Sequence record: NC_048195.1 | Strand: one strand, 5' to 3' | Source of the DNA: Escherichia phage vB_EcoM_WFC | Length of the DNA stretch: 64,000 bases | Shown: one piece after another, positions 1 to 64,000 of the stretch | How the letters are laid out: the number at the start of each line of letters is the position of its first letter | Numbering within the stretch: the stretch's first letter is position 1 | Translations under genes and position numbers: made by a program | The notes under the pieces: model-generated | Told to the model about the DNA's origin: nothing | Database searches by the model: none | Seen by the model: only the letters and a program-made list of their open reading frames with translations

Positions 1-34
1 GCTAGACGTTTCAACTTCCAACTGCACCATCGAT

Positions 35-286
35 TCACAGTTCATCTCCAGATTGCAAAATAAGACCCGCATAGAGGATTGCCAAAGCCAAAGGTGCACC
101 ACCACCAGCCTCTCTATTCTCTTTGATTTGAAGAGTATCCTTAAGGAATTGCAACTGAACGTTGAATTCATTTTCAATTCCAAGAACTCCAGCCAATTCT
201 TTTACAGAATCTGCATATGCCTTGTCTAGCAATTCTTTTGGTACTGTTAAAGTCAATTCATTTGCCATTTTCTTTCCACTCCACAA
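35..286 (-). CDS. hypothetical protein (83 aa)
   Basis: Minus-strand ORF at window start, co-directional with two neighbours; no recognisable motif. Confidence 0.3.
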   Translation of the reverse strand: MWSGKKMANELTLTVPKELLDKAYADSVKELAGVLGIENEFNVQLQFLKDTLQIKENREAGGGAPLALAILYAGLILQSGDEL

Positions 287-479
287 ATGTGCTGCCGCTT
301 GTTTCTCTATTTAGCAGGTATCTGCCGCGCATTCCATGAAGGCTGAATTCAACCGTCGATGGATTAGATTTTGAAAGCCATATAGGTTGTCCGTCGAATG
401 GACCGCCTATGCATGTGTATTTAGCTTTTGGCTCACTCCTTTTGGGCCGTTTTGCCCGCTCTTTGATTGATAGTCTCAT
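258..479 (-). CDS. hypothetical protein (73 aa)
   Basis: Minus-strand ORF; its stop region overlaps the next ORF by 29 nt, so the true start may be internal. Confidence 0.3.
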   Translation of the reverse strand: MRLSIKERAKRPKRSEPKAKYTCIGGPFDGQPIWLSKSNPSTVEFSLHGMRGRYLLNRETSGSTFVEWKENGK

Positions 480-694
480 CAGTCTTCACCTTGAGATTCC
501 AGACAAGTAAGGACAAGCCACGTCATCGGAAGAATCAAAACCAGAGAAATGAGGGACCAGATAGACCAGCACAAGATGACAGACTTGAATGTGTGAACGT
601 CGCCAAACGCAGCAGTAAAACAGAATCCCATCACAAATGCAATAGCGGTGGAATGGTTGTCTATGGCTTTTATGGCACGGTCGATGAGTTTCAT
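479..694 (-). CDS. small membrane protein, two predicted TM helices (holin-like topology)
   Basis: 71 aa with two hydrophobic stretches (AIAFVMGFCFTAAFG and ILCWSIWSLISLVLILPMTWLVL). Confidence 0.4.
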   Translation of the reverse strand: MKLIDRAIKAIDNHSTAIAFVMGFCFTAAFGDVHTFKSVILCWSIWSLISLVLILPMTWLVLTCLESQGED

Positions 695-768
695 ATTACC
701 TCCGGTTTTGAGTTAATATGATTATAACGCAGAGTCTCAGAAAGGCAAACTTTTTGTGAATTTTAATC

Positions 769-795
769 AAAAAAATGGCCAGAAAAAATCTGGCC
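769..795 (-). terminator. putative intrinsic terminator on the minus strand
   Basis: Inverted repeat GGCCAG/CTGGCC (777-782 / 790-795) with a 7-nt loop; the A-run at 769-775 is a U-run on the minus-strand transcript. Confidence 0.35.
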
Positions 796-841
796 GAAAG
801 ATCACCCTTTATCCACTACTAAGCTGGAATCATAATTTTAC

Positions 842-871
842 TTGATATAGCTTGTACAAGCAAACTATAAT
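842..871 (+). promoter_or_regulatory. sigma70-like promoter candidate upstream of the large terminase gene
   Basis: TTGATA (842-847), 18-nt spacer, TATAAT (866-871); the -10 abuts the ATG at 872, implying a leaderless start or a downstream start codon. Confidence 0.3.
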
Positions 872-2332
872 ATGAATAAAATATTAACACATAATTGGAA
901 ATTCATGTACCAGTTGAATCCTGCTTTAAAAGAAGTCTGGAAGACAAAAGCGCGATACAAAGTAATATACGGCGGTCGTGCATCTTCCAAATCGCATGAT
1001 GCCGCTGGTTTTGCTATTTATTTGGCGGCAAACTTCAAATTAAAATTCCTTTGCGTTCGACAATTCCAGAACAAGATTTCTGAATCTGTATATACTCTAT
1101 TAAAAGATAAAATAGAGATTTCTGATTTTAAAGATGAGTTCAATTTATTAAAGAACTCTATCGAGCATAAAAGAACTAAATCTGAATTTCTATTTTACGG
1201 TATCGCACGTAACGTTGATGAAATTAAATCAACGGAAGGTGTTGATGTTCTTTGGCTGGAAGAAGCGCACGCACTTACTGAAGAACAGTGGGACATTATT
1301 GAGCCGACAATCCGTAAAGAAGGGTCAGAAATATGGATCATCTTTAACCCTGATGAAGAGGCCGATTTCGTCTACCAAAACTTTGTTATGCGACCGCCGA
1401 AGAATGCCATAGTTAAAAAGATAAACTGGCAAGACAACCCATTCTTGTCGCAAACAATGCTGGATGTTATCGCAGGCATGTACGAGCGCGACCCGAAAAA
1501 GGCAGAGCACGTTTATGGCGGCGTGCCGAAGACTGGCGGCGATAAATCTGTAATCAACCGTGCATTCGTTAAGGCCGCTCTTAATCTCCACAAACACCCT
1601 ACGCTGGGCTGGAGTTTGTCAGGGTCTAACCGTATAGGCTTTGACGTAGCGGACGATGGCGACGACCTTAACGCCACTGCATTCGTCACAGGAAACGTAT
1701 TGCGCGGCATCAAGACGTGGGAAGGTCTGGAAGATGAATTGTTGAAATCGGCAAGCGGAGTTTGGAAAGATGCGCTTACATTTGGCGCTTCTATAACTTA
1801 TGACGCCATCGGTGTCGGCGCTTTTGCTGGTTCAAAATTTGATGAACTAAACGAGTATGCAATACATGAAAATCCATCATTTCCAAGAATCGAATTTAAT
1901 GCGTTCAACGCGCAAGGGTCTGTTGATGATCCTGATGACGTTTTTCTTGAGCTACCACACGTTGAAATACTCAATAAAGACCATTTCGCAAACATAAAAG
2001 CGCAAAAGTGGACTGAAATTGCAGAGAGATTCAGAAAGACATACGAATATGCAACTGGGCAAGCCGTATATCCGACTGATGAATTGATTTCAATCGACAC
2101 CGATGGTATACCGGAACTTGGGATTCCAGCTTGGACTACTGAAGAGATTGAGACGTTTCTTTTTGAGATGTCAGCGCCGCGCAAAGATACGTCTGTTCTT
2201 GGCAAGTTCAAAGTTGAATCTAAAAAGGATATGGCAAAGCGTGGAGTCAAATCACCTAACAAAGCGGACGCAGCAATCATGGCATTGATGAAACCAATCG
2301 TTGCAGCATCCGGCTTCTTCTCTAACCTTTAA
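872..2332 (+). CDS. terminase large subunit
   Basis: 486 aa; N-terminal Walker A-like GGRASSKS about 35 residues in, followed by a nuclease-like C-terminal half; first gene of the structural block. Start could instead be the ATG at 905. Confidence 0.9.
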   Translation: MNKILTHNWKFMYQLNPALKEVWKTKARYKVIYGGRASSKSHDAAGFAIYLAANFKLKFLCVRQFQNKISESVYTLLKDKIEISDFKDEFNLLKNSIEHKRTKSEFLFYGIARNVDEIKSTEGVDVLWLEEAHALTEEQWDIIEPTIRKEGSEIWIIFNPDEEADFVYQNFVMRPPKNAIVKKINWQDNPFLSQTMLDVIAGMYERDPKKAEHVYGGVPKTGGDKSVINRAFVKAALNLHKHPTLGWSLSGSNRIGFDVADDGDDLNATAFVTGNVLRGIKTWEGLEDELLKSASGVWKDALTFGASITYDAIGVGAFAGSKFDELNEYAIHENPSFPRIEFNAFNAQGSVDDPDDVFLELPHVEILNKDHFANIKAQKWTEIAERFRKTYEYATGQAVYPTDELISIDTDGIPELGIPAWTTEEIETFLFEMSAPRKDTSVLGKFKVESKKDMAKRGVKSPNKADAAIMALMKPIVAASGFFSNL

Positions 2333-2335
2333 CAA

Positions 2336-2575
2336 TTAAAGCATTCCGTGCTGAAGGTCTAGTTTTCTTGCAGCAAATGACCTGGCACGGAATCGCTTAC
2401 CCGCTCTTACTGCCTGCCGAATCTTCTTTTGCATACACTTACGGTCAAAATCGTTGCGGTCAACGGCTTCGAGCAAATCCCGACGCAAAGCACCTAGTGT
2501 CGCCTTTTCGGATAATTCTACGCCCAGCGCGGCTGCAACGTCTTTCAAAACATCGAGTTCGGTTAACGTTCTCAT
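2336..2575 (-). CDS. small basic protein with N-terminal helix-extension-helix (Rho_N/SAP-like) motif
   Basis: 79 aa; LTELDVLKDVAAALGVEL pattern then Arg/Lys-rich tail; second gene of a two-gene minus-strand unit inside the + strand structural block. Confidence 0.4.
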   Translation of the reverse strand: MRTLTELDVLKDVAAALGVELSEKATLGALRRDLLEAVDRNDFDRKCMQKKIRQAVRAGKRFRARSFAARKLDLQHGML

Positions 2576-2988
2576 TTGATGATCCCCTTGATGTCTGATT
2601 CTGCCATAAAGATTGGAGTGCCGCCGCCAGGAACAATCGAGCGCGTTACTTTGTCGAACATATCGTTCTCTTCAACTTGAATACGATAAAATTTATTTTT
2701 GGATGAAGATGGGCACAATCCAATAAATTTACCAATGCCGCGAACGCATTCATCTTCAAAGTATACTGTTTCACCTTGAATGGATTCGATGTTTTCAACC
2801 GGATACACCTTGCGACCTAAAAGCCATTCATCCATGGTCGCCTGCAACACGTTTCGCGCATCCAAAATCCAAGGGTCAACTGTGGCACCTTCATATCGCG
2901 CAGCAGTGGCTTTTGCCAGCTCTTCATATTCGCATACGTTTACTACTTCGCCTTGATGAAGGACGACAAATACAATTGTTGTGCTCAT
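2572..2988 (-). CDS. hypothetical protein (138 aa)
   Basis: Overlaps the downstream ORF by 4 nt (operon-like); AT-rich promoter-like region at 2989-3117. Confidence 0.4.
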   Translation of the reverse strand: MSTTIVFVVLHQGEVVNVCEYEELAKATAARYEGATVDPWILDARNVLQATMDEWLLGRKVYPVENIESIQGETVYFEDECVRGIGKFIGLCPSSSKNKFYRIQVEENDMFDKVTRSIVPGGGTPIFMAESDIKGIIK

Positions 2989-3150
2989 TTCAATCTCCTT
3001 TCGTTTGGTTAACTAAAATATAACTCAAAATGATACAAAAGCAAAATATTTTATGAACTATTTATGATTACTATACATATCATTTGCTTACAAACACATG
3101 AATATTTATAATATAGATTGATTCCCTTTCACTGTCAGGTGGCGTTAACA

Positions 3151-5526
3151 ATGAAAATTCTTGGCATAAAACTCTGGGAGAAGACGCAACCAGAAGCCGA
3201 ACCAGCGGAGATGCCGCCAGGCGACCCATTGGCACCGTTTGAACGCCTGGAAAGGCGCGGCAGCGGTCAACGCTGGGATAAGACCGAAAGCAACCGCCCG
3301 ACCTTTAAAACCGTTGATGACTTTCCTTTATATGAGCCTGATATCAACGGGGACGGTGTTGCAATCATCAAAGGTCGCTCAGTAGATTCAGCAACCGTAT
3401 CCAAAAAAGTTATGGATAATGCTTTGAAGAACATCAGTTCAGAAGGGCAGGTTAATCCATACACAGTACCTATTCAGTTGCAAAACTGGTACTTATCGCA
3501 ATCATTTATCGGATATCAAGCTTGCGCCATCATCGCGCAGCACTGGCTGGTGAACAAGGCTTGTTCCATGGTAGGCCGCGATGCGGTCCGTAAAGGCTGG
3601 GAAGTCAAATCCAGTTCTGAGTCCGAATTATCAGTGCAGGCCAGCGAACGCCTAAAGCAAATTGATAAAGAATTTAATATCAAAGAGCACTTAGTTGAAG
3701 CCGAACGATTCAAAAATATTTTTGGTATCCGCGTCATCATATTTGATGTGCGTAGCGATGACCCAGAATACTACAGTAAACCTTTTAACATTGATGGTGT
3801 GACAAAGGGGTCTTATAAGGGGATCATTCAGGTTGACCCTTATTGGATGATGCCATTTCTGACGTCTGAAAACACCGCCGACCCTGCTTCACAGCACTTT
3901 TATGATCCAGAATACTGGGTGATCAGCGGACAACGTTATCATCGCAGCCACCTCATCATATTGCGCAACGATGAGCCAGCTGATATTCTTAAGCCGACTT
4001 ACATCTACGGCGGCATTCCTCTAACTCAGCAGATTTATGAACGCATCTATGCCGCTGAACGTACCGCTAACGAAGCACCATTGTTGGCGATGTCTAAACG
4101 TACAACGACACTACGGACCGACGTTGACAAGGCGATTGCCAATGAGCGGTCTTTTGCCGAACGCCTGATGATGTGGATTAAGTACCGCGACAACTATGCT
4201 GTTAAGGTACTTGGCCAAAAAGAAGAAATGGACCAGTTCGACATCAACTTGTCAGACTTCGACAGCATCATCATGAACCAGTACCAGCTGGTGGCCGCAA
4301 TCGCAAAAGTTCCGTCGACCAAACTGCTTGGGACTTCGCCAAAAGGCTTTAACGCCACTGGTGAATTTGAGATGGTCAGCTATCACGAAGAGTTGGAAAC
4401 GTGCCAGCAGCATGACCTGACAAAAATTCTCGACCGCCATTACAAAATCCTTCTCAAATCAGAAGGGGTGGAAGTCGACGTTAAGGTTGCATGGGAACCA
4501 GTTGGCTCACTTACTGCTACTCAACTTGCAGAAATCAACGACAAGCGAGCTAACACTGGCAAAACTCTCATTGATGCTGGCGTCATTTCTCCTGATGAAG
4601 AGCGCGACCGCATCAAAGACGACAAAAACAGCGGTTACAACCGTCTGCCGGAAGATGCAGCAGAAGAAACCCCAGGGATGTCTCCAGAGAATATGGCATT
4701 GCTTGGCAAGTCTGCTGGTGAAGTCCTGCAAGGTAAGGCTGATATTGAACAGGCAAAAGCTGATGTCGTTAAGATGGGCGGCCAGTTCTATAGCGAGACT
4801 GGTATTATGCCAGAAGGTGCCGCGCGTGGTGAGTTGGCGGAAAACCCTGACAGAGCACCTGTCGAAATTAACATGGACGATACCGATGATGAATCAAACC
4901 ATCAGGTTGATGTCCTAACGCAGTTGAAAGAAGGTCTGGAGGGTATTGCGGATTACTACCTGAAAGAAGGTCAGGATGTGGATTTTGACCCTCAAAAAGA
5001 TTCACGGTCGGTGCAGCCGTCTACCCTTCCAAGCGTCAAAGGTAATGTCGTAAACTTACGACACAACGTTGGCGAGATGGACGCAGCATCATTACCTAAG
5101 ATGAAGTTGCACGGAATGATTCTTGGGATTGAGAATCCTCGCAACAGCATCCGTAGAGGAAATAGCCTTGACGGTGAATGGGCAGTCAAGATGCCGCACC
5201 ACTACGGATTCATCAAAGGCACCAAGGGCGCGGACGGCGATGAAGTCGACTGCTTTGTTGGCACAAATCTGAAGTCGCCGAAGGTCTTTATCGTGAACCA
5301 AAACGATAACTACTCTGGCGAGTTCGATGAACACAAGTGCATGCTTGGATTCGATTCAGCAGAAGAAGCAAAAGAAGCTTATCAGGCATCATTTGGTAAC
5401 GGTTGGAACGGATTCGACTCAATCCACGAATTAGATGTGAACTCATTCAAAGAGTGGTTGAAGGGTGATTGCTCTCAAGCATACGGAGCACTCAATAATC
5501 CTACTAATTCACCGAAGCAAGGTTGA
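3151..5526 (+). CDS. portal protein with C-terminal inorganic-pyrophosphatase-like domain
   Basis: About 790 aa immediately after the terminase gene; ATG at 3151 is preceded by AGGTGG (the ORF track starts at TTG 3118). The final ~120 aa contain HYGFIKGTKGADGDEVDCFVG, which fits the family I pyrophosphatase signature D-[SGDN]-D-[PE]-[LIVMF]-D-[LIVMGAC]. Confidence 0.65.
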   Translation: MKILGIKLWEKTQPEAEPAEMPPGDPLAPFERLERRGSGQRWDKTESNRPTFKTVDDFPLYEPDINGDGVAIIKGRSVDSATVSKKVMDNALKNISSEGQVNPYTVPIQLQNWYLSQSFIGYQACAIIAQHWLVNKACSMVGRDAVRKGWEVKSSSESELSVQASERLKQIDKEFNIKEHLVEAERFKNIFGIRVIIFDVRSDDPEYYSKPFNIDGVTKGSYKGIIQVDPYWMMPFLTSENTADPASQHFYDPEYWVISGQRYHRSHLIILRNDEPADILKPTYIYGGIPLTQQIYERIYAAERTANEAPLLAMSKRTTTLRTDVDKAIANERSFAERLMMWIKYRDNYAVKVLGQKEEMDQFDINLSDFDSIIMNQYQLVAAIAKVPSTKLLGTSPKGFNATGEFEMVSYHEELETCQQHDLTKILDRHYKILLKSEGVEVDVKVAWEPVGSLTATQLAEINDKRANTGKTLIDAGVISPDEERDRIKDDKNSGYNRLPEDAAEETPGMSPENMALLGKSAGEVLQGKADIEQAKADVVKMGGQFYSETGIMPEGAARGELAENPDRAPVEINMDDTDDESNHQVDVLTQLKEGLEGIADYYLKEGQDVDFDPQKDSRSVQPSTLPSVKGNVVNLRHNVGEMDAASLPKMKLHGMILGIENPRNSIRRGNSLDGEWAVKMPHHYGFIKGTKGADGDEVDCFVGTNLKSPKVFIVNQNDNYSGEFDEHKCMLGFDSAEEAKEAYQASFGNGWNGFDSIHELDVNSFKEWLKGDCSQAYGALNNPTNSPKQG

Positions 5527-5527
5527 T

Positions 5528-6379
5528 ATGGCTTTTAAAGCTTCGAAAAAACGTGAACGCCGCTCACCCGATAGAATCGGGCGCGGCAGTCCGATAATCC
5601 CATCAAACGCTATTGCGATGGCCTACCGTCGTGAGATGAAAGGTCTTTGCTATGCGATGATTGATGACTATCAGGCAGGCATTTCAGAATGGCTTGACAA
5701 GAAGCAGGTGCAGAAGTTTTTTGCGCAAGACTCTGCTGATTCGACATTCCAGACCCTTATGAAACGGCTGCAACTGAAATGGGCAAAGGCGTTTGCACGT
5801 GTTGGGTCGAAGATTGCCGCTGATTTTATCAAATCGGTCGAAAAGGGTGCCACTTCTGCTACATTCGCAAGCCTTAAGTCCGCAGGCATAGAAGCGCCAA
5901 AGGCCACATATAACAAATTCGTTGAGAACACTCTTAGAACAAGCGAGAAGTTTAACACGACTCTAGTGACTAAGGTCGGCGAGGATATTCACAACAGAGT
6001 GTACGAAGCAGTCATGCTTTCGCTGACTTCTCCCGACCCAGCCCAGCAAGGCACGTCAGGCATTCAGGCGGCATTGCGAAACGTAAAACACTTCTCTGCA
6101 AAGAGAGTCGACTTGATCGCTAAAGACCAGACAAGCAAATTGTATTGCGTTCTAAGCGATGAAAGGATGCGCCAGAATGGAGTCGAAGAATTTGAGTGGG
6201 CGCACTCAGGAGCAGGAAAGGAGCCGCGAATCTCTCATGAACACGTCGACGGAATGAGATTCAAACTTGATGACAAGCGCCTATGGGAAGTTGGCGGCGA
6301 ATTGAAGTTCAAAAAGGGTGACATCGGTCCTCCTGGATGGGCAATACACTGCAAGTGCAGAAAAATACCAATCATTTGA
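5528..6379 (+). CDS. head morphogenesis protein (Mu F / SPP1 gp7-like)
   Basis: 284 aa directly after the portal gene (ATG 5528 adjacent to the portal stop); sequence pattern remembered for minor head proteins of this family. Confidence 0.7.
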   Translation: MAFKASKKRERRSPDRIGRGSPIIPSNAIAMAYRREMKGLCYAMIDDYQAGISEWLDKKQVQKFFAQDSADSTFQTLMKRLQLKWAKAFARVGSKIAADFIKSVEKGATSATFASLKSAGIEAPKATYNKFVENTLRTSEKFNTTLVTKVGEDIHNRVYEAVMLSLTSPDPAQQGTSGIQAALRNVKHFSAKRVDLIAKDQTSKLYCVLSDERMRQNGVEEFEWAHSGAGKEPRISHEHVDGMRFKLDDKRLWEVGGELKFKKGDIGPPGWAIHCKCRKIPII

Positions 6380-6386
6380 GGTCATT

Positions 6387-7307
6387 ATGACGATACCAAT
6401 CAGCACGTTTCCTCTATCTGGACAAACGCCAGTATTGCCTGCTGTATATGCTAACGGTTTGGCGATTGTTTCAGAATTTACATCCGATAAAAACCTGATT
6501 GTTCCATTGAGTCCGCCATTGGCGTCTGGATACAATTCAGTTGGTCAATTCTTTATGATCGGTAATGATGGCGATTCTACCAGCAAGCCGAATCTGACAC
6601 TTTCAGTTCCCAAAATGAACATAACAGACGTGCAGACTGGTTTAACTGCATCTACAATCACCATCGCTTTTGGAGAAGCAGTGATTATAGGAATGGAGTC
6701 TGGAGGGTCAAAGAATGCTGTCGCCGTTAAAGTGGTCAAATCAAGCGGCAACCAATACACGTTACCAGCGGCAACGGCTTCTGTTCTCGGCGGCGTCAAA
6801 ATAGGAAGCGGAATAAGCGTCGCAGGTGACGGTACAATTAGCGTTACTCAATACTCATTGCCGATTGCGTCAGCATCTACTTTAGGCGGCGTAAAGGTCG
6901 GTACAACTCTATCAATTGATGGTTCCGGTGTGCTTAACGCAGCGGAAAGCACCGTCCAGAATGCCACGAACAGTGTTAGCAATCCTCCAACCACTTTGGT
7001 TAATCTGGCGACCTTAAACCTTCCTGCAGGAAAGTGGCTTGTGACGGCAAGTCAGTTGACTGTCGCGACAGCAGGAATTCAAGCGAATACCGGAATTACA
7101 GCCAAATTGTCAACAAGCGATTCAGATATTACGGATGATGCATTTACGATGTCAGCTGGCATTCGGGCTGCAGGTCGTTTCGGCGGCAATATTCCAACAA
7201 AGATAATCACTCTTGCCGCGCCTGGCAACGTGTATCTAAACTATCAATGCACAGAGGCGTTGACATCTACCGTTTACGGACAGATCACCGCAATCAAGCT
7301 GAACTAA
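6387..7307 (+). CDS. structural protein with tandem fibre-like repeats
   Basis: RBS GAGGT before ATG 6387; internal repeats TLPAATASVLGGVKIG / SLPIASASTLGGVKVG typical of phage fibre or decoration proteins. Confidence 0.55.
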   Translation: MTIPISTFPLSGQTPVLPAVYANGLAIVSEFTSDKNLIVPLSPPLASGYNSVGQFFMIGNDGDSTSKPNLTLSVPKMNITDVQTGLTASTITIAFGEAVIIGMESGGSKNAVAVKVVKSSGNQYTLPAATASVLGGVKIGSGISVAGDGTISVTQYSLPIASASTLGGVKVGTTLSIDGSGVLNAAESTVQNATNSVSNPPTTLVNLATLNLPAGKWLVTASQLTVATAGIQANTGITAKLSTSDSDITDDAFTMSAGIRAAGRFGGNIPTKIITLAAPGNVYLNYQCTEALTSTVYGQITAIKLN

Positions 7308-7317
7308 AGAGGAAGTT

Positions 7318-7455
7318 ATGCAAAAGATTATTCAGTCACGTTATGTTAAAGTGCGAAATATTAATTGCAACTCTTTGCTTTCTTGGAAATGGGCTGTTTA
7401 TGACTCAATGCTGATTGGCGTTTTAGTTGCAGGAGTGCTATTTAATATCCACTGA
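7318..7455 (+). CDS. small hydrophobic protein (45 aa)
   Basis: ATG 7318 preceded by AGAGGAAG RBS; C-terminal hydrophobic segment MLIGVLVAGVLF; not in the ORF track (below its size cutoff). Confidence 0.35.
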   Translation: MQKIIQSRYVKVRNINCNSLLSWKWAVYDSMLIGVLVAGVLFNIH

Positions 7456-7496
7456 ATTCATCGGCAAAGGATTGCCGCGAGTTTTATACGTATAAT

Positions 7497-7760
7497 GACG
7501 TATCATACGTATCAAGTAAGTTATTGTTTTCAAAAGAATCTTACGGATGATACGGATGATACGCGTTGCCGCCGTACTATATAGGAATTCAAATAAATTA
7601 ATTTAAAATTATATATCTAATTTAATTTTATTTTTTTATAAACTCTTATATATGAAAAGTATCCGTATCATCCGTATCATCCGTAGCACACCAGTGATAG
7701 CGCGGCTTATACACCGATACGGATAAAAATACGCCTCATTTTATCCGTATCATCCGTATC
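7497..7760. repeat. iteron-like CCGTATCAT repeats in both orientations flanking an AT-rich core (region A)
   Basis: ACGTATCATACGTATCA (7497-7516), CTTACGGATGATACGGATGATACG (7540-7563), ATCCGTATCATCCGTATCATCCGTA (7661-7685), TATCCGTATCATCCGTATC (7742-7760); AT-rich core about 7575-7650. Homologous to region B at 60018-60347. Confidence 0.6.
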
Positions 7761-7818
7761 ACACTAATAAAGGCGCGGCTATATCGGTTGTTATACATAT
7801 TCAAACCATAATTATTGT

Positions 7819-7847
7819 TTGCCTAAGTTTTTTTCATTAGATATAAT
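7819..7847 (+). promoter_or_regulatory. sigma70-like promoter upstream of the scaffold/capsid genes
   Basis: TTGCCT (7819-7824), 17-nt spacer, TATAAT (7842-7847), then GAGGGTGG RBS and ATG 7871. Confidence 0.45.
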
Positions 7848-7870
7848 ACACAATACTTATTTGAGGGTGG

Positions 7871-9289
7871 ATGCGAATGCAAACGGCACGCGAAATTGAC
7901 AAAAATGGATTCTTGACGATTATGGGTTGTCCAATTTCGTCATTTGGCATTTTTGATTATTCTGCTGGTCAAGTTGGTCTTGATGGTGATCCGAATCGCA
8001 TCGTAAAAGTCTATCGCCCTGAGTCAGCGGTGAAAGACCCCGAAGCGATAGATTCATTCAAAAATATCCCTTTCATCGACAATCACGAAATGCTTTCTGG
8101 ATTTGAAGGTGATGAGGATAACACAGCACCCGAAGAGTATGGAGTTGATGGCGTTCTGACTGGCAATGTTTATTATGACAAGCCATGGATGCGCGGCGAC
8201 CTTAAAGTGTTTAGCCGTCGTCTGAAGAAGGCCATTGATTCTGGAAAGGTTGACTTGTCTTTGGGCTATGACTGTGAATTCATCATACAGTCTGGAGAGT
8301 TTGACGGGCAGCCGTATGAAGTGGTGCAGACAACTCTTCGCGGCAACCACATTGCTCTCGTGGACGTTGGTCGAGTACCAGGTGCACGGGTGCTGGATGG
8401 TCGTTGCTTTGACCATCTTTGTTTGACGACTGTAACACCATCCAACGAGGATTTAGACATGCCAAAACCGTTAAAAGGTAAAGCGCGTGATAATGCTGTT
8501 GAACAGCTGAAATCACTGATCCCTGCGCTCGAACAATTTCTGAACGAAGAGAGTACTGAAGCTGCTCATCAGGATGAAGTTGAAGTGAAAGCAGAAGAGA
8601 AGGACTCAACCGAAAATCGTGAAGAAGTAATGGTTGATCCAGAAGTCAAGGCAGAAGCAGAAGAAACCCCAGAAGGTGAAGAGAAGTTTGAAGTTGAAAC
8701 TGAATCTCACGCTGGCGGCGAACTTCCGCAATTGATCAGCCAAATCGAAGCACTTATTGCAAAACTGAAAGGTGGCGCGGTAGGTGATGAAGAAGAAGTT
8801 GAAGCCGAAGTCAAAGACGAAGAAGTTGAAGTCAAGGCTGAAGATGTATCACCTTGCGACAAAGCTGAAGATGTGGTTAGCGGCCTGCAAAACAGCAACG
8901 TAAAGGGGGCTTCGGTCGAAAAAGATGACAAACCGACAAAAGCGGCGAAAGCGTCGCCAGGTCCAGCAAAAGGGGAACACTCAATGGCATCTGATTCAGC
9001 AGTTGCTGCTTTCTACGCTGATTCTGCTCGTAAGAATAGCCTCTACCAGCGCCTGTCTAAAGTTGTTGGTGCCTTTGATCATGCAACTATGGACTCCAAG
9101 TCCGTAGCGAAATATGGCGCTAAAAAGTTAGGCTTGAAGTGCGTTGATGGTGCTGAGTTTGACGTGGTGGATAATTATCTGCGCGGCGTTGAGCACGGTC
9201 AGAAACAGCGTGTAGTCGCAAAACAAAAGGCCGCTGCGGATTCTGCAGCAACTGACGAAGCATTTGAAGCTTGGTTGAAAGGGGAATAA
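7871..9289 (+). CDS. scaffolding-like protein (N-terminal domain plus acidic Glu/Lys-rich region)
   Basis: 472 aa; conserved-looking N-terminal 190 aa followed by long EVKAEE-type acidic low-complexity segment; sits between head morphogenesis and capsid genes. Confidence 0.55.
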   Translation: MRMQTAREIDKNGFLTIMGCPISSFGIFDYSAGQVGLDGDPNRIVKVYRPESAVKDPEAIDSFKNIPFIDNHEMLSGFEGDEDNTAPEEYGVDGVLTGNVYYDKPWMRGDLKVFSRRLKKAIDSGKVDLSLGYDCEFIIQSGEFDGQPYEVVQTTLRGNHIALVDVGRVPGARVLDGRCFDHLCLTTVTPSNEDLDMPKPLKGKARDNAVEQLKSLIPALEQFLNEESTEAAHQDEVEVKAEEKDSTENREEVMVDPEVKAEAEETPEGEEKFEVETESHAGGELPQLISQIEALIAKLKGGAVGDEEEVEAEVKDEEVEVKAEDVSPCDKAEDVVSGLQNSNVKGASVEKDDKPTKAAKASPGPAKGEHSMASDSAVAAFYADSARKNSLYQRLSKVVGAFDHATMDSKSVAKYGAKKLGLKCVDGAEFDVVDNYLRGVEHGQKQRVVAKQKAAADSAATDEAFEAWLKGE

Positions 9290-9291
9290 AC

Positions 9292-9909
9292 ATGACTTTC
9301 CAAACTAGTGTAGGCCGTCAATATACAACTGGCTTTCCTGGCGACATCGTTCGCGACGGCCCACAGCGTGGGAAGCCAGGCCGAATCGTTAGCGCCAACG
9401 ACGGTGCAAACGTAAACGCCATCAGCCGTGTGTTTGGTTTTAAAGCCGACGTATCATTAATGGGTACTGGCCAAACCAAAACCTTGGGCGCGCAGGACTT
9501 TGAAGTTGAACTGGGCGGCACCAATTACTATGGCATCCTTGGCAACAGCAAGCGTTACGCTCTGTATGGCAACTCTACTGGTCCTTTGGGTGCCAGCATG
9601 GTTCTGCCTCAATATAGCGAAGGCGAGTTCTATGATATGTGCACGGGCCTCGTAGTTGAAGTATTCAACCCAAGCACCAGTCCGCAGACGCTGAACTACG
9701 GCGACCTGCTCGCTTATGTACCTAAAGGCATTTCCAGCGGTAACAACCCGAACAACTTGCCTATCGGTGCAATTATCGCCTATACTGGCTCACTGCCAAC
9801 TGGCATGGTTGCCATTCCAGGCGGTATCGTGATTGACCCGACTGCTATTGCCCTTTCCGGCCCAAGCGTCCAGTCTTCCACTTATACCATTGTACAATTG
9901 ACTCGTTAA
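9292..9909 (+). CDS. structural protein (205 aa)
   Basis: ATG 9292 right after the scaffold stop; Gly/Pro-rich; lies between scaffold and capsid candidates. Confidence 0.5.
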   Translation: MTFQTSVGRQYTTGFPGDIVRDGPQRGKPGRIVSANDGANVNAISRVFGFKADVSLMGTGQTKTLGAQDFEVELGGTNYYGILGNSKRYALYGNSTGPLGASMVLPQYSEGEFYDMCTGLVVEVFNPSTSPQTLNYGDLLAYVPKGISSGNNPNNLPIGAIIAYTGSLPTGMVAIPGGIVIDPTAIALSGPSVQSSTYTIVQLTR

Positions 9910-9923
9910 TAGGCAGGTGAATA

Positions 9924-11063
9924 ATGACTCGCATTAGCCAAACACACTCTCGCCTCCCAGCGAGCAAGGTGCGCCCTTTTGATATGCAATCCGTTACTGA
10001 CGCGGCTGTTTCCCAGCTTGCTCGTATCGGTATTGTGTTTGATTCCGCGATTGTGCGTGATCAGATTGAGCACTTAAACCGTGCAGGCGCTTTCCGCGTA
10101 GGTGACGCCGCGTTTACTGCGCCGCAGACTACTCCGTCAATCCCGACCCCGTTGCAGTTCCTGCAGCAGTGGTTGCCTGGCTTCGTCAAAATCATGACCG
10201 CTGCTCGTAAAATCGACGAGCTGGTTGGTATTGATACCGTTGGTCAGTGGGAAGATGCAGAAATCGTTCAGGGCATCGTTGAACCAGCTGGCACCGCAGT
10301 TGAATATGGTGATTTCACCTCTATTCCTCTGGCAAGCTGGAACGTAAACTTTGAACGTCGTTCTATCGTTCGTGGCGAAATGGGCATGGCAGTTGGTATG
10401 CTGGAAGAAGGCCGCGCATCCGCTATGCGTCTGAACTCCGCAGAAACCAAGCGCCAGCAGGCTGCTGTATCTCTGGAAATCATGCGTAACGCAATCGGCT
10501 TCTATGGTTGGTACAACGGGAACAACCGCACATTCGGCTTCCTGAATGATCCAAACCTGCCAGCAGCGATGACTTCCAACACCACTTCCGGCTGGGCTAC
10601 TGCGACTTTCCAACAGGTAACTGCAGACATCCGTTTGATGGTTCGTCAAATTCGTGTGAACTCTCAGGACCAGATTGATCCAGAGAAAGTTGACATGACT
10701 CTGGCGCTGCCGACTAACTCTATCGATTGGCTGTCCAACACCACTGACTTCGGTATTTCTGTACGTGACTGGATCACCCAGACTTATCCGAAGATGAAGA
10801 TCAAATCTGCACCGGAACTCAACGGCGCACTTGGCAGTGACCCGACTTTCTTGAACGTGGCATACCTGTACGCCGATCACATCGATTCCTCAATCGATGG
10901 TTCAAGCGATGATGGTTCCGTATTCAGTCAGCTGGTTCAAACCAAGTTCATGACTCTGGGCGTTGAAAAGCGTGCTAAGAGCTACGTTGAAGACTACGCA
11001 AACGCAACAGCAGGCGTTCTGCTCAAGCGTCCGTTCGCAGTCGTCCGTATGACTGGTATTTAA
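9924..11063 (+). CDS. putative major capsid protein
   Basis: 379 aa; strong RBS AGGCAGGTGA; position after scaffold; followed by a stable hairpin. Family assignment is by gene order and memory, not a search. Confidence 0.6.
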
Positions 11064-11088
11064 TTGCTGTGATTACACAGTAAAACAC

Positions 11089-11118
11089 ATGGGGCGTGGT
11101 CGAAAGGCTTCGCCCCAT
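11089..11118 (+). terminator. GC-rich hairpin after the capsid gene
   Basis: ATGGGGCG ... CGCCCCAT 8-bp stem with 14-nt loop; no clean U-run, so it may be a processing or attenuation hairpin rather than a strong terminator. Confidence 0.35.
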
Positions 11119-11178
11119 ATCAATAGACCTCAAGGGCTGTAGGGGCTTATCTGAGGCTTATATAAATAGGACTACAAA

Positions 11179-11643
11179 ATGTCAAAATACATCGTTTCAA
11201 CTATGTCTATGTCAGTTAACTACACTTTCTATACGGAAGTGAAAGAAAACCCGAATGCAAAAGCTGGTTCAGGCGCTCTTCCAAATATTCGCAAACAGAT
11301 TCTAATCAAGGGCGGCGCTGGTCTTACTTCAGCAACTTCCGGCTTTGGTGAAATGGCAAAAGGCGCTGACGGTGCACCTTTGTGGACTCCTGAAGGAATC
11401 GTCACCGTTGTAAGCGATGCAGATTTTGAGCATCTGAAAGATCATCACGTGTTTAAGCAGCATCTTGAAAAAGGTTTGGTGAAAGTCGTAAATCACGACA
11501 TTGTTGGCAACCACAAAGCCGTCGCTAAAGAAGTTCGCGGCATGTCAGACGACCCGTTTGCGCCTATGACGCGTGAAACTGCTGACAAGCGCATCAAGGT
11601 AAAATTGAGCGGCGACCAAGACGATGATTTATTCCGCGTTTAA
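11179..11643 (+). CDS. hypothetical structural protein (154 aa)
   Basis: ORF in the co-directional late array. Confidence 0.5.
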   Translation: MSKYIVSTMSMSVNYTFYTEVKENPNAKAGSGALPNIRKQILIKGGAGLTSATSGFGEMAKGADGAPLWTPEGIVTVVSDADFEHLKDHHVFKQHLEKGLVKVVNHDIVGNHKAVAKEVRGMSDDPFAPMTRETADKRIKVKLSGDQDDDLFRV

Positions 11644-11657
11644 ATAAGGTGAATGCC

Positions 11658-12113
11658 ATGTCATTAGATTACGAAAAGTTCAGAATTAAATTTCCACAGT
11701 TTGCTGATCAGGTTAAATTTCCTGACACAACACTTCAAGTATTCTATGACATGGCATGTGAATTTATTGAATCACAAGACAGTCCTTGTCGTGTTTTAAA
11801 TGGCAGTAAATTGGAGCTGGCATTGGAATATATGACGGCTCATCTTTTATGCATAGCCGCAGACCAGCAAGTGTCTGTGTCTTCTGGTGACGGAGTTGAA
11901 CAAGGCGGCTTCGTGACTGGCGCAACAATTGGTGACATCACAGTGAACAAAGTTGCGCCGCCTGCGAGTGATGGCTGGGAATACTGGCTGTCAAGCACTC
12001 CTTATGGCATGGCGTTGTGGGCGCTTCTTCAAGCACTGGCCGTTGGCGGCTTGTCATTCGGTGGGCTTCCAGAGCGCGAAGGATTTCGTAAAATTGGTGG
12101 GGTATTCTGGTGA
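11658..12113 (+). CDS. hypothetical head-tail joining protein (151 aa)
   Basis: ATG 11658 preceded by AAGGTGA; position between capsid and tail genes. Confidence 0.5.
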   Translation: MSLDYEKFRIKFPQFADQVKFPDTTLQVFYDMACEFIESQDSPCRVLNGSKLELALEYMTAHLLCIAADQQVSVSSGDGVEQGGFVTGATIGDITVNKVAPPASDGWEYWLSSTPYGMALWALLQALAVGGLSFGGLPEREGFRKIGGVFW

Positions 12114-12496
12114 GGATTCCTGGCGTAAACTTATATCGAGTTGCGACAAAGGTCATCGGTCGCCAACCGATTCAATATTACATGTACAAGGGGCGCACCC
12201 TTGATAAGATGCGCAACTATGTAACTACATATGAAGAACCAATCACCTTACTTGCTTCGGTGCAGGCTGTACTTCGAAACCAATACGTTGAGCTTGGTTT
12301 AGAGCTTCAAAAGAACTATGTCAAAATCTGGGTGGACAAAGACATTGTTGACCTTGACCGCGACGCTTCCGGCGACTATTTTGTGTTTGGTGGCAAAACG
12401 TACAAGATGGAAGATGAAACGACATGGTTTGACCAAGATGGTTGGACGTCTTGCCTTGCCGTGGAAGTAAAACAAAGCTTTCCAGTGTCTACTTGA
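12110..12496 (+). CDS. hypothetical protein (128 aa)
   Basis: 4-nt overlap with the upstream gene; late array. Confidence 0.5.
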   Translation: MRIPGVNLYRVATKVIGRQPIQYYMYKGRTLDKMRNYVTTYEEPITLLASVQAVLRNQYVELGLELQKNYVKIWVDKDIVDLDRDASGDYFVFGGKTYKMEDETTWFDQDGWTSCLAVEVKQSFPVST

Positions 12497-12503
12497 GGTG
12501 TAT

Positions 12504-13079
12504 ATGACAGATGTCGACCTGATTGACATGCTGGCAACGCGAATTGAAGAAGGTCTGGCGGCGTATAGTCGTGCAGACCTTTCTGCTGTTCCGGTCCAGA
12601 AAAAATACCAACCGACTCAACAGGGCATTCCGACTGGTGATCAGATTTGGTTTAACCTTTTATTCTCAGTCCCATTCGGTTGGTCAATGAGAAAGAATGA
12701 ATTTGTCAATGATGAATCTCAATTCGTTAATGGCAAATTTAAAGATATTGAAGATCAGATATACGCAACACGTTTTCAAATTAGCGGCTTATTTCCAGAA
12801 GTTCCTGGCAATCCAGAAAAGCCTACGGCTAATGACGTTTTGACTTATTTAGCAAGATTCATAACCCACAAGGCTAATTTGAGGGATTGGTTTAAAAGGC
12901 ATCAAGCTTCAGTATATAGAGTCGACATGAACAACAATGAAAAGTTCTATGACGACATGTCTCAGTTTGAATCGTTTCCTTCTTTTGATTTGGTAATCCT
13001 TCACAGAAACGCAATTTCAATTTACACGCCTGCTGTTGCAAGAGCTGTTAATAACGATTTAGGCGATATTCCGGTGTGA
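12504..13079 (+). CDS. hypothetical protein (191 aa)
   Basis: ATG 12504 preceded by GAGGTG; late array. Confidence 0.5.
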   Translation: MTDVDLIDMLATRIEEGLAAYSRADLSAVPVQKKYQPTQQGIPTGDQIWFNLLFSVPFGWSMRKNEFVNDESQFVNGKFKDIEDQIYATRFQISGLFPEVPGNPEKPTANDVLTYLARFITHKANLRDWFKRHQASVYRVDMNNNEKFYDDMSQFESFPSFDLVILHRNAISIYTPAVARAVNNDLGDIPV

Positions 13080-13080
13080 T

Positions 13081-13566
13081 ATGACAAAATCAAAAATGAT
13101 AGAAAAACAGATAAAGGCGCTTCAATCGATGAAGGGTCTTACTGTTGAAGCAGGATGGTTTGATTCTACCAGATACCCTTCAGAAACTGGTGGGGAAGGC
13201 ATGTTGGTGTCAGAAGTCGCGCGGCTTAATGAATTTGGTCACATAGCCGTTTTGAACTTTGGGCAAGGGCCAGTCAGGGTAGAAGTGCCACCCAGACCAT
13301 TCATGAGATATGCCTATGAATTATTCGTTAGTGAGCGCAGTGAAATAGAGAATAAAATTGCTAAAAAGATTTTTTCCGGTAAAATAGACGCTAGACAGGC
13401 ATTAGGTCAGATTGGGCTTGCGATGGAAGCAAAGATTGTCGAATCAATTAAAAACGGACCTTGGCAAAGAAACGCCAGATATACCGTGCGTGTGAAAGGA
13501 TTCGACAAACCTTTAATTCACAGCAGCCTTATGTGGCAATCTGTCAACAGCCAAGTCATTAAATAA
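13081..13566 (+). CDS. hypothetical protein (161 aa), possible neck or tail-completion protein
   Basis: Position immediately upstream of the sheath gene. Confidence 0.5.
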   Translation: MTKSKMIEKQIKALQSMKGLTVEAGWFDSTRYPSETGGEGMLVSEVARLNEFGHIAVLNFGQGPVRVEVPPRPFMRYAYELFVSERSEIENKIAKKIFSGKIDARQALGQIGLAMEAKIVESIKNGPWQRNARYTVRVKGFDKPLIHSSLMWQSVNSQVIK

Positions 13567-13578
13567 GAGGACACCGAC

Positions 13579-15117
13579 GTGATCAGTCAATCTCGTTATA
13601 TTAAAATTGTATCAGGGGTCGGAGCAGGCGCGGCTGTTGCAGTTCGCAAACTGTCGCTTCGCATCATGACTTCCAATACAGTTCTGCCGCCAGGCATTGT
13701 AGCAGAATTTTCAACTGCTGATGCCGTTGGATCATATTTCGGTTTTTCTTCCGAAGAATACAAGCGTGCAGCACTGTATTTCGGATTCATCAGCAAGCAA
13801 ATCAACTCGCCTGATTCAATCAGCTTTTCTCGCGTTGTATCCACGGCGATTCCTGCAATGGTTATCGGCGACACTGAGCCTAAAACGCTTGCTACTTTCC
13901 AGGCATTCACTGGCGCTATCTTAAGCATCACTTATGACGGCACAGACTACCTGACTGACGCCATCAACCTTTCAGCGGCAACAAGTCTTGCCAACGTAGC
14001 GGAACTTTTGGAAACGGCAATCAACACCAAGTTTGCAGCAGAAGGTGGCACGTCGGTGCCTGCACTTGCTGATGCGGAAGTGTATTGGAATGCCAACACC
14101 CAGCAGTTCACTTTGGAAGCCGCTCCGTCGACCGCTGGTGCTGGAAACCTTTCGATTAACGTCACAGGTCAACCGACAGACCCATCTCAGGCGCTTGGTT
14201 GGACGACTACTGGCACCGTTACGGTTGCTGGACAGGGTGTAGCAAGTCCGGTAGAAGCCATCGCGGCATCTGTGGAGATTTCCAACAACTTTGGCTCATT
14301 CCTTTTCGCTGGAGCAGACCGAACGCTGGAAGAAATCACAGCCGTTGCAGCTTGGACTCACTCGCAGAACAACATGTACATGTATCTGTTCTCGACTGCA
14401 TTCGCCAACATCGGCTCATACTATACCGCGTTGAAAGGTTACTCAGGCGTTGGTATGATGATCCGTGCAACTAACCTCGCGAATGATTACATCGACCAGG
14501 CACCTGCTGAAATTCTTGCGGCGACAAACTATAACACTGTAAATGCAACTCAAAACTATATGTATTATCAGTTTGAAACGCGAAATGTAACCGTATCGAC
14601 TGATTCACGCGCAGATACTGCTGATCAAAACCGTGCAAACTATATCGGTGCGACTCAGCAAGCTGGTCAAACTCTCGCGTTCTTCCAGCGTGGTGTTCTG
14701 ATGGGCGGGTCTACCGCAGCAGTTGACATGAACACTTATGCCAACGAGATGTGGCTTAAATCTGCTATCACTTCTCAGCTGTTCAGCATGTTCTTGAATC
14801 TTGGTCGCGTGCCTGCAAACGAAGAAGGCAAAGCGACTGTCCAAGCCATGATTCAAGTTGCTGTTGACAATGCGAAGGTTAACGGCACCATCTCTGTCGG
14901 TAAGGCGCTGACGGAAATTCAGAAACAGTACATCACGCAAACCTCCGGTGACAACACTGCTTGGCGCCAGGTTGAGACTATCGGTTATTGGTTGACTGTC
15001 GATTTTGACACTGAAACCACTTCCGATAACCGCACCGAATACTATGCAACATACACGCTAATCTACTCTAAAGATGATGCTGTGCGTCGCGTTGAAGGTC
15101 GTGACGTTCTTATTTAA
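13579..15117 (+). CDS. tail sheath-like protein
   Basis: 512 aa, GTG start with AAGAGG RBS; immediately upstream of the tube gene; size and order typical of contractile-tail sheath. Confidence 0.6.
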   Translation: MISQSRYIKIVSGVGAGAAVAVRKLSLRIMTSNTVLPPGIVAEFSTADAVGSYFGFSSEEYKRAALYFGFISKQINSPDSISFSRVVSTAIPAMVIGDTEPKTLATFQAFTGAILSITYDGTDYLTDAINLSAATSLANVAELLETAINTKFAAEGGTSVPALADAEVYWNANTQQFTLEAAPSTAGAGNLSINVTGQPTDPSQALGWTTTGTVTVAGQGVASPVEAIAASVEISNNFGSFLFAGADRTLEEITAVAAWTHSQNNMYMYLFSTAFANIGSYYTALKGYSGVGMMIRATNLANDYIDQAPAEILAATNYNTVNATQNYMYYQFETRNVTVSTDSRADTADQNRANYIGATQQAGQTLAFFQRGVLMGGSTAAVDMNTYANEMWLKSAITSQLFSMFLNLGRVPANEEGKATVQAMIQVAVDNAKVNGTISVGKALTEIQKQYITQTSGDNTAWRQVETIGYWLTVDFDTETTSDNRTEYYATYTLIYSKDDAVRRVEGRDVLI

Positions 15118-15164
15118 ATAATTGCCGCCGTAAATGGCGGCCATCTCTCTGAGAGGAATCTGTA

Positions 15165-15632
15165 ATGATTAACGTTTCCGGTTTTGGCGCTTCGATTCGT
15201 TTGGTAGCATCAAACACTTTTCCGAATGGTGTGACTCTTTCTGATTTTGCAGATGATGCTGATCCGATTGACGCGCCGGACCTGCAAATTTCTGAGGCTG
15301 CAATGGGCCTTAACGGTGACTTAGTAGTATGGAACCGTGCAAACCCGCTTGAAGTAGGTGTGAACATCATCCCTACTTCTGAAAGTGATGTCAACTTGGA
15401 CGTTCTTGCAGCTGCAAACCGCGTAGGCAAGCGTAAGAACTCTGCAAAAGACGTGATCACACTTGTGCTGACTTATCCTTCTGGAATGGTTATCACGCTA
15501 AACAAAGGCACCTTGACAACTGGTTCAGTAATTCCTGGCATCCAGTCTCAAGGTCGTGTGAAAACACGTCAATATCGCTTCAAGTTTGAGAACGTAGTCA
15601 AAACTGGCGTGAGCAACCAAGAGATTTTATAA
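15165..15632 (+). CDS. tail tube protein (paralog 1)
   Basis: 155 aa; N-terminus MINVSGFGASIRLVA and overall pattern shared with the ORF at 16583. Confidence 0.6.
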   Translation: MINVSGFGASIRLVASNTFPNGVTLSDFADDADPIDAPDLQISEAAMGLNGDLVVWNRANPLEVGVNIIPTSESDVNLDVLAAANRVGKRKNSAKDVITLVLTYPSGMVITLNKGTLTTGSVIPGIQSQGRVKTRQYRFKFENVVKTGVSNQEIL

Positions 15633-15961
15633 TGTATCAAATACCACTTGACAGCGTACCTAACCAGAATATCAGCTTTAACGTTGACGGTGCATATTGG
15701 CAGTTGCACATTTTTGCCGCTATCGAGCACATGTGCGCCGACGTATACCGCAACGGTGAACTTTTGATTCAAGGGGTGCGCTGTTTTGGTGGTATCCCAA
15801 TGGTGCCTTATAAGTATCTCATGATTGGGTACGGTAATTTCATTTTCGACAGCGTACCTGATTATGAAAGTTTTAACTCTGGCGGCTGTAATCTATATTA
15901 CATGTCAGAATCTGAGTTGGCTGAATTCCAGGCCACTGCTGAAGCGGAGTTTGCAATTTGA
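15632..15961 (+). CDS. hypothetical protein (109 aa)
   Basis: Tightly packed in the tail gene array. Confidence 0.45.
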   Translation: MYQIPLDSVPNQNISFNVDGAYWQLHIFAAIEHMCADVYRNGELLIQGVRCFGGIPMVPYKYLMIGYGNFIFDSVPDYESFNSGGCNLYYMSESELAEFQATAEAEFAI

Positions 15962-16314
15962 CAACTCTAACCATTGAAGTGAACGAAAATAATGACCTTT
16001 TTCTACCTGATGGAAGAAACTTAAATATTCTTTCAGGAGAAAAAGCGATGGTGCAAGTAATCAAGGCCGCGCACCAGATGCGACTTGGCGAGGACTTGTA
16101 CGATATAGAAAACGGTGTCGATTATTTGGGGACCGTTTTCAAGTCGCCCGTTGACGAAGACGGTGCGCGAAAGTCGATTGCAGATGCTATTCTGAAGAAA
16201 GCAGACGTTGCCGGAATCGACTCATTGACTGTCACCATCCAAAACGGTATCCTTGGATTCACTGCAGAAGTGGTGACTATTTATGGCGAACGTATAAAGG
16301 TGAGTAATCAATAA
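15958..16314 (+). CDS. hypothetical protein (118 aa)
   Basis: TTG start in the ORF track; an internal ATG exists, so the start is uncertain. Confidence 0.4.
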   Translation: MTTLTIEVNENNDLFLPDGRNLNILSGEKAMVQVIKAAHQMRLGEDLYDIENGVDYLGTVFKSPVDEDGARKSIADAILKKADVAGIDSLTVTIQNGILGFTAEVVTIYGERIKVSNQ

Positions 16315-16580
16315 TGGCACAAGTAATTCATTTTGCAAATGGCGTCATGAAATTTGGCGAAAAATTTGAAGACGCATCAGAGCTGTTTAATAAGAAGGTT
16401 GAGCCTGTTGCAGAAATCAAAGAGCAGGTCGAAGAAAAATCCGTTGAACAAAAACTAGATTTTGATTCCATGAGCGTTTCAGAATTGAAGTCTTATGCTA
16501 AAGAAAATGGCATTGACATCAAGGGTCTTTCTTATAAGGATGAAATTCTTGCTGCAGTTAAATCTGCATCTGCGGAGTAA
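16314..16580 (+). CDS. small protein with C-terminal helix-extension-helix (Rho_N/SAP-like) motif
   Basis: 88 aa; MSVSELKSYAKENGIDIKGLSYKDEILAAVK. Confidence 0.45.
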   Translation: MAQVIHFANGVMKFGEKFEDASELFNKKVEPVAEIKEQVEEKSVEQKLDFDSMSVSELKSYAKENGIDIKGLSYKDEILAAVKSASAE

Positions 16581-16582
16581 AC

Positions 16583-17080
16583 ATGGTCAATATTAGTGGA
16601 TTTGGCACAAGCATTAGAATTGTCGCTCTTCAATCTTTTCCTGTTGGGCTGAATATCAGTTCTTTGTCTGATGACCAGGATTCGCTAATTATTGAGGAAG
16701 TTGAATCAGTAGGTTATCAACTTACTTACGACGGCGGCATTTGCATATACGACAAAGCCGCCGTCGTTCGCGTATCCATTGCGGTCATTCCAAACACTGA
16801 AGACGACATAAATCTTAAGCTTTTATTATCTGCCCGTAAAGGTGGATTCAAGTGGTTGCCAATTCAGGATGTGACATCGATGCTCATTACATATCCTGAC
16901 GGTGGAAGGGTGGCATTCTCTAACGGAACGATAATCAGCGGTCCGCTTGGCGACTCCATAGAGCAATCAGGCCGTCGCAAGACAAACCGATACACATTTG
17001 TGTTTGCCAGCTACGGTGGCGCACAGAGCACGTCTCAAATTGCCAAGGGCGTGGTGCAGAGCATATTGGGGTCCATTTAA
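16583..17080 (+). CDS. tail tube protein (paralog 2)
   Basis: 165 aa; MVNISGFGTSIRIVA and the ITYPDGG / GRRKTNRYTF segments align with the 15165 protein. Confidence 0.6.
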   Translation: MVNISGFGTSIRIVALQSFPVGLNISSLSDDQDSLIIEEVESVGYQLTYDGGICIYDKAAVVRVSIAVIPNTEDDINLKLLLSARKGGFKWLPIQDVTSMLITYPDGGRVAFSNGTIISGPLGDSIEQSGRRKTNRYTFVFASYGGAQSTSQIAKGVVQSILGSI

Positions 17081-17613
17081 TGGCTATCGATTTACTGTCA
17101 TATAGTCTATCAAACAGAAGCTTCACGATAAAGAGCTTCAACCTTGGAGAAGTATCCACGCTTGGATGGGCCATAGTCAACGTCAAAATAAGACTCCAAG
17201 CGAAGATATTCAAAAACCAAAGGGAAGACGGCAGCTATATTGTCGATGGCAGAGTAAAGATGCCGCGAATACTCACTGTCACCGTGATAGCTCAGACGAA
17301 AAGCGCATCAGATGCAATAGCTAAGATGTTGCAAAACAGGTCGACTATATACACAATTAATTCCCGTGGTCTAATATTCGAACGTATGGTGCTGCAAAAT
17401 AACAACTTCAGCCAGGACGCTGACAATATAACGTCTCAGCCCATACAATTGGTCTTCCATGAGATATTAACACAGCAGGATGTGTCTATTCAAACAGCGC
17501 AGGCAGGCGACTCAACAGTAATAGAGCGCGGCATTGCATACATAAAAGAAACTTCTGCCAGCGTCACTGGCGTCGCTACAAAGGTGATGAATGGTATCAA
17601 GGGGATGTTCTGA
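17080..17613 (+). CDS. hypothetical tail protein (177 aa)
   Basis: Start overlaps the upstream stop; tail array. Confidence 0.45.
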   Translation: MAIDLLSYSLSNRSFTIKSFNLGEVSTLGWAIVNVKIRLQAKIFKNQREDGSYIVDGRVKMPRILTVTVIAQTKSASDAIAKMLQNRSTIYTINSRGLIFERMVLQNNNFSQDADNITSQPIQLVFHEILTQQDVSIQTAQAGDSTVIERGIAYIKETSASVTGVATKVMNGIKGMF

Positions 17614-18173
17614 TGGACTTCGTTTCGATTCTGCTTTCTGGTCAATCTTTGGCCATAACGAATGAGTCAACAGGTCTTCCTGTCTGGACAAGGCTTTCAC
17701 CTGTTTCTGCAGAAATAACATCCCCAGCAGAAACAACTCAATTCCCTCTTGCTGGTACAGCCATGCAGGTTGTCGAAGTATCAAGCACGTCATCAGTAAG
17801 CAATTTACAGGCGGCAAAGGTTGTAATGCCAGCCCATATGGCGTTAAACGTAATTTGCAATGACCAGTCTACAATTGAAAATATCATAAATTCATTTGAT
17901 GATGACGAAGTCACATTTTCAATAACTTCTCGAAGCATCATTGCCAGTAAAATGTCGATGTCCGACGTTGAAATAACCCAGTCAGAAGAAAACTTGAATG
18001 GAGTCTCAATAGTAATAACTTTCGAGCAAACGTCATTTAGCATTCAAGGAAGCTTCGACCCTAAACAATCTGCAGACGAATCATCAAATGGTGTTGCCAT
18101 TAAAGAACCAGTCAGTTTGACTACAACTGTGAGTTCGTTATATAATAAAATAAAATCAACAGTAGGAATATAA
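17613..18173 (+). CDS. hypothetical tail protein (186 aa)
   Basis: Start overlaps the upstream stop; tail array. Confidence 0.45.
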   Translation: MDFVSILLSGQSLAITNESTGLPVWTRLSPVSAEITSPAETTQFPLAGTAMQVVEVSSTSSVSNLQAAKVVMPAHMALNVICNDQSTIENIINSFDDDEVTFSITSRSIIASKMSMSDVEITQSEENLNGVSIVITFEQTSFSIQGSFDPKQSADESSNGVAIKEPVSLTTTVSSLYNKIKSTVGI

Positions 18174-18174
18174 A

Positions 18175-18591
18175 ATGAAGATCACCAACAAACAAACTGG
18201 TCGTACAGTAGAAATTAAAATCAGCAAAATGACTGCGATGGAAGGCTGGAATATTCAGCGTCGATTCGTAGAATTTGCAATGTCGAAAGACCCTGCTTTT
18301 CGTTCAGAGTATACGATGGAAGTGTTGAGCTTTGCAAAAGTCGAGCTTGACGTGGGACAAGAAATCCCATTAAGCACTGGTGCACTAATTGACAACCATC
18401 TTGGTGACTGGGAAAACCTTAAAGAAGTATTTGAAGCAGTTCTCATGGAGAACGGTATAAACCCAGACACCCACGCCGAGCGTGAAGGCTACTGGGAACA
18501 AGCTGGCGGCGAAATGGCTGCAGCATTCATCGGCGAATCGATGCGATTAATCGCGCCATTCCTCAGCGGCGAGACTCCAAACAAGGGGTAA
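18175..18591 (+). CDS. putative tail assembly chaperone (138 aa)
   Basis: Position immediately upstream of the tape measure gene; no motif evidence. Confidence 0.4.
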   Translation: MKITNKQTGRTVEIKISKMTAMEGWNIQRRFVEFAMSKDPAFRSEYTMEVLSFAKVELDVGQEIPLSTGALIDNHLGDWENLKEVFEAVLMENGINPDTHAEREGYWEQAGGEMAAAFIGESMRLIAPFLSGETPNKG

Positions 18592-18594
18592 ACT

Positions 18595-20775
18595 GTGTCT
18601 GACTCATTAGAAAAATTTGTGCTTCAATATACGGTGGACTTGAAAGAGTCCATCAATCGTCTTGAGCAATTGCAAGATAAGGTTGATCAGACAAACAAAA
18701 AGGCAAAATCCGCTGGCAAAGATTTCTCTGGAGCATTCAAAGATGTTTTTGGCGAGCTAAAGCCGCTTACTGGTGAGCTAGGGTCAATTGACGGAATACT
18801 TGCGCGACTGACATATCGTTTTGCCGCGCTCGTTCCTGTTGTCGCAGGATTGGCCGTCGTCGTCAAATCCATCGTTGATGTTCGAAAAGAATACGAAGCG
18901 CAAAGAAAGCTTGGTTTTGAAGCCGGACTCTCTCCAATGGGTGTCGAGCAACTACAACGACAGTTGAATGAAAGTTCAGGCGGCATCCTTGGCGCACAGG
19001 GGTCGCGAGATTTAATCAGCAAAGCTTCTAATCTGGCATTCAATGCATACACCAACCCCGATGTGATGAACAAGGACAACTTGTTGTTGAACAAGATGGG
19101 GACAAGTCCTTTCAACAGTAACGGCGGCATCAAAGACACGAATCAGCTGCTTGATGAAATTGGAACAAAGCTGAGAAGTGTTAATGAGCAAACCGCTCGT
19201 GCCATTGGTGCTCTGGCAGGTTTTACCGCCGATGAAGTCCGCGCCCTTCGCGAGCGCAACCAGTCTGTGAAAGAAAGCACACGCATAAGCGATGAGGAAA
19301 CGGCAAAGCTGCAGCGCCAACAAGCTGCTCTTGAGACTATACGAAATAGTATGGGGCAAATTCAAGAAGATTGGCGACGTATTGAATTGGTCATCGGTGA
19401 AAACGTTATGCCTGCATTCTCGACGCTTGTCAGCAAAACCGCCGATACAGTCGAAGGATTCCAGATGATGTTCCAAAGAATGTCTGACGGATGGAGCGAA
19501 TTTGTCGACAATTTCATTGCTGACTTGAAACACCCGTTTGATAAACAGGCGGCTGTTAACGAGCGTCACGAGCGTGCCGTTGATAGATGGATCACGCAGA
19601 TGGCCGAAGGCGATGTGAAACGCCAGAGGAACCAGGAGCAAAACGCAGCTGAACAACGTTCTGCGCAAGCACTTTTCACTCGCGATATAAACCTGTTTTC
19701 AAGCGCCGTTTCAACATTTGCTGGCGTCATTGATGAGCGACAAGCATGGGCTGCATGGGCTGGTGAAATAGGACGAAGCGCAGGTCAATCTGCCATGCCT
19801 GGAACACCAGCACTAAGTACTGGCGCGACCGTAGGCAACAACTTGGGATCAGGCAATCCGACCGCTTACGACTCAATATATGAGGAAGCATCCAAGCGTT
19901 ATGGAATCCCTGTTGCGATGATGAAGGCCGTAACAGAAGTCGAATCTGGATTCAACCCCAATGCCGTAAGCGGAGCAGGTGCGACCGGACTGATGCAAAT
20001 CATGCCTTCCAACTTCAAGGGTCTTGGTATCACAGACGGCAACGACCCTAGACAAAACATTATGGGCGGTGCTCAACTGTTGAAAGAGTATTTAAACGCT
20101 GCCAACGGCGATTGGAATCTTGCGCTGACGATGTATCACGGCGGCTACGACCGCAGCGGCTGGGGCAAGAATACACGCGCTTATCCTGGAAAGGTCATGG
20201 CCGCTCTCGACCGACAATCCAATGGTGAGTATGCCACGGCAGCGCCGCAAGGTGCACCAGTTGCTCCAGTACTTAGCGGTAGCGGAGCGGAAGCACCAAA
20301 GGGCAGCTATGCACCAGTACAAGGCCAATCGCGCCAAACGGTGCAATACAGGCAATTGCAAGAAGCCATTGCAGGATACCTGAACGTACCAGTTGAGCAG
20401 TTGATGCAGGGACAAGTAAACAAAGGTGATATTGACTTTGCTCAAACTTACCTTAAGCTTGGAACGCAAAGGGATTATATTAAAAATATGCAGCTGGCTT
20501 CAACTCCAGGTGTAAGACCGAACATTCAAGCCGAAGCGATGAAAAACGCTCGTCTTGCTGCATTCCAACTTGAAGCATTCCAGAAATATGGCGGCGACCT
20601 TTCCGCGAATAGTCGACCTGGTGGGCGTGATATTACTATGGGTCAGAAAAACGTTGTCATCAACGTCAACGGCGCTCAAGACCCACGCAGCACGGCGTTC
20701 GAAACGAAACGGGTGCTTGAACAAGATGATATCAACGACATAAACAACCTTACTGCTACACCTTTGAAGTGGTGA
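18595..20775 (+). CDS. tape measure protein with soluble lytic transglycosylase (SLT) domain
   Basis: 726 aa, GTG start; coiled-coil N-terminal part, hydrophobic segment, and an SLT-like block (EVESGFNPNAVSGAGATGLMQIMPSNF ... YHGG). Confidence 0.7.
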   Translation: MSDSLEKFVLQYTVDLKESINRLEQLQDKVDQTNKKAKSAGKDFSGAFKDVFGELKPLTGELGSIDGILARLTYRFAALVPVVAGLAVVVKSIVDVRKEYEAQRKLGFEAGLSPMGVEQLQRQLNESSGGILGAQGSRDLISKASNLAFNAYTNPDVMNKDNLLLNKMGTSPFNSNGGIKDTNQLLDEIGTKLRSVNEQTARAIGALAGFTADEVRALRERNQSVKESTRISDEETAKLQRQQAALETIRNSMGQIQEDWRRIELVIGENVMPAFSTLVSKTADTVEGFQMMFQRMSDGWSEFVDNFIADLKHPFDKQAAVNERHERAVDRWITQMAEGDVKRQRNQEQNAAEQRSAQALFTRDINLFSSAVSTFAGVIDERQAWAAWAGEIGRSAGQSAMPGTPALSTGATVGNNLGSGNPTAYDSIYEEASKRYGIPVAMMKAVTEVESGFNPNAVSGAGATGLMQIMPSNFKGLGITDGNDPRQNIMGGAQLLKEYLNAANGDWNLALTMYHGGYDRSGWGKNTRAYPGKVMAALDRQSNGEYATAAPQGAPVAPVLSGSGAEAPKGSYAPVQGQSRQTVQYRQLQEAIAGYLNVPVEQLMQGQVNKGDIDFAQTYLKLGTQRDYIKNMQLASTPGVRPNIQAEAMKNARLAAFQLEAFQKYGGDLSANSRPGGRDITMGQKNVVINVNGAQDPRSTAFETKRVLEQDDINDINNLTATPLKW

Positions 20776-20779
20776 TAAT

Positions 20780-21652
20780 TTGAAAAAGAGAATCCTTAAA
20801 GTCACCTTATCTATGCCGGATGGCACAAGCCAAGTGCTTGATGAAGGATTGATGCTTAGATGCCGAATCAAAAAGGCAGCACTTTCCGTGCAAAATAAGG
20901 CCACAATCGAAGTCGCAGGATTGACAGGGTACTTGAGAGAGTACCTGCTTTCCAACTTCACCGCATTCAACAAACGTCTGCGTGATCAAGGCCAATTGGC
21001 GGCGAATCACGTCAACGTAACAATTGAAGCTGGATATAGAGAAGGCAACGTTGTTAGCAGCAACTTAGTCTACAAGGGGCAAGTCACAACGGTCGAGATA
21101 ACAGCGCCGCCGCCGAACATCGTCATACGCATCACTTGCTACACCAACCAGATAAACAGGACTAAGTTCATCACTCAAGCTGCACCGTCAAACCCAACAT
21201 TCAAAGAGTTTGTGGAGTGGTCGGCAAAGCAAATGGATATTGATACTGTTATATGCGATACTTCGATTAACAATCAGCGTCTTGTTAACCCAGGCCGCAC
21301 AACATATGTTGCAGCCGCCTTGCTGCTTGAGATTCAGAACTATCAAAGGAACTCTATTGCGGCATATATCGATGATGATACGCTCATCGTCAAGGATAAA
21401 GACAAAATTCTGAATCCAGAACAGATAACGGTGATTGAGGAATTTGTCGGAATACCGATGTGGAACGAGTGGGGTGCTGACTTCACTTGCATGTATAACG
21501 CGGATTTGAAGCTTGCCCAAGGTGTGAAATTCAAATCAGTCTTAAACCCAAGCTTGAACGACACCACATTCGTCATCATGCAACTTGAATATGATTTAGC
21601 AAGTCGTGATGACATATTTACGGTGACGGGCGGCGTTGCACCATCGGCCTAA
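20780..21652 (+). CDS. hypothetical baseplate/tail protein (290 aa)
   Basis: Follows the tape measure gene; TTG start in the ORF track, first ATG at 20813. Confidence 0.45.
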   Translation: MKKRILKVTLSMPDGTSQVLDEGLMLRCRIKKAALSVQNKATIEVAGLTGYLREYLLSNFTAFNKRLRDQGQLAANHVNVTIEAGYREGNVVSSNLVYKGQVTTVEITAPPPNIVIRITCYTNQINRTKFITQAAPSNPTFKEFVEWSAKQMDIDTVICDTSINNQRLVNPGRTTYVAAALLLEIQNYQRNSIAAYIDDDTLIVKDKDKILNPEQITVIEEFVGIPMWNEWGADFTCMYNADLKLAQGVKFKSVLNPSLNDTTFVIMQLEYDLASRDDIFTVTGGVAPSA

Positions 21653-21654
21653 AT

Positions 21655-22176
21655 ATGAGAAAGAATAAAGTAATTGAGTTGTTTGGAGTTACTTATGAAA
21701 TACATCAATTCAGCGCAATAGATGCGTTTGAAATGGTTGATGCGATAAGCATATTAACTCCACTTGAATTATTAAGTGAATGTCATGTTATTAAATATGA
21801 CGGAACTAAAGTCAGGCTGAATTCTGAGAAGGCCATCAGTGAAGAAGTGAAAAGTGTGCCAAATCACTTGCCGCCCAACCTTGTATTGAAAGTTCTAATG
21901 GAAGCGGTAAAGAAGCACAATTTTGGATTCCTCAGTGATTGGAAAGGCACTAAGATTCCAAATAGATTCTTGGCTGACGTTCCGACCGTGGAGCCTAATT
22001 ATCTTGAGCCGATGGTTGCAAGCCTAATAAACAATGGTCTTGCTTCGTTAAAAGAATTGGAAGAATATTATTCATTGCGTGATGCATTCGCCATGTTTGA
22101 TGGACTAATAGCAAAATCACTTAATGAAGCCTACTCAAACGAAGCTGCCATTAAAGAATCAAAGTCAAATCGCTAA
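21655..22176 (+). CDS. hypothetical protein (173 aa)
   Basis: Baseplate region of the late array. Confidence 0.45.
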   Translation: MRKNKVIELFGVTYEIHQFSAIDAFEMVDAISILTPLELLSECHVIKYDGTKVRLNSEKAISEEVKSVPNHLPPNLVLKVLMEAVKKHNFGFLSDWKGTKIPNRFLADVPTVEPNYLEPMVASLINNGLASLKELEEYYSLRDAFAMFDGLIAKSLNEAYSNEAAIKESKSNR

Positions 22177-22233
22177 AATATTGCTTATAGACTCCTTATA
22201 GATTATAATTTGTTGATCAGATATAAGGAGTCT

Positions 22234-22962
22234 ATGATGGCAGAAAAGTTAACCCAACTTACAAGCCCCAACCAAACTGACAAATCAAGTATGTTTGCCG
22301 CGCTGCAGGGAATGCTGGACCGTGGCAAGTATACCACTGACGGCATGATTCCTGCACAAGTAATATCTTATGACCGCAAACAGAATTTAGCAGTCATAAA
22401 GCCTGTTATTCATTTCGTAAGTCTTGATGATAGACCAGTGGAGCGTCAACCACTGGTGTCAATTCCTGTATTGGCAATCGGCGGCGGCGGCTTCGTAATC
22501 AACTTTCCTCTGAAAGAGGGTGATTTGGGCTGGATATTCGCTGGCGACCGCGAGTTGTCGACATTCCTTGAAGAATTGAAGCCGACCGCGCCTACCAATG
22601 GCCGCGCGAAAACTTTCGCTGATGGACTGTTCATACCGGATGTATTTAGAAAATACACCATAAGCGGAGAGGATGCAGGCTCAATGGTAATCCAGTCACT
22701 CAGCGGCGCTGTCCGCATTGCATTAAGTGATGACTCGATAAACATAACTGCATCGGCTGGAGTAAATGTGAAAACACCAATAACCACTATCGACCAACAA
22801 TTGATAGTTAATGGAAAGGCAACGTTCAATGGTGGTATAGAAGGGAAAGAAGGAACGACGGCAACGCTTCCGACTGGCACAACAATCGGCGGCACAAATG
22901 TATCCACTCACGGTCACATAGGTAACGGACCTGGAAACAGAACTGGGGATATGATAGAATGA
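22234..22962 (+). CDS. putative baseplate central spike-like protein
   Basis: AAGGAG RBS before ATG 22234; Gly-rich C-terminal end with HGH motif (STHGHIGNGPGN); position before the baseplate J-like gene. Confidence 0.4.
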   Translation: MMAEKLTQLTSPNQTDKSSMFAALQGMLDRGKYTTDGMIPAQVISYDRKQNLAVIKPVIHFVSLDDRPVERQPLVSIPVLAIGGGGFVINFPLKEGDLGWIFAGDRELSTFLEELKPTAPTNGRAKTFADGLFIPDVFRKYTISGEDAGSMVIQSLSGAVRIALSDDSINITASAGVNVKTPITTIDQQLIVNGKATFNGGIEGKEGTTATLPTGTTIGGTNVSTHGHIGNGPGNRTGDMIE

Positions 22963-24230
22963 GTGCACAATATTCTTACATAGTAAGCACTGGTGTAATA
23001 ACCATCGACACAGCCGATTTGCTGGCTGACGTTCAAAGTGAATGGATTGAGTCATTAGGGGTCGGGCTTGACGTTGATGCCTCGACACCGCAAGGCACCC
23101 TAATCGCGACAGAGACTTTGGCAAGAACTTCAGTCATGAAGAACAATGCCGAGCTGGGAAGTCTCATCAACCCTAATTATTCATATGGCGTATACCTTGA
23201 TGCCATCGCGGCGTTGCTTGGTATTGAGCGAACGAAAAACATCAGCACGATGTTGAAAGGAATTACCGCAGAAGGAACGCCGCTGTTGGAAATTCCTGCT
23301 GGAAGTTTGCTGACGGATTCAAACGGTACATACTGGTATGTTCTTGAAGACGTTCAAATCACTTCGACTGGCAAGACAGGCAATATGACTCTTGCATCAA
23401 AAGAGTATGGCTCATTTACTGTTGCGCCTGATGAAGAGTTTACCGTGGTGCAAGGATATGACGTCATCGGATGGTCAAGAACGTATTCAACATCAGCAAC
23501 GACGACCGTACCAGGTACGCAATACATGGGCGACGGAGCGTTAAAGGCCGCTCGCGTTAAGCGCCTTTACCAGCAGGGAATTGCATCGCTTGGTGCTATT
23601 CGCGCTCGCGCCATGTCGGTCGACGGCGTGGAATCGGTGATGGTCGTGGAGAACGACACGGGATTGCCTGGAACGGTGCGCGGCATCACCTTTTCAACGC
23701 CTAACGGTGTCTGGGTGTGCGCAAGCGGAACGTTCGATAAGCAAGTTTTTGCTGAGACTATTTTCAAGGCAAAGATGGGTGGCCAGCCGTGGGACTTTGG
23801 TGCTACCAACCAGGGTGATCCAGTCAACTCGCCTGATGGAATAGAAGTTGTCGACGAAGAATCGCAACTGTCTTATTTCGTAAAGTTCAACACTGCTGTC
23901 ATATATGACTTGTATGTCGACATTACTGTTGTAAGAGGCACCGCAACCGCCGATGCCGAATCTATTATTGCCGCTGTGTTGAATTACGGTAATGGAAATT
24001 TTAACGGCGAGCAAGGATATGCAGTGGGCCAATCTCAATCTTCTTTTGAGATTGCTTCAGCAGTGTCTTGCGAGTATCCAGGTCTGTACATTAAAGATTG
24101 CAAAATTGCAGCAGTAAAAAGCGGACAGGCAGCGCCAAATTATCCATCCGATTACGGCAGCGAGTGGATTGCCAATCCTTGGGATAAGGCTAATACTATG
24201 CGCGGCTTCATCAACGTTAAATTTGTGTGA
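22959..24230 (+). CDS. baseplate J-like protein
   Basis: 423 aa; size and position typical of baseplate wedge proteins; assignment from memory. Confidence 0.5.
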   Translation: MSAQYSYIVSTGVITIDTADLLADVQSEWIESLGVGLDVDASTPQGTLIATETLARTSVMKNNAELGSLINPNYSYGVYLDAIAALLGIERTKNISTMLKGITAEGTPLLEIPAGSLLTDSNGTYWYVLEDVQITSTGKTGNMTLASKEYGSFTVAPDEEFTVVQGYDVIGWSRTYSTSATTTVPGTQYMGDGALKAARVKRLYQQGIASLGAIRARAMSVDGVESVMVVENDTGLPGTVRGITFSTPNGVWVCASGTFDKQVFAETIFKAKMGGQPWDFGATNQGDPVNSPDGIEVVDEESQLSYFVKFNTAVIYDLYVDITVVRGTATADAESIIAAVLNYGNGNFNGEQGYAVGQSQSSFEIASAVSCEYPGLYIKDCKIAAVKSGQAAPNYPSDYGSEWIANPWDKANTMRGFINVKFV

Positions 24231-24236
24231 GGAACT

Positions 24237-24509
24237 ATGCAAAAGTTTGACACAAACCTGTTGCAAAACCTTAAGTGGATGCAGAACAATGCGCCAAACA
24301 TCACATCTTTGGTGCAAAAGAAAAGTGACTGGTATGAAAGATACCAAGATCAGTTTTGGACTGACTGGTACAATAACATTTTTAACATTGACACTTGTGA
24401 TGCAATGGGCATTTATATTTGGTGCGACATTCTTTGCATACCAAGAGACTTTGTGGACTTAAGCAATTATGAGCACAACTGGGCGTTTGGACCGACGCGA
24501 CAACTTTGA
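24237..24509 (+). CDS. hypothetical protein / possible N-terminal fragment of a frame-shifted fibre or wedge gene
   Basis: 90 aa ORF followed by two further ORFs in the other two frames within 400 nt. Confidence 0.35.
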   Translation: MQKFDTNLLQNLKWMQNNAPNITSLVQKKSDWYERYQDQFWTDWYNNIFNIDTCDAMGIYIWCDILCIPRDFVDLSNYEHNWAFGPTRQL

Positions 24510-24616
24510 AGGTGCGGACAACATCGGCGGCAACTTCTTTGGTGCTGGCGGGAAGGTTGTAAAGAATATCGAAGAAGCACGCATACTTCTTAAGCTTCGT
24601 TATCTGACGCTCACAA

Positions 24617-26974
24617 GTGATGGCCGCATCGAAAGTATCAACCGCATGCTTAAGTGGATTTTCAACCGTGGAGAGGCTTGGGATTACTCTTCATCACGCT
24701 ACGCATACGTGGACCGACAACACTCAAGGCGCAGTATCTTCATCTGAATCAACAAATGGATCATTCCTTCTATACGACTGGCAGGGGTCAACTGAGATTC
24801 AGCACGATTATAAGCAGATACTTTTAAGCCATGGCAACAACGCCGGACTGACTATCAGCGGAGTGTCAGGCACCGTGTCACGGATGGCGCATCCAGATTG
24901 GTACTCATGGGGGAATGGTTCCGGCACAGGTCTTGTCGGCGGCGACACAAGACAGTATGGCGGCCCTGATTACTATGGGCAGTTGTGTGGCGATTACCCA
25001 GGTGAGGCAATAGAGAATTTTGCCAACGCAGTAAGGGTCGTCAAGACGGCTTCAAGCGGTGAGCCTGTGTATTCTTTGGCCAATAATCCAAGCGCACAGT
25101 CAATTGCCCTTCCTTCGCAGGCTGGCGTTAACGTTTGCTATAGCTTCTACATAAAGGTGCTTTCTGAAAACGTCGCTTCTGTTTCTGTTACAGAGAATAG
25201 TGATGCATCGAGTAATGGAAAGCTGTTTGACCCCGTCACTGGCCAGTTCAACTTGGACCCGTCATTGAGCTATTTCATCAAAGGTAAATTCGATGGAGTA
25301 AGAAGGGAATCAAACCGTGGTGGCATAAAAGCAATTGGCGGCGATTGGTATCGAATCTGGATTGTAGAGCAGACGGCAACCGCTGCTTCTGGAGTAAGTA
25401 CCAGCTTTTCAATAGAGTTGAAGGCGACTGCCGCTGGATCAACTCAAACTCGTGAATTGCCTGAAGGGTCTGATGCTCTTTTGTTTGGATACTCGATTTG
25501 CGTCTGCGACCCTGTTCAGAATCCAAATGGACCTGAGCCTTATTTTTATGGAACGCAAAACCCTCCTTCTGACGGAACAGCAATCCTGTCTGTAACGGCG
25601 GGAACGCTCAATAACATCTCCTGTGCAAACGGACCGCTGACGACAAGAAACGGTGTAGTTGGCGAGTCATTCATGCAACCTGGCTCATCACTTGCATACT
25701 CTGGCTCAATCGGTGGCTACCCGTACCCAGGGAACGCCACGCTGATTGCAGAGACTGATGGAATCAGACGCTCATGGAACGTTAGCAGGCTGGATGGAGT
25801 ACCGCCGCCGCCGACCGCCGACTATTACATGGAATACGTCATCGGACCTTATTTCGCCAACAACCTGTCTGACAACTTTAAGACGCTAGTTGGCGACAGG
25901 AATGAAGGATTCTTGCCAGCAAATGCCGGAATACGCTGGCAGCTTTACCAAGAAGTCGCAGACTTATCTGATATCGATTTGACTGTCAACGACATAACAG
26001 ACACGCGCGTAGGATTTGAAACGGAAGGTGTTGCGTGGATTAACACTGACGGTATCATTAGAGTTGGCGGCATCAACGAGTGGCCGCTGAACAACTTCAA
26101 CGGTGTGATACGCCAGCTTGAATCTTTGAAAGGTGTAAACCAGGTCGTCGACGGCGCACTTGTCAACGACTATTCAATCTCAAAAGCATCAAGAGATGAC
26201 TTTGGTCGTGAAATACCACGCGCGGCAATCACTAACTATTGGCGCTACACACAGCCAAACGACGGTACATCTTTTGGCAATATCATTGAGGATGGCGCAA
26301 ACACTGTCACAGCTACGCCAATCAGCGGTGTGCCCAACCAGTTCCCATCATTCAAGCTTTCCGCTACAATAGGGACTGTGCCAGCGTCCGGTTATGCACG
26401 CGCTGTACTTGCTACTAAATACACTGGCACCCTGACTGGCCCTTTGTCATTTATCGCAATAGTCAAAAACAACACGGTTAACGGTCAAAAACTTTTTGTA
26501 ACTGTACCGGATGGGATGGGTGGCTATATCCCTAAATTCTACAACATAGGCGCAGGTGATTTGCAACGTATCGAAATTGACCTTGCCGCTGAGATTGTTG
26601 AAGGCGCTACCTGGGATGGATCAACAGGCGGCATCAGCATCGGTTTGATATCAGGGAAAGACTTGCCGACCGAAGTTGGTACGACTCTTGAACTTGATAT
26701 TTTAAGCTTGATGCTTGTGTCTGGTAGTACGATGAATGCGCTTGCAATTTCAACAAGCGAAGATTTCGCAAAGAAAACTGCGACTTCTATATACATCAAA
26801 AACCCAGGATCACTTGCCACTGGAGTTCAACTGATTGCTTCTAATGGTGATGTTGTAGCAACAGTAAACTTTCCGAGAAGTGCTGCTGGTGGTTATGTTT
26901 CAAGCATGAACATAACTGACTTAACTGGTGATTGGGCAACAACCCTTTTGTCAAAAATTAAATACATCGTGTAG
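24617..26974 (+). CDS. tail fibre protein
   Basis: 785 aa, Gly/Ser/Thr-rich, downstream of baseplate genes. Start is uncertain because an upstream reading frame continues into this gene. Confidence 0.55.
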   Translation: MMAASKVSTACLSGFSTVERLGITLHHATHTWTDNTQGAVSSSESTNGSFLLYDWQGSTEIQHDYKQILLSHGNNAGLTISGVSGTVSRMAHPDWYSWGNGSGTGLVGGDTRQYGGPDYYGQLCGDYPGEAIENFANAVRVVKTASSGEPVYSLANNPSAQSIALPSQAGVNVCYSFYIKVLSENVASVSVTENSDASSNGKLFDPVTGQFNLDPSLSYFIKGKFDGVRRESNRGGIKAIGGDWYRIWIVEQTATAASGVSTSFSIELKATAAGSTQTRELPEGSDALLFGYSICVCDPVQNPNGPEPYFYGTQNPPSDGTAILSVTAGTLNNISCANGPLTTRNGVVGESFMQPGSSLAYSGSIGGYPYPGNATLIAETDGIRRSWNVSRLDGVPPPPTADYYMEYVIGPYFANNLSDNFKTLVGDRNEGFLPANAGIRWQLYQEVADLSDIDLTVNDITDTRVGFETEGVAWINTDGIIRVGGINEWPLNNFNGVIRQLESLKGVNQVVDGALVNDYSISKASRDDFGREIPRAAITNYWRYTQPNDGTSFGNIIEDGANTVTATPISGVPNQFPSFKLSATIGTVPASGYARAVLATKYTGTLTGPLSFIAIVKNNTVNGQKLFVTVPDGMGGYIPKFYNIGAGDLQRIEIDLAAEIVEGATWDGSTGGISIGLISGKDLPTEVGTTLELDILSLMLVSGSTMNALAISTSEDFAKKTATSIYIKNPGSLATGVQLIASNGDVVATVNFPRSAAGGYVSSMNITDLTGDWATTLLSKIKYIV

Positions 26975-26984
26975 AGGAACGGCA

Positions 26985-28769
26985 ATGCCAACACTTATTA
27001 ACAGACCTTTCGCGCAAAGCGGTGATGTATCCGTGGTGCCGGATGCAAGTCCAAGCGGTTATGTGAACTTCCAGCGCGGCTACACCCCTGACTATGCACT
27101 TGCGCTGGAAGCCGGAAACGTCGCCGCGAAAGCAGTTGAACGTGAGTCGATGAACTGGTTGCTGAATCTGATCACCGACAACCTTATGTTCATCCAGGAC
27201 CACGGCGCTCAACAGTATTTCTCGTCTGACTTGAAGCCAGATGGATACCCGAAAAATGCCATCGTTGTCAGCAACTCCGGCACCCCTTCAGCGCCTGAAT
27301 GGCGCATTTTCCAGAGTGTGGTAGACGGCAACACCAGCGCAGTCCCAGCTAACGGCGAAACGGAATCTTGGCAGGAATTGACGCTGCCTAGCGAAGCGCG
27401 AAAATATATTCCTATGCCTGCTGGCGGCGATGCGCAAAACCCGTATTTTGTTCGCGGACTGATTTCAAACTTTGTGGACTTTGATAATATCACGACTTCC
27501 ACAACTATTGTTATTCAATCTGACGCAGTCGCCGCTCTCTGCTCTAACATCCCGAACGCGGTTGGTGCGACGAAGGTTGCAGGTCGTCTCCAGGTTTGCG
27601 CTTGGCAGGTTAATGCGCAGACTTTCGCCCTGCAACAATACACGTCAATGAACGGATATGTTTTCACCCGCTCTTATACTTCTGGTGCCTGGAGTGCCTG
27701 GATTCAAAATGCTACTGTTCAAGACGTGCAAATTGGAACGCCGAATCTTGCATCAGGTAAAGGCGCACAAGATATAATCCTTACCGTTCCAGCAGGTTAT
27801 TCATGGCCTCCGTCAGCAGGTAGTCGCCTGACCATCATTAATGATGTCACGACCACCGGACCTGTCACCGTGACCATTGGTGCAAACAAAGTTGCAGTCC
27901 TTGGATTCGACGGCGGCGAGCTGCCAGCAGGGTCCATCGTCGGGCTTCTTCCTTTTACTATTATTTATGACGGCACCGTTTGGCGTCTTCTTCAAGCATT
28001 CGGCGCGGCGCAAATCGGTGTCGATGCTAGTGAGCCGCAACAGTTTGTTACAAAGCGCCAACTCGATGCTTTGGCCGCGAAGTTGATCACTATGGGTGAT
28101 GTGTTCGAAGTCGGTGAGACTCGATTCTTGACTAATGGCACCAACCCAAATACTAAACTGGGCGCTTACGGTCAGGTATGGACCAGGTTGCCTGATAACA
28201 TGGTCATCAGGACGTCTGGCACGGCAAGAAACGGTCTTGACACTGGAGGTGCAGACTCTGTTACTCTTACCGCCGCCATGCTTCCTCTCCACAATCACAG
28301 CGTGGACATCACTACGCGACAAAGTGGTCCATGGTCCAATACCACTGGAGACGCAGGCAACCATAACCACACAGGCGATACTAGTCAGAACGGTGCTCAC
28401 GTGCACGGAATGGATGCCGCTGGTAATCATTATCACGACAGTGGCTGGGGTGAGGCTTATGCAGACCAGGCTAGATACGGGGTATATGATGGCACGCACA
28501 ATAACCTTGGAAGTGCAAGATCTGATTATGACAACTATAAATACAACACCTCAACTAACGGCAACCACGTTCACAATATTCAATCTTCTGGGTCACACAC
28601 TCATGGGTTGAATATAAATTACGCTGGCAATCACAGCCATGGATATACCCTCCCCGCTCACACTCACGATGTGGTCGGTAACACTGGCGATGCAGGGCAG
28701 TCCGTCCCAACGGCTGTTTCAACTCTGCCGCGATATGTCGTCTTGAACGGCTGGTACAGAAGCGCATAA
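26985..28769 (+). CDS. tail fibre protein with C-terminal HxH metal-binding repeats (receptor-binding tip)
   Basis: GAGGAAC RBS before ATG 26985; eight His-x-His motifs in the last ~130 aa (HNH, HNH, HVH, HYH, HVH, HTH, HSH, HTH). Confidence 0.65.
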   Translation: MPTLINRPFAQSGDVSVVPDASPSGYVNFQRGYTPDYALALEAGNVAAKAVERESMNWLLNLITDNLMFIQDHGAQQYFSSDLKPDGYPKNAIVVSNSGTPSAPEWRIFQSVVDGNTSAVPANGETESWQELTLPSEARKYIPMPAGGDAQNPYFVRGLISNFVDFDNITTSTTIVIQSDAVAALCSNIPNAVGATKVAGRLQVCAWQVNAQTFALQQYTSMNGYVFTRSYTSGAWSAWIQNATVQDVQIGTPNLASGKGAQDIILTVPAGYSWPPSAGSRLTIINDVTTTGPVTVTIGANKVAVLGFDGGELPAGSIVGLLPFTIIYDGTVWRLLQAFGAAQIGVDASEPQQFVTKRQLDALAAKLITMGDVFEVGETRFLTNGTNPNTKLGAYGQVWTRLPDNMVIRTSGTARNGLDTGGADSVTLTAAMLPLHNHSVDITTRQSGPWSNTTGDAGNHNHTGDTSQNGAHVHGMDAAGNHYHDSGWGEAYADQARYGVYDGTHNNLGSARSDYDNYKYNTSTNGNHVHNIQSSGSHTHGLNINYAGNHSHGYTLPAHTHDVVGNTGDAGQSVPTAVSTLPRYVVLNGWYRSA

Positions 28770-28777
28770 GGTGATTT

Positions 28778-29422
28778 ATGATTAATGCAAACGTAATATC
28801 TAAAGGGACCGGATGCAGCATGGATGTTGCTGAAAAATGGGTCGACCCCTTCAAGCAGGCTTGTGAGCACTACGGAATCAAAAGCAAGAATGCCATCGCG
28901 GCGCTGCTTGCAAACGTAGGAGTGGAAACAGGCAGCCTGAAGACCTTTGTGGAAAACCTGAATTATTCCGCTCAAGGTCTTGCTAATACGTGGCCTAGCC
29001 GTTACAGCGCCAGCGGTCGTTTCGGTGGCGCACCAAACTCCTTGGCATTGTCGATTGCCCGTAAACCAATGGAAATCGCCAATAATACATATGCAAACCG
29101 AATGGGAAATGGTTCGGTAGCATCTGGCGACGGTTGGAAGTACCGTGGCCGTGGTGCCATTCAGCTGACTGGAAAGGCTAACTATGCAGAGTATTCAAAG
29201 CAATCAGGGTATGACGCATTGAATAACCCTGACATTTTGACTGAGCCGAAATACATCGCTGACAGCGCGGCGTGGTTCTTCAAGAACAGCGGTTGCATTC
29301 CACTTGCCGATGCGGGTGCATTTGATTCGACCGTGAAGCGGATTAACGGGGCCGCGCCGAATACGGCTAACCATGGGGATTTGCGACGGAAGCGTTACAA
29401 GGATGTACTAGCAGTCATGTAA
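28778..29422 (+). CDS. endolysin, glycoside hydrolase family 19 (chitinase-like)
   Basis: 214 aa; AAGGTGA RBS; GDGWKYRGRGAIQLTGKANY block typical of GH19 lysozymes; no signal peptide or TM segment. Confidence 0.8.
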   Translation: MINANVISKGTGCSMDVAEKWVDPFKQACEHYGIKSKNAIAALLANVGVETGSLKTFVENLNYSAQGLANTWPSRYSASGRFGGAPNSLALSIARKPMEIANNTYANRMGNGSVASGDGWKYRGRGAIQLTGKANYAEYSKQSGYDALNNPDILTEPKYIADSAAWFFKNSGCIPLADAGAFDSTVKRINGAAPNTANHGDLRRKRYKDVLAVM

Positions 29423-29423
29423 G

Positions 29424-29454
29424 AAAAAGGCCCATATGGGCCTTTGTTTATTTT
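29424..29454. terminator. bidirectional intrinsic terminator between convergent genes
   Basis: AAAGGCCC ATAT GGGCCTTT hairpin flanked by A-run upstream and T-run downstream. Confidence 0.65.
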
Positions 29455-29678
29455 ACGGCTTCAACCTGGACAGGCGGCGCGGAACTTGTATCAATGTCTG
29501 GCAAGTCGAAGTAATACCCCGCCATGCCAATCACGCCAACAATCGCGGCCCGTGCCACCTTGTTGCTAATTGACTCCCCAATAAGCTTTACCAACAGGGA
29601 CAAGATTTGAGACGTCAAAGCCTTTTTCAGCCTTTTGTTTTCTTCCAAATCTTTCTGCATAACTACCACCCATGTCAA
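29448..29678 (-). CDS. small membrane protein (one TM helix), possible holin or antiholin
   Basis: 76 aa with hydrophobic segment VARAAIVGVIGMAGYYF; convergent with the endolysin gene. Confidence 0.4.
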   Translation of the reverse strand: MTWVVVMQKDLEENKRLKKALTSQILSLLVKLIGESISNKVARAAIVGVIGMAGYYFDLPDIDTSSAPPVQVEAVK

Positions 29679-30217
29679 CGCACATCCTGTGTCTTAACAT
29701 TACCTGAAGCATCTCTTAAGGGCAGTGGATAGTAGGCCATTTGGTAGTCTGATACGCCTTCAACATGATAAAACACGATTACGTCTTTGCTGTTGATGAG
29801 CATGTTAACGACATCTGATTTATCTTCTGGAGTGAGTATGAGTGCGCCGCCTGTCCTGCTGTCTACTGCAACAGGGTATGTCTTGTCGACAAGGCCGCTG
29901 TCCAATGTATTATACCTGACAACGATTTCAGCGGCATCAACTTTTGCAATTGACATTCCGAACACAAACGAAACGACTTGGCGACCGCGATCATTCATTA
30001 CGCACATCTTTTCCTTATCAAACCTTTTCTTTATCACATCATATTTGTTCCAGCAAAATTCGAACGATTGGCCGTTGTTAAAATATCTCGTTAACACTTT
30101 GGCATTACTATTTGGCGGCGTAAACATACTTTCAGCCGCTGCACTTTTGGTGAAGAACAAGACTGTCAGCATAGCCATGATGGTGATCAAAACAATCTTT
30201 AAAGTTTTCGATTTCAT
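29675..30217 (-). CDS. secreted protein with N-terminal signal peptide
   Basis: 180 aa; MKSKTLKIVLITIMAMLTVLFFTKSAAA then polar mature part. Confidence 0.45.
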   Translation of the reverse strand: MKSKTLKIVLITIMAMLTVLFFTKSAAAESMFTPPNSNAKVLTRYFNNGQSFEFCWNKYDVIKKRFDKEKMCVMNDRGRQVVSFVFGMSIAKVDAAEIVVRYNTLDSGLVDKTYPVAVDSRTGGALILTPEDKSDVVNMLINSKDVIVFYHVEGVSDYQMAYYPLPLRDASGNVKTQDVR

Positions 30218-30393
30218 TATAATTCACCTTTTGATTACGAATATTAATAGTATAGGCCGAAGGTTTTGAAAGTAAATAAGGCGAAAGGTAAATAAAAGAA
30301 AAGCCGGAGATTTCCGGCTTTATGTATACACTGTATATTAAATTCTATAAAACGACGCGATAGATTATCCGCACCAATTATTTATCTAGTGTC

Positions 30394-31356
30394 TTAAAAA
30401 TACTCCATATCGGTAATATCACGGAAGCATTTATACAAAGCAGAGCGCGGCACGTCGACGATGCCAAAGTTAAAGAATTTATACGTTAGGTATTTATCGC
30501 GATAGTTCTCGCGATTCTCCCAAAGCATTTTACGCTCTGCCATAGGCATTGAACCAGCGGAGACGCGGAAAGGAATCATTTCACCTTTCTCATCCACATA
30601 TTTTGGATTGACGACTACGAATGAGCCAAGGTATCCTTTCGCAACTAAACCTTCAGCCTCTTTTGAACGCTTGGTGCGACCCAATTCGTCAATGAATGCT
30701 TCGTTGTTATTCTCCATCATCTCAACGAAGTCTATGATCAACCCTTCTTCATCGGTCCACGGCTTGTCCTTCCACACATCACGTGACTTCGGCGTCGCGC
30801 GCCCATGCTTATATTTGCCCGTCCAAGACTTGCCATACAAGCCTTCATATCCAAGCTGGTCTGCTTCGATTTGCATCGCCGCGTACTGTTCCATATTTTC
30901 GATGTTTCGATATTCGAGAGCGCGAAGGAATGGGCGTCGACCATGGTTGATGAGATGTTGATTAACTTCAGCAACTCTAGCTCGATAGTTTGCATAACGC
31001 TTTTCAAAAGGCAGATCAGGGTCGCTGAAGTCATCAAACACCCACCATGTAAAGTTAGTGATTGCATCAGTATTCATGCATGCAGTATAGGCCTGTTGCA
31101 TGACGTTCTTATCATTTGGATTGCCGTCGATTAGCTCTCCATCAAGTCCGTGAATTAGTTCACCCAAAAAGAGGAACTCTTTTTTGATTTGAACGTTGCG
31201 CAACGGCATGCCGGAAGTGCCCATTGGCAAGTTGTCATACGCCATTGCACGTATGCCATCGACCTTGAATGACAGTCCGCAAGGCAGCGGCACGTCCTCG
31301 CCGCGCTCGATAATCTGCTTACGTTGGCAACCCTTCATTGGTTTTAATGCTGTCAT
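30394..31356 (-). CDS. ATP-dependent DNA ligase
   Basis: 320 aa; nucleotidyltransferase motif I FKVDGIRAM (KxDG) and motif IV-like EGLVAKG. Confidence 0.8.
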   Translation of the reverse strand: MTALKPMKGCQRKQIIERGEDVPLPCGLSFKVDGIRAMAYDNLPMGTSGMPLRNVQIKKEFLFLGELIHGLDGELIDGNPNDKNVMQQAYTACMNTDAITNFTWWVFDDFSDPDLPFEKRYANYRARVAEVNQHLINHGRRPFLRALEYRNIENMEQYAAMQIEADQLGYEGLYGKSWTGKYKHGRATPKSRDVWKDKPWTDEEGLIIDFVEMMENNNEAFIDELGRTKRSKEAEGLVAKGYLGSFVVVNPKYVDEKGEMIPFRVSAGSMPMAERKMLWENRENYRDKYLTYKFFNFGIVDVPRSALYKCFRDITDMEYF

Positions 31357-31358
31357 AA

Positions 31359-31982
31359 TTATTGTCCTGTAACTTCTCTGATCACACGGTCTTCAAGTTC
31401 CAGCTTCTTTACCATTTTGCAGGAGTGCTCATAAGCGGGATCAGTAGATTTGATGAACGTTCCGTTGTACATGACACCTTTGCGGTCCTTGATGTCTTCG
31501 TAGGCCGCTTGCGCACAGTCGGATAAGCGAAGGCCATAATCATGAGCTACGCCGGAAAGGTAATCGACTGCGGCCATGATGGTGACGTCAATATCCATGG
31601 TCTGATTCTTAGCAATAGCATCACCAAGCCGTCCAAGGGTCTTTGCCAGGCGAAGGATGAATGAATGAGGGTGAGCGCCTTTATCAGCGCAACCGCCGCC
31701 ATTAATGTTTTCGATTTCAGTACCGTTTTGCGCCGCCAGGATGGTCAACACAACAAGACAATCGCCAATGTCGTCCTTGATTGCAGCTTGCAAGTCACAG
31801 ATGGCCTGCTCTGTATATCCAATTTCAGGGTCGAAGAACACAAGGTCATGGAGTTGATCAACGTGGTCGGTTAACTCCCCAAACTCGCTGATAAGCTTCG
31901 GGTATTGGTCCTTAAGGTCGCAACCTTGGATGATGTTACGGTCAGAAGCCCACTGGCGAATGTTTGCATAAATCTGTTTCAT
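31359..31982 (-). CDS. MazG-like nucleotide pyrophosphohydrolase (putative)
   Basis: 207 aa; all-alpha pattern with EFGELTDH and DIGDCLVVL acidic motifs resembling MazG/HisE-type NTP pyrophosphatases. Confidence 0.5.
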   Translation of the reverse strand: MKQIYANIRQWASDRNIIQGCDLKDQYPKLISEFGELTDHVDQLHDLVFFDPEIGYTEQAICDLQAAIKDDIGDCLVVLTILAAQNGTEIENINGGGCADKGAHPHSFILRLAKTLGRLGDAIAKNQTMDIDVTIMAAVDYLSGVAHDYGLRLSDCAQAAYEDIKDRKGVMYNGTFIKSTDPAYEHSCKMVKKLELEDRVIREVTGQ

Positions 31983-32498
31983 CTATTTTTCCTTTGATGC
32001 ATTGAATTGATCGATTTTTATTTTAGCCTGATTATAAGTATCAATCAAGCTATTAACTTTCTCTTTTAATCGATTTGTTTCTGCGGCGAACTGAACAAGA
32101 AATCTGACATCCTCTTCTGATAGTCCACAGTTTCCTTCTGGGATAGAGAGGCGTCCAGTGGTCGCAGAGTCGGGCACACTCCTGAGTAACTCACGGGAGC
32201 AGCTGAGTTGCTCGCGCAACTTGACATTCCCAGACTTGTAACGAGCAATAGTGTCATCAGCAACCAGTTGCGCTTCCTGGCGACCCTTCTCATATGCCGA
32301 TGCCGATTCAACCTGTAAAGTTGCAATTTGCTCTTCGAGTGCATTTATCTTGTCCTTACGCTCATTAAGCGATGTCAGATATTGATTATCCTTGGCCAGT
32401 GATGCGTTGGTTTGCTGCAGGTCTTCAACGTATGATCCAGCGGCAAACGCGCCAACAAGGGCCAGAATCTTCAGGAGCGGTACAATTCTTTCTATCAT
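31983..32498 (-). CDS. i-spanin (Rz-like)
   Basis: 171 aa; N-terminal TM segment (IVPLLKILALVGAFAAGSYV), long coiled-coil periplasmic part, and an embedded lipoprotein ORF in another frame. Confidence 0.5.
   Translation of the reverse strand: MIERIVPLLKILALVGAFAAGSYVEDLQQTNASLAKDNQYLTSLNERKDKINALEEQIATLQVESASAYEKGRQEAQLVADDTIARYKSGNVKLREQLSCSRELLRSVPDSATTGRLSIPEGNCGLSEEDVRFLVQFAAETNRLKEKVNSLIDTYNQAKIKIDQFNASKEK
32066..32293 (-). CDS. o-spanin (Rz1-like) embedded in the i-spanin gene
   Basis: Out-of-frame ORF wholly inside 31983-32498; MRRVARKRNWLLMTLLLVTSLGMSSC lipoprotein-like signal with Cys, followed by a short Pro-containing mature peptide. Confidence 0.45.
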   Translation of the reverse strand: MRRVARKRNWLLMTLLLVTSLGMSSCASNSAAPVSYSGVCPTLRPLDASLSQKETVDYQKRMSDFLFSSPQKQID

Positions 32499-32555
32499 GA
32501 TGCACCAGATAAATAAAAGGCCGCCAAACGGCAGCCTTGTTGATTTGATTGTCGA

Positions 32556-33416
32556 TTAAAACTCTTCTGCGTCGGTCGGAGTTTCATTGACAGGACCAGC
32601 GGCACCGCTTGCTTCTTCCTGCTTGCTGCGGTCGATGTTAACGTTACCGCCAACTACGTCGTTGTGGAATGCCTTGGCGACTTCGTACAGGCCTTTGTCC
32701 TGCACCAGACCTTCCAGCTCAAACTTCAGAACAGACCAGGTGTTGCCGTCTTTGGACTGGGATGCAGTACCCATGCGAACGATGTTCATAAAGGTCGGCG
32801 GCGTTTTCAGACCCTGCGGAGTCTGAACTTTCTTCTGCTGCAGAGCGGTCATCAGCATGCGAGACGGCTTGATCATGGAAGAAGTCAGAGACAGCATTGC
32901 GCTACCAAATTCACCAGTTTCTTCGTTCAACAGAATTACGAAGTGGTTGCGTGTATCTGCGTAGTAAGGAGATTTCTTCTCGTGCACCTTGCCGTTTTCG
33001 TCCGGCACGAATACCTTACCGTTGATCTCAACAGCGCGGCCTGCCGCGACTTCTGCATCAACGTGCTCTTTGGTGAATTCACCTTTAAAGCCTTTATCGT
33101 CGGACTCGCGACCGCCCCAAAGAATGAAGGTGCGTTTGAATGCGCAAGGGATGATTTGCACGCCTTTCTTGCCGTCATACAACTCACCAGTAACGGTGTT
33201 GTAAAGCATGCCAGCTTTTGCGCCAGGAACGTGTTTTGGATCATCTTCGTCGACCATAGGAGACATCTTCTGCAGTACGACGATAAAAGGAATGGCATAC
33301 GCATCGGCATCGGCACCTTCAAAACCAGCGCCAAAATCGGTCATGTCGACAAAATCAGCCATAGCGGACATCTGGGTGTTTTTCACTGCAACTTCGGTGG
33401 TTTCTTTCTTAGACAT
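32556..33416 (-). CDS. putative ssDNA-binding or annealing protein
   Basis: 286 aa; acidic C-terminal tail ending in Phe (TDAEEF), as in T7 gp2.5-type SSBs; position within the replication module. Confidence 0.4.
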   Translation of the reverse strand: MSKKETTEVAVKNTQMSAMADFVDMTDFGAGFEGADADAYAIPFIVVLQKMSPMVDEDDPKHVPGAKAGMLYNTVTGELYDGKKGVQIIPCAFKRTFILWGGRESDDKGFKGEFTKEHVDAEVAAGRAVEINGKVFVPDENGKVHEKKSPYYADTRNHFVILLNEETGEFGSAMLSLTSSMIKPSRMLMTALQQKKVQTPQGLKTPPTFMNIVRMGTASQSKDGNTWSVLKFELEGLVQDKGLYEVAKAFHNDVVGGNVNIDRSKQEEASGAAGPVNETPTDAEEF

Positions 33417-33475
33417 TTGATATTTTCCTATAGTATCAAGTTTCGTGGCAACCTGATTTCAAGATAAAGGTTAAA

Positions 33476-34033
33476 TTACTTTTTGCTTTTAGGCAAGGTT
33501 ATTTTAGCTTCTTTGTATTCAAAAACGCTAATATCTTCACTAACTGGATTGCCCGCTTCCAGCTGTTCTTTTACAAACGACTTCAGTGTAGCAGAATGAA
33601 CGCCTTGTTTCAACGTGGCTTCAACACCATCTTCACGCAGCGCAGCAACAATCTCTTGCGCCTGTTCGATTTCTTCGCGACCGAACTCAGCCGTGACGCT
33701 GGACTTGATCAAGCCGCCGTAACCGTTGTTGACAAGCCAATCGAAAACTTTTAATTCGTTTTCTTTCTTGATTGAAGCGTTCACCCTGGACTCGACCTTG
33801 ATTTTGGTCTTGTCCTCAAGCTTGATTTCGGACACGCCAAGCTCATCCATAACGCCAGGAAGCAGAACAGTTTTGATTTCACTGATGCGCTGCTTTTGCA
33901 TATCAGCTTCATCTTCAAGCTCTGTCAAAGCTTCTTGTCGTTCTGCCAGTTCAGACACTAAGCGCGCAAGGCGCTCTTGAATGCTCTCAGGAGCAACCTG
34001 CGGCAAATCATCTTCCCAATTAATATTGCTCAT
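33476..34033 (-). CDS. hypothetical protein (185 aa), acidic coiled-coil N-terminus
   Basis: Replication-module ORF; no recognisable motif. Confidence 0.45.
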   Translation of the reverse strand: MSNINWEDDLPQVAPESIQERLARLVSELAERQEALTELEDEADMQKQRISEIKTVLLPGVMDELGVSEIKLEDKTKIKVESRVNASIKKENELKVFDWLVNNGYGGLIKSSVTAEFGREEIEQAQEIVAALREDGVEATLKQGVHSATLKSFVKEQLEAGNPVSEDISVFEYKEAKITLPKSKK

Positions 34034-34293
34034 ATTTTACCTTCTTGCATTAGCCCTTCAACACGGGTCATTTGATAACGTTCAGGTTTCCAAGCCGCCA
34101 AAGCCTTCTCAGCGCCTTTCAAGGTTTTATATGCCTTGATGCCAGGCATAATAACGGTATTCACCCCAGCACCGTTGCCATAATCAAACTCTTTAACAAC
34201 GCGGAACATCCCGTCAATTTCTTTGACCAAAAGACGTTTGAAAGCGATTGCGCCAGTAGCTTCATTTTTGTAACGTTCAAGGATGCGTACCAT
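34030..34293 (-). CDS. hypothetical protein (87 aa)
   Basis: 4-nt overlap with the downstream gene. Confidence 0.4.
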   Translation of the reverse strand: MVRILERYKNEATGAIAFKRLLVKEIDGMFRVVKEFDYGNGAGVNTVIMPGIKAYKTLKGAEKALAAWKPERYQMTRVEGLMQEGKI

Positions 34294-34367
34294 TTTGTGT
34301 TCCTCTGTTTCGTTTCGATGAAGTAATTATGACTCATCTTCCATGACAAGTCAAATTATTTTTGATA

Positions 34368-35891
34368 TTAATTCATCTTTTTGCCGTCGAGGATGTGATC
34401 AGCAAGCATAGATTTCATGCTCAGTGAACGCTGAATTTCTTCGTCGATGGTATCAACGCCAATAAAATCAACATACAACACGCTTGATTTGGTGCCGATG
34501 CGGTGATTTCGGTCTTCGGATTGCTTGCGCAACTCGTTGTCATAGTTGCAAGAATAATAGATTGCCAAGTCGGCGGCTGTAAGCGTGATTCCGATGCCTG
34601 CCGCTGCAGCGTGGCAAACCAAGACTTGTGTTCCACCGTTCTCGACTGTGTTTTTCTGGAAGTCATCAATCAAGAACTCTCGCTGCTCTTTTGACGTTTC
34701 ACCGTTGTATACACCAGTGACCACGCCTTCAGACTCAAGCCAATCCTTAATCTGGTTCATCTCTTCCTTGAAGATGGCCCAAACAATGAATTTGCGCCCT
34801 GGGTCGTCTTCCAGCACCCCTTCCACATAATCCTTAAAGGCCGTGAATCGTGGGTTGTCTTCCATGTAGACCATCTCATCATACACCTTAACAAAGCCTG
34901 ATGTCACCTGCTTCATCTTAGTGCGAGATGCGATCATCTCAAACTTAACGTTTTCTTCTTCGCCTTTGTACTCCATCAGATAGTTGTACTCATTCTTGAG
35001 TTCATCGTAGACATCGCGCTGCTTAGGCGACAACTCGAAGTCGATAAACTTGTACACCTTCTCTGGAAGGTCCGGCAAGTATTCCGCTTTTGTCGCGCGG
35101 AAATAGTGCGGCTCCATCAGCCGGATAAGCTTGTCAAGGTTTTTGTACATCGGTCGACCAAACTGGTCTTTGCGCGGCACTTGCGGAATGCCATAACCGT
35201 TGCCGCCGATTTTCTTGAGAATGGCCTGCATCTCTGGGTCGTGCGCTTCAAGTAGCACTGTGAATTCAGAGTTGAATGCACGGAACGATTTGGTGCCGAG
35301 CAATCCTGCTTCAAGGAAGTGGTATTGCATGTAAATATCCGCAGGGGAGCGCGGCAACGGCGTGCCAGAAAGGATTCGACGGGCCTTGGCCAGCCGTCCC
35401 AATTCCACAACCTTGATGGAGCGTTTGGCTGTGTTATTCTTGATGCGCGTTGATTCGTCGATGATCATCAGGCAGCGGTACTTCTTCAAGACCGACTCGA
35501 TGTGTTGATAACCTACTGGTGTGTTGACGGTATCGATGTTGAATGAGAAGATGCGCGCAGGCACTTCACCTTCAGGGTAGTGATCAGCAAACATCTTCTC
35601 CCAAAGCGCCTTGCCCTTTTTAGTTTTCATCTTATCGTTGCCGCGCCAGTAGTGCCCAATCCACTTGATGGAAAGGTGCTCTGGTGCTTCACGACGAATC
35701 CAGTTTGAGTGGACCCCGTTTGGAGCGATAACGACCATGGCGTCGAACGCGCCAGCGGTGAAGTGCTTTTCAAACTCTGCCAAAGCGGTCCAAGTTTTAC
35801 CAAGACCCTGTTCCATGAAATAGGCAAAGTATTTTCTGCGGCCTGCTTTATCAAGCGCCAGAAGCTGGTGGCGCATCCCTTGTGTTTTCAT
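34368..35891 (-). CDS. SNF2-family (DEAD/DEAH-box) helicase
   Basis: 507 aa; Walker A GLGKT, DEST(R) box, LSGTPL motif. Confidence 0.8.
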   Translation of the reverse strand: MKTQGMRHQLLALDKAGRRKYFAYFMEQGLGKTWTALAEFEKHFTAGAFDAMVVIAPNGVHSNWIRREAPEHLSIKWIGHYWRGNDKMKTKKGKALWEKMFADHYPEGEVPARIFSFNIDTVNTPVGYQHIESVLKKYRCLMIIDESTRIKNNTAKRSIKVVELGRLAKARRILSGTPLPRSPADIYMQYHFLEAGLLGTKSFRAFNSEFTVLLEAHDPEMQAILKKIGGNGYGIPQVPRKDQFGRPMYKNLDKLIRLMEPHYFRATKAEYLPDLPEKVYKFIDFELSPKQRDVYDELKNEYNYLMEYKGEEENVKFEMIASRTKMKQVTSGFVKVYDEMVYMEDNPRFTAFKDYVEGVLEDDPGRKFIVWAIFKEEMNQIKDWLESEGVVTGVYNGETSKEQREFLIDDFQKNTVENGGTQVLVCHAAAAGIGITLTAADLAIYYSCNYDNELRKQSEDRNHRIGTKSSVLYVDFIGVDTIDEEIQRSLSMKSMLADHILDGKKMN

Positions 35892-36310
35892 GACAATTCC
35901 TCTAAATACTTGATGATGTGGTGAATAGTTCCCTTCACGATTATCTCACGTTGAACGTCTGCAATATTATAACGCTTTAATTCAATCGAAGGGTGGACTA
36001 AATAAAACATCTTCTCAGAATCGACTTTAAGCAAAACAAATGATGGGTATTTCCAATCATTCCACGAAGAAAGAAAGCTGCACTGGCCTTTCTCAAATGC
36101 ATTTCTGAAAGGTGCAGTGGTGGCCCTTGCAGGCCACGATTCAAAGAACTTCATTTCAAGCCAAAAGCCGCGACCTTTCCGGTTGGTGCCGATTACGTCC
36201 GGCACACCATCACCCGTCATGGATTCGATTCTTTGAAGCTTCAATACTGATTCTGAATGCTTCTTCAGAGGCACAAAAATGTATTTTTGTTCACGGTTGT
36301 TTGTTGCCAT
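35888..36310 (-). CDS. VRR-NUC domain nuclease
   Basis: GVPDVIG ... WLEMKF fits a PD-(D/E)xK core; start set at the internal ATG 36310 because the ORF-track start would overlap the polymerase gene by 70 nt. Confidence 0.6.
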   Translation of the reverse strand: MATNNREQKYIFVPLKKHSESVLKLQRIESMTGDGVPDVIGTNRKGRGFWLEMKFFESWPARATTAPFRNAFEKGQCSFLSSWNDWKYPSFVLLKVDSEKMFYLVHPSIELKRYNIADVQREIIVKGTIHHIIKYLEELS

Positions 36311-39194
36311 CTGGATACACCTGTTTGATAACGTCGACGATGAACATATCAATGCCTTCAAGCTTGCGGCCTTTCATCAGGAAGAATGCACCGTTCCCGA
36401 CGTTCTCTGCGATGTACTTCCCGTATTTCTGGAACTTCTCTGGGCGAATCCTGAAGCGCATTGGCGAGTCGGTTGAGTCATCCTTGCACATAAGGTCGAT
36501 GAACTGAGTCTCAAGCTTGTTTCCATACTGGTCAAACTCTGCGTAGCGACCATCAGCTTGAAGACCCTTTTTAAGTTTGCCGTGCTTTGTGTAAATGCCG
36601 CGCTCAAGACGTTTACGGATGCGTGTTGCTTCGTTCTCGTCTGCCAGCACTTTCTTGGTCAGTTTGCCGATTACTATTGCACGCTCATCATCGCCTACTT
36701 CCTTCATCTGGCGTATTGAAGCGCCGGAAGTGACGCCAATAAGATATGGGTCATTATATGCCCAGCCGAACTTGGTGTGCATCTCTGTAAGGTCGCCGTA
36801 TTTGACTTCAGCATTGGCCAATGCATCCTTCTGCTTTTGCGTTAAGGTTCCGGCTTCACGTGCTTCGATGTACTTCATCGCCTTCACCATTCCGTACCCT
36901 TTAGCGTTCATGATGCCGCCGATTAGCTTTCCGTTAGCGATGGTCCAGTTCATTGAAGAGTGATCAGGGTCGATTGGCACATAATCCACGCCTTCCTTCG
37001 CAAGTTCACGTAATATCGCAATCGTCTGGTCTTCGTCCTTAGCAGCGCGTAAGCAAGCAGCGGCAAATTCCAACGGGTAGTGTCGTTTAAGCCACAAGGT
37101 CCAGTAGGTCACGACCGCGTATGACACGGAGTGTGACTTGTTAAAGCCCCATGACCCGAACGTCGCCATCGCCTGCCAAAGCTTTCTTGCATCCGCTTCC
37201 GGTACGCCATTATTTATTGCGCCTGCAACGAAGTCTTCGCCAAGCTTGTTAAAGTATTCCTCACCCTTACGGCCTGACATCGCCTTACGTACAGCGGATG
37301 TTTTCGCCCAGTCAAATGAACCAATCTCTTTAACCACGGCCATGATTTGCTCTTGGTAAAGAAACACGCCGTAAGTCTCTTTTAAGTACGGCTCAAGCTG
37401 CGGCACATCATACTCAATCGGTGCACGCCCTGCCGCGCGTTCGATGTATTTCTGGGCCATACCGGATGACAACGGGCCAGGTCGACCAAGTGCTGTCAGG
37501 TTATCGATTTTGTTAAAGTTATCAACGTGCACAAAGTTGGTTACTGAGCGTACAGCGTCACCTTCAAACTGGAAGATGCCTGACATTTTGTTTTCGTTAA
37601 GGATGTCAAGGACGCTTTGATCATCAAGCTTGATTCCGTACAGCGTTTCAGCATCTATCACGCCAGTATCAGAAATGATGCCGAGGGTACGAAGGCCCAA
37701 CGCATCAAGCTTCAAAAGGTTAAGGTATTCGCTGTCAGGCTTATCAATTTGCGCAATCCCTTCTGCAGTTACAGTACAGTAATCAGAGATTGGGTCATTA
37801 CACACAATGATTCCCGCTGCGTGAACACCTGTGTGAGACGGGTGAATCTCAAGGTCACCCATGCAACGCGCGGCGTCAGGATATTTCGCCACGAACTCTT
37901 GACCCGTGGTCGTTGTTGCAAAGGTATCCTCCAGGCCGTGACCATAACGGGCGTCACCGGATGAGTATTCAAGCAGTGCGTTTTTAATGTTGGCCGTTTC
38001 GTGGTATCCAATGTTGAACTTCTTACCAACCTGCGCCATTACTGAGTTGGCCTTAAGCGTGTTGATGTTGCCAAGCTTTGCAACGTTCATTTCGCCGTAT
38101 TTCTCTTTAAGATAATCAAACACCATATAGCGTTTGGTATCTTCAAAGTCGATGTCGATGTCAGGAAGGTCGGCGCGGCTTACGTCGATGAATCGGGCAA
38201 ACAGCAGCTTATACGGTATTGGGTCCACTTCCGTGATGCCGAGGCAATAGCAAACAAGTGAACCAGCCGATGAGCCGCGTGCAGGACCGACAAGCATTTT
38301 TGTTTTTGCGAATCGTACAAGGTCGGCTACTACCAGAAAGTATGAGTCGAAATCTTTCAGCTGAATCTGGTGAATTTCTTCGTTGAAGCGGTCCTCATAT
38401 TCCTGAGTCCATTCTTTGATGTGACCTGCTTTTAGACGGTACTCCATCCCCTCGCGAGCAAGCTTTACCATGTCACCAGCAAGGTGAATAATCGGTGCCT
38501 TACGCAATTTCAAGTCAAGTCCGACTATGCCGTTTGCTATGTCAACAGCATTGGCCGTTGCCTGATTGAGCTCATCTTCAGTCAAGATGCCTTTAAGCTG
38601 TTTGCGCAAGTCTTCCACGTCAACGATGCAATGCGGCTTCACAGTGTCGCGAACTTCCCAAGCATAAGCGAAGTCAACGTGCTCAGGAGAAGGCATGTGA
38701 TTGTATCCGGTTAAAACCAGCGGCCTTCCACCGCTACGATGAGCCAATGCCTGGCGCTTTGCCAAAAGGAACGATGATGGGTTGACGTCTATATAGTCGT
38801 AGTCCTCTGGCCGCAGCAGCTCCACGGCACCGCCACAGAATTTAACGACGCCATCGAGCGCCCCGAACTCTGCACGGGTAAGTCCACCGCGCTGCGTTGC
38901 AAGTGTTGTAGCGTTGTAAAAAGATTTTAAGTCAAGGGCCAATATCCAAGCCTTCGGTTTGAATCCCTTTTTCGGGTCCGCATCAGGGTCGATGATTGGA
39001 ATCTCCATCCCAAACATAGGCTTAATATCATTTTTCTGGCATTCCTTTTCCCAGCGAACGTGACCCCATGTATTGTTATCAACTAATGCCGCGACTTCGC
39101 AGCCCAACTCTTTGAGCCGTGCTATAATTTCAGGATGCCGTCCATAAACTTCTTTGAACGTGTAACCGCTGCGAACTCTCAATTGTGGAAACAT
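36291..39194 (-). CDS. DNA polymerase III alpha-like (DnaE-type) replicative polymerase
   Basis: 967 aa; N-terminal PHP-like domain (LRVRSGYTFKEVYG ... IKPMFGMEI) followed by polymerase core. Confidence 0.85.
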   Translation of the reverse strand: MFPQLRVRSGYTFKEVYGRHPEIIARLKELGCEVAALVDNNTWGHVRWEKECQKNDIKPMFGMEIPIIDPDADPKKGFKPKAWILALDLKSFYNATTLATQRGGLTRAEFGALDGVVKFCGGAVELLRPEDYDYIDVNPSSFLLAKRQALAHRSGGRPLVLTGYNHMPSPEHVDFAYAWEVRDTVKPHCIVDVEDLRKQLKGILTEDELNQATANAVDIANGIVGLDLKLRKAPIIHLAGDMVKLAREGMEYRLKAGHIKEWTQEYEDRFNEEIHQIQLKDFDSYFLVVADLVRFAKTKMLVGPARGSSAGSLVCYCLGITEVDPIPYKLLFARFIDVSRADLPDIDIDFEDTKRYMVFDYLKEKYGEMNVAKLGNINTLKANSVMAQVGKKFNIGYHETANIKNALLEYSSGDARYGHGLEDTFATTTTGQEFVAKYPDAARCMGDLEIHPSHTGVHAAGIIVCNDPISDYCTVTAEGIAQIDKPDSEYLNLLKLDALGLRTLGIISDTGVIDAETLYGIKLDDQSVLDILNENKMSGIFQFEGDAVRSVTNFVHVDNFNKIDNLTALGRPGPLSSGMAQKYIERAAGRAPIEYDVPQLEPYLKETYGVFLYQEQIMAVVKEIGSFDWAKTSAVRKAMSGRKGEEYFNKLGEDFVAGAINNGVPEADARKLWQAMATFGSWGFNKSHSVSYAVVTYWTLWLKRHYPLEFAAACLRAAKDEDQTIAILRELAKEGVDYVPIDPDHSSMNWTIANGKLIGGIMNAKGYGMVKAMKYIEAREAGTLTQKQKDALANAEVKYGDLTEMHTKFGWAYNDPYLIGVTSGASIRQMKEVGDDERAIVIGKLTKKVLADENEATRIRKRLERGIYTKHGKLKKGLQADGRYAEFDQYGNKLETQFIDLMCKDDSTDSPMRFRIRPEKFQKYGKYIAENVGNGAFFLMKGRKLEGIDMFIVDVIKQVYPDGNKQP

Positions 39195-39736
39195 TATTTA
39201 CTCCAGATGTCATATACGCCAATTTGTTGGCAGACTTTGTGCAGTAATATTACGTCGTCTAATGCACGGTGCTTCTGTTCATATTTTCCGAAATATAATT
39301 CATACAGCTCTTGAAGCTTAACTCTTCGGCCAAAAATAGGCAAGGTTTGCTCAACTGTACATATGTTTATTTCTGGAAAATTAACATCATCAAGCGTAAG
39401 TCCTTCGCGCTGTAGTGCATAATCAAGAATGTTTTTATCGAACGCATGGTTGTGCGCGATAGTTGCATCAGTCTTCTTGAAGATTTCTTTTAGCTGCGGG
39501 ACGAAATTGATGAACGGTGGATTGCACTCAAGATCTTCATTTGTTAATCCGGTAATCTTTGTGATAATTTCTTCAATCACGATTTCAGGATTAATTATGA
39601 ATTCAAACGTTTCAAGAATCTCTTTGCCGTCTGTCAGCAAGCCTGCAAATTCAATAGGGCGCGGCTGCATCCCAAGCGGCGCTTTCGGGTGCACGGTCAA
39701 TCCGGTTGTTTCGAAGTCATAAGGGAGAAATAACAC
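39194..39736 (-). CDS. DnaQ-like 3'-5' exonuclease (proofreading subunit)
   Basis: 180 aa; Exo I YDFETTGL, Exo II HNHAFD, Exo III HRALDD. Confidence 0.85.
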   Translation of the reverse strand: MLFLPYDFETTGLTVHPKAPLGMQPRPIEFAGLLTDGKEILETFEFIINPEIVIEEIITKITGLTNEDLECNPPFINFVPQLKEIFKKTDATIAHNHAFDKNILDYALQREGLTLDDVNFPEINICTVEQTLPIFGRRVKLQELYELYFGKYEQKHRALDDVILLHKVCQQIGVYDIWSK

Positions 39737-39790
39737 ATTAGCCTCCTACAAAAAGGCCGCCCATTAGGACGGCCACAGATTCACGATTCG

Positions 39791-40342
39791 TTATACAGTG
39801 TACGGAGTACCGTCTTGATTCAAGCGCACGATAAACTTCAAATCAACGCCGATGATTTCACGCGTATCAAAGATCACATAGTTGTAACGACGTTGACCAG
39901 CAATGTTTGGGTTGGTGTGAGAGTCGGTCACAACTTCCTGCGCAACCTGAATGCCTTCTTCTTTAAAGAACTTGCGCCATTCAGCAAGTTCAGCGGCAGT
40001 CACGTGCATACCAAGATGGCTAACCTGATTGTCGTGCGCATCGATGTATTCGATGTTTTCGTGAATCCAGTTGCAACCTTTTGTATAGTCAAGAATTTCA
40101 AGCTCAAGAGGCTTACCAGCGCCGCCATCGGTGCCGTTGCCAGCCTGATAGTTGAAGCGCAAGTCAGCTTCGTTGGTGCAATCGCCGCGCTGACCCTTAA
40201 AGACATCAGCTTCAAATACGCGACCAGTAGCAACAACGTGATCATGGAACCATTCTGTCAGGCCGATTTTAGCCAGGAAATTCTGTGCGCGCTGAGCACC
40301 TGGAATTGACAGGGCGATTTGTTCAATTTTAAAATGTGGCAT
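39791..40342 (-). CDS. hypothetical protein (183 aa), possibly glyoxalase/VOC-like fold
   Basis: Weak His/Glu pattern only; low-confidence fold guess. Confidence 0.4.
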   Translation of the reverse strand: MPHFKIEQIALSIPGAQRAQNFLAKIGLTEWFHDHVVATGRVFEADVFKGQRGDCTNEADLRFNYQAGNGTDGGAGKPLELEILDYTKGCNWIHENIEYIDAHDNQVSHLGMHVTAAELAEWRKFFKEEGIQVAQEVVTDSHTNPNIAGQRRYNYVIFDTREIIGVDLKFIVRLNQDGTPYTV

Positions 40343-40438
40343 TTTGTTTCCTTAATTAAATATTATTGATTAATTACTGTGTTGTCTTCGTCCTGTTTCT
40401 TTTCAGGAGCGGGTGTGACAACTTCAAATGTTCGTGAT

Positions 40439-41122
40439 TTATTTACCAAATGGAATATCAGTGCCAGACATAAAGCGCCATGCGCCCGTAATTAAGATAT
40501 GGCGAATGAAGTCAGCAATTACTTGCGGCTCAGTCTCCAATCCATTCATCAATGCCTTTTTCTGGTATTCAGCGGCGTATTCAGGAGTCCAGCCGCGAGT
40601 CGCGCAAACGGCATCTTCAATCTGTTTAGACATGCCAGTGCCGCGCAACTTGTTAGGACTAATAGAGAATACCGTGATGCCGTACTTAGGCGTAAGTTCG
40701 TGAGCCATCTGCTTGCTGATCATAAGCGCAGCAGCCTTGGATGCATTATAACATAAGCTGGACGTCATAGGAATATGCGCAGCGTTGGAAACGATGTTGA
40801 TCACAAAGCCTTTGTTGTCGATAAGACTTTTCAGCGCAGCCTGAGTCGTGTTAACGAAAGAGAATGCGTTGGTGTGCATAACGCGGTTAAACTCTTCATA
40901 GTTTACATCTTCAAACCAATTGTTAGAGTTGACACCAGCACAGTTGATCAAGCCTTCAACATCATATGGGCTTAAAATTTCTTTCATCTGTTTAGCATCG
41001 CGGACGTCATATCCGTATGCTGAATCGATGCCAAGCACGTTATGACCGTAAGCGCCAAGGGTGTCAAAAATAGATTTACCAAGACCGGAATTGGAACCTG
41101 TTACAACAATTACTTTTTTCAT
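40439..41122 (-). CDS. short-chain dehydrogenase/reductase (SDR) family oxidoreductase
   Basis: 227 aa; TGSNSGLG cofactor-binding motif and YNASK catalytic YxxxK. Confidence 0.8.
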   Translation of the reverse strand: MKKVIVVTGSNSGLGKSIFDTLGAYGHNVLGIDSAYGYDVRDAKQMKEILSPYDVEGLINCAGVNSNNWFEDVNYEEFNRVMHTNAFSFVNTTQAALKSLIDNKGFVINIVSNAAHIPMTSSLCYNASKAAALMISKQMAHELTPKYGITVFSISPNKLRGTGMSKQIEDAVCATRGWTPEYAAEYQKKALMNGLETEPQVIADFIRHILITGAWRFMSGTDIPFGK

Positions 41123-41188
41123 TTATTTATCCTTTTTTGGACTTCGTTTCGATGAGGTAAATATAACTCATCGAAACGCACAAGTAAA

Positions 41189-42064
41189 CTATTTATTGAA
41201 ATTAATATTATGGGTGTTGACAAGACGTTCACACATGGCGCTATAAACACCATCATCGTGTATCGAGTCTTCATGCTTCAGGCCGCTGATTGCGAAGCGT
41301 GTAAGCTTGACAATCTTAAGCTCGAACAGGTGCCACATGTGGTAGTCTTCCGGTGTCTTCAACGTTACGCCATTAGGGAACAACACCTGCATAACCTGAC
41401 CTACCATCACAGCGTTATCGCCATAAACGGCATTGCGCTCACGGAAGGTCGCGGCCATCGCATCAAGAATATCAGCAGCGGTTGCTGGGGCTTGTTGTTC
41501 AACTTCAACAAGTTTAGTCTCTTCTTTCCCTGTTGCACTTGGATCAACTGCTAATTGTTGCACCACTTCACCTGCCTTGCAAAGATTAAATGTAAAGGCG
41601 ATTTTATTTTGCGCCATGGAATTATAATGCAAAGCTTCTTCTTGCATCCGCGCGAGTACGTCTTGTCTATCTTCAAATACGTTGATTATTCGATAATCGC
41701 CGTGTCGCAATACATACGATAACCATGCAGATTTCATAACAGTTGATGGACGCTTGTCGCCATGTTCTCTCATCTTGATTGTGAATTCATCAAAAGGGAA
41801 AACGTTGTCCAGACGTTCAAAAGTGACTTGTCTGTATTTTTCTGGTCTTGCAGTCCAATATTCAACCGCCTCACCGCGAAGTGATGCCGTCTCTACTGCT
41901 GACGCAATGTTAGGATAGAACTGATCATAACCAATGCCGCTGTGGTAATCATCATAGTCGGACAACGGGCCTGCCACCCTGATACGGTCTAAGCGCCAAC
42001 GGTCATCAAACAGAGTTCCGTCAAGGTCGAATACGTTTAAGATTTGGTTATTTTTGATACTCAT
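41189..42064 (-). CDS. HAD-superfamily phosphatase fused to an unknown C-terminal domain
   Basis: 291 aa; N-terminal FDLDGTLFDD (DxDxT) motif; C-terminal ~130 aa unassigned. Confidence 0.65.
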   Translation of the reverse strand: MSIKNNQILNVFDLDGTLFDDRWRLDRIRVAGPLSDYDDYHSGIGYDQFYPNIASAVETASLRGEAVEYWTARPEKYRQVTFERLDNVFPFDEFTIKMREHGDKRPSTVMKSAWLSYVLRHGDYRIINVFEDRQDVLARMQEEALHYNSMAQNKIAFTFNLCKAGEVVQQLAVDPSATGKEETKLVEVEQQAPATAADILDAMAATFRERNAVYGDNAVMVGQVMQVLFPNGVTLKTPEDYHMWHLFELKIVKLTRFAISGLKHEDSIHDDGVYSAMCERLVNTHNINFNK

Positions 42065-42864
42065 CCTTTTGATACTCCATCTTTGGCAACTGGATTATTG
42101 GTGATTGGCATCGCATCCCAAAACTGGATGCGCAACTCTTCTTGCTGTGCAGTGGTATCCATCCAATCACGATACCATGGGCAATGGGCCTTACCGTGAC
42201 GAGGAAATGCGCACTTACCCATACCGATGCACTGCGGCTGTAGTAAAGGATTGGCCCACGGGTGCACCTTAAGGACTTCCGCAACCATTGCACGGAATAC
42301 TTCTTGATACTCGCCTTGAGTACGCGTGCACAAGCGGTTAGAGGCCATTTGTTGTAGAGTGCGCAAGTTGAACTTTGCCATGATATGCGTTTGCATATTA
42401 GAAGGCAACACGGCACGTGCATCTTGAATCTCTGCGCCAGCCGCGCGAAGTTCTTGGTATAGGGCGTCAATGGTTGCCATTGCATCATCCCATTTCTCTG
42501 CCAGTTCAGCAGCCTTCTCGTCATGACGAGTCCATCCCTTTGGATCATCCTCTGGGTAAGTAAATTTGGCAGGACGAATCGCATCAAACGCTGATGACTC
42601 TTGAGCGCGGCTTGTGCGTTCTTGATATGCACCTGTTCGTGTGCGCACCATCTGATGAGTCATATTCTTTGATACATCAGTGATGTCAAAGATATAGTCA
42701 ACAAAGTCGAAAGGTGACTTGATGGTGTCAAGCATGTAGCGCCAGTGCTCTTGCTTCTCTGATTCTGTCATCTCAGAGACGGGCTTGCCAGTCATGCGCG
42801 TGTTCTTTGTTTCCAGCAAAAGGTCAAGTGCATCTTGGGTGTATCGAATTAATTCAACTTTCAT
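42061..42864 (-). CDS. flavin-dependent thymidylate synthase (ThyX)-like protein with divergent signature motif
   Basis: 267 aa; SPFDFVDYIFDI ... VRTRTGAYQERTSR parallels the ThyX region around the RHRxxxxxxxS motif, but His is replaced (RTR) and the distal residues differ. Confidence 0.6.
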   Translation of the reverse strand: MKVELIRYTQDALDLLLETKNTRMTGKPVSEMTESEKQEHWRYMLDTIKSPFDFVDYIFDITDVSKNMTHQMVRTRTGAYQERTSRAQESSAFDAIRPAKFTYPEDDPKGWTRHDEKAAELAEKWDDAMATIDALYQELRAAGAEIQDARAVLPSNMQTHIMAKFNLRTLQQMASNRLCTRTQGEYQEVFRAMVAEVLKVHPWANPLLQPQCIGMGKCAFPRHGKAHCPWYRDWMDTTAQQEELRIQFWDAMPITNNPVAKDGVSKG

Positions 42865-42877
42865 TTTAATTATCCTA

Positions 42878-43324
42878 TTAACGGTAGTTAACTAGTTGCT
42901 GATCACCAGAGAAGGTGCAATGATAAACGAATTGTGCGTTATAAAGCAACTGAAAACTTTTCTTTGGTTCATTATTAGAACTCATTGATGTAAAGATTTC
43001 TGCACCAGAACGGTTTTCACCAATAAGGTTGATAAAGCCGCCAGTTGAACGAGGTTGGACGAAAGTGAAACGTTGCATCCACGGAGTGCGGTTGGCACCT
43101 TTCCCTGTGAATCCCTGAATCTGAATATTCAGACCTTCTTGCTCGTTCACACCGATGTAAGTGGTAATTGTTGCGCCAGTCGTCGCTGCAGTCTTGCCGT
43201 CCATCGCTTCGCAATCGTAAACAGCGATTGAATCGGAAGTACGGACAGCGGCTTCAGTCGCTTCCATATACATGGTTCCGAGAATAGCAGTTGCGGCAAG
43301 CGCGATTCCAGTGATGCGTTTCAT
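42878..43324 (-). CDS. secreted protein with N-terminal signal peptide
   Basis: 148 aa; MKRITGIALAATAILGTMYMEA then polar mature part. Confidence 0.45.
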   Translation of the reverse strand: MKRITGIALAATAILGTMYMEATEAAVRTSDSIAVYDCEAMDGKTAATTGATITTYIGVNEQEGLNIQIQGFTGKGANRTPWMQRFTFVQPRSTGGFINLIGENRSGAEIFTSMSSNNEPKKSFQLLYNAQFVYHCTFSGDQQLVNYR

Positions 43325-43389
43325 TTTCGTTTCCTCTATGAGTTCTGCTTCAATGATTAAAGTATACGCCCATTGAAGCAGAAAGCAAA

Positions 43390-44385
43390 TTATTTATTAG
43401 CAATATAAGCAAATTTTTGATAGTTATTTGCTTTGATGAGTTTTTCAACTTCAGCAAGGTCATGGGCGACGTCATCAAGCAAAATGTTTCGCCAAGTAGC
43501 GAATCGACCGACACTAAATACGTTCAAATCCATGGTCAGTTGCAGGAGTAGGGCGTGTCGTAAGTCTTTCGGAATGTCGACAATCTTGCCATACTTCTGG
43601 TCAACCTTTTCAACTTCTTCAAGAGCGATGTCACTCCATGAGAGGCCAAAAGCCGTCAATACTTCGTCAACTTCTGCACGCAACTTAATGTCACGGTAAC
43701 GAGTAATGCCGCCAGCGGCTTCAACTGCGGCTTCACTTACGCTAACCAAAGGAATTGTTTCAATGATCAGCGTGTCACCAGTGATTGATGCGCGGTAAGT
43801 TCTGACGGAGTAGTCAGGAAAGTAAATGGTTTGATACAGTTCACACTTGCGTTTAATCTTAAAGCGGTAAACACGAATGTTTGCCTTATCGAATGAGAAA
43901 TCAATCTTTTGATCAATCCCAGCAAGCTTCATCATGACTGGCAGCGGCGATGTGTTGATGATTGGCGTCTCGCTATAGCCGCAAAGCGTGTCGACCGGAG
44001 TATTAAAGAATATACGGTCACCCAGTTTATCGACAAGCTGATCATAAAAGTCATCAGGCGCAATATAACGCGTTGCAGTTTTAAGCTTCATGATTGAACG
44101 GCTGCCAAACTGATTGGTGACCTTCATGGAATACATATTGGCAAGGTTGATTGGGCAATGGTCGTGATAGTAGTTACCGCGAAAATACACAGCCTTGTCA
44201 ACTGTCACGGCCTTAAAAGGGATTCCGGTAATACGGCTTACTTCTTCGCCGCGAAAGCGTAGCAGTGCCTTGTGCTGTGGCGCTCGCTCCCCTGCTTCGT
44301 ACACAATAGAGTTCGGGAAGTGACACGCGGTAATAAGTCCTGCCAAACCGCCGCCGATAATCATTACAGGTTGTTTCATGTTCAT
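43390..44385 (-). CDS. FAD/NAD(P)-binding oxidoreductase
   Basis: 331 aa; N-terminal dinucleotide-binding motif VMIIGGGLAGL. Confidence 0.7.
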   Translation of the reverse strand: MNMKQPVMIIGGGLAGLITACHFPNSIVYEAGERAPQHKALLRFRGEEVSRITGIPFKAVTVDKAVYFRGNYYHDHCPINLANMYSMKVTNQFGSRSIMKLKTATRYIAPDDFYDQLVDKLGDRIFFNTPVDTLCGYSETPIINTSPLPVMMKLAGIDQKIDFSFDKANIRVYRFKIKRKCELYQTIYFPDYSVRTYRASITGDTLIIETIPLVSVSEAAVEAAGGITRYRDIKLRAEVDEVLTAFGLSWSDIALEEVEKVDQKYGKIVDIPKDLRHALLLQLTMDLNVFSVGRFATWRNILLDDVAHDLAEVEKLIKANNYQKFAYIANK

Positions 44386-44519
44386 TTGTCCTTTGTGGGT
44401 GATATGAGAAGTATAATAGCTAAATTATTTTACAGCAACAAGTCATTTCTATTTAGTACAGACGAAAAAAGACCCACAACAAGTGTGGGTCAATTACCGC
44501 TATATAACCGTCCTACAGG

Positions 44520-45365
44520 TTATTCCGCTTGATCACCGTCTTCAGCATCGTCGTTGGATTCAACATCGACAAACTCGATGTGGCCCATCTCTTCCAGCTT
44601 GCTCAGGTAGGAGCGAACGGAAGCGCCAAACAGTTGATCTTTAACTTTTTCGCCCAGCTCATCGATAGACTGTGCCACACCAACTTCGCCTTCTTTGATC
44701 GCCGCCAGAACGCGTCCACGGGTGGAATGCTCTTGCGGCTGGCTCAGGCCATTGCCAGTGTAGATGAAGTGAGTGGCTTTTGCACGACGCTGACCGTTTG
44801 CCTTTTTAGCAGCCTTACGTTCTGCGATGGCTTTGCGACGTTCTTCAGCTTCTTTCTTACGCTGTTCTTTCTGCTGTTCTGCAGCTTCTTTCGCCGCAAT
44901 CTTAGCAGCTTCACGCTCTGCCTTGCGTTTCGCTTTAGCTTCTTCTTTGGCCTTCTCTTTTTCGGCCTTCGCTGCAGCACGGGCTTGATCACGCTCTGCT
45001 TTCTTGGCCGCAGCCTGCTCAGCTTTCAGGCGCTTGGCTTCTTCTTTAGCCTTTGCCTTTTCGATTTCTTTTGCTGCTTTAGCGGCTTCACGCTCTGCTT
45101 TCTTAGCAGCAGCCTTTTCTGCACGCTCTTTAGCTTTCTTAGCTGCTTCTTCAGCACGCTTCTGAGCCTTCTCATCAGCAGCCTGCTTGCGTTTCAGCGC
45201 AGCTTCTTCACGCTTGGCTTGTTTTTCCTGCTCACGCTTCTGGCGTTTTTCTTCGGCTTCTTTCTTTTTAGCCAGGCGTTTTTCTTCAGCCACGCGACGA
45301 CGTTCTGCTGCGGCTGCTTGTTTTTCTTCTTTAGATAATACTTTGATTGCTTCGGCCATATTCAC
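44520..45365 (-). CDS. highly charged Lys/Glu/Ala-rich protein (predicted long single alpha-helix) with small C-terminal domain
   Basis: 281 aa; about 200 residues of KAEKEAAKKA-type low complexity, then an ~80 aa globular tail and acidic end. Confidence 0.55.
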   Translation of the reverse strand: MNMAEAIKVLSKEEKQAAAAERRRVAEEKRLAKKKEAEEKRQKREQEKQAKREEAALKRKQAADEKAQKRAEEAAKKAKERAEKAAAKKAEREAAKAAKEIEKAKAKEEAKRLKAEQAAAKKAERDQARAAAKAEKEKAKEEAKAKRKAEREAAKIAAKEAAEQQKEQRKKEAEERRKAIAERKAAKKANGQRRAKATHFIYTGNGLSQPQEHSTRGRVLAAIKEGEVGVAQSIDELGEKVKDQLFGASVRSYLSKLEEMGHIEFVDVESNDDAEDGDQAE

Positions 45366-45518
45366 AGTCCTTAAATAAATTAGTTTATTTTATATTCCCC
45401 GTTTGGGATAACTTAATTATGCCTTCAGTCGCCGCCAGTAGCAACTAAAAACTATGGCGGCAATGCCACTTTAATTAAACTGATTTTCAGTTTTATTTTT
45501 CGTAAATTTACGTCAACA

Positions 45519-46703
45519 TTAACGCGCTTTCAAATCACGGTACACGGTCAGATTCTTCTTAGCGCGGGTGATTGCGGTGTACATCATCTTGGAGTACGGG
45601 ACGCCGCGCAAGATTTCTTCCAGCACGCACACATTATCCCACTCGCTGCCTTGCGATTTGTGCACCGTGATTACATAGCCATAGTCCATCCCGCCAACAG
45701 CGCGTTGCGCTTCTTTGCGCACTTCCTGATCAGTAGAGAAGGAAAGAGGATTGATCTTCACCTTTATATCTTTACCATCAGTTAATGAACGCAAGTTGAC
45801 ATACATTATTTCATTCGACTCGTCTTCATCCCTTTCAAAGTCCGGCACTGGTTCATAGCTAATAACAATCCCTTGCTCGCCATTACAGAATCCTGGCCCG
45901 TGCTGGTTGAAGGTGCAAATAACTTTCTCGCCGATTCCTGGCATTGGCGTTATACGTCCGCTCACTTGCCGTAATAATGAATTCCATTTATCTTTGGTGC
46001 TATTATAGGAGCAAATAATTTGATCATCTTCGCCCATGAATTTCTTCAATGCAGTAACGCGCGGCGATTCTGCCAATACTTTGACGTCATCGTATTCACG
46101 CGGAGGAAGGCGGTTGCCTTGGCGCACGAAGAAGGAGGCGCGGATTATATTGGACTCTTTCCCTTGCCGCATGATTTCGGTTAACAGCACGTCAACGGCA
46201 TCTTCAGTAAAGTAGGCGGCGGCTTTTACCGGAGGGACTTGTCCAATGTCGCCTAATGCCAGGACAGGGATGCGGTGATCAAGAAGGCGCTCTGTGTCCC
46301 ACTCGCCAACCATCGACGCTTCATCGAGTACAACAAGGTGCGGCCTTTCATCCAGCTTTGACTTTCTCGAAAAGATTGGCTCATTGTCGTCATTTACGCC
46401 GCGCACGTTATAGATGAACTGGTGAAGGGTCTTAGCGCCACGACAGCCTTTTTGCTTTAATCGGCTTGCAGCCTTTCCGGTCGGCGCAATATAGATAGCG
46501 CCGTACTCACCGACACAGCGGCGCACAATCTCACGAGCAATAGAGGTTTTACCAGTCCCTGCATAGCCAGCAATGAAAAACACACGCTTCGTCGTTTTAC
46601 CGTCCTGCAATCGCTTGTACCATGCAACGGCCTTCTCGATGGCATCGATTTGTTGCGCGTTAAACTGAATAACTGGCTCATCATTAAATTCTGGAATGTT
46701 CAT
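45519..46703 (-). CDS. SF1 DNA helicase (Dda/RecD-like)
   Basis: 394 aa; Walker A GYAGTGKTS, Walker B VVLDEASM, C-terminal VHKSQGSEWD motif. Confidence 0.8.
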   Translation of the reverse strand: MNIPEFNDEPVIQFNAQQIDAIEKAVAWYKRLQDGKTTKRVFFIAGYAGTGKTSIAREIVRRCVGEYGAIYIAPTGKAASRLKQKGCRGAKTLHQFIYNVRGVNDDNEPIFSRKSKLDERPHLVVLDEASMVGEWDTERLLDHRIPVLALGDIGQVPPVKAAAYFTEDAVDVLLTEIMRQGKESNIIRASFFVRQGNRLPPREYDDVKVLAESPRVTALKKFMGEDDQIICSYNSTKDKWNSLLRQVSGRITPMPGIGEKVICTFNQHGPGFCNGEQGIVISYEPVPDFERDEDESNEIMYVNLRSLTDGKDIKVKINPLSFSTDQEVRKEAQRAVGGMDYGYVITVHKSQGSEWDNVCVLEEILRGVPYSKMMYTAITRAKKNLTVYRDLKAR

Positions 46704-47029
46704 TATAACTCCACTACGCTGTCAAGGTCCAGATATACTGGAATAAAATGGCAATCTTCTTTTCGTTCAAACATCTCACCATCAACATGGCTGAAGAAAA
46801 CAGTTGTGTTTGGTATCTTCCATCCTTTCTCGTCGCGCACTAAGTACGCCATGGATTCAACAGGGATGTACAGCGATACCGGATTTGCGGCAAAAATAAA
46901 TTTGATTCTGTCTGGTTGACCCAGGAATCGCATGATTGTTAGGCTTGAATTCAATCTTGTATTAAGGAAGGACTCAACGATTCCGACGTGTGTTGCACGT
47001 TCGCGTTGCTTCGTCTCTTTTTCGTTCAT
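46703..47029 (-). CDS. hypothetical protein (108 aa)
   Basis: First gene of the minus-strand module; start overlaps the helicase gene end. Confidence 0.45.
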   Translation of the reverse strand: MNEKETKQRERATHVGIVESFLNTRLNSSLTIMRFLGQPDRIKFIFAANPVSLYIPVESMAYLVRDEKGWKIPNTTVFFSHVDGEMFERKEDCHFIPVYLDLDSVVEL

Positions 47030-47132
47030 TTCAGGCGACCTTTGTTAGTGCGGAAATATTTTTTGATAGTATAATTGCAGATATAGTATAAAGCAAAGTA
47101 AATCGAAATTGTGAACTAAATGGTAAATATTG

Positions 47133-47160
47133 TTGACTTTGTATCACTCAATATTATACT
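47133..47160 (+). promoter_or_regulatory. sigma70-like promoter for the + strand early/replication operon
   Basis: TTGACT (47133-47138), 16-nt spacer, TATACT (47155-47160), in the divergent intergenic region 47030-47189. Confidence 0.5.
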
Positions 47161-47189
47161 GCAGGTATTGATCACCGAAGGAAAGAAAG

Positions 47190-48272
47190 ATGGCTAGTTT
47201 AAGAGAAGAAGCAAAAATAATTGAAGAGTTTTTAACAGAACTCCAAAGAGGCATTCCAGAAGATGAGCGCGTCATGACGGTGTTTGCTCCTGAAGCAACG
47301 GTACAGACCGACGAGCGCGGCAAGAAGATTAACAGCAGCTTCTGGCCTAAGCCTTGGAAGTTGGGCAAGCCGCTCATGCAGCACCAAAACGGCTATGCTT
47401 GCATCAGTTCAATGCGTAAGTCTCCCAACCCAAAGACGGGTGAGATGCGATACTGGCGTACAGAGTCTGCCTTTGGTCACGGCATGGCGATGATGGTTGA
47501 TGACATCGGTCACGGTAAAGGGTCCAAAGGTGATTTAGATTTGGAATTCTTTTTCGAGCGACTGAAGCCGACTGTCATCGTCGAGACTTCACCGAACAAC
47601 CACCAGCTTTGGTACTTCTTTAAAGAACCGATTGACCATCTTATTCAGTTCAAAGCGTTCCTTGGGTCTTTCGTTAACATGGTACTCAAGAAGGGCGGCG
47701 ACAACACGATTAAAGACGTAACGCGCGTGGGTCGTGTTCCTGGGTGCATCAATAACAAGCGTGTGACTCACGACGGCCCCTATAAATATGTCGATGAGAA
47801 CGGCGACCCGTTCCGCTGCCGACTTGTCCATGCAGACTACTCCTTGCGCTACACCATCGAAGACATTTGTCAGGCATTTGGCTTTCACGTCGTCATGCCG
47901 CAAAAGCGTGAGATTCAAATTGACGTCGATGAATACAAGTATGATGCTGTTTGGTATAAAATAGCCCAGCAGATTCTAGCGCGCAACAAGATGGGTGAAG
48001 GGTCTGATGGCGACGTCATCGAGAATATGTCAGGCAAGTGTCGCATAATCTGTCCTTGGGGTGAAGAGCACACCAACGGCGACCCGTATGGCGCTTACTT
48101 TCGCGGCCCTATCCCTGGTGCAGAACATGAATTTGTGTTCGGTTGCGCCCACGACTGCCACCGGAAAGGGGAAGGCAAGAAAGGTTGGACTGCTTTTGTT
48201 GAAGCAATCGTCATGCCTTATATTGAGAATCAACTTGACATGATAAATCGTCGTGCAGGTGGCATAAAATAG
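47190..48272 (+). CDS. DNA primase-like protein (archaeo-eukaryotic primase / Prim-Pol-like) with C-terminal Cys/His cluster
   Basis: 360 aa; acidic MMVDDIGHG and ETSPNNHQLWYFF resemble AEP motifs; C-terminal CPWGEEH ... CAHDCH zinc-binding-like cluster. Confidence 0.55.
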   Translation: MASLREEAKIIEEFLTELQRGIPEDERVMTVFAPEATVQTDERGKKINSSFWPKPWKLGKPLMQHQNGYACISSMRKSPNPKTGEMRYWRTESAFGHGMAMMVDDIGHGKGSKGDLDLEFFFERLKPTVIVETSPNNHQLWYFFKEPIDHLIQFKAFLGSFVNMVLKKGGDNTIKDVTRVGRVPGCINNKRVTHDGPYKYVDENGDPFRCRLVHADYSLRYTIEDICQAFGFHVVMPQKREIQIDVDEYKYDAVWYKIAQQILARNKMGEGSDGDVIENMSGKCRIICPWGEEHTNGDPYGAYFRGPIPGAEHEFVFGCAHDCHRKGEGKKGWTAFVEAIVMPYIENQLDMINRRAGGIK

Positions 48273-48273
48273 T

Positions 48274-48301
48274 TTGCTTTTATTTTCATAGCAACTATAA
48301 T
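48274..48301 (+). promoter_or_regulatory. sigma70-like promoter candidate
   Basis: TTGCTT (48274-48279), 16-nt spacer, TATAAT (48296-48301). Confidence 0.4.
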
Positions 48302-48330
48302 CATTTTATGAACTGAAGCAGAGGTGATTC

Positions 48331-48477
48331 ATGCAAAGCGAAGAATTGAACATCGAGGTTGAATGTCTGTTAAAGTCGTTAGAACCTAAACCAGCAGAGC
48401 TTCCGACCCTTCAAGGAGTCATGGCTCACCATCAAGCGGCTGCGGCCAAACACTACTCTGAATTTGTTAAGGAATAA
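48331..48477 (+). CDS. small hypothetical protein (48 aa)
   Basis: GAGGTG RBS before ATG 48331; below the ORF-track size cutoff. Confidence 0.35.
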   Translation: MQSEELNIEVECLLKSLEPKPAELPTLQGVMAHHQAAAAKHYSEFVKE

Positions 48478-48479
48478 AA

Positions 48480-48770
48480 ATGAACGAACCAAAAATGATG
48501 ACCGTTGAAGAAGCACAAAAGCTTCGTGTTGAAAACGAGCTTAAGCTTGTCAACCAGATTCTCCCCTTGTTTGCAGGCTACGCAGTGGAGGAAGTTGTTG
48601 GGGCAATCCTTAACGTATCCACGCATGTCGCTATGAATCTTCAGGCAGAGCGATTCAACACGCTGCTGACTATTAAAGACCTTACAGTCAGTGCAACGTT
48701 CACCGTTGAGCCAGTCAATTTTGACGAAGCTTCAGCCGCGATTCAACAGCAAAGAGATCAAGAGGTGTAG
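48480..48770 (+). CDS. hypothetical protein (96 aa)
   Basis: Co-directional early array. Confidence 0.45.
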   Translation: MNEPKMMTVEEAQKLRVENELKLVNQILPLFAGYAVEEVVGAILNVSTHVAMNLQAERFNTLLTIKDLTVSATFTVEPVNFDEASAAIQQQRDQEV

Positions 48771-48771
48771 C

Positions 48772-49035
48772 ATGGGCGCTTTCCGTAACGAGTTCACCTG
48801 GAACGTTACCAGCAATCTCTCGACTTGTCCTAACTGTGCAAGCGATGTTATCAAGGTGCGGCAGCATCGCAACGCGGAGGAAGGTGCCTGGGAAGATGGC
48901 GACCTTGTAGAGTGCCAGTGCTGTTCTCATGAAGGTGTTGTTGAGCTTCAAGCTGGCGAAGGTTGTCCACCAGCAGAACGTACAGCACGCGTTGAATGGG
49001 ATGCAACAGACTCCATTGGTGATCCTCAACAGTAA
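48772..49035 (+). CDS. small zinc-ribbon protein (87 aa)
   Basis: CPNC ... CQCC Cys pairs; ATG 48772 just after the upstream stop. Confidence 0.45.
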   Translation: MGAFRNEFTWNVTSNLSTCPNCASDVIKVRQHRNAEEGAWEDGDLVECQCCSHEGVVELQAGEGCPPAERTARVEWDATDSIGDPQQ

Positions 49036-49053
49036 ATTTAGGTATAGATACTT

Positions 49054-49158
49054 ATGAAAGCCGTAAAGAAATACACATTAATCATTTCCCTTGTCATCAT
49101 CCTGGGGCTATTATATGTATTGGATATGGCATATTATTTGGCAGGGGTGAGTGGATGA
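49054..49158 (+). CDS. small hydrophobic peptide (34 aa)
   Basis: MKAVKKYTLIISLVIILGLLYVLDMAYYLAGVSG; its stop overlaps the next start (ATGA coupling). Confidence 0.35.
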   Translation: MKAVKKYTLIISLVIILGLLYVLDMAYYLAGVSG

Positions 49159-49445
49159 ATATTGTAATTCTTTATGGTGAAAATATCAGCGATGACGACA
49201 TCGAAGTTGCCGTTGATGTTTACGGTATCGATGAGGTGAAACGTGTTGAAGAAATTAGTGGCGCAAATCTCAATGAGATTGTCAAAGAAGCTGGCTGCCC
49301 TTCGGAAGAGATTCTGGTGGTTACTAACGATGACCTGTCTTCTATGGATCATTTGCGCCGCATCTTCACCGATTGCCAATACCTTCATGCTGTTCAATCA
49401 GTAAACAAATTGAGAAAGGCATACGCCAACCAATTTCCTTGCTGA
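49155..49445 (+). CDS. hypothetical protein (96 aa)
   Basis: Co-directional early array. Confidence 0.45.
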   Translation: MNIVILYGENISDDDIEVAVDVYGIDEVKRVEEISGANLNEIVKEAGCPSEEILVVTNDDLSSMDHLRRIFTDCQYLHAVQSVNKLRKAYANQFPC

Positions 49446-49495
49446 TAGTTCACCAGTTATATTGCTTTAAATTGAGTTTTACTATATTAATATAC

Positions 49496-49520
49496 AACGC
49501 CAGATTTCTGGCGTTTATTT
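49496..49520 (+). terminator. intrinsic terminator or attenuator
   Basis: AACGCCAG ATTT CTGGCGTT hairpin followed by TTTATTT. Confidence 0.55.
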
Positions 49521-49581
49521 ACCGCACCCTGAAAGGATATATCCATGCAACAATATAACAAAGCCGTATCAGGAGGATTAA

Positions 49582-51252
49582 ATGTCAATTAATAATGACA
49601 ATCTTCCAGAGGATACAGGTGATGAATTTGGTGCAATCTTTGACGAAATTCAAGATGCAGGCGTTTCGGAAGAAATGCAGGCAGCAGAGCAGCAAGGCAC
49701 CAGAGCTAAAATCAGCCTTCAACATAAAGCTGTTGAAAAAGATTCAGAGCGCATGGAATGCTACGGTGAAGAAGACTTGGTTGAAAGAGCACGCTTGCTC
49801 GCCTCACTTCAGGTAATCAAGTTCCCTCACTACAAGCCTACCAAAGATGACTTCGTTCTACAGGCAGACCGGACGAGTGACATGAACCGTTATGCGGTTT
49901 TCGACGCGTTGTTTGATAAGGGAAGTGGCGTTGTTCCATTCCCTCACAAAGATACTTTTCGTGGGCGCTTAGTCGACCATCGCGGCGAAACATTCACTGA
50001 CCGTACCTTGGAAGTCACAGAGATAGTTGCCGCTGTCGACGCAGCAGGGTTGTCCAACCCAAACTCACGTCAGGTCGCTCAATCCTATAAGGAATGGGCC
50101 ATGCGTTATCAGCGCGACGACCTGATGGACTTCTTCTACAAGAAGCTGCCTGAATGGGACGGTACTGCGCGCATCGAGAAATACCTTATCGAGCTATTCC
50201 GACCGTTCGATACAGAGTTAAACCGACAAATCGGTGTGTATTTTTGGCTATCGCTCTACAACCGCCTGACCAACCCTGGCTGTCAAGCGCCAATCTCCAT
50301 CGCGCTCATCGGCGGCCAGAACGCAGGGAAGAGTTATTTTAGCAAGCTGCTTTGCGAAGCTATTATGAACGACCGCCACGCAACACCGATTCCGTTGAAC
50401 TTAGCCGCGCAAAACTTCAACCCGTTCTTGCGAGCTATCACGGGTCGCTCGATTATCGCGAACGTCGGCGAGATGACAGGCTTTAAAAAGGCCGACATCG
50501 AAAACATGAAAGCATTCCTGACTAAGACGGAAGATGACCTGGACTTCAAATTTGAAGATACGCAGGTTAAACCACGCCAGTGGATTGCTATCATGGACGG
50601 CAACGAATACGCAGGCATGCAGCGTGATGACACGGGCAACCGTCGTGTGTATCCTATCTTTGTTGGCCAACTCGCTGACAAGGACGGGCAACCGAACTGG
50701 TCGAAAGACTTCCAAGCTGACCTTTCCACTTTGAAAGAAGACGTTTGGCAGCTTATGGCTGAGTGCGCTGCGTGGATGGAGAAGCACGGCGAAGCAGGCT
50801 ATAACGCGTTTGTTGGTGAAACATCTCGCATGCTTACTGAGTTCAGTAAAAACGAAATGGAACGCGCTCGCGGCGTTATCCGTGATGAGATGGTTGATAA
50901 CGACCTTGTTGAAGTCGTCATCACCGCGCCTTATGACCGACATCACAGCGGACGCTGGCACATCACCAGTGGTGCTATTGCTATGGGATTCAGAGCGAAG
51001 TGCGGCAAGTCGCCTTTCTCTCGTACCCTTGCGCCACACATGTCGAAGCTTGGTTTTGAGCCTGCGACCTATCGCAACCAGCGCGGTTACTTTACGCCGC
51101 TGATTAAGAATGAAGCAGGGGAATACATTTCTGATTTGATGACCATCTTAGCGTATCTTATCCGCGATGAGTCTGACCCTGAAGATATTGAATTCTTGAA
51201 GAAGGTTATTGAGCGTAAACGTTCTTTGGGAAGAGATAAGGATGAATTCTGA
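49582..51252 (+). CDS. VirE-family P-loop NTPase (primase-associated helicase-like)
   Basis: 556 aa; Walker A IGGQNAGKS; AGGAGG RBS; position next to the primase gene. Confidence 0.7.
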   Translation: MSINNDNLPEDTGDEFGAIFDEIQDAGVSEEMQAAEQQGTRAKISLQHKAVEKDSERMECYGEEDLVERARLLASLQVIKFPHYKPTKDDFVLQADRTSDMNRYAVFDALFDKGSGVVPFPHKDTFRGRLVDHRGETFTDRTLEVTEIVAAVDAAGLSNPNSRQVAQSYKEWAMRYQRDDLMDFFYKKLPEWDGTARIEKYLIELFRPFDTELNRQIGVYFWLSLYNRLTNPGCQAPISIALIGGQNAGKSYFSKLLCEAIMNDRHATPIPLNLAAQNFNPFLRAITGRSIIANVGEMTGFKKADIENMKAFLTKTEDDLDFKFEDTQVKPRQWIAIMDGNEYAGMQRDDTGNRRVYPIFVGQLADKDGQPNWSKDFQADLSTLKEDVWQLMAECAAWMEKHGEAGYNAFVGETSRMLTEFSKNEMERARGVIRDEMVDNDLVEVVITAPYDRHHSGRWHITSGAIAMGFRAKCGKSPFSRTLAPHMSKLGFEPATYRNQRGYFTPLIKNEAGEYISDLMTILAYLIRDESDPEDIEFLKKVIERKRSLGRDKDEF

Positions 51253-51899
51253 TGAATAAAGCAATCAACATCGCTAAATTCTTTCAACATCTTGGTGAAC
51301 TGAACAAAGAGAGTGACGTTCACGGAGAAGAAATGAACCGGATGATTTCAACCGTGTTGCGTGGCTTTGGTTATGATAAGGACTCCATCACTTGCAAGCG
51401 CACAAAGCTTGTCGATGAGTCTTATCTTTACTACGTAGAGCTGCGCATTGGTAAAGATGTAATGATCATTGACCCTAAACTGGAAGGTGCGCACTGTTTT
51501 GGCGCTCATCCTCGTGCGAGTGAATTCAAGGGTCGCGGTCGCAACCGAATCCAGAAACTTGATGACGCAGGCGACTTGAACATTGCCATGTTCCTTAAAG
51601 AGTTCCTTGCGCTACCGAAGGTTGCATCATCCACTGGTCGTGATGACCCTTGCAAGATTGGATTCCGAACTAAAGATTTGCGCAATGCGCTACGCAAGAA
51701 GGGATTTGTGCCTTCTTATGACAATGTCGCCGCGCTGATGGCTTCAATGGAGGAAGCTGAAGCGATGGACAAGGTGCGCGGCTATTTCCTGAATACAGGC
51801 TTCACCATGTATGAATGGCACACGAAGGGATTGACTGTCGCCGACTTCATCTATTCATTAGAGCAGAAGTATGTACGCAATATGCAGGCCACAGGATAA
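51252..51899 (+). CDS. hypothetical protein (215 aa)
   Basis: Start overlaps the upstream stop. Confidence 0.45.
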   Translation: MNKAINIAKFFQHLGELNKESDVHGEEMNRMISTVLRGFGYDKDSITCKRTKLVDESYLYYVELRIGKDVMIIDPKLEGAHCFGAHPRASEFKGRGRNRIQKLDDAGDLNIAMFLKEFLALPKVASSTGRDDPCKIGFRTKDLRNALRKKGFVPSYDNVAALMASMEEAEAMDKVRGYFLNTGFTMYEWHTKGLTVADFIYSLEQKYVRNMQATG

Positions 51900-51938
51900 T
51901 TATCATCAAAATATTTGCTTTTCTGACGAGGTGATATT

Positions 51939-52163
51939 ATGATTAATTTAGACAGGATTGAGTTAGCACTTAGTACCTTAATCAAATATTACCAGTTTGC
52001 GTTTAAGGCTAGTTTGTTTGGCTTGTTCAATCCTCATCAAGCAGCAAAGGCGAGAAGCAATGCCAACCGCCTGCGCTGTACTGGTATAGTTATCCATGAC
52101 CGGATATTGACAGAGGGTAGATTCAGCCATGAATACACAGGGGAGAATAACAAATCAACGTAG
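51939..52163 (+). CDS. hypothetical protein (74 aa)
   Basis: GAGGTG RBS; early array. Confidence 0.4.
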   Translation: MINLDRIELALSTLIKYYQFAFKASLFGLFNPHQAAKARSNANRLRCTGIVIHDRILTEGRFSHEYTGENNKST

Positions 52164-52338
52164 GGCTTTACAAGTCCTCATCCACTACCTGTCACGCCTT
52201 TATCCAACGGCGCACGAGCAGAATCCAGCAACTGGTCATCTGTTTAAGCGCCGTAACCTTTCGCTAAAAACATTCGCTTTAATCCAATATGACCGCTACC
52301 TGGACGGGCGCTACTGCGGCCCGAAGGATTCTCTATGA
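52129..52338 (+). CDS. hypothetical protein (69 aa)
   Basis: Early array; overlaps upstream ORF by 35 nt, so the start is uncertain. Confidence 0.35.
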   Translation: MNTQGRITNQRRALQVLIHYLSRLYPTAHEQNPATGHLFKRRNLSLKTFALIQYDRYLDGRYCGPKDSL

Positions 52339-52613
52339 TTAATACATACAAAGTATTCTTTGTCAAGTGCACATCATCTATTGATGACCAATTTACTGCT
52401 GGCAAGAATTATCCCGTGATTTCTGAGTCAAGGCTAGATATAATCTTGAATGATCATGAAATCTATGAGCCGATGCCAGCGACTGCGTTTGATGTTATCG
52501 GTCACGTTCGGATTAAGACTAATGTTGATACGATGCATGATCCGTTGTTCAAGAAGCAAATCAAGAATGCCATGCAAGACTTTTGCGCGGCTATGTTTAA
52601 ATATTATAAGTGA
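52335..52613 (+). CDS. hypothetical protein (92 aa)
   Basis: ATGA start/stop coupling with the upstream ORF. Confidence 0.45.
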   Translation: MINTYKVFFVKCTSSIDDQFTAGKNYPVISESRLDIILNDHEIYEPMPATAFDVIGHVRIKTNVDTMHDPLFKKQIKNAMQDFCAAMFKYYK

Positions 52614-52620
52614 GTTGAAG

Positions 52621-52842
52621 ATGAGCAAGAAAACCCTTAAGGCTGGCGACCGTATCCGTTGGATGTCAGGACAGAATATGCGCGCAGGCACCATCCTTGA
52701 GCTGGATGAATACCTTACCGATTCGCGCGGTCGCAATCATTACCGTGTCAGAATCGATACAGTAAAAGAAGATGACAAGTCACTTGTTGGTGAAGTGGTC
52801 ATCGTTACTCCACGTCAAATCAAGGCGGCTTGTGAAGCATGA
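52621..52842 (+). CDS. hypothetical protein (73 aa)
   Basis: Internal ATG 52621 chosen because the ORF-track start would lie inside the previous gene. Confidence 0.4.
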   Translation: MSKKTLKAGDRIRWMSGQNMRAGTILELDEYLTDSRGRNHYRVRIDTVKEDDKSLVGEVVIVTPRQIKAACEA

Positions 52843-52994
52843 ATAAATTTCAGTTCAACGATAACAAGATCAGTAAAGCAGACGCAATCAAGCAGCTTCG
52901 TCGCGTACTTGAAGCCAGTGGCCATACGAAAGAGCGTGCACGCGTCTTGGCCAAAGAACATTATAAACGTTTTGTGTCACAAATCAGAGGTTAA
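52839..52994 (+). CDS. small hypothetical protein (51 aa)
   Basis: ATGA coupling with the upstream stop; below the ORF-track cutoff. Confidence 0.35.
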   Translation: MNKFQFNDNKISKADAIKQLRRVLEASGHTKERARVLAKEHYKRFVSQIRG

Positions 52995-52996
52995 TT

Positions 52997-53491
52997 ATGA
53001 TCATCCATCGCCCTTTAATGTTAAAGAAAGAAGAGTGTGAAGAAATCTTACACGCATTGAGACGTGCAGAAGCAGATGTTAACCTTCGAATAAAGGTAAG
53101 AGACTTCATTATGAAGCAGTTCGAAAATGATGATGTTGACTATGCCATTGATGAATTGCTGAATCGCAACGTCAAAGGCGCAACAAGACCCATTTGCCAT
53201 CAATCACGTTGCGCAAGAGTCCCTATTCAAAATTATGTTCATAAAAAGCCGCGCCTTAAACCTGTTCCGGCTGATAAAATAGAAGTCGGTGATGTTATCG
53301 TCTGCGTCTATTACGGCAGTCAGATTTTCAATGCCGTTGTGGTAAGGCGATACAGCATAAACGGTTGCCAATACATGGAAGTGACAAACGCAAAGAAAGA
53401 ACCTGGCAGCTTGAACGTGGCTTACGCATTAAGGGAATTCAGCAGTCCTTCTTGCATTCTTTATAAGGTACTCGACCATGGCTCATGTTAA
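52997..53491 (+). CDS. hypothetical protein (164 aa)
   Basis: Early array. Confidence 0.45.
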   Translation: MIIHRPLMLKKEECEEILHALRRAEADVNLRIKVRDFIMKQFENDDVDYAIDELLNRNVKGATRPICHQSRCARVPIQNYVHKKPRLKPVPADKIEVGDVIVCVYYGSQIFNAVVVRRYSINGCQYMEVTNAKKEPGSLNVAYALREFSSPSCILYKVLDHGSC

Positions 53492-53825
53492 AGACGAAGT
53501 GCTGTTTGGCGCAGAGATTAAGAAACGTGTCAGAGAAATGGCAGGAGAAGAAAGAATGAAGCCGTTGCGAAAAGGTTTTGATCACATCAATGGCGTATCC
53601 GGCACGAAGGAGATGGGCGTGTTGGTGAAAGACATCCGCGTTGGCGATGTCATGGTCATCGACCGACAAGCGCGAGTCGTTATCCAGGTGCAACCTAACG
53701 ATGATGAAGGATGTGTCCTATTGAAGCTGAAGAAGCTTTCATCCAGCCCAGCGAAAGCAGTCATCAAGAAGGTGTGGCCTGAAGGATTACGCAAACTCAT
53801 CCGTCGACCCGTGGAGAATGCATGA
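53478..53825 (+). CDS. hypothetical protein (115 aa)
   Basis: Early array. Confidence 0.45.
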   Translation: MAHVKDEVLFGAEIKKRVREMAGEERMKPLRKGFDHINGVSGTKEMGVLVKDIRVGDVMVIDRQARVVIQVQPNDDEGCVLLKLKKLSSSPAKAVIKKVWPEGLRKLIRRPVENA

Positions 53826-54061
53826 TGGAAGATTATATTAACGCGATGTATATGGCATTCTATGTCGTGCAACTTCCCAATGGCGCGGTATTTTATGGCG
53901 AGTATACCTTTGACGTTCAATACGACGTTTCAGAGCGTACAGTGTTGACAAGGGAGTTGATTGCGGACCTTAAGGACGACATCAAACGCGTCGCGCGGCA
54001 GCAGTTCAATTTGGATGACACAGTCATCGTTCGAATTACCGGAATAACAGAGGTGCAGTGA
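53822..54061 (+). CDS. hypothetical protein (79 aa)
   Basis: Start/stop overlap with neighbours. Confidence 0.45.
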   Translation: MMEDYINAMYMAFYVVQLPNGAVFYGEYTFDVQYDVSERTVLTRELIADLKDDIKRVARQQFNLDDTVIVRITGITEVQ

Positions 54062-54390
54062 TGACCCGTGATCAGATACTCGCCGCGCATGAGCGTGAGA
54101 AGGTGAAAGAGATTTGTAAAAGGCACAAATCATTTGCTGACTCTTATGTGTTCTTAAAGTCTTGCATCAAACAAAACGCAAGGATGGATAACACTGTATT
54201 GACATTCAACCTTTTGTCTAACGGAGCAAAGCTTGATGCGATATGCGGGTGCAGAATTGCCAGCATGACGTTTGAACGAGGTGCTCACAAAGACTCTTTC
54301 TTCTATCAATTCTCCCATCGGACGGGTGATACAAAGATAACAAGGACGCGGCACGAGATAGAGATTGACCTGCTCCACTATGTAAAATGA
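54058..54390 (+). CDS. hypothetical protein (110 aa)
   Basis: Start/stop overlap with neighbours. Confidence 0.45.
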   Translation: MMTRDQILAAHEREKVKEICKRHKSFADSYVFLKSCIKQNARMDNTVLTFNLLSNGAKLDAICGCRIASMTFERGAHKDSFFYQFSHRTGDTKITRTRHEIEIDLLHYVK

Positions 54391-54408
54391 ATATCAAAAA
54401 GGTGATTT

Positions 54409-54603
54409 ATGAGTGTTAAACTAGACATACAGAAAACCCTTGACAAAGCTGCTGCAATAAAGAACTTCATGGATTGTTACGCCAGTTGCACGCTTTATGG
54501 AAGCGTTCCAAACGGTGATGTGAGACCGGAAAGCATGCTTGAGTGGCTTGTTGAGCACCGTTACATAATCGACATAGTTGATGAATACATAAAGCAGAAA
54601 TGA
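54409..54603 (+). CDS. hypothetical protein (64 aa)
   Basis: AAGGTGA RBS before the ATG. Confidence 0.45.
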   Translation: MSVKLDIQKTLDKAAAIKNFMDCYASCTLYGSVPNGDVRPESMLEWLVEHRYIIDIVDEYIKQK

Positions 54604-54611
54604 ATATCAAA

Positions 54612-54656
54612 AAGGTGAGCTAAATGCTTGCCTTTTCTTTTATCAATACTTATACT
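54612..54656 (+). promoter_or_regulatory. hairpin-plus-promoter cassette (copy 1)
   Basis: Hairpin AAGGTGAGC/TAAAT/GCTTGCCTT (54612-54634) with T-run; TTGCCT (54628-54633), 17-nt spacer, TATACT (54651-54656). Confidence 0.45.
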
Positions 54657-54688
54657 CTTTTCATCAAGACGAACAAGTGAGGTGAATT

Positions 54689-55006
54689 ATGATTTACTTA
54701 GGAATGGACGAAGATGCGCACAAAGACCTTTCAAGGGTGCCAAACGTTAAGTTAGACACAGCTGTACACATCAAGCCTTGGCCAATCGCCCACCCTGACG
54801 TAGTTGTACCAGTCGCGCCTGGCACGCGTTACGTGGCCATTGATGACGACGGAGTAATTCACTGTTATTCGGAAAAACCAAAGTATATAAAGCAATATCA
54901 CGGTTGGTTTTTGGACGAGCGTGCAATGGCGCGTTACTGCGGCGAAGTCGGTCTGGAAGGTTGGAGCTTCAAGGCTAGTGAATCGTGTGTCGAGGTGCAA
55001 TTATGA
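54689..55006 (+). CDS. hypothetical protein (105 aa)
   Basis: GTGAGGTGA RBS; early array. Confidence 0.45.
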   Translation: MIYLGMDEDAHKDLSRVPNVKLDTAVHIKPWPIAHPDVVVPVAPGTRYVAIDDDGVIHCYSEKPKYIKQYHGWFLDERAMARYCGEVGLEGWSFKASESCVEVQL

Positions 55007-55221
55007 ATGCCGCGCTGGGTAAGTTGTCTTTCAATAAACGCAACGAGCTGCGCATGGTGTCGCGCTTTCAACAAACGTATTCATCACTAATAAAGATTAC
55101 AAATAAGGCCGACTCTAGAGCTTGCCCTAAAGAAGAATGGGAAGCATTGAACGAGCGTCGTAAACAATTACAACATGCTGCATTCAAGCTGCAGCAATAT
55201 GCTATGGAGTATGCAAAATGA
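55003..55221 (+). CDS. hypothetical protein (72 aa)
   Basis: ATG 55003 preceded by GAGGTG. Confidence 0.4.
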   Translation: MNAALGKLSFNKRNELRMVSRFQQTYSSLIKITNKADSRACPKEEWEALNERRKQLQHAAFKLQQYAMEYAK

Positions 55222-55502
55222 AGATGCAAAGATGTCCCCATTGCTTGTCCACGATGCGGCTTACTGCTGAAGAATATTTACATCACGTTAACGTTTGTGA
55301 GGCTAATCCTGAAAACTCGACGCGTTACTATTATCATTATCACGCAGAAGCGGAAGATGGATCAGGCGCAACAGGCATCGTCACCACTAAAGAAATGGTG
55401 ATAACTAAAAAGGCATATGAAAGCTTGCTGGAGACGATTAAAGAAGTTTCTGGCAAAGAAATCACCTGTATTAAATCTTTATCTTTCTTGCACGAGGTAT
55501 AA
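55218..55502 (+). CDS. small Cys/His zinc-finger-like protein (paralog a)
   Basis: 94 aa; N-terminus MKMQRCPHCLSTMRLTAEEYLHHVNVCEANPENS. Confidence 0.45.
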   Translation: MKMQRCPHCLSTMRLTAEEYLHHVNVCEANPENSTRYYYHYHAEAEDGSGATGIVTTKEMVITKKAYESLLETIKEVSGKEITCIKSLSFLHEV

Positions 55503-55503
55503 A

Positions 55504-55887
55504 ATGAGAATGAAGCGTTGCCCTTACTGCCACGATGTGGTGCACCTTCCACACGAAGAGTTTGTGCACCACATGACTAACTGTGATAAGAATCCTAATA
55601 GCGAAAGCCAACTTGAAGAAAGAATGTTCTTGGTGTCATTCAAAGCTTCTGCTTATGAAGTGCAACGTTCTTACGGCGCACCAAGTACGATTTACTGTCC
55701 AACAACATTGAGAAGCGACATCGACTCAATTCAGCTTGCGGCCTGGATTAACGTTAAGGAAGGAATCACGCCGCACTTTATTGCGCGCATCCAATCTCAG
55801 ATTCTACAAATCAAGCGCGAATACAACCGTGACATCACTGAAGTGAAGGTGTTGTCTATCACACCGATGAATAAGGAGTTGCCGTGA
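55504..55887 (+). CDS. small Cys/His zinc-finger-like protein (paralog b)
   Basis: 127 aa from ATG 55504; N-terminus MRMKRCPYCHDVVHLPHEEFVHHMTNCDKNPNSES matches the adjacent paralog. Confidence 0.45.
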   Translation: MRMKRCPYCHDVVHLPHEEFVHHMTNCDKNPNSESQLEERMFLVSFKASAYEVQRSYGAPSTIYCPTTLRSDIDSIQLAAWINVKEGITPHFIARIQSQILQIKREYNRDITEVKVLSITPMNKELP

Positions 55888-56144
55888 ACAAGGGTCCGAT
55901 GACTAAGTTAGCCGTTGCCGCGCGGAAGCTTCGACAAGCCGTTAATGGGTCGCGGCCCGTGGTGTTAACACTCGACGATGCAAAGGCACTGGTAGAGCTA
56001 CTCGACGAGCACAACCGACGCAAGAATCTGGAGAACACATTACGCTGGCGCGTTACTCCGAAAGGGCGGGAGAGCGAGAAGAAAGCTTACTTGCGACGCA
56101 AACTAAGGTCAGTCGGCCTCCACGAAGAGGCGAAGAATATTTAA
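55884..56144 (+). CDS. hypothetical protein (86 aa)
   Basis: GTG start preceded by AAGGAG. Confidence 0.4.
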   Translation: MNKGPMTKLAVAARKLRQAVNGSRPVVLTLDDAKALVELLDEHNRRKNLENTLRWRVTPKGRESEKKAYLRRKLRSVGLHEEAKNI

Positions 56145-56150
56145 TTCAAA

Positions 56151-56194
56151 AAGGTGAGCTAAATGCTTGCCTTTTTATTTGCCTGTATTATACT
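56151..56194 (+). promoter_or_regulatory. hairpin-plus-promoter cassette (copy 2)
   Basis: Same hairpin as copy 1 (56151-56173); TTGCCT (56167-56172), 16-nt spacer, TATACT (56189-56194). Confidence 0.45.
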
Positions 56195-56215
56195 TAGTTC
56201 ATCAAGCAAAGGAGA

Positions 56216-56524
56216 ATGATTATGAGTTACGACGAAAGGTTTGGCAGAAGCGGATTATTTCATGACGCTGTACACAAAGACAGCAAAGATGTTGTCTGCG
56301 CATTCAAGGTTGATTCTTACGGTACACTGAAACCTTTTAAGGTCGGCGAAACATACAAGCTGTTTCACGGCTGGTTGACGCGTCGCAACAACTTGCCTGA
56401 CATGGAAGTCTGGTGGATAGAATACAAGGGTCAGGCTCATCGTTGCAAGGTTGTAGAGGTGCGCGGCGTGGAATACTATCAATCTGTTATCAGCGGCTTT
56501 GTTTTTAAAGAGGGTGAGCTATGA
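56216..56524 (+). CDS. hypothetical protein (102 aa)
   Basis: AAGGAG RBS; early array. Confidence 0.45.
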   Translation: MIMSYDERFGRSGLFHDAVHKDSKDVVCAFKVDSYGTLKPFKVGETYKLFHGWLTRRNNLPDMEVWWIEYKGQAHRCKVVEVRGVEYYQSVISGFVFKEGEL

Positions 56525-56826
56525 GTACAGAAGCGATGAAGAAAAAGATTTTGAACGCTTTGCAAGAAGCCGTGAACTGTGGTGCAATTAAAACCTTTAC
56601 TGAAAGGCAAGTCGGTGAGGTGACGGTGCACGGATTCAATAATAACAAAAACGGAATTGCTGCCATAATGCTGTTGAAGAACAGCGATGACACATTCATC
56701 ATTTACGTCGGCGGATATGAGCTTATCGTTGATGATTTGTTCATCACTTGCGCTGACGGCCTTAACCCAATGTTAACGTTCGAGCGGCGCGGCATCCGTG
56801 TTGCAACGTTTGGAGGGAAGTTATGA
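56521..56826 (+). CDS. hypothetical protein (101 aa)
   Basis: AGGGTGAG RBS; N-terminal AVNCGAI segment shared with the 57004 protein. Confidence 0.45.
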   Translation: MSTEAMKKKILNALQEAVNCGAIKTFTERQVGEVTVHGFNNNKNGIAAIMLLKNSDDTFIIYVGGYELIVDDLFITCADGLNPMLTFERRGIRVATFGGKL

Positions 56827-56987
56827 CATCAAATCTTAAAGCCCGTTTATTATTCATCAAGCCGCATGTGCCGTATAAGATTAGTAAGCGCACCTGGCTT
56901 AACATTTACAACCGCAGCGGCGACCGTTGTTTGTACAAGGCAAAGCGGCGCAAGAAGGTATATTCTTACACAACATCAATCAAATAA
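56823..56987 (+). CDS. small basic protein (54 aa)
   Basis: ATGA coupling with the upstream stop; Lys/Arg-rich. Confidence 0.35.
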   Translation: MTSNLKARLLFIKPHVPYKISKRTWLNIYNRSGDRCLYKAKRRKKVYSYTTSIK

Positions 56988-57003
56988 ATAGGATAAGACA
57001 ACA

Positions 57004-57507
57004 ATGAAAATCGAACAACTCGAAGCAGTACTGGAAATGGCTGTAAAGGCTGGCGCAATCAGAAGCTATAGCCGCGAGAAGTCGGAAAACGATATGGTGT
57101 TTTGTCGCAACTTCTATATCGTCGGCAACCTTAACGACCACTACACCATCGAGTGGTATATTAACATGATGACGCTTAAGTCGCGCACCATGGAGCTTTG
57201 GTGCGATGACATTTGCTTATCCAACACCCATCCATCCTACGACGTTGCATTGGCATTCTATTACGGAAGCCGTCAACCTGTCGCCCACATCGGTGAGAAG
57301 CATGAGCATCTTAAGGCGCGACCAGAGGAATCAATGGAAGGCTGGATTGAATGGGCTGGAGGAAAGAATCCGGTGCCTGGTAAGAAGGTCATGTTGATGT
57401 GGAGGAATGAAGAAAAGTCGTCGTATTCGTCCAATTCAGAGGGATGGCTATGGCATCACAACGGAAGCGTTTATGACATCATAAAGTATCGCGTCGTGGA
57501 GGAATGA
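57004..57507 (+). CDS. hypothetical protein (167 aa) with C-terminal WxGGxNPVPGK module
   Basis: C-terminal EGWIEWAGGKNPVPGKKV ... YRVVEE shared with the 58791 protein. Confidence 0.45.
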   Translation: MKIEQLEAVLEMAVKAGAIRSYSREKSENDMVFCRNFYIVGNLNDHYTIEWYINMMTLKSRTMELWCDDICLSNTHPSYDVALAFYYGSRQPVAHIGEKHEHLKARPEESMEGWIEWAGGKNPVPGKKVMLMWRNEEKSSYSSNSEGWLWHHNGSVYDIIKYRVVEE

Positions 57508-57848
57508 TGGAAGAACAAGAAGGCCGTGAGCTGACATTCGATGAACAGATGGCCGAACTTCAGCGCACATCGCCGCTGCGCGGTAAGGTTGTTGACATTG
57601 AGGCGAGCGAATCCAATCTCACCAAGTGGCGGCTCAAGTGCACCAGCACAAGCAAGGATATGTTAAGCTTCAAAGTCGGTCAGACTTATTTGCTTTATGA
57701 GGCAAAAGGACTTATTATTGATGGAAGGCAAATTGTCTTCACGGTTGTCAACGGCATGCGTTGGTTCGTGAAGCGTGATGTCGAGGGACGTGACATGTTT
57801 GTCGCAGGCTTTCCAGAAGCAAGATTCCAATTGGAGAAGGTTAAATGA
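57504..57848 (+). CDS. hypothetical protein (114 aa)
   Basis: Start overlaps the upstream stop. Confidence 0.45.
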   Translation: MMEEQEGRELTFDEQMAELQRTSPLRGKVVDIEASESNLTKWRLKCTSTSKDMLSFKVGQTYLLYEAKGLIIDGRQIVFTVVNGMRWFVKRDVEGRDMFVAGFPEARFQLEKVK

Positions 57849-58171
57849 AATTGAAATGGTACGTGGACCCTGAGCCGACAGGCTCATACAGGTCATTCCA
57901 ACGTCGCGGCTGGCCGATTTGTTACAGCGGCAATCCCGATAAAGAAGACTGCGAGATGATCGCCGCGATAGTAAGTCTTAACCATGACGGCTATGAAGGC
58001 CACTACGCGAGAGCAACCAACCTTCGGCTCAAGGTGCGCATCCATTTCAAGGTCGCAGGCAAGGACCGCACCGGACTCTCCAAGGAAGAGTTCAGCAGCA
58101 TTGCCGAAGCAAAGGCATGGCTCAAGGCATTCTACAAGGCCAATCCTAAATTTTATCCAGTCAAGGAATAA
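57845..58171 (+). CDS. hypothetical protein (108 aa)
   Basis: Start overlaps the upstream stop. Confidence 0.45.
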   Translation: MKLKWYVDPEPTGSYRSFQRRGWPICYSGNPDKEDCEMIAAIVSLNHDGYEGHYARATNLRLKVRIHFKVAGKDRTGLSKEEFSSIAEAKAWLKAFYKANPKFYPVKE

Positions 58172-58174
58172 GTG

Positions 58175-58579
58175 ATGAATCAACATAAAGAACGTTTAGA
58201 AGAACTGGTGCGCGGCGAGCTTTACGGCGGCGATGACTCACTGTTCAAGTTAAGCGATGCGGTTGTCAACGAGTACGTGCACGGACTGGTCGACCCGCAA
58301 GGCCGTTTCCCTTATCCGCGAGATTACTGCAACGACATCACAGCAGCTTGGCCCGTGATGCTTGCCAATGATGTCAGCGTCGTGCGAAACTGCGGCAACA
58401 AAGAACCAAACCGTGACTACTCGGCTTACGTCGCGTTGGACGCCATGGACATTGCATCATTTAAATGCAGCGGCAGCCACGACAACCCGTTACGCGCCGC
58501 TATGCATGTAATCATTAAGTTGCACGTGAGCAAGGGCGAAGGTGCAGTGGCAACCGTTTATGAGAAGGTGAAATTATGA
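58175..58579 (+). CDS. hypothetical protein (134 aa)
   Basis: First ATG taken (ORF track starts at GTG 58172). Confidence 0.45.
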   Translation: MNQHKERLEELVRGELYGGDDSLFKLSDAVVNEYVHGLVDPQGRFPYPRDYCNDITAAWPVMLANDVSVVRNCGNKEPNRDYSAYVALDAMDIASFKCSGSHDNPLRAAMHVIIKLHVSKGEGAVATVYEKVKL

Positions 58580-58794
58580 CCGATAAACAATACGCAGTCG
58601 GGCAACGTGACATCGAGCAACTCGACGAGGGCGGCTATTATACTCGCCACATCTATGCAATGACGCATGAAGGACTCTACAGCAAGTCGGACATTGCCGC
58701 TGAACTGGCCCATCGTGACTTGCAAATTGACCTTCTCAAGATAGAAGTGCAAAACTTACGCAACACCCTGTTAAATACCTGGAGCTTAAAATGA
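58576..58794 (+). CDS. hypothetical protein (72 aa)
   Basis: GAAGGTG RBS. Confidence 0.45.
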   Translation: MTDKQYAVGQRDIEQLDEGGYYTRHIYAMTHEGLYSKSDIAAELAHRDLQIDLLKIEVQNLRNTLLNTWSLK

Positions 58795-59192
58795 TCAATC
58801 GATTTAACTGCATCGTCAACAAGGGGATGGCGGTCAATGAGGATGGTCCTTGGATTCACTATGAGGACTATGAATCACTGCTCAAGCTTAATGAGTCGCT
58901 AACAAAAGAGATTGAGCAATACCGCGAGCGCATCAAAGCCGCTGAAGATGTTATCAAGCTTTTTAGCGAGGCTGTTGAGAAATACAAGGAGCGCAACGTA
59001 CCGATTAAGGAGGAAGCGTGGACCGTGTGGTTTGGTGGTGAGAATCCGGTGCCTGGGAAGATGGTTGAGTTTGAATTACTCAACGGTTATAAATCAAAAG
59101 GTGCTGTTCCTTCGGATAGTTTGACATGGGATAAAGTCACAAGCCCGACTGGTGCAAAGATTGTTGCTTATCGGGTCGTTAAGGAGGGGTGA
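58791..59192 (+). CDS. hypothetical protein (133 aa) with C-terminal WxGGxNPVPGK module
   Basis: GGAG RBS; C-terminal WTVWFGGENPVPGKMV ... YRVVKEG. Confidence 0.45.
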   Translation: MINRFNCIVNKGMAVNEDGPWIHYEDYESLLKLNESLTKEIEQYRERIKAAEDVIKLFSEAVEKYKERNVPIKEEAWTVWFGGENPVPGKMVEFELLNGYKSKGAVPSDSLTWDKVTSPTGAKIVAYRVVKEG

Positions 59193-59725
59193 TGGGTAAC
59201 GATGCAGGATGGGGCAAGCCGCGATACTCAAAACTTGCCCACTACTTTGACAACGGCGAGCAAATCAGCTTGTGCGGTAAATTCAACAAAGGCAATACAG
59301 AGTTGACCGATGCTCAAGAAATGGAATCAAGTTTTACAATTGGTGATTGCTCTAAGTGCAGAAAGGCATTATATGAGTTATTAACTCTAAGGGGATTGAA
59401 AGCGGCAAAATCAAGGGATGAATGGGTCATCAACGTCTGTGAAGGGAATCCAGAATTAATGGATGAATTGCTGAAAACAGATGCCGTTAATGCCATTTTT
59501 AAAAGGCATTATAAAACTTGTATGCGTTACAAGATGAATGATAATATTATTTTTATGGTATTATCTTATTCAAGGAGCACAATGGACGTCAAAAAGCTTC
59601 GACAATATCGTCACAAGGTAATGTGTGAATTGCGCCGTTTAGGAGTGACTGTTGATAATAATGTCATTAAAACGGAGTTAAAGAAGCGTGATAAAAGGAA
59701 TGGTGACTGGAAGGTCAGCAGATAA
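59192..59725 (+). CDS. hypothetical protein (177 aa)
   Basis: AAGGAGG RBS; last gene of the early array. Confidence 0.45.
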   Translation: MGNDAGWGKPRYSKLAHYFDNGEQISLCGKFNKGNTELTDAQEMESSFTIGDCSKCRKALYELLTLRGLKAAKSRDEWVINVCEGNPELMDELLKTDAVNAIFKRHYKTCMRYKMNDNIIFMVLSYSRSTMDVKKLRQYRHKVMCELRRLGVTVDNNVIKTELKKRDKRNGDWKVSR

Positions 59726-60017
59726 AGAACGTTGATTTGTGTGTTTTGAAGAATGGAATGTGTGCAATGGGTCGCTTTATGCGGCCTTTTGTTGTTTGGG
59801 TCGTGTTTTGCGATGGAATAATTATGAGGTTGTGTTTTATTTATTAATTGTGCGGAAATATTTAGAAATATATATAAACAGGATTGTTAATATTTTAATA
59901 GTGTATGGCTATTGGTCCGTGGTGTTCGTTAGATTCTATCTATGGATTGGATTTTCTTGGGTCGTGAAACGTGGTTTTGAACACATTTGATACGCCTAAA
60001 ATACGGTTAAAAATTAA

Positions 60018-60347
60018 GCGTATCATGGCTGCAGGCCGCGCCGTTCCTGGATTCCTATTTTCAAAAGTGGTACACCCTTACGTCATGATACGTCATGGTT
60101 TTCTATCCGTAAGAGTGTACAGCCCTTGCCGCGCCTGGCTTGTACATTAATCTTACGGATGATACGGATAAAACTGAGCATCGTTATATATAGAATTCGA
60201 AAAATTAATTAACTCCATTTTAAAAACATTTATATTAATTTTTTTCATATCCTCATACTTATGTTAATTTATATATTTAACGTATTATCCGTAAGATATA
60301 AGTAAAAACAAAGACTTGCGGCAATACGGATGATACGTCATGATACG
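60018..60347. repeat. iteron-like TACGGATGATACG repeats flanking an AT-rich core (region B)
   Basis: CGTCATGATACGTCATG (about 60080-60097), CTTACGGATGATACGGATA (60152-60170), ATCCGTAAG copies near 60104 and 60287, AATACGGATGATACGTCATGATACG (60323-60347); AT-rich core 60180-60280. Confidence 0.6.
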
Positions 60348-60512
60348 CTTCGACCAGCCAGCAGCGGCTAAGTCATTGATTTGCATAACAAGCGGCAAAA
60401 GGGATGGATTTCTTTTATACGTATCAAACAGTACACCACGCACCACGGTCCGCAATCCACGCAGCATTATGATTTGTGTACTTTTATAGCCATAATGAAC
60501 ATCAATCTGCAC

Positions 60513-60541
60513 TTGAATATAATGTCCATCCATTGTATAAT
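60513..60541 (+). promoter_or_regulatory. sigma70-like promoter upstream of the TerS-like gene
   Basis: TTGAAT (60513-60518), 17-nt spacer, TATAAT (60536-60541). Confidence 0.45.
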
Positions 60542-60561
60542 TCACACTATTAATTTGCACT

Positions 60562-61050
60562 ATGGGATTTTGCACTATGAGTCAAGATTATGTAGCGATG
60601 CCTGAAGACTTTGAAGACCCGCGATTCGCAGAGCACAATCAGGCTTTATTCGATGAGTTCATTGACCTTGTTATTCAGGGCCATGACATGCGCGCAGCTT
60701 TTGCACTAGTATTTGGAATGGAAGTTGCAACGGATAACTACACTGGCCAGCGAATCCTTTGCACGCAACGCAATCCATACTACAAGATGCGCTTCAAAAA
60801 GCGTATGGAAGAGATGCCACTCAAGGATTTGTGGAGCGTAAAAGGTGCAATTCACAATTTGGTCAAGCTTGTGCGTGATCCAGAAGTCGCGGCGTCAGCC
60901 AAGCTTAATGCTATTCGTGAACTGAATATCATCTACGGCATCACGATGATTGATGAAAACGGCAATAGTAAAATGGGCCGTTCCATGGACGATTTCTACA
61001 AGGATTTCGGAGAGGCGGCCAAAGAAGGCGAGCAATTTTCCCGCCACTAG
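60562..61050 (+). CDS. putative terminase small subunit (HTH-type)
   Basis: 162 aa; GHDMRAAFALVFGME ... QRILCTQRNPYYKMRFKKRMEE and later KLNAIRELNIIYGI resemble small-terminase patterns from memory; alternative ATG at 60577. Confidence 0.45.
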   Translation: MGFCTMSQDYVAMPEDFEDPRFAEHNQALFDEFIDLVIQGHDMRAAFALVFGMEVATDNYTGQRILCTQRNPYYKMRFKKRMEEMPLKDLWSVKGAIHNLVKLVRDPEVAASAKLNAIRELNIIYGITMIDENGNSKMGRSMDDFYKDFGEAAKEGEQFSRH

Positions 61051-61052
61051 CC

Positions 61053-61448
61053 AATTTGCACTATAAAACGGCCCTAGAACACATTTTCTCCACTTCTAGG
61101 GCCATCGGTAATACGACGGGGAAGGTTGCAACCATAAACGCGTTAGAAAGTGTATTATTATAAGTCATCTTTTAGTCACTTTACGTAACAATTTACGACC
61201 TTCAACCGTCCAATCGAACGACTCCACCAGCAGATTCGCACTATAACCTAAGACGATGCGCCCTTTCTCGTTATCGACCCGCCAACAAGTCTCGAATAGC
61301 ATTCGATTTGCACTATTAACTATTGCCGCAACTCGCGTAGGATAAGCGCAATTTGCACTATGGTCGTAAAGGGATAAGGTGCGACCACTTCCGATGGACA
61401 ACGTAGCGATGAGAATAAGCGTATTCATAAGCCACCAATTTGCACTAT
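61053..61448 (+). repeat. array of same-orientation (A)ATTTGCACTAT motifs
   Basis: Copies at 61053-61064, 61233-61244 (TTCGCACTAT variant), 61305-61316, 61350-61361, 61437-61448; further copies at 60552-60563, 60569-60578, 61734-61745, 61748-61759, 62021-62032. Confidence 0.6.
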
Positions 61449-61478
61449 GAAAAGCGACCCCGAAGGGCCGCCATTCGA

Positions 61479-62105
61479 TTAGATAATCTGGAAGGTATAG
61501 GACTTGTTGCCGAACTCGAAGTTCAAGCGTCCAGCTTCTTTAAGCTTCATGCGGAAGCGAATGTGCTTGCTATCCGGTAAGCCCAGCGCGGCGAACGCTA
61601 CGCGGACCGATTTGAACTCGCCTACACCCTCGACCATAACGCCGTTACGGGTAAGACGCTTTTGCGCCACTTCCTTATTATCCCAACTTTTTGCAATGCC
61701 TTCGCTATTCGAACGGCGATGGGAAGGAGTTCCATTTTGCACTACGCAATTTGCACTATCGTTTAAACCGCTCTTAACGAAGGCTTCATACTCTTCGTCG
61801 GTCATCGCGTCGAGTTCTTCCTGCGTCGGCTCGGCCTTTTTAACGACCGCACGCGCCTTATGCGTTTTTACATCGCTGGACACTTCCTCGCGAGACTTCG
61901 CGTCGGGGATGGGCGATTCGTTGGACGGCTCATCGAGCGCGTTTAAGGACTCGATTAACGCTATTACGCGAGTCTCGGCGGTCCGGCGGTCCGCAAATTT
62001 TTTAATCGGCTTCGAACCGGAATTTGCATTATAAAATGCAACGAGGTCGGCGGTCTTAGTTGCGATAACGTCGCCGCTAGTCGAGAAACGATTTAAGCTA
62101 ACCAT
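61479..62105 (-). CDS. hypothetical protein (208 aa)
   Basis: Minus-strand ORF in the CpG-rich block; second gene of an operon driven from about 62570. Confidence 0.45.
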   Translation of the reverse strand: MVSLNRFSTSGDVIATKTADLVAFYNANSGSKPIKKFADRRTAETRVIALIESLNALDEPSNESPIPDAKSREEVSSDVKTHKARAVVKKAEPTQEELDAMTDEEYEAFVKSGLNDSANCVVQNGTPSHRRSNSEGIAKSWDNKEVAQKRLTRNGVMVEGVGEFKSVRVAFAALGLPDSKHIRFRMKLKEAGRLNFEFGNKSYTFQII

Positions 62106-62185
62106 AATGAACTCCTATTTGTTAGGGCGCTAGGCGCGAAAGAATTTTATTAAAGCGCCGCGCACGACGCTCTAAAAATCCTCTC

Positions 62186-62500
62186 TTACTCTTCGTCATC
62201 TTCGATTAATTCGAGGGCGAAGGCGTAAGCTTTGCTATCGTAATTAACTAAAACGGCGAGTTCGAACTCGTTAATAAACGCCGTTTTACCGCATAAATTT
62301 AATTCCGCATCGACTTCGAAGAATCCGTTTTCGTCGCGCTCTAAGCGAGAAGCAGCGAGTTGCTCGATTACCGTCGCGTCGTTAATTTCTTCGCCTAAGC
62401 GAACGCCGGAGAATTTCGCGAGAATTTCGCCGTAAGTAAGCGTAACGCCCTGGACTTCGGCGGTTGCGTTTTCGAGGGTAAAGCGGGTAACGATAGCCAT
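62186..62500 (-). CDS. hypothetical acidic protein (104 aa)
   Basis: AGGAG RBS upstream on the minus strand; CpG-rich codon usage. Confidence 0.45.
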   Translation of the reverse strand: MAIVTRFTLENATAEVQGVTLTYGEILAKFSGVRLGEEINDATVIEQLAASRLERDENGFFEVDAELNLCGKTAFINEFELAVLVNYDSKAYAFALELIEDDEE

Positions 62501-62568
62501 AATAAACTCCTAGTTGGGAGAGGCGTTAACGACCTATTCGTTAACTCATCCCGTCCCGATATGAGTAC

Positions 62569-62596
62569 ATTATAATATAGTGTAGAAAAAAGTAAA
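62569..62596 (-). promoter_or_regulatory. sigma70-like promoter (family copy 1, minus strand)
   Basis: On the minus strand: AAAAAGTGC TTTACT, 16-nt spacer containing TACACT, TATAAT. Confidence 0.5.
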
Positions 62597-62640
62597 GCAC
62601 TTTTTCGATAAAAATGCGATAAATTATTTTATCTTTTTTC

Positions 62641-62668
62641 TTTACTTCTTCGTACACTCGCGTATACT
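62641..62668 (+). promoter_or_regulatory. sigma70-like promoter (family copy 2)
   Basis: TTTACT (62641-62646), 16-nt spacer TCTTCGTACACTCGCG, TATACT (62663-62668). Confidence 0.5.
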
Positions 62669-62724
62669 TGTTTATATCGAGACGGGCGATGGCCCTTTCT
62701 TCTACTAGCATCGGGAGCTTTATT

Positions 62725-63027
62725 ATGACTACTTTAATCTCTTCCATCCTTACTTACGACGAAGACCGCTTAACCGTTCGCTCTCTTATCGCCGCCGTTA
62801 ACGCGGAACTAGAATCTAGCGCCATTAAGGTCCGCGCGGTCGCCTTCATCGGCCTTTCCTTCGACGATATGAAGTATGCCGAACGTAGCGCCATCCGCTT
62901 CGCGAAGACCGACGACGAAGCCGTTACCCTTATCGAGACGGTTACGCCGCGCGGCGAAGCGTTAATTATCGTCGAGTATATCGACGTAGAAGGCGATAAA
63001 TCTTATAAACATTTTATCGCAGAATAA
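62725..63027 (+). CDS. hypothetical protein (100 aa)
   Basis: ATG 62725 preceded by GGGAG; the ORF-track TTG start at 62668 lies inside the promoter; CpG-rich. Confidence 0.45.
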   Translation: MTTLISSILTYDEDRLTVRSLIAAVNAELESSAIKVRAVAFIGLSFDDMKYAERSAIRFAKTDDEAVTLIETVTPRGEALIIVEYIDVEGDKSYKHFIAE

Positions 63028-63039
63028 CGAAAAAAGTGC

Positions 63040-63068
63040 TTTACTTCTTCGTACACTAAGACTATAAT
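63040..63068 (+). promoter_or_regulatory. sigma70-like promoter (family copy 3)
   Basis: AAAAAGTGC TTTACT (63040-63045), 17-nt spacer TCTTCGTACACTAAGAC, TATAAT (63063-63068). Confidence 0.5.
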
Positions 63069-63135
63069 GTTTTATATCGAGAGGGGATGAGGTAGCGAAT
63101 AGGTCGCTACCCTCCCGACTAACTAGGAGAATATT

Positions 63136-63426
63136 ATGATTACTTTAGCCGCTATCCGTTCCGCTCGCGTCGAAACTTCCGAAAACTCTAACGTATTTGG
63201 CGAAAAACTTAAAAACGTTTATCTTTTTAACGTAGATGCGACTATCGAGGAGCTTCATAGTCCTATCGATTTTAGCGAATTTACGGAACTCGAAGAGGAA
63301 GATATTTCTACCTTCCGCGTTACTATCGAAGGCAAGGTTTATTTTGCTACGGAGTTCGGCGGCGAATATCTCGCGGTATCCGAAGGCGAAGGCCGTTACT
63401 CTTTCTTTAAAATCGTTTCCTTATAA
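63136..63426 (+). CDS. hypothetical acidic protein (96 aa)
   Basis: AGGAG RBS; CpG-rich; followed by a terminator. Confidence 0.45.
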   Translation: MITLAAIRSARVETSENSNVFGEKLKNVYLFNVDATIEELHSPIDFSEFTELEEEDISTFRVTIEGKVYFATEFGGEYLAVSEGEGRYSFFKIVSL

Positions 63427-63446
63427 TACCCATCCGTTACTAATAG

Positions 63447-63470
63447 GCCGCGCTTAGTCGCGGCTTTTCT
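63447..63470 (+). terminator. intrinsic terminator
   Basis: GCCGCG CTTAGT CGCGGC hairpin followed by TTTTCTT. Confidence 0.6.
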
Positions 63471-63592
63471 TCGTCCCTATCTCGATGCGCTTCTCCGCGA
63501 AAACTCCTTTATCCTTCCCTTCGTCGTCGCATAATCTTCGTCGAGATGCGCCTTAGTTCGCATAACAGGTATTACGTTAAATGGAGAACATC

Positions 63593-63668
63593 GCGTAAGT
63601 CGTTGTTTTATATAGACACCTATATCGGACCGTTAGCGAGGGTCGCGTAAGTCGTTGTTTTATAAAGG
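63593..63668. repeat. direct repeat ATCGCGTAAGTCGTTGTTTTATA (2 copies)
   Basis: Two copies about 53 nt apart in a ~550-nt stretch with no convincing ORF; further short direct repeats (AATCATTAGCYTTCGAAT) near 63789-63854. Confidence 0.4.
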
Positions 63669-64000
63669 CGCAAAACTTTCCCTTCGTTCCGAACTAAAAC
63701 GAGGAATATGCCGACCCTTCGCCCGAAAATAGTACGCATGCGATATTACCGACATCTAGAATAATCCCTCCCGATATTATTACGCGCTCAATCATTAGCT
63801 TTCGAATCATTATGCTGCATACTATTATGCGCCAAATCATTAGCCTTCGAATTGTAACGCTGGAAACTGTAACGTCGATTGATTATTGCGTTCGTGTGGT
63901 TTTTAGGACATGGGTCTTTTGGTGCGTTTTGCTACTTGATGGAATTTGCAGTACACTAATCAAAATACGACACATTTGGTCCACTAACTTTTCAAAGAAA

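Follow-up and report, generated by a model that had tools for sequence, protein, structure and literature searches.

Why does the same short element stand in two intergenic gaps of one phage gene array, and what does it do there? The window analysed here, 64,000 nucleotides of Escherichia phage vB_EcoM_WFC (NC_048195.1), is Wifcevirus myophage DNA with about 94% identity to vB_EcoM_WFH (WFH in the following). Wifcevirus phages are in use against O157 and ESBL E. coli and reportedly replicate unusually fast. The plus-strand array which carries the element begins with primase and primase/helicase genes, and a promoter of the form TTGACT-16-TATACT at 47133 heads it. The two copies are surrounded by a mosaic of small genes whose functions are unknown; those next to the copies lack a Pfam match and at best correspond to a PHROG of unknown function. 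A sequence-only reading had proposed a duplicated hairpin-plus-promoter cassette, a combined terminator or attenuator and restart promoter, by which the array, presumed to be early, would be split into separately tunable units. Our analysis indicated that each copy is most probably an intrinsic (Rho-independent) terminator which overlaps a sigma-70-type restart promoter, the latter reusing the DNA of the terminator. The cassette is real and very strongly conserved, yet phage control elements of this kind are ordinary.

The 25-mer AAGGTGAGCTAAATGCTTGCCTTTT occurred exactly twice in the window, at 54612-54636 and 56151-56175, both on the plus strand; 100 shuffles did not yield a single match. 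The longest exact run shared by the two sites comprised 30 nt (TCAAAAAGGTGAGCTAAATGCTTGCCTTTT, plus strand, 54607-54636 and 56146-56175). In a slightly longer segment, 54607-54641 against 56146-56180, 33 of 35 positions were identical, and the full alignable cassette extended over about 62 nt with 84% identity between copies, the signal as a whole being ~65 bases long. Thus, the earlier size of ~45 nt was roughly right. A profile search with the cassette retrieved the two copies only. Cassette 1 (54604-54688, plus strand) occupies the entire gap between the stop codon of the ORF at 54409-54603 and the ATG of the ORF at 54689-55006. Cassette 2 (56145-56221, plus strand) fills the gap between the stop codon of the ORF at 55884-56144 and the likely start ATG at 56222. 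This start was chosen according to the WFH annotation and to relatives in which the ATG at 56216 is missing. The copies begin 3-6 nt past the respective stop codon (TGA at 54601-54603, TAA at 56142-56144) and run up to the Shine-Dalgarno (SD) sequence and ATG of the next gene. For the gene behind cassette 1 the SD GAGGTGA is at 54679-54685, followed by the ATG at 54689 (54679-54691 in total, plus strand). Copies 1 and 2 have diverged in the spacer, the 3 nt after the -10 hexamer and the leader, but they agree fully in the hairpin, TTGCCT, TATACT and a block TTCATCAAG further downstream.

The first half of each cassette has the anatomy of a terminator. Terminator 1 (54609-54641, plus strand) consists of an A-tract (54609-54613), a 5' arm AAGGTGAGC (54612-54620), the loop TAAAT (54621-54625), a 3' arm GCTTGCCTT (54626-54634) and the U-run TTTTCTTTT (54633-54641). 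In terminator 2 (56148-56180, plus strand) the corresponding elements are at 56148-56152 (A-tract), 56151-56159 (5' arm), 56160-56164 (loop) and 56165-56173 (3' arm), with the U-run TTTTTATTT at 56172-56180. In a 51-nt context the hairpins folded with -14.2 (copy 1) and -14.7 kcal/mol (copy 2), z = -4.6, and none of 200 shuffles was equally stable. This bore out the hairpin with TAAAT loop and T-run which had been read in both gaps. The stem has 9 bp, or 11-12 with an A/U extension, contains a tandem G·U and closes a loop of 5 nt. Eight of the nine nucleotides 3' of the stem are U, and the A-tract lies upstream of it. The stems begin 5-8 nt past the stop codons and have the same orientation as the gene. 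The fold is strand-specific: the core stem had -8.7 kcal/mol on the plus strand and only -3.2 kcal/mol on the minus strand, where the two G·U pairs turn into A·C mismatches. With four G-C pairs the core is of no more than moderate stability, and termination may be partial. A terminator scan reported terminator 1 and missed terminator 2 only because its A/T stem extension consumes the T-run. A scan of the window with a generic terminator consensus gave no enrichment over shuffles and by itself does not count as evidence. In the GenBank record of WFH both orthologous hairpins are annotated as 'terminator' and promoters are not annotated there; the terminator half thus already has an annotation in a close relative. 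Nothing points to a regulated attenuator, the other possibility raised by the sequence-only reading, because upstream of the A-tract no sequence that could form an alternative, anti-terminating structure is conserved between copies or insertion variants. An Rfam search of the cassette returned only MicX with 21 bits against a gathering score of 75, and we treat this match, far under threshold, as chance.

The promoter half begins inside the hairpin. In promoter 1 (54628-54656, plus strand) the -35 hexamer TTGCCT (54628-54633) lies within the 3' arm, and after a spacer of 17 nt the -10 hexamer TATACT follows at 54651-54656. In promoter 2 (56167-56194, plus strand) TTGCCT is at 56167-56172 and TATACT, after 16 nt, at 56189-56194. 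This was exactly the arrangement claimed earlier. The invariant block TTCATCAAG is located at 54660-54668 and 56198-56206 (plus strand), and transcription is predicted to start at its A, i.e. at 54663, 7 nt past the -10 hexamer, and at 56201. Both promoters match 9 of 12 sigma-70 consensus positions. With a sigma-70 weight matrix promoter 1 ranked 17th and promoter 2 37th of about 128,000 positions. Scanning with the generic sigma-70 consensus gave no significant excess (37 sites, 29 expected). The significance does not rest on this generic scan; it rests on the exact repeat, on conservation and on the promoter family described next. For the pattern TTGCYT-N16/17-TATAMT, 0.08 sites would be expected in the window by chance, and nine were present. 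Each of the nine is intergenic and precedes an SD and ATG of the same strand by 21-38 nt, and the orthologous positions are retained in WFH. Nine intergenic, gene-facing sites indicate a genome-wide family of sigma-70-like promoters, of which the promoter half of the cassette is a member. The portal and head protease genes are preceded by a promoter of the same TTGCYT type. One such site, TTGCCT-17-TATAAT at 7819-7847, is 23 nt upstream of an ORF at 7871. The sequence-only reading had placed this TTGCCT in front of a scaffold gene; the sequence is as stated, but the ORF matches head maturation protease families rather than a plain scaffold. Two further family promoters, at 22181 on the plus and 43388 on the minus strand, are surrounded at the -10 hexamer by perfect inverted repeats of 13-14 bp, i.e. 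stem-loops. Among the proteins encoded in the window no RNA polymerase gene was noticed.

The two cassettes were present in all 27 Wifcevirus records with 97-100% identity, whereas their flanks are 77-97% identical. The next gene has just 64-71% protein identity in most relatives. The cassette is an island of 93-100% identity amid divergent patches which assort independently. At the nucleotide level 38 copies from 19 genomes were compared. The stem arms, TTGCCT, TATACT and TTCATCAAG did not have a single variable position. Variation was confined to the loop, the length of the A-tract, the spacer including the 2-3 nt before TATACT, the 3 nt after the -10 hexamer (discriminator) and the leader, i.e. 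the 5'UTR; in each of the U-runs TTTTCTTTT and TTTTTATTT one position was changed, in one genome each. In 13 genomes cassette 1 had 13 variable columns of 87, compared with 235 of 587 in the flanking coding sequence (p = 2e-6). In cassette 2 the numbers were 9 of 79 versus 76 of 290 in the upstream flank (p = 0.006). Since no stem position varies, covariation in the stem was absent in these 38 copies. The invariance of the stem could partly reflect the -35 constraint on its 3' arm. A plain terminator plus promoter gives no account of the invariant TTCATCAAG and the invariant tandem G·U.

Several other explanations have to be weighed against these data. The hexamers might be a by-product of an AT-rich spacer, the element being a terminator only and the downstream genes being served by read-through. 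WFH annotates terminators alone and 9 of 12 consensus positions is a common level of match. Yet the nine family members are exact and all correctly placed, and TATACT is invariant in 38 copies while the adjacent nucleotides on both sides vary. Further, hexamers and spacing were kept between the two copies as the spacer sequences diverged. We consider a mere terminator very unlikely. The hairpin could also serve as an RNase processing site or as a barrier to 3'-exonucleases in a polycistronic transcript. A stable stem-loop immediately past a stop codon is compatible with this, and by sequence alone a terminated and a processed 3' end are inseparable. However, the stem is short (9-11 bp), lacks an internal loop and has a canonical U-run behind it; this is how an intrinsic terminator is built, and not an RNase III site, and the WFH record gives the same anatomy the name 'terminator'. 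Processing or stabilisation as the main function is very unlikely. Does the palindrome bind a protein as DNA, an operator which represses or activates the promoter? The -35 hexamer does lie within the inverted repeat in part, and the promoters at 22181 and 43388, with inverted repeats of their own at the -10 hexamer, would fit such a mode of control. As DNA, however, the repeat is imperfect (7 of 9), and both mismatches are exactly those which are G·U on the transcribed sense. In addition, the U-run behind the repeat and its location directly past the stop codon fit a terminator, which makes an operator highly improbable. Lastly, the 5' arm contains a typical SD (AAGGTGA) and the loop supplies ATG or GTG, so a small ORF or an N-terminal extension of the next protein might be encoded. 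The start codon is present in 38 of 38 copies, even in those whose loop is TAAGT or TATAT; the ORF has 18 codons in both copies of the window, in copy 2 it is in frame with the next gene in 15 of 19 genomes, and in Bas101, kaset and AV128 gene callers have extended the downstream CDS to the loop ATG. Against this, the frame in which TATACT and TTCATCAAG are read differs between the two copies, so it is not a protein sequence that is conserved in them. The length in copy 1 is 18, 21, 22, 26, 36 or 41 codons, copy 2 has 18 codons or is fused, and just the first four residues are common to both. SD and start codon are, moreover, buried in the hairpin. A coding function can hardly be believed. The 30-aa ORFs which the Bas98 and Bas99 records place across cassette 1 are spurious, as their reading frame is interrupted in the window and most relatives.

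The combination of terminator and restart promoter, by which the array would be divided into units, is supported by sequence and comparison, i.e. the strand-specific fold, the U-run, the 'terminator' in WFH, the nine-site family and invariance. It would operate as follows. RNA polymerase coming from the 47133 promoter would pass the stop codon and transcribe the hairpin of 9-11 bp with its tandem G·U. Eight U in nine nucleotides would then be made, and most transcripts would be released at about 54636-54645 or 56175-56184. Because the 3' arm, as DNA, supplies TTGCCT and the first half of the 16/17-nt spacer before TATACT is formed by the T-run, the host holoenzyme could start afresh. It would do so about 25 nt further, at the A of TTCATCAAG (about 54663 and 56201). 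The new transcripts would carry a leader of 20-26 nt with a strong SD. By this process the 12.5-kb array would be cut into three units, 47190-54603, 54689-56144 and 56222-59725, each with its own promoter and insulated from read-through. We infer that termination and initiation actually take place; how efficient they are and where precisely the transcripts end and start are likewise predictions. Literature searches found no mapping of transcript starts or ends for any Wifcevirus.

The cassettes are also places where genes have come and gone. The ORF at 54409-54603 (plus strand, 64 aa) is inserted at the 5' arm of cassette 1. It was found only in the window, Bas100, F13 and SP13, and has homologs in unrelated siphophages. 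In front of it, at 54385-54405 (plus strand), a half-cassette is located, a 21-nt direct repeat AAATGAATATCAAAAAGGTGA identical to 54598-54618. It comprises a stop codon and the A-tract, and of the 5' arm only the initial 7 nt, AAGGTGA. There, the arm acts as SD of the inserted ORF and the hairpin cannot form. In RCIP0319 a block of three genes enters at the 5' arm of cassette 2 with the left junction GGTGAGGTAAATATG, and a full cassette is regenerated downstream. The architecture of half-arm, gene and regenerated cassette thus characterizes two independent insertions, that of the 64-aa ORF and that of the RCIP0319 block. In Bas101 an extra gene is flanked by repeats of the SD part of the cassette, EC150 and CWP003 have an extra gene directly after cassette 1, and cassette 2 is followed by four alternative first genes among relatives. 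Together, at least five indel or replacement events between close relatives end inside cassettes. In this region indels occur at almost every gene junction. By our own estimate 5 of 20 breakpoint clusters are in cassettes, which make up about 3 of 27 junctions (binomial ~0.06); an excess over other gene junctions is only suggestive. As a donor of the 64-aa ORF, homologs in Kagunavirus ST20 and Yersinia phage P400 were examined. Their SD region is different, and a specific donor junction is accordingly unsupported.

Such events are known from PeSLs (promoter-early stem-loops), which were described in the T4-like phages RB49, phi1, PST and nt-1 (Arbiol et al. 2010, PMC2839356; Comeau et al. 2014, PMC4122927). 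Possibly the Wifcevirus cassette is likewise kept chiefly as a recombination linker, a patch of homology or SD-like microhomology for the exchange of small genes between co-infecting phages, a role which is compatible with terminator and promoter and may supplement them without taking their place. The indel endpoints at the 64-aa ORF, in RCIP0319, Bas101, EC150 and CWP003 and at the first genes behind cassette 2 agree with this. So do the conserved island between divergent patches, the siphophage homologs of the 64-aa ORF, the flanking genes of no known function and the documented action of PeSLs in T4-like phages (PMC2839356; PMC4122927). On the other hand, nearly all junctions have indels and the share of the cassettes is at the level given above. 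There are two copies per genome compared to about 50 PeSLs in RB49 or phi1, a deletion between the copies occurred in none of 27 records, the segment at 54.6-56.2 kb being always present, and the siphophage homologs of the 64-aa ORF lack the junction sequence. We regard a linker as the chief reason for conservation as possible, though somewhat short of an even chance. Next to transcription control by terminator and promoter, a secondary role of the conserved cassette as a PeSL-like homology or microhomology patch for gene gain, loss and swap may exist, but is less certain. More tentatively, and with the odds rather against it, insertion at the 5' arm might exploit AAGGTGA and the start codon in the loop as a ready-made ribosome-binding site. 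The cassette would then be a PeSL-like linker outside the T4 lineage in which foreign genes are translated at once and the terminator-promoter is regenerated behind them. Such a role could also explain the invariance of the weaker tandem G·U arm.

How does the terminator-promoter cassette compare with established systems? The likeness to PeSLs is considerable: both combine, in a short intergenic stretch from a stop codon to the next SD/ATG, a sigma-70-like promoter with a stem-loop terminator, both are repeated in regions rich in unknown small genes, and in both indels and replacements end inside the cassette. In one PeSL subclass the stem-loop overlaps the -35 box as in Wifcevirus. However, the Wifcevirus lineage is unrelated to T4-like phages and sequence similarity is absent. 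Wifcevirus has two copies plus two other promoter/stem-loop composites, far from the PeSL number per genome, and its stem AAGGTGAGC/GCTTGCCTT differs from the G-run/C-run type of PeSLs. Promoter, terminator and mini-circle activities of PeSLs are experimental, the Wifcevirus cassette is a predicted terminator and promoter, and the enrichment of breakpoints at it is only suggestive. As the window is from a Wifcevirus and not from a T4-like myovirus, the cassette is PeSL-like in its working, but it is no PeSL by descent. With canonical intrinsic terminators of E. coli and its phages (ARNold-type) it shares a stem of 9-11 bp, a 5-nt loop, U-run, A-tract and the sense orientation past a stop codon. 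It differs in a relatively AT-rich stem with a tandem G·U and a core of -8.7 kcal/mol, and in that its 3' arm and U-run double as -35 hexamer and proximal spacer. In Pbunavirus 14-1, ONT-cappable-seq mapped 26 sigma-70-like promoters and 14 terminators across the genome (Putzeys et al. 2024, PMC10914365); Pbunavirus is distantly related to Wifcevirus (PMC11990801). Promoters of host type are distributed in either phage across regions for replication, structure and small genes. The -35 hexamer is TTGCYT-flavoured in Wifcevirus and TTGACA in 14-1, and the promoters were mapped in 14-1 and are predicted here. Lambdoid morons also are autonomous units of accessory genes bounded by promoter and terminator; in Wifcevirus, in contrast, promoter and terminator are fused in one repeated cassette separating neighbouring units, and moron boundaries are no conserved repeats (PMC2839356).

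The findings do not overturn current understanding. They provide a concrete transcription map for Wifcevirus, predicted as three units in the array from primase to small genes together with a nine-site family with an unusual TTGCYT -35 hexamer. For synthetic biology the cassette is a candidate compact insulator-plus-promoter part of 56 nt. If the linker role is true, PeSL-type shuffling of genes extends beyond the T4-like phages.

None of the searches for more distant relatives uncovered a further carrier of the cassette. An exact-pattern scan of IMG/VR for distant copies identified only three near-identical Wifcevirus contigs, and a protein-anchored scan yielded the same three and nothing further. 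Among the matches listed in a metagenome scan with TATACTNNNTTCATCAAG the hairpin was absent; these were unrelated chance matches. In 5,426 E. coli genomes or PLSDB plasmids the cassette had no match. Two matches in Asteriusvirus jumbo phages (38 nt, 87%) lie between convergent genes and turned out to be a perfect terminator of generic type, AAAAAGGAGAGC-TTAA-TGCTCTCCTTTT; their likeness to the cassette is convergence, not homology.

The same element fills two intergenic gaps on the plus strand, 54604-54688 (cassette 1) and 56145-56221 (cassette 2). The sequence-only reading had claimed such a duplication, and it is borne out: the window has just two copies of the 25-mer AAGGTGAGCTAAATGCTTGCCTTTT, at 54612 and 56151 (0 in 100 shuffles). 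The cassettes agree without a break over 30 nt (54607-54636 = 56146-56175). This run is followed by a divergent stretch of 16 or 17 nt, a common (T)TATACT, three differing nucleotides and the common block TTCATCAAG, past which a short leader, different between the copies, ends in SD and ATG. Each cassette spans the entire gap from stop codon to next start. By sequence match the region is of the Wifcevirus type, Escherichia phages of a genus of 66-72 kb myoviruses; vB_EcoM_WFH (WFH) was the top match (93.8% identity across 95% of a 4-kb query). Wifcevirus is rarely studied and has Pbunavirus as a distant relation (PMC11990801). Both cassettes sit within a 12.5-kb plus-strand gene run, 47190 to about 59725, whose first genes match families of DNA primase and primase/helicase and which continues with ~30 small ORFs. 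The nine ORFs surrounding the cassettes had no Pfam match and at most a PHROG of unknown function. Tandem paralogous small ORFs at 55218-55502 and 55504-55887 carry an N-terminal CPxC...H motif (MKMQRCPHC / MRMKRCPYC); the former is missing in 12 of 18 relatives.

AAGGTGAGC/TAAAT/GCTTGCCTT was the minimum-energy fold in a 51-nt context (-14.2 and -14.7 kcal/mol, z -4.6), equalled by none of 200 shuffles. Its 7-bp core accounts for -8.7, or -11.2 with the AA/UU pairs. Two neighbouring stem pairs are G.U and become A.C on the opposite strand, where the core falls to -3.2; therefore the hairpin is sense-RNA-specific. An A-tract lies 5' of it, and TTTTCTTTT or TTTTTATTT follows on the 3' side. The terminator half is already known. 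The public GenBank record of WFH has 'terminator' features on precisely GGTGAGC...GCTTGCC at both orthologous sites, and ARNold is among the tools named in the paper describing WFH (PMC6563267). A terminator scan of the window reported copy 1 and missed copy 2 because the A/T extension of the stem consumes the T-run. An Rfam search of the cassette gave no match above noise.

Searched with a 69-nt cassette query, 27 Wifcevirus records had two sites apiece (97-100% identity); E. coli chromosomes and plasmids had no match. The genes around the cassettes share 77-97% identity among relatives; the protein directly after cassette 1 has only 64-71% in most of them. There the divergent patches start about 15-20 nt inside the gene and assort independently among genomes. 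In a 13-genome alignment 13/87 columns were variable in cassette 1 versus 235/587 in its flanks (p=2e-6), and 9/79 in cassette 2 versus 76/290 in its flank (p=0.006). When 38 copies were compared (19 genomes), no change was seen in TTGCCT, TATACT, TTCATCAAG or either arm of the stem. Only five spots varied: the loop (TAAAT, TAAGT, TATAT), the A-tract length (4-6), the spacer, the leader and the three bases 3' of the -10, which take seven forms. This is the pattern to be expected if stem, hexamers and start region were under selection. Because the stem is invariant, covariation speaks neither for nor against the fold. The tandem G.U arm, which pairs more weakly, reads as the phage's usual SD AGGTGA and was never swapped for a fully paired arm.

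The cassette promoters, TTGCCT-17-TATACT and TTGCCT-16-TATACT, match 9/12 consensus positions each, which alone is unremarkable; a generic consensus scan gave 37 sites versus 29 expected. For the pattern TTGCYT-N16/17-TATAMT the window has nine sites versus 0.08 expected: at 748 (-), 3084 (+, before the portal/minor head protein gene), 7819 (+), 22181 (+), 43388 (-), 47096 (-), 48274 (+), 54628 (+, cassette 1) and 56167 (+, cassette 2). All nine are intergenic, 21-38 nt 5' of a same-strand SD and ATG, and orthologous sites are retained in the part of the WFH genome compared. A simple sigma-70 weight matrix placed the cassette promoters 17th and 37th among about 128,000 positions. Judged by sequence, the promoter half is thus a member of a genome-wide family of host-type promoters. 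Every member has a C as the fourth base of its -35, an unusual feature among sigma-70 promoters. The recurrence of TTGCCT at 7819, pointed out earlier, is confirmed as the family pattern ahead of the head maturation protease gene. Members of the family stand ahead of structural genes as well, so its presence is no sign that the array is 'early'. Nothing similar to TTCATCAAG is common to the other seven members.

At 22181-22235 (+) and 43388-43335 (-) perfect 13-14-bp inverted repeats bracket the -10 box of family promoters (fold z -5.1 and -2.0); the 3' arm of the 22181 repeat includes the next gene's SD. As both are devoid of a U-run, a role as operator or as SD trap specific to read-through is conceivable. 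A weak third match to the cassette profile (47104-47161, E 0.025) lies at the head promoter of the plus-strand array, TTGACT-16-TATACT; the sequence GTGAACTAAATGG at this site is similar to GTGAGCTAAATGC of the cassette, perhaps a remnant of shared ancestry.

We observe the cassette's anatomy and conservation, its strand specificity and its place in the promoter family; most likely it combines terminator and promoter on common DNA. The DNA of the 3' arm would double as the -35 and the U-run as the proximal part of the promoter spacer. Transcripts arriving from upstream would end within the U-run, and new ones would start about 25 nt on, at an A seven bases past the -10 (predicted 54663 and 56201). 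The array would then be divided into three units, each with its own promoter and shielded from read-through. Some read-through is plausible because the hairpin is only moderately strong. Termination, initiation and the efficiencies of both we infer from these features. Comparison of the two copies and their variants revealed no conserved upstream partner for an alternative structure; therefore a regulated attenuator is not indicated.

That the element is a terminator with no real promoter is very unlikely, since this is hard to square with the nine-site family and with a -10 that stays unchanged among variable neighbours. Next in rank, and likewise improbable, is a hairpin that would serve RNA processing or stabilise 3'-ends. 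A protein-bound palindrome, i.e. a DNA operator, has a slighter chance; the arm mismatches are exclusively G.U and a U-run is present. Least probable of all is a small ORF starting in the hairpin loop. A loop ATG or GTG is indeed present in 38/38 copies, giving 18 codons in both window copies, yet the conserved blocks fall in different frames in these two, and the reading frame closes after anything between 18 and 41 codons or continues into the next gene. Public CDS annotations do run over cassettes in records of relatives (L009 2490-2582, L013 2497-2589, L011 3774-4085, L140 3783-4139, L142 3774-4136; coordinates of each record). In Bas98 and Bas99 these are 30-aa ORFs, and those of Bas101, kaset and AV128 stretch the downstream gene to the loop ATG. 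Probably such annotations are gene-caller artefacts.

The terminator-promoter reading places the cassette beside the promoter-early stem-loop (PeSL) cassettes of T4-like phages, for which events ending inside cassettes were described by Arbiol et al. (PMC2839356) and Comeau et al. (PMC4122927). It works similarly, and here too gene gains and replacements end inside it. However, by descent it stands outside the PeSLs: the lineage is another one, sequence similarity is absent, and there are two copies instead of dozens. It also resembles terminator-promoter junctions of host-polymerase-dependent phages generally. In Pbunavirus 14-1, a distant relative, 26 sigma-70-like promoters and 14 terminators were mapped (PMC10914365). 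For the promoter half and its family, for the duplication and for the joint-like behaviour we found no description in the literature.

Of the Wifcevirus genomes, only four contain the 64-aa ORF 54409-54603: the window, Bas100, F13 and SP13. Its homologs belong to unrelated siphophages, Kagunavirus ST20 (74% identity) and Yersinia phage vB_YenS_P400 (41%), which makes horizontal acquisition probable. The ORF lies between two exact copies of a 21-nt direct repeat, each made up of stop codon, A-tract and the 7 nt AAGGTGA with which the 5' arm begins. Because the upstream arm runs into TTTATG, the hairpin is absent there, and this arm copy acts as the ORF's SD. In RCIP0319 a three-gene block is inserted at the 5' arm of cassette 2, with left junction GGTGAGGTAAATATG and a complete cassette after the block. 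Bas101 has an additional gene past cassette 2, between repeats of the cassette's SD segment; EC150 and CWP003 have one directly 3' of cassette 1. Cassette 2 precedes four alternative first genes among the genomes compared. Nevertheless, a PeSL-type role as recombination linker is possible, but we lean slightly against it, because gene indels occur at nearly all junctions here, the 5/20 breakpoint clusters (52.0-58.5 kb) within cassettes compare with a share of roughly 3/27 junctions (about p 0.06, binomial estimate), and loss of the segment between the copies was seen in 0 of 27 Wifcevirus records.

The window holds other repeats. At 7540-7760, 5' of the head protease gene, 9-nt periodic GATACGGAT repeats are inverted around a very AT-rich core, and an about 110-nt segment at 60152-60300 is related to them; there are six matches versus 0 expected. 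They look like iterons or factor-binding sites. The motif CAATTTGCACTAT occurs about six times in 1.2 kb (60549-61762, repeat families D1 and D3). Putative promoter blocks CTTTACTTCTTCGTACACT...TATAMT...TTTATATCGAGA are duplicated 400 nt apart (62640-62686 and 63039-63086). A 25-nt repeat recurs with a spacing of 52 nt at 63591-63667, and a tandem 45-mer lies at 63774-63863, close to the window end. Possibly this is the terminal-repeat region.

Follow-up and report, generated by a model that had tools for sequence, protein, structure and literature searches.

Ogr/Delta (P2/P4) and Com (Mu) are small phage proteins that carry one zinc-binding module and bind RNA polymerase or mRNA; their modules are of the Cys4 type. 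The classical beta-beta-alpha finger has a 12-residue spacer between its second Cys and first His, together with two conserved hydrophobic core residues. To our knowledge, classical-type Cys2-His-Cys fingers have rarely been described in bacteriophage proteins. The fingers of CCHFV Gn (2L7X), GTSF1 (6X46), and CEP104 (ZnF) place a CPxC knuckle in a beta-hairpin and a His-x3-Cys at the end of a short helix, with one hydrophobic residue in the hairpin and another three positions before the His, and those of CCHFV Gn and GTSF1 are reported to bind RNA. Among small phage inhibitors, a three-stranded sheet with one helix is found in T7 Gp2 (2WNM/2LMC), phi29/VMY22 p56 (2LE2/8AIL), and T4 Dmd (5HY3).

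We investigated two adjacent plus-strand genes, ORF A (55218-55502, 94 aa) and ORF B (55504-55887, 127 aa, stop at 55885-55887), in a window of 64 kb, meaning the whole stretch of phage DNA that was analysed. Like the CCHFV Gn, GTSF1, and CEP104 fingers, the N-terminal module of both proteins combines a CPxC knuckle in a hairpin (predicted for B), a core-like L15 in that hairpin, a hydrophobic F/Y20, and a His-x3-Cys at the end of a predicted short helix. Written side by side, the 2L7X finger reads CPYCasrLTsdgLarHVtqC and the one here CPYChdvmhLpheeFvqHMtnC, with a Cys-to-His spacer of 11 residues in 2L7X and 13 in A and B. Unlike those fingers, the A and B module is single, stands at the extreme N-terminus of a phage protein, and is fused to a predicted beta-beta-alpha-beta domain. 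Its ligands are Cys2-His-Cys, in contrast to the Cys4 set and different spacing of Ogr/Delta and Com. The reading we tentatively prefer, at somewhat less than even confidence, is that A and B are co-transcribed, zinc-finger-like, stoichiometric binding proteins whose most likely target would be a host or phage protein in early infection.

Paralogy and the N-terminal finger module

Mechanical ORF calling puts the start of B further back, at 55417. We place it at 55504 because MRMKRCPYC is the N-terminus of B in every relative, phages without A included. The TAA stop of A (55500-55502) lies one base ahead of the B ATG, and each gene is preceded by a Shine-Dalgarno site, GGAG at 55206-55209 for A (8 nt before the ATG) and GAGG at 55494-55497 for B (6 nt before the ATG). 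Both genes are annotated as CDS in relatives, in every case solely as "hypothetical protein". In the FEC19 record (MH816966; locus L008 1215-1884), the annotated CDS at 1251-1499 and 1537-1884 begin past the first Cys pair of the finger, which leaves these database entries with a shortened zinc-finger module.

The initial annotation had described A and B as tandem paralogs, and comparison of their 35 N-terminal residues bore this out for the N-terminal module. BLASTP aligned the two proteins over residues 1-36 only (14/36 identities, E 1e-10), while the ortholog profiles matched in hhalign with 97.4% probability (E 1e-11) over residues 1-35 and nothing further on. These modules occupy 55218-55325 in A, with L15 and Y20 as core residues, and 55504-55611 in B, with L15 and F20. 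In a six-frame translation of the window, the strict motif C-x2-C-x12-H-x4-C occurred exactly twice, at the N-termini of A and B, against a chance expectation of 0.01 per window from shuffled sequence. Across 30 B and 6 A sequences, C6, C9, L15, H23, C27, and P31 were invariant. A third finger allele, P0029, and P0034, a distant relative from a metagenome, also keep C6, P7, C9, H23, C27, and P31. L15 is gapped in P0034, whose Cys-to-His spacer is 11 residues; F/Y20, three positions ahead of the His, is conserved in all. A conserved C-x2-C...HH...C arrangement had been proposed for the pair. Non-conserved Cys/His positions in homologs would have counted against it, yet none of the four candidate zinc ligands varied in any homolog found. 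Most B orthologs do have Q, N, D, or R in place of the first His of the HH, which makes the ligand set C6, C9, H23, and C27, or C-x2-C-x13-H-x3-C, and we infer that these residues bind zinc.

AlphaFold2 models were of moderate quality, with a mean pLDDT of 68 for B (from 30 sequences) and 72.5 for A (from 3 sequences). The finger is the best-modelled part of B (pLDDT 81-88). In this model, strands 4-5 and 12-13 flank the CPxC knuckle, and helix 17-25 bears H23, with C27 just after it. Only a helix, 17-27, was modelled for the finger of A, at low confidence (pLDDT 53-65). As modelled, the B finger is a classical beta-beta-alpha arrangement: the invariant C6-P-x-C9 lies between the two predicted strands, where a classical finger has its knuckle, and the invariant H23-x3-C27 lies at the helix end in both A and B, where a classical finger has its second ligands.

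Scans of Pfam, PHROG, NCBIfam, and PADLOC with the full proteins, the isolated fingers, and the isolated C-terminal domains found nothing above cutoff, and NCBIfam and PADLOC offered no family for A or B at E up to 1. The steadiest finger profile match was Pfam DUF7501 (PF24333), a family without known function, over positions 10-34 of its 58-position model (best E 2e-4). The best score, 21.8 bits for P0029, covers the finger only and is below the 27-bit cutoff; a consensus B finger scored 20.2 bits, the full B protein 16.4, and the A finger 13.2. For zf-Di19, ZNF598 C2H2, CEP104_ZnF, and zf-U11-48K, scores were 11-17 bits against cutoffs of 21-27.5. Such steady sub-threshold matches to beta-beta-alpha fingers speak for the structural class and not for assignment to a particular family. 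Neither B nor a finger-only profile had a significant sequence match in the PDB. The nearest were the CCHC finger of the CCHFV Gn tail (E 0.097) and the CHHC fingers of GTSF1 (E 0.091), and across the CCHFV Gn, GTSF1, and CEP104 fingers the matches stayed non-significant, at E 0.09-3.8, with no Pfam finger cutoff reached. No Pfam model of the ubiquitin-binding CCHC fingers (UBZ4/NEMO) appeared even at E up to 10; the likeness to these is one of ligand pattern only, and the host has no ubiquitin.

With a single CCHC finger and basic N-terminal residues, A and B could alternatively be nucleic-acid-binding regulators that bind phage or host RNA or DNA and control transcription or translation at the early-to-middle switch, for which the phage zinc-finger regulators Mu Com and P2 Ogr would be analogues in role. 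We regard this, the chief competing reading, as rather unlikely. The beta-beta-alpha class is best known for nucleic-acid binding, the nearest PDB matches, non-significant as they are, are the two reportedly RNA-binding fingers just mentioned, and a basic M-[KR]-M-x-R stretch stands ahead of the first Cys in both paralogs. Two weak N-terminal matches point the same way, one of the B finger to the endonuclease-annotated phrog_15137 (sub-significant, E 0.026-0.08) and one of the A finger to Ogr/Delta (PF04606; E 0.05, 13.9 bits against a cutoff of 26.3, first knuckle only). However, every family match falls below its curated cutoff, the ligand pattern differs from the Cys4 of Ogr/Delta and Com, and a single finger without basic flanks rarely binds specifically. 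The net charges of the two proteins, -3 and 0, are neutral to acidic, and the recognition face of the helix carries the conserved Glu18/Glu19, at the positions where classical fingers contact bases. Because of these charges and this Glu pair, a protein target is favoured.

The C-terminal domains

Behind the finger, the order of predicted elements is identical in A and B, beta-beta-alpha-beta. The domain spans 55326-55499 in A (strands 37-45 and 50-57, helix 64-78, strand 82-93) and 55612-55884 in B (strands 39-52 and 68-83, helix 90-107, strand 110-121). In B, pLDDT values for this domain range from 47 to 79, and its long hairpin ends in a low-confidence tip, with pLDDT <50 for residues 54-66. 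The tip (residues 53-68, 55660-55707) is a variable, indel-rich loop in the ortholog alignment. The best local alignment between the two C-terminal sequences pairs IKEVSGKEITCIKSLS in A with IKREYNRDITEVKVLS in B; it is marginal by Smith-Waterman against shuffles (p 0.043), and its register fits the predicted helix end and the start of beta3 within one residue. When the profiles of the C-terminal domains alone were compared, the match was not significant (hhalign probability 0.9%). The earlier statement that the proteins diverge after the finger is correct for the sequence, but not for the predicted fold order. On these models, A and B probably share the whole two-domain architecture, with C-terminal domains diverged past sequence recognition.

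Foldseek matched the C-terminal domain of A to many uncharacterised phage proteins of 55-75 aa, and the best PHROG match of this domain, phrog_29890, was sub-significant (E 0.06-0.18). As modelled, the C-terminal domains resemble only a very common small fold. T7 Gp2 and phi29 p56, phage inhibitors of host proteins, were low-Z structural matches common to the A and B lists, which is a resemblance and not evidence of homology; we found no significant structural or sequence similarity to T7 Gp2-like RNA polymerase inhibitors.

Distribution and selection

A megablast search with 54000-57500 matched exclusively records of Wifcevirus, a genus of E. coli/Shigella myophages with genomes of ~68 kb, the top match being vB_EcoM_WFH at 93.7% identity, and the window thus belongs to that genus. 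B was present in 27/27 Wifcevirus records of the phage collection (tblastn, 70.6-98.4% identity, the lowest values stemming from joined A+B matches). Full-length A was found in 11 records representing ~8 distinct phages, or about a third of Wifcevirus genomes. Outside the genus, a word-seeded search of 5.8 billion proteins returned A and B matches on Wifcevirus-sized contigs only, all of them Wifcevirus orthologs, and an exhaustive hmmsearch of 1.84 billion cluster representatives yielded one credible outside homolog, P0034. This Lys-rich protein of 161 aa, with C-x2-C-x11-H-x3-C spacing, aligns with B over 99 columns, across both the finger and the greater part of the C-terminal domain (96.8% probability). 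Its gene (L010 1288-1773) is on a 3 kb metagenome contig (ERZ23498500 scaffold_92341; 26-31% GC). No genes could be recognised beside it, and IMG/VR yielded no relatives. Searching the 5.8 billion proteins with a profile of B and P0034 gained nothing significant (P0035 at E 0.12). Another candidate, P0033, is adhesin-like and has 13 repeats over which its score had been summed, and it was rejected for that reason. Beyond the wifceviruses, IMG/VR contained no copy of A or B, and a scan of 185,579 species-representative genomes of bacteria and archaea turned up none in hosts or prophages. Judging from these searches, A and B are a new family, found almost only in the genus Wifcevirus, that reuses a known finger type.

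Orthologs of both genes carry the mark of strong purifying selection, with a whole-gene dN/dS of 0.05 for A (dS 0.44) and 0.13-0.16 for B (dS about 0.5). Within B, the finger without the allele of relative L012 had a dN/dS of 0.04 (dS 0.69), and only the predicted hairpin tip (residues 53-68) was relaxed, at 0.37-0.41 (dS about 0.6), which is still below 1. With values this far below 1, the term "diversifying", used for the pair in the initial annotation, does not describe the orthologs. By these sequence measures A and B are real, constrained genes, and because each combines a Shine-Dalgarno site with strong purifying selection, both look expressed.

The relative L012, which also carries A, has ~100 nt of its B finger at only 53-63% nucleotide identity, between flanks at 83-100%. 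This patch, L012 3001-3110, corresponds to window positions 55513-55602 and belongs to allele P0029. Part of the upstream 72-aa gene (window 55063-55152) similarly falls to 27-53% identity in L012, again with flanks at 83-100%. Sharp mosaic patches of this kind point to short-patch allele replacement in the region, and in L012 the B finger has, from its sequence, been replaced in mosaic fashion by the third allele. We rejected the idea that the P0029 finger arose by recent conversion between the A and B genes, because the allele is only ~54-57% nucleotide-identical to either finger.

Phages with and without A differ by exactly one gene, a segment of 286 nt. Where A is missing, the 72-aa gene that precedes it overlaps the start of B in a ggagtatgcaaaATGA context, as it does with A in A-plus phages. 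Alternatively, B might be the functional gene and A a redundant, recently duplicated or horizontally inserted copy, with no distinct role and in the course of being lost. A is missing from about two thirds of Wifcevirus genomes, with B in its slot. In the sole published data that bear on host-factor binding or anti-defence, the BASEL phages Bas98, in which A is present, and Bas99-101, in which it is absent, all resist every tested defence system but EcoP1_I (PMC11990801), and with the two groups alike on this panel no phenotype is attributable to A. Redundancy is nonetheless improbable, as A is more constrained than B, all copies of its protein share at least 91% identity, and it retains its own Shine-Dalgarno site and an intact frame in every carrier. 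The duplication is also old and not recent, since the two fingers share only ~52% nucleotide identity. That the Cys/His pattern arose by chance in spurious or non-coding ORFs, an idea favoured only by small ORF size and the lack of a database family, is effectively refuted by the paralog E values (1e-10 to 1e-11), the low motif expectation, the CDS annotation of both genes in relatives, Shine-Dalgarno sites and translational coupling for both, and strong purifying selection with many synonymous changes.

The five-gene unit and possible roles

A and B lie in a five-gene unit (54689-56144) within a long block of small plus-strand genes. Upstream are a 105-aa gene (54689-55006, +; phrog_1972, unknown function) and a gene of ~72 aa (55003-55221, +) whose stop overlaps the A start (ATGA). 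Downstream, an 86-aa gene (55884-56144, +) has a GTG start that overlaps the B stop (GTGA). These neighbours provided no functional clue to A or B. At the start of the unit is a 27-nt hairpin with a promoter-like TTGCCT-N17-TATACT (54610-54656, +), and an identical hairpin with TTGCCT-N16-TATACT (56149-56194, +) marks its end and the start of the next unit. The hairpin, AAAAGGTGAGCTAAATGCTTGCCTTTT, occurs twice in the window, where 0 are expected. The -35-like TTGCCT is inside the 3' arm of each hairpin, TATACT follows 16-17 nt downstream, and terminators are annotated at both places in the WFH record. The combination looks like a reused terminator/promoter cassette between the transcription units of the small-gene block.

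Several other features of the window were observed. The intergenic region 47030-47190 separates the plus-strand small-gene block from a minus-strand ORF whose end is at 47029. It contains a near-consensus sigma-70-like promoter, TTGACT-N16-TATACT, that faces the block, and probably serves as the main region of early promoters. At 59990-60562, an AT-rich stretch of 570 nt without coding sequence has iteron-like direct repeats (TACGGATGATACG, TACGTCATGATACG, and TATCCGTAAGA, each twice), an AT-rich palindrome (60200-60243), and strong promoter-like sites (60496-60541), which make it a candidate replication origin or regulatory hub. All-vs-all BLASTP paired 57004-57507 with 58791-59192 in the small-gene block (41% over 58 aa, E 6e-7), and 15165-15632 with 16583-17080 (33% over 141 aa, E 1e-25).

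Early expression of A and B is plausible because the five-gene unit lies in the small plus-strand block behind a sigma-70-like, host-type promoter. The literature on Wifcevirus and vB_Eco4M-7 contained no expression or functional data for these genes; the sole proteomics is mass spectrometry of phage lysate proteins, which is uninformative for early proteins. Neither protein has any catalytic domain or motif, and this, with the small size and the pairing of a presumably zinc-stabilised module with a compact domain, suggests stoichiometric binding. If A and B are such binding proteins, both would be co-transcribed from the host-type promoter of the unit, and each would consist of one N-terminal Cys2-His-Cys beta-beta-alpha finger followed by a compact beta-beta-alpha-beta domain. 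The conserved finger would serve as a common fold or docking element. What each paralog binds would be set by the sequence-unrelated C-terminal domains and, in B, by the variable hairpin tip. B would supply a genus-core function, with A as an accessory copy that phages acquire or lose as a single gene. The most likely target would be a host or phage protein early in infection, in host takeover or counter-defence. A bolder version, which we consider a long shot, is that B is a new zinc-finger host-takeover or counter-defence factor, that A redirects the scaffold to a second target, and that phages swap the finger among themselves as a ~100-nt cassette under host pressure.

At present, A and B are a well-defined family and not a demonstrated mechanism, of modest interest unless a host target is found. 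In the unexplored small-gene block of Wifcevirus, a Cys2-His-Cys finger heads both a genus-core protein and its accessory paralog. Among the BASEL phages are natural carriers and non-carriers of A that grow on engineered E. coli K-12 variants, which makes the pair directly testable. If A and B bind a host factor, they would represent a new small-protein scaffold for host manipulation. Wifceviruses are reported to replicate unusually fast and, with no known genome protection, to withstand nearly all of the restriction-modification and defence systems tested (PMC11990801), and if the host-takeover or counter-defence reading of B were true, it would help to explain this defence resistance or fast replication.

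Follow-up and report, generated by a model that had tools for sequence, protein, structure and literature searches.

A widespread phage protein module carried as an exchangeable C-terminal cassette by two small Wifcevirus proteins

Two small genes of Escherichia phage vB_EcoM_WFC (NC_048195.1), here termed A and B, end in similar peptides behind dissimilar N-termini, which raises the question whether they carry one mobile protein module and, if so, how it travels and what it does. The window, i.e. the whole stretch of 64,000 nucleotides that was analysed, is 90–95% identical at the DNA level to Wifcevirus myoviruses of E. coli and Shigella (e.g. vB_EcoM_SP13, F13, vB_Eco4M-7 and WFH). Both genes are located in a co-oriented cluster (Table 1), which, apart from its primase and primase/helicase genes, consists of about 25 small genes without assigned function. 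Based on the promoter-like site in front of the primase gene and the hairpin behind the last gene, the arrangement fits a single long transcription unit of approximately 12.5 kb; the number of promoter-like sites in the region was not above shuffled expectation. An assignment of A and B to the early genes is plausible.

Table 1. Coordinates of genes A and B, their module copies, flanking repeats and the surrounding cluster (positions in the window; those of the variant fusion genes refer to their own contigs)
Feature	Position	Strand	Description
Co-oriented cluster of small genes	~47190-59725	+	holds genes A and B
Promoter-like site	47133-47160		upstream of primase gene; TTGACT-16-TATACT, 10/12 matches, best of the region
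DNA primase gene	47190-48272	+	opens the cluster
Primase/helicase gene	49582-51252	+	in the cluster
Gene A	57004-57507	+	ORF, 167 aa plus stop; N-domain, linker and module
N-domain of A (residues 1-100)	57004-57303	+	one helix and eight beta-strands (AF2 model); highly conserved
Linker of A (residues 101-111)	57304-57336	+	domain boundary; disordered, pLDDT <50 (AF2 model)
54-nt direct repeat, copy 1	57336-57389	+	5' flank of module A; 16-mer AGAATCCGGTGCCTGG at 57365-57380
Module copy A (residues 112-167)	57337-57504	+	GWIEWAGGKNPVPGKKV ... DIIKYRVVEE; ~58-aa domain
Gene B	58791-59192	+	ORF, 133 aa plus stop; N-region, then module
Module copy B (residues 72-133)	59004-59189	+	IKEEAWTVWFGGENPVPGKMV ... 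KIVAYRVVKEG
54-nt direct repeat, copy 2	59012-59065	+	5' flank of module B; same 16-mer at 59041-59056
Terminator-like site	59769-59787		GC-rich hairpin and T-run, right after the last gene of the cluster
Natural Wifcevirus variant fusion genes P0128, P0001	L013 3501-4013; L014 792-1304; L015 3501-3713		1-4 genes deleted

Both open reading frames were found on the + strand, and the C-terminal peptides that an earlier sequence-only reading had quoted for them were correct. Using BLASTP, residues 112–167 of A were aligned with residues 75–132 of B at 24 identical positions out of 58 (41%; E = 2e-9 pairwise), and the same pair was recovered at E = 6e-8 in an all-vs-all comparison of 29 cluster proteins (406 pairs). 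Nothing aligned outside the module, i.e. the N-terminal halves are unrelated, as had been stated. The further proposal that the N-terminus of A resembles that of the protein encoded at 56521-56826 did not hold: BLASTP returned E = 11 pairwise and E = 0.26 all-vs-all, and a profile-profile comparison of the two families' small alignments (hhalign) covered 21 residues of a single helix, at 13.8% probability. When each module was searched with phmmer against the 923 six-frame ORFs of the window, the other copy was the sole match (E ~1e-7), and a third copy was not found among these ORFs (next best E = 0.75). Residues W5, W8, G10, G11, P14, W40, Y52 and R53 are present in both copies, which thus carry the family signature given below, and the iterated module HMM was matched at E = 1e-25 by module A and at E = 1e-26 by module B (hmmsearch).

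Other repeated segments were observed in the window. The adjacent genes 55218-55502 and 55504-55887 (+) share a second, unrelated module, namely 36 homologous residues at the N-terminus (MKMQRCPHCLSTMRLTAEEYLHHVNVCEANPENS and MRMKRCPYCHDVVHLPHEEFVHHMTNCDKNPNSES; identity 39%, E = 3.5e-9) in front of unrelated C-terminal parts; the CPxC...HH...C pattern of these N-termini looks like a zinc finger, and translation of the second gene probably begins at 55504, within the longer ORF listed at 55417-55887. An intergenic 35-nt direct repeat (94% identical; 54607-54641 and 56146-56180, +) contains a hairpin in each copy, that of the first being terminator-like (54610-54636), and both copies overlap promoter-like TTGCCT...TATACT sites (54628-54656 and 56167-56194); it may be a repeated regulatory element within the small-gene cluster. 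Repeats of 9 nt, of the ATCCGTATC type, form a short run at 7661-7780 (+), and a related copy of 38 nt follows 73 nt further downstream (family D1).

For gene A, 53 homologues were collected, located in ~68-kb Wifcevirus-type contigs. The AF2 model of the full-length protein (40 homologues) comprised two domains with a mean pLDDT of 83.8, separated by the disordered linker. This predicted boundary is the stretch in which the family alignment has high column entropy and indels, and naturally module-less A proteins end there as well. Positions 1–104 of PHROG 21861, a profile of 104 positions, matched residues 1–104 of A end to end (E = 6.4e-54). Modelled on its own (72 diverse homologues), the module reached a pLDDT of 88.9 with a small beta-rich fold, which marks it as an autonomous domain of approximately 58 residues.

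For gene B, 105 homologues of 119–231 aa were obtained, all of which contain the module. The N-region of B is rich in charged residues and gave weak matches only (Rz-like spanin, E = 0.006; DUF5886, E = 0.007), of the kind that coiled-coil sequences yield, and we infer that it resembles a coiled coil. Some relatives of 180–231 aa (P0053, P0055, P0063, P0067, P0069, P0087, P0091, P0095, P0096 and P0104) have an extra N-terminal segment of ~50–90 residues with the motif EVKTYAVNCNDAWL, which shows further modular variation at the B locus.

The module is not peculiar to A and B, and its scope is wider than the sequence-only reading had it. Searches beyond this phage uncovered a very large family: in an exhaustive profile search, 1,456 representatives of clusters at 50% identity passed E ≤ 1e-3, of which 86 reached E ≤ 1e-10, the set consisting of database matches taken without annotation or genomic context. 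A word-indexed search with a two-sequence module profile returned 2 proteins; full-length and exhaustive searches were more productive. Membership was defined by W-x2-W-x-G-G-x2-P ... W ... D-I-[IV]-A-Y-R over ~56 match positions, and 240 non-redundant instances gave the signature G-W-I-x-W-x-G-G-x-[N/C]-P-V ... V-x-V-x-x-R-x-G ... [A/S]-x4-W-x-H ... D-I-[I/V]-A-Y-R-V-V, in which conservation is strongest mostly at aromatic, aliphatic, Gly and Pro positions. In the top 145 representatives, one copy per protein was counted in 74, two in 51, three in 13 and four in 5, and the module was placed N-terminally, in the middle or C-terminally, or made up the whole protein (57–72 aa).

Using Foldseek against BFVD, the same fold was found in uncharacterised proteins from phages of Edwardsiella, Erwinia, Rhizobium, Sinorhizobium and Aeromonas, and likewise of Agrobacterium, Caulobacter, Xanthomonas and Iodobacter; tblastn located the module in rV5-like, phiM12-like, Caulobacter and Klebsiella phages. 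A genome scan with a narrower module pattern yielded 3 loci, one of them in Brevundimonas, where the chromosomal copy has methyltransferases of phage type and an HNH endonuclease as neighbours, in what looks like a prophage. Partner domains in other phages were DUF3310 (5 proteins), dGTP_diPhyd_N (4) and DUF6378 (4), and PHROG matches among the partners included families labelled 'nucleotide kinase' and dATP/dGTP pyrophosphohydrolase. A DUF3310-like domain can have one to three modules on either side of it.

Neither in A nor in B was the module covered by a Pfam-A or NCBIfam domain. Searches of 72 diverse modules against these databases gave scattered chance matches only (E ≥ 0.03), Pfam returned nothing for the ten largest module-bearing proteins, and no description of the module was found within the searchable literature. 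With the PADLOC anti-phage defence models, one of 144 representatives matched HamB and none matched via the module. The PHROG label 'endolysin; inhibits RNA polymerase', attached to family proteins, was not confirmed by a T7 lysozyme probe (an approximate sequence), which matched none of the retrieved proteins. Judged by profile matches, the family is very large, occurs in phages and at least one prophage-like region, and is absent from curated databases.

Wifcevirus genomes carry the module as an optional cassette at the C-terminus, behind the disordered linker in A and behind an unrelated N-region in B. Mean pairwise identity in gene A was 89% for the N-domain and 42% (minimum 14%) for the module core (residues 127–158), the latter being bordered by a 5′ flank of 79% and a 3′ flank of 94%. 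The core splits into discrete types, including indels, and does so likewise at gene B. Gene A is found without the module in AV128, Mansfield, P0157 and P0158, where the stop lies just past EHLKE; in AV128 and Mansfield this leaves a 108-aa protein ending with EHLKEKVE. Tandem doublets occur at the B locus (P0005, P0011, P0043, P0070, P0071 and P0076), and ECO71P1 has a tandem-duplicated module in a protein of 198 aa. In a set of nine genomes, three different B-types accompany one and the same A-type, which shows that the loci assort independently of each other.

Values of dN/dS between 0.03 and 0.46 within a module type mark a constrained, functional domain; on the same values, the differences between types are best read as old alleles brought in by recombination and not as rapid point mutation. 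Pairwise dN/dS gave no sign of positive selection, so the diversity of the core could reflect ancient neutral divergence that recombination has reshuffled, and not selection for specificity. A target of a diversity-generating retroelement was considered and rejected, since the sole DNA repeat is the conserved 5′ flank and not the variable core, and since the variation includes indels and replacement of whole segments.

This 5′ flank, which is 76% identical between the two 54-nt copies (repeat family D3) and in which the exact 16-mer encodes NPVPG, is the only part of the module repeated at the DNA level. How it acts is illustrated by two natural variants. P0128 begins with the N-domain and 5′ flank of A and continues with the core and tail of the B-locus protein P0057 (100% identity); the contigs, from two independent samples, are devoid of the four genes normally located between A and B. 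Nucleotides 1–377 of this fusion gene match gene A and nucleotides 333–513 match gene B, and the crossover falls in the overlap (nt 333–377), which is the conserved 5′ flank. In P0001 (70 aa), the first six codons (MKLKWY) of the 57845-type gene are fused to module B, giving an almost free-standing module. Gene conversion between the loci was rejected for P0128, the contigs of which show a deletion fusion. As P0128 and P0001 are both deletion fusions, it is the older similarities of 58–71% between A-locus and B-locus cores that hint at earlier core exchange between the loci.

With the module on unrelated N-parts, and with lone, tandem and re-fused forms in natural genomes, the domain shuffling proposed by the sequence-only reading is supported. 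The cassette ends, conserved both as protein and as DNA, act as recombination points. Diverged core alleles pass between phages, cassettes undergo tandem duplication or loss, and the copies of A and B within a genome recombine as direct repeats, by which the four intervening genes are deleted and new fusions are formed.

The account as a whole, i.e. a mobile module family shuffled as a cassette and serving in a binding or adaptor role, is given a probability of roughly 0.6. Its functional part, that the module is a non-catalytic binding or adaptor domain, is put more tentatively, at somewhat less than even odds, based on conserved positions of framework type, a highly variable middle, and the tolerance of any position and many partners. 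An invariant Trp/Tyr/Gly/Pro framework would hold the fold, the variable middle of ~30 residues would set the binding target, probably a host or phage protein, and the N-terminal partner would supply the other activity. Against this stands that the polar residues R25, H42, D48 and R53, conserved in 63–92% of the 240 non-redundant instances, could form a shared ligand site instead of belonging to a framework.

Such a site, in which a pocket of Trp/Trp/Trp/Tyr and Arg/His/Asp/Arg would bind a common ligand, e.g. a nucleotide or small molecule, and the middle would be an unconstrained surface, is the alternative that survives best, and it appears rather unlikely. It would account for the conserved polar residues and for the repeated fusion to nucleotide-metabolism domains (DUF3310/gp1.7-like, dATP/dGTP pyrophosphohydrolase and DUF6378), but most module proteins have no enzyme partner and known ligand-binding folds gave no match. 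Furthermore, compared with the profile, module B of the window belongs to a subtype in which R25 is replaced by L, H42 by K and D48 by K; this allele type occurs in many B-locus homologues and is nevertheless under purifying selection in relatives. The joint loss of the three residues weakens the pocket idea for the B subtype and suggests that they interact or form one structural unit.

A role in oligomerisation or scaffolding, in which the module would di- or multimerise its protein and tandem copies would mimic a dimer in one chain, agrees with the 2–4 tandem copies in half of the representatives and with the location of the module at either end of enzymes. There is no obvious reason, however, why a self-association surface should vary to 14% identity among near-identical phages, and the coiled-coil-like N-region of B could already serve for that, so this role is regarded as quite improbable. 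Even less credit is given to a nucleic-acid-binding mini-domain tethering its partners to DNA or RNA: the genes lie within a replication-gene cluster, some relatives have weak HTH/RHH or antitoxin partners and the conserved aromatics could stack on bases, whereas the module is acidic, with a mean net charge of −2.9 over the 240 instances. Chance or compositional similarity, for which the shortness of the match (58 aa) might speak, and whole-gene paralogy with diverged N-termini can practically be dismissed, given E = 2e-9 with compositional adjustment, 1,456 family members, N-parts in different PHROGs, an A N-domain that exists alone and an agreeing linker and boundary prediction.

Returning to the binding or adaptor domain, a more specific and speculative version, considered doubtful at present, is that accessory proteins inside the cell receive their specificity from the module, as a plug-in determinant peculiar to phages. 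The fixed Trp/Gly/Pro framework would show a variable face of ~30 residues to different host proteins, or to defence proteins from other phages and prophages, and effectors would be re-armed by swapping cassette alleles via the conserved flanks. If true, the cassette would be an intracellular counterpart of tail-fibre tip swapping and might bear on the blocking of Wifceviruses by cryptic prophages of E. coli K-12 (PMC11990801).

What has been gained is a compact, confidently folding domain of ~1,500 diverged clusters that is missing from curated domain databases, together with clear domain boundaries for two Wifcevirus proteins. To our knowledge, most small phage accessory proteins are without annotation. 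The natural series of alleles and architectures (no, one or two modules, lone and re-fused) constitutes a ready-made experiment for finding the binding target, and the variants provide a record at nucleotide resolution of a short conserved flank driving gene loss and fusion in a lytic phage. The value lies in domain cataloguing and hypothesis generation and not in conceptual surprise; the family would merit a DUF-type entry and a screen for binding partners.

Among known systems, the closest matches are four PHROGs of 'unknown function' (9174, 26870, 16943 and 11995), which matched module A at E = 1.8e-11 to 3e-4 and module B at E = 1.4e-7 to 5e-3, phrog_9174 being matched by 141 of 144 family representatives. 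These are whole-protein clusters without functional annotation and not a domain definition; the module is placed N-terminally in 9174, in the middle in 26870 and C-terminally in 16943 and 11995.

The phenomenon is ordinary, well-known phage mosaicism, in which receptor-binding tips of tail fibres are swapped and lambdoid phages recombine at conserved boundary sequences; the new part is an undescribed, widespread domain family. In the tail fibres of Wifceviruses themselves, conserved N-termini bear receptor-binding domains that vary strongly and are transferred horizontally (BASEL, PMC11990801). Common to tip swapping and the cassette are the constant N-part, the variable, exchangeable C-part and recombination at short conserved flanks. 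Unlike tail fibres, however, the module carriers are small non-structural proteins of a replication/accessory cluster, and the swapped unit comprises only ~30 residues within a 58-residue fold.

DUF551 (PF04448) is a small domain of lambdoid prophages, often found beside DUF550/dATP-dGTP pyrophosphohydrolase, and the module is likewise small and phage-derived and shares this partner type. A marginal Foldseek match pointed toward DUF551 (BFVD; E = 0.048, TM 0.51). Anything closer than a very remote relationship between the two was rejected, as none of 72 diverse modules matched DUF551 even at E ≤ 1 and hhalign against the confirmed DUF551 protein YfdS of E. coli (single-sequence template) returned 0.04% probability. 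Other phages repeatedly have the module fused to DUF3310 proteins of the T7 gp1.7-like or SaV-like kind; DUF3310 itself is present in neither A nor B, the link being that the same module is attached to it elsewhere.

Follow-up and report, generated by a model that had tools for sequence, protein, structure and literature searches.

Paired iteron elements in a Wifcevirus genome: candidate replication origins, one of which probably also holds the packaging cut upstream of terS

The window analysed here is a stretch of 64,000 nucleotides from Escherichia phage vB_EcoM_WFC. The DNA around both elements described below is that of a Wifcevirus, with 92–99% identity to known genomes, and the matches include Mansfield, WFH, ECML-117, FEC19, vB_Eco4M-7 and Bas98-101. 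Wifceviruses are myophages of about 68 kb that infect E. coli and Shigella and are distant kin of Pbunavirus. Genome ends of the window phage were transferred from relatives 93–98% identical to it, conservation in region B was counted over 11 Wifcevirus relatives, and all functional assignments are based on sequence and homology.

The gene for the small terminase subunit (terS, 157 aa) lies at 60577..61050 on the plus strand. A first-pass annotation had called it TerS-like, and this was confirmed by a profile search that matched the protein to PDB 7UXE, the TerS of Pbunavirus E217 (E=1.5e-45); Pfam gave no match for the protein, and the PHROGs family that it matched is without an assigned function. 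A mechanical ORF call starts the gene at ATG 60562 (162 aa), and annotated relatives mostly start it at ATG 60577 (157–158 aa), which overlaps the second of two TTTGCACTAT motifs in the terS leader, between promoter and start codon (60554..60578, plus strand). Two overlapping sigma70-like promoters, TGAACA-16-TATAAT and TTGAAT-17-TATAAT, precede the leader (60496..60541, plus strand) and are invariant in the 11 relatives; the second of them (60513-60541) matches the consensus at 10 of 12 positions. A scan of viral contigs with the TerS alignment yielded no contigs other than three near-identical ones from Wifcevirus.

Upstream of these promoters lies the iteron-bearing region B. The plus-strand operon to its left ends in a terminator-like hairpin (59769..59787, plus strand), which is followed by the GT-rich left flank. 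The element itself begins with an outermost inverted iteron pair, TGATACGCCTAA / TTAAGCGTATCA (59988..60025), and continues with left distal iterons TACGTCATGATACGTCATG, a variant with a 10-bp period, and an inverted TATCCGTAAGA unit (60075..60114). A left proximal array, TCTTACGGATGATACGGAT, with a 9-bp period (60151..60169, plus strand) then borders an AT-rich core, the putative unwinding region (60170..60280, GC 16–22%). On the other side of the core are right proximal iterons CGTATTATCCGTAAG in the orientation opposite to that of the left array (60281..60296, minus strand), right distal iterons TACGGATGATACGTCATGATACG with TTGCGGC just before them (60325..60347, plus strand) and an outer right iteron TTTTATACGTATCAAA that is followed by a CA-rich flank (60413..60428, minus strand). 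The AT-rich core noticed in the first-pass annotation was thus borne out, with a GC content of 16–22% at 60150-60299 vs about 45% in the genome. The inverted repeat of B has 27-nt arms that lie 114 nt apart and are 81% complementary.

The flanks of B are mirror images in strand composition, GT-rich on the left (59650-59980) and CA-rich on the right (60430-60470), and the GC skew is +0.3 to +0.67 at 59650-59950. Similar GT-rich left and CA-rich right flanks were seen in PB1 (L019, 600-800 and 1200-1400) and Serratia phage Hera. The GT-rich flanks bear what we take to be a faint likeness to Chi. Over the whole window, GC skew tracks gene orientation and does not separate an origin from a pac site.

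Region A, the paralogue of B, occupies 7489..7761 and comprises variant iterons (7489-7515), a left array (7538-7563), a core (7564-7660), an inverted array (7661-7687) and distal units (7716-7724 and 7743-7761). Two plus-strand units at 7542-7563 face three inverted units at 7661-7687. Its iterons are more perfect than those of B, and it carries a perfect 22-bp inverted repeat with arms 97 nt apart. The head maturation protease gene begins at 7878, and a sigma70-like promoter, TTGCCT-17-TATAAT (7819..7847, plus strand), lies in the gap between it and A. Each of the two elements is therefore placed between a terminator-like hairpin and a promoter, with the promoters 59–87 bp downstream of the last iteron, and a promoter of this type does follow each copy, as had been proposed. 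In both, inverted arrays enclose an AT-rich core of 97–111 bp that is clamped by GCCGC...GCGGC. A and B could be aligned locally over about 215 bp with a score of 104–138 vs 28 ± 4 for shuffled sequences, which upholds the earlier view that they are two homologous copies of one complex element.

The repeats belong to a TGATACG-core family, with the forms TACGGATGATACG at a 9-bp period and TACGTCATGATACG at a 10-bp period. The TGATACG core has 23 copies in the window, counted on both strands, 15 of which fall in A and B, in about 0.8 kb altogether (spans 7499-7761 and 59988-60426); the remaining eight correspond to chance expectation. At up to two mismatches, TACGGATGATACG gave 10 matches in 64 kb, all within 7130-7758 or 60154-60337, vs 1.07 ± 1.05 (maximum 4) in shuffle controls. 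The four exact copies of ATCCGTAAG are all in A or B; at one mismatch, ATCCGTAAG alone was not significantly enriched in the window. The repeat family reported in the first-pass annotation is thus far above shuffle controls and concentrated in the two regions.

Among the 11 relatives, the iteron arrays of B are conserved islands, with 5–10% variable columns vs 57–79% around them; in the left proximal array 1 of 20 columns varies (5%) vs 79% in the left flank. Next to no variation was seen in these 11 genomes in the left and right arrays, in GCCGCGxCTGG or in the cut motif described below, whereas to the left of the cut the genomes divide into three diverged haplotypes. Region A is conserved at the level of the neighbouring coding DNA. 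Phage Bas101 lacks exactly one 9-bp iteron unit of the left array of A (aligned window 7541-7549), which is natural copy-number variation of the repeats. We considered whether the inverted arrays might form a cruciform or hairpin. This is less likely than protein-binding iterons, because the arms in Pantoea phage PA1 keep the repeat unit without base-for-base complementarity and those of B are incompletely complementary.

The position of B coincides with a genome end in relatives, which the first-pass annotation had missed. The records of Mansfield, WFH and Ro157lw all begin at the base matching window position 60217, and in Mansfield the first base corresponds to 60217 and the last unique base to 60216. 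The Mansfield termini were called by PhageTerm (D'Souza 2019, PMC6753283), and a "terminal repeat of about 3.7 kb" was described for WFH (Korf 2019, PMC6563267). The direct terminal repeats measure 3673 bp in Mansfield, 3701 bp in WFH and 3533 bp in Ro157lw, and all three stop at the base matching window 63919; the WFH and Ro157lw records contain both repeat copies, and both end at GGGCATGGGTCTTT, the last base of which corresponds to 63919. Since the repeat lengths differ but the end sequences are identical, both ends are set by sequence and not by length. In window coordinates, the inferred direct terminal repeat spans 60217..63919 (3703 bp, plus strand), with the right boundary at GGACATGGGTCTTT/TGGTGCG (here and below, a slash marks the boundary).

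The left genome end, i.e. the start of packaging, very probably lies in the AT-rich core of B, judging from these relatives. The cut between 60216 and 60217 is separated from the left array by about 47 bp and from the right array by 64 bp, terS begins 360 bp to the right of it, and the terminal repeat runs rightward. The cut motif AATTAACTCC/ATTTT (AATTAACTCCATTTT; 60207..60221, plus strand), in which 60217 is the first terminal-repeat base, is unique in the window at up to two mismatches and absent from A. It is kept in a more distant relative (L032), the iterons of which have drifted to TGATACGT. By contrast, the iteron and AT-core architecture around the cut has one full paralogue in the window, region A. 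No terminus falls at A in the three terminal-repeat records, PhageTerm gave a single terminus pair and Pbunavirus JG024 has a single read-start peak; from the absence of reported ends there in relatives, A is apparently not a genome end. Features common to A and B alone therefore cannot specify the cut, unlike the B-specific ones, which by this comparison can.

An array with a 15-bp period, made of AATCATTAGC / TTGTAACG units (63790..63895, plus strand), lies within the terminal repeat, close to its right boundary, and is a candidate end-defining or injection-stop element. Its TTGTAAC units presumably amount to a faint likeness to Tus Ter cores. PA1 has a homologous array, AATGATTAGC, with homologous flanks, about 3.85 kb beyond its pac core, and a similar terminal repeat is therefore probable in that phage.

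The same element was found in other genera. Pbunavirus JG024 has a circularly permuted genome; among 161 long reads, 36 began at 59,376 ± 5, and a matching pac fragment was described (PMC10913387). In the JG024 sequence (GU815091), this position is in an AT-rich core between CCAATTTCCTAATTTCC (59318-59337) and TAGTAATTTGGTAATTTGG (59445-59465), within an orthologue of B located between the helicase gene and terS. Pbunavirus PB1 has two paralogues, one ahead of the protease gene (12620-13010) and one ahead of terS (58766-59100); both carry the iteron GGTAATTTGG, and they align with a score of 161 vs 27 ± 3 for shuffles. Pantoea phage PA1, whose TerS is 41% identical to that of the window, carries such a pair too, placed as in Wifcevirus, in which the iteron is TAACCGTTA at a 9-bp period and the arms lie 105 nt apart; its copy of A is followed about 65 bp downstream of the last iteron by a promoter, TTGCTT-17-TATAAT, read by eye. 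The copies are thus fixed in position in Wifcevirus, PB1 and PA1 and are not mobile inserts, a question that the first-pass annotation had raised.

Within each genus A and B carry one common iteron motif, and this motif differs between genera; the non-iteron core motifs ACTATATAGGA and GCCGC/GCGGC recur across genera. That the two positions are the same but the motifs different indicates that the pairing is ancient and dependent on a specific protein, and the co-variation points to one lineage-specific DNA-binding protein acting at both sites, which excludes chance matches and mobile inserts. A B-type element is directly upstream of terS in Wifcevirus, PB1, PA1, Hera, L032 and two integrated elements from Caballeronia and Cupriavidus. 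It follows the helicase gene directly in PB1, Hera and both integrated elements; in the window, small ORFs lie between the end of the helicase gene (51252) and the start of B (about 59988). Region A adjoins the helicase gene in no lineage examined.

This helicase (49582..51252, plus strand) is an SF3 VapE-like protein (Pfam PF05272, E=1.6e-28), resembles SaPI1 Rep1 and is a candidate initiator. It is encoded downstream of a RepB-type primase (47190..48272, plus strand; PF16793, E=4.5e-36). In a sequence comparison with solved structures, its sole match was 7PDS (E=4e-11), and 7PDS was also the best fold match of its AlphaFold model (pLDDT 83.7), with E=4e-16 over 480 columns and the next match at 3e-7. 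7PDS is the DNA-bound SaPI1 Rep1 (PMC9371898). Residues 436-504 of the model are predicted to follow the order helix-strand-helix-helix-strand-strand, the pattern of a C-terminal winged helix. This C-terminal domain is the most divergent of the protein, with a mean identity of 23% vs 60% for the ATPase domain, and in L032 the identities are 55.6% vs 86.7%. The 51252-59725 interval to the right of the gene contains about 8.5 kb of small plus-strand ORFs of no known function; it appears to be a Wifcevirus- and L032-specific expansion of accessory genes, L032 having a macro-domain ORF there.

In SaPIs, a primase gene and rep are followed by the origin immediately downstream of rep (Ubeda 2007/2012 via Qiao 2022, PMC9371898). 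That origin has 6–12 short iterons around a central AT-rich region, at least two on each side and in opposed orientation; the C-terminal winged helix of Rep reads the iterons, and two hexamers probably load, flanking the AT region (PMC9371898). Regions A and B likewise have opposed short iterons, at least two on each side of an AT-rich centre, and the phage encodes an SF3 self-loading helicase with a C-terminal winged-helix pattern and a primase gene upstream of it. The setting differs in that this is a virulent 68-kb myophage and not a satellite, with two copies per genome, units of a 9–10 bp period vs SaPI iterons of 5–6 bp, an element in the window about 9 kb from the helicase gene, and one copy that holds the packaging cut.

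From this architecture we infer an origin function for A and B, and likewise the identity of the protein that reads the iterons. The most economical model assigns the architecture common to both regions to origins and the B-specific core, together with adjacency to terS, to the packaging cut. In it, the helicase would read the TGATACG iterons through its winged helix and load as one hexamer to either side of the AT core, which would melt. Region A would be a second origin without a cut, the terminase would use the motif found in B alone, and the right end of the terminal repeat (63919) would be set by a different conserved element. To us it is an evenly balanced proposition that the Rep1-like helicase reads A and B as origins of the Rep type and that B carries the packaging cut in addition. 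For the architecture common to the two copies, the suggestion of two origins, which the first-pass annotation had offered in second place, appears to be the best-supported reading. What speaks against the helicase as reader is linkage: in the window B has stayed next to terS, with about 9 kb between it and the helicase gene, and a B-type element is upstream of terS in all lineages examined, so that linkage favours TerS at least as much as the helicase.

This linkage bears directly on a rival explanation, namely that B is a pac site only, its inverted arrays being TerS recognition sites that flank the TerL cut as in P1 and SPP1. We regard this as possible but rather unlikely. Region A could then be an uncut second TerS-binding site, for synapsis of the two sites through stacked TerS rings as suggested for T4, or a TerS sink or regulator. 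The cut between the arrays in two genera, an element immediately 5' of terS in all lineages examined, and its having stayed with terS and not with the helicase in the window all agree with such a site. The pac of P1 is likewise bipartite, with recognition repeats that flank a central cleavage site next to terS and packaging that runs one way from it. In SPP1, too, repeats on both sides of a central cut lie next to terS, packaging is one-directional and TerS contacts flank the cut (PMC9611059). The phage core differs from the P1 and SPP1 sites in being about 110 bp long and very AT-rich, with a full uncut paralogue elsewhere in the genome, and in Wifcevirus termination occurs at a fixed sequence (3.7 kb direct terminal repeat) and not by headful measurement. 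A second complete pac-like site, kept in at least three genera, would lack an accepted role, and its cleavage would be dangerous. A parallel is offered by the T4 "twin ring pac synapsis" model (Black; PMC9611059), with two pac-like sites per genome and TerS possibly forming double rings, and the C-terminus of E217 TerS was proposed to insert into another ring to give higher-order oligomers (PMC9611059). The T4 sites, however, are inside genes 16 and 19 and do not have the iteron and AT-core architecture, and outside T4 the model has not found general acceptance. In vitro, no appreciable binding of DNA by E217 TerS was seen (PMC9611059). The N-terminus of TerS is strongly conserved between lineages with differing iterons, and in every point the architecture, together with the encoded Rep1-like helicase, corresponds to a known type of origin (PMC9371898).

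Control of transcription, the primary proposal of the first-pass annotation, holds that the repeats are operator or enhancer sites at which a phage factor co-regulates the terS unit and the protease/scaffold/capsid unit. The placement of both elements between a terminator and a promoter, with sigma70-like promoters 59–87 bp downstream of the iterons, suits this idea, and AT-rich boxes and conserved intergenic motifs in PB1-like phages had led to the suggestion of a phage transcription factor (Garbe 2010, PMC3008698). Both promoters, however, are near-consensus and host-type and need no activator, no candidate regulator was identified, and neither the genome end in the core nor the symmetric arrays around an AT core of about 100 bp, 150–300 bp upstream of the promoters, would be explained. 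Because the terS unit is inside the terminal repeat, behind a near-consensus host-type promoter, its designation as late is also unproven. Coordinated control of two late transcription units found no direct support, and we consider it improbable. A last alternative, to which we give almost no weight, is that the repeats are low-complexity chance matches or that a small mobile element left them as its relic. With inverted repeats on both sides of an AT-rich centre, the elements do superficially resemble the ends of MITEs or insertion sequences. Chance was rejected because the enrichment is far above shuffles, three genera keep the positions and the motifs of A and B co-vary. A search of 5,426 E. 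coli genomes and 72,556 plasmids found no copies of the element, so the relic was rejected as well; an Rfam search of 59700-60650 gave a chance match only (E=1) and no known RNA family.

Paired origins of the kind proposed have counterparts in other phages. In SPP1, oriL and oriR are bound by G38P, and in P4, ori and crr are bound by the alpha primase-helicase, which is also an SF3 protein. Two homologous iteron loci many kilobases apart are served there by one phage initiator, as is proposed for A and B, and one of the loci is among late genes; the differences are that no packaging role is known for those loci and that the initiators are of different families. JG024 provides the closest case at the locus itself, which is orthologous and has its cut in the same AT core, between the inverted iterons of its own lineage. 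Its genome, however, is circularly permuted and packaged by the headful mechanism (PMC10913387), whereas Wifcevirus ends are fixed.

A further and more speculative step, which we consider doubtful, is that origin firing and packaging are coupled at B, with the terminal repeat produced by local re-replication from origin B. The AT core melted by the helicase would then be the substrate cut by the terminase, and re-replication would start at origin B and stop at the 15-bp-period array near 63919. Such coupling would account for a left end within an origin core and for a right end set by sequence and not by length. We know of no precedent for a pac cut within the unwinding region of an origin. 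In a related variant, TerS rings would synapse A and B as a check of concatemer maturity.

Earlier publications or annotations had given the boundaries of the terminal repeats, the pac position of JG024 and, in PB1-like phages, the unexplained "AT-rich boxes" (PMC3008698), and the iteron architecture, the A paralogue and the link to the helicase are described in neither PMC10913387 nor PMC3008698. New here are the iteron architecture, the conserved pairing of A and B with co-varying motifs, the match to SaPI-type origins via the Rep1-like helicase, the location of the packaging cut within the AT core and an ancient module of helicase, element and terS that is shared with integrated elements. 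How phages with long direct terminal repeats recognize and duplicate their ends is largely unsolved, and origins and pac sites were so far undefined in the Pbunavirus/Wifcevirus lineage, which includes widely used therapeutic Pseudomonas phages. Base-level candidates are now available for the pac cut, two origins, the initiator and the right-end element. They can guide synthetic rebooting and engineering as to which ends to preserve and which non-coding regions to leave intact. A packaging cut within the unwinding region of an origin would, if confirmed, be an unusual coupling of replication and packaging.

The two integrated elements are integrase-bearing chromosomal elements, L030 5001-7859 (Caballeronia) and L031 5001-7854 (Cupriavidus-related), both with a Rep1/VapE-like helicase. 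A gap of about 650 bp contains 9-bp-period inverted iterons, e.g. three copies of CACTTAAGG facing CCTTAAGTG, and the TerS homologue has 27–38% identity. Both cores contain AAATGCAAA. From this gene content, they could be satellites or prophages that have the helicase-origin-terS module in common with the phage family.

A second repeat family, (A)ATTTGCACTAT, is separate from the iterons and occupies window positions 60554-62032. Eight of the nine GCACTAT copies in the window are at 60557-61753, all on the plus strand, even within minus-strand ORFs; the two TTTGCACTAT motifs of the terS leader are the first of these eight, and about 11 looser copies of this type reach 62032. The (A)ATTTGCACTAT motif is absent from PB1 and kept in Mansfield, WFH, Ro157lw and L032, and could be a cosB-like array of TerS sites or a set of host-factor sites. 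In PA1, whose pac iterons differ, all eight plus-strand copies of its form, TTGCACTA, are located within 2.7 kb after the pac core.
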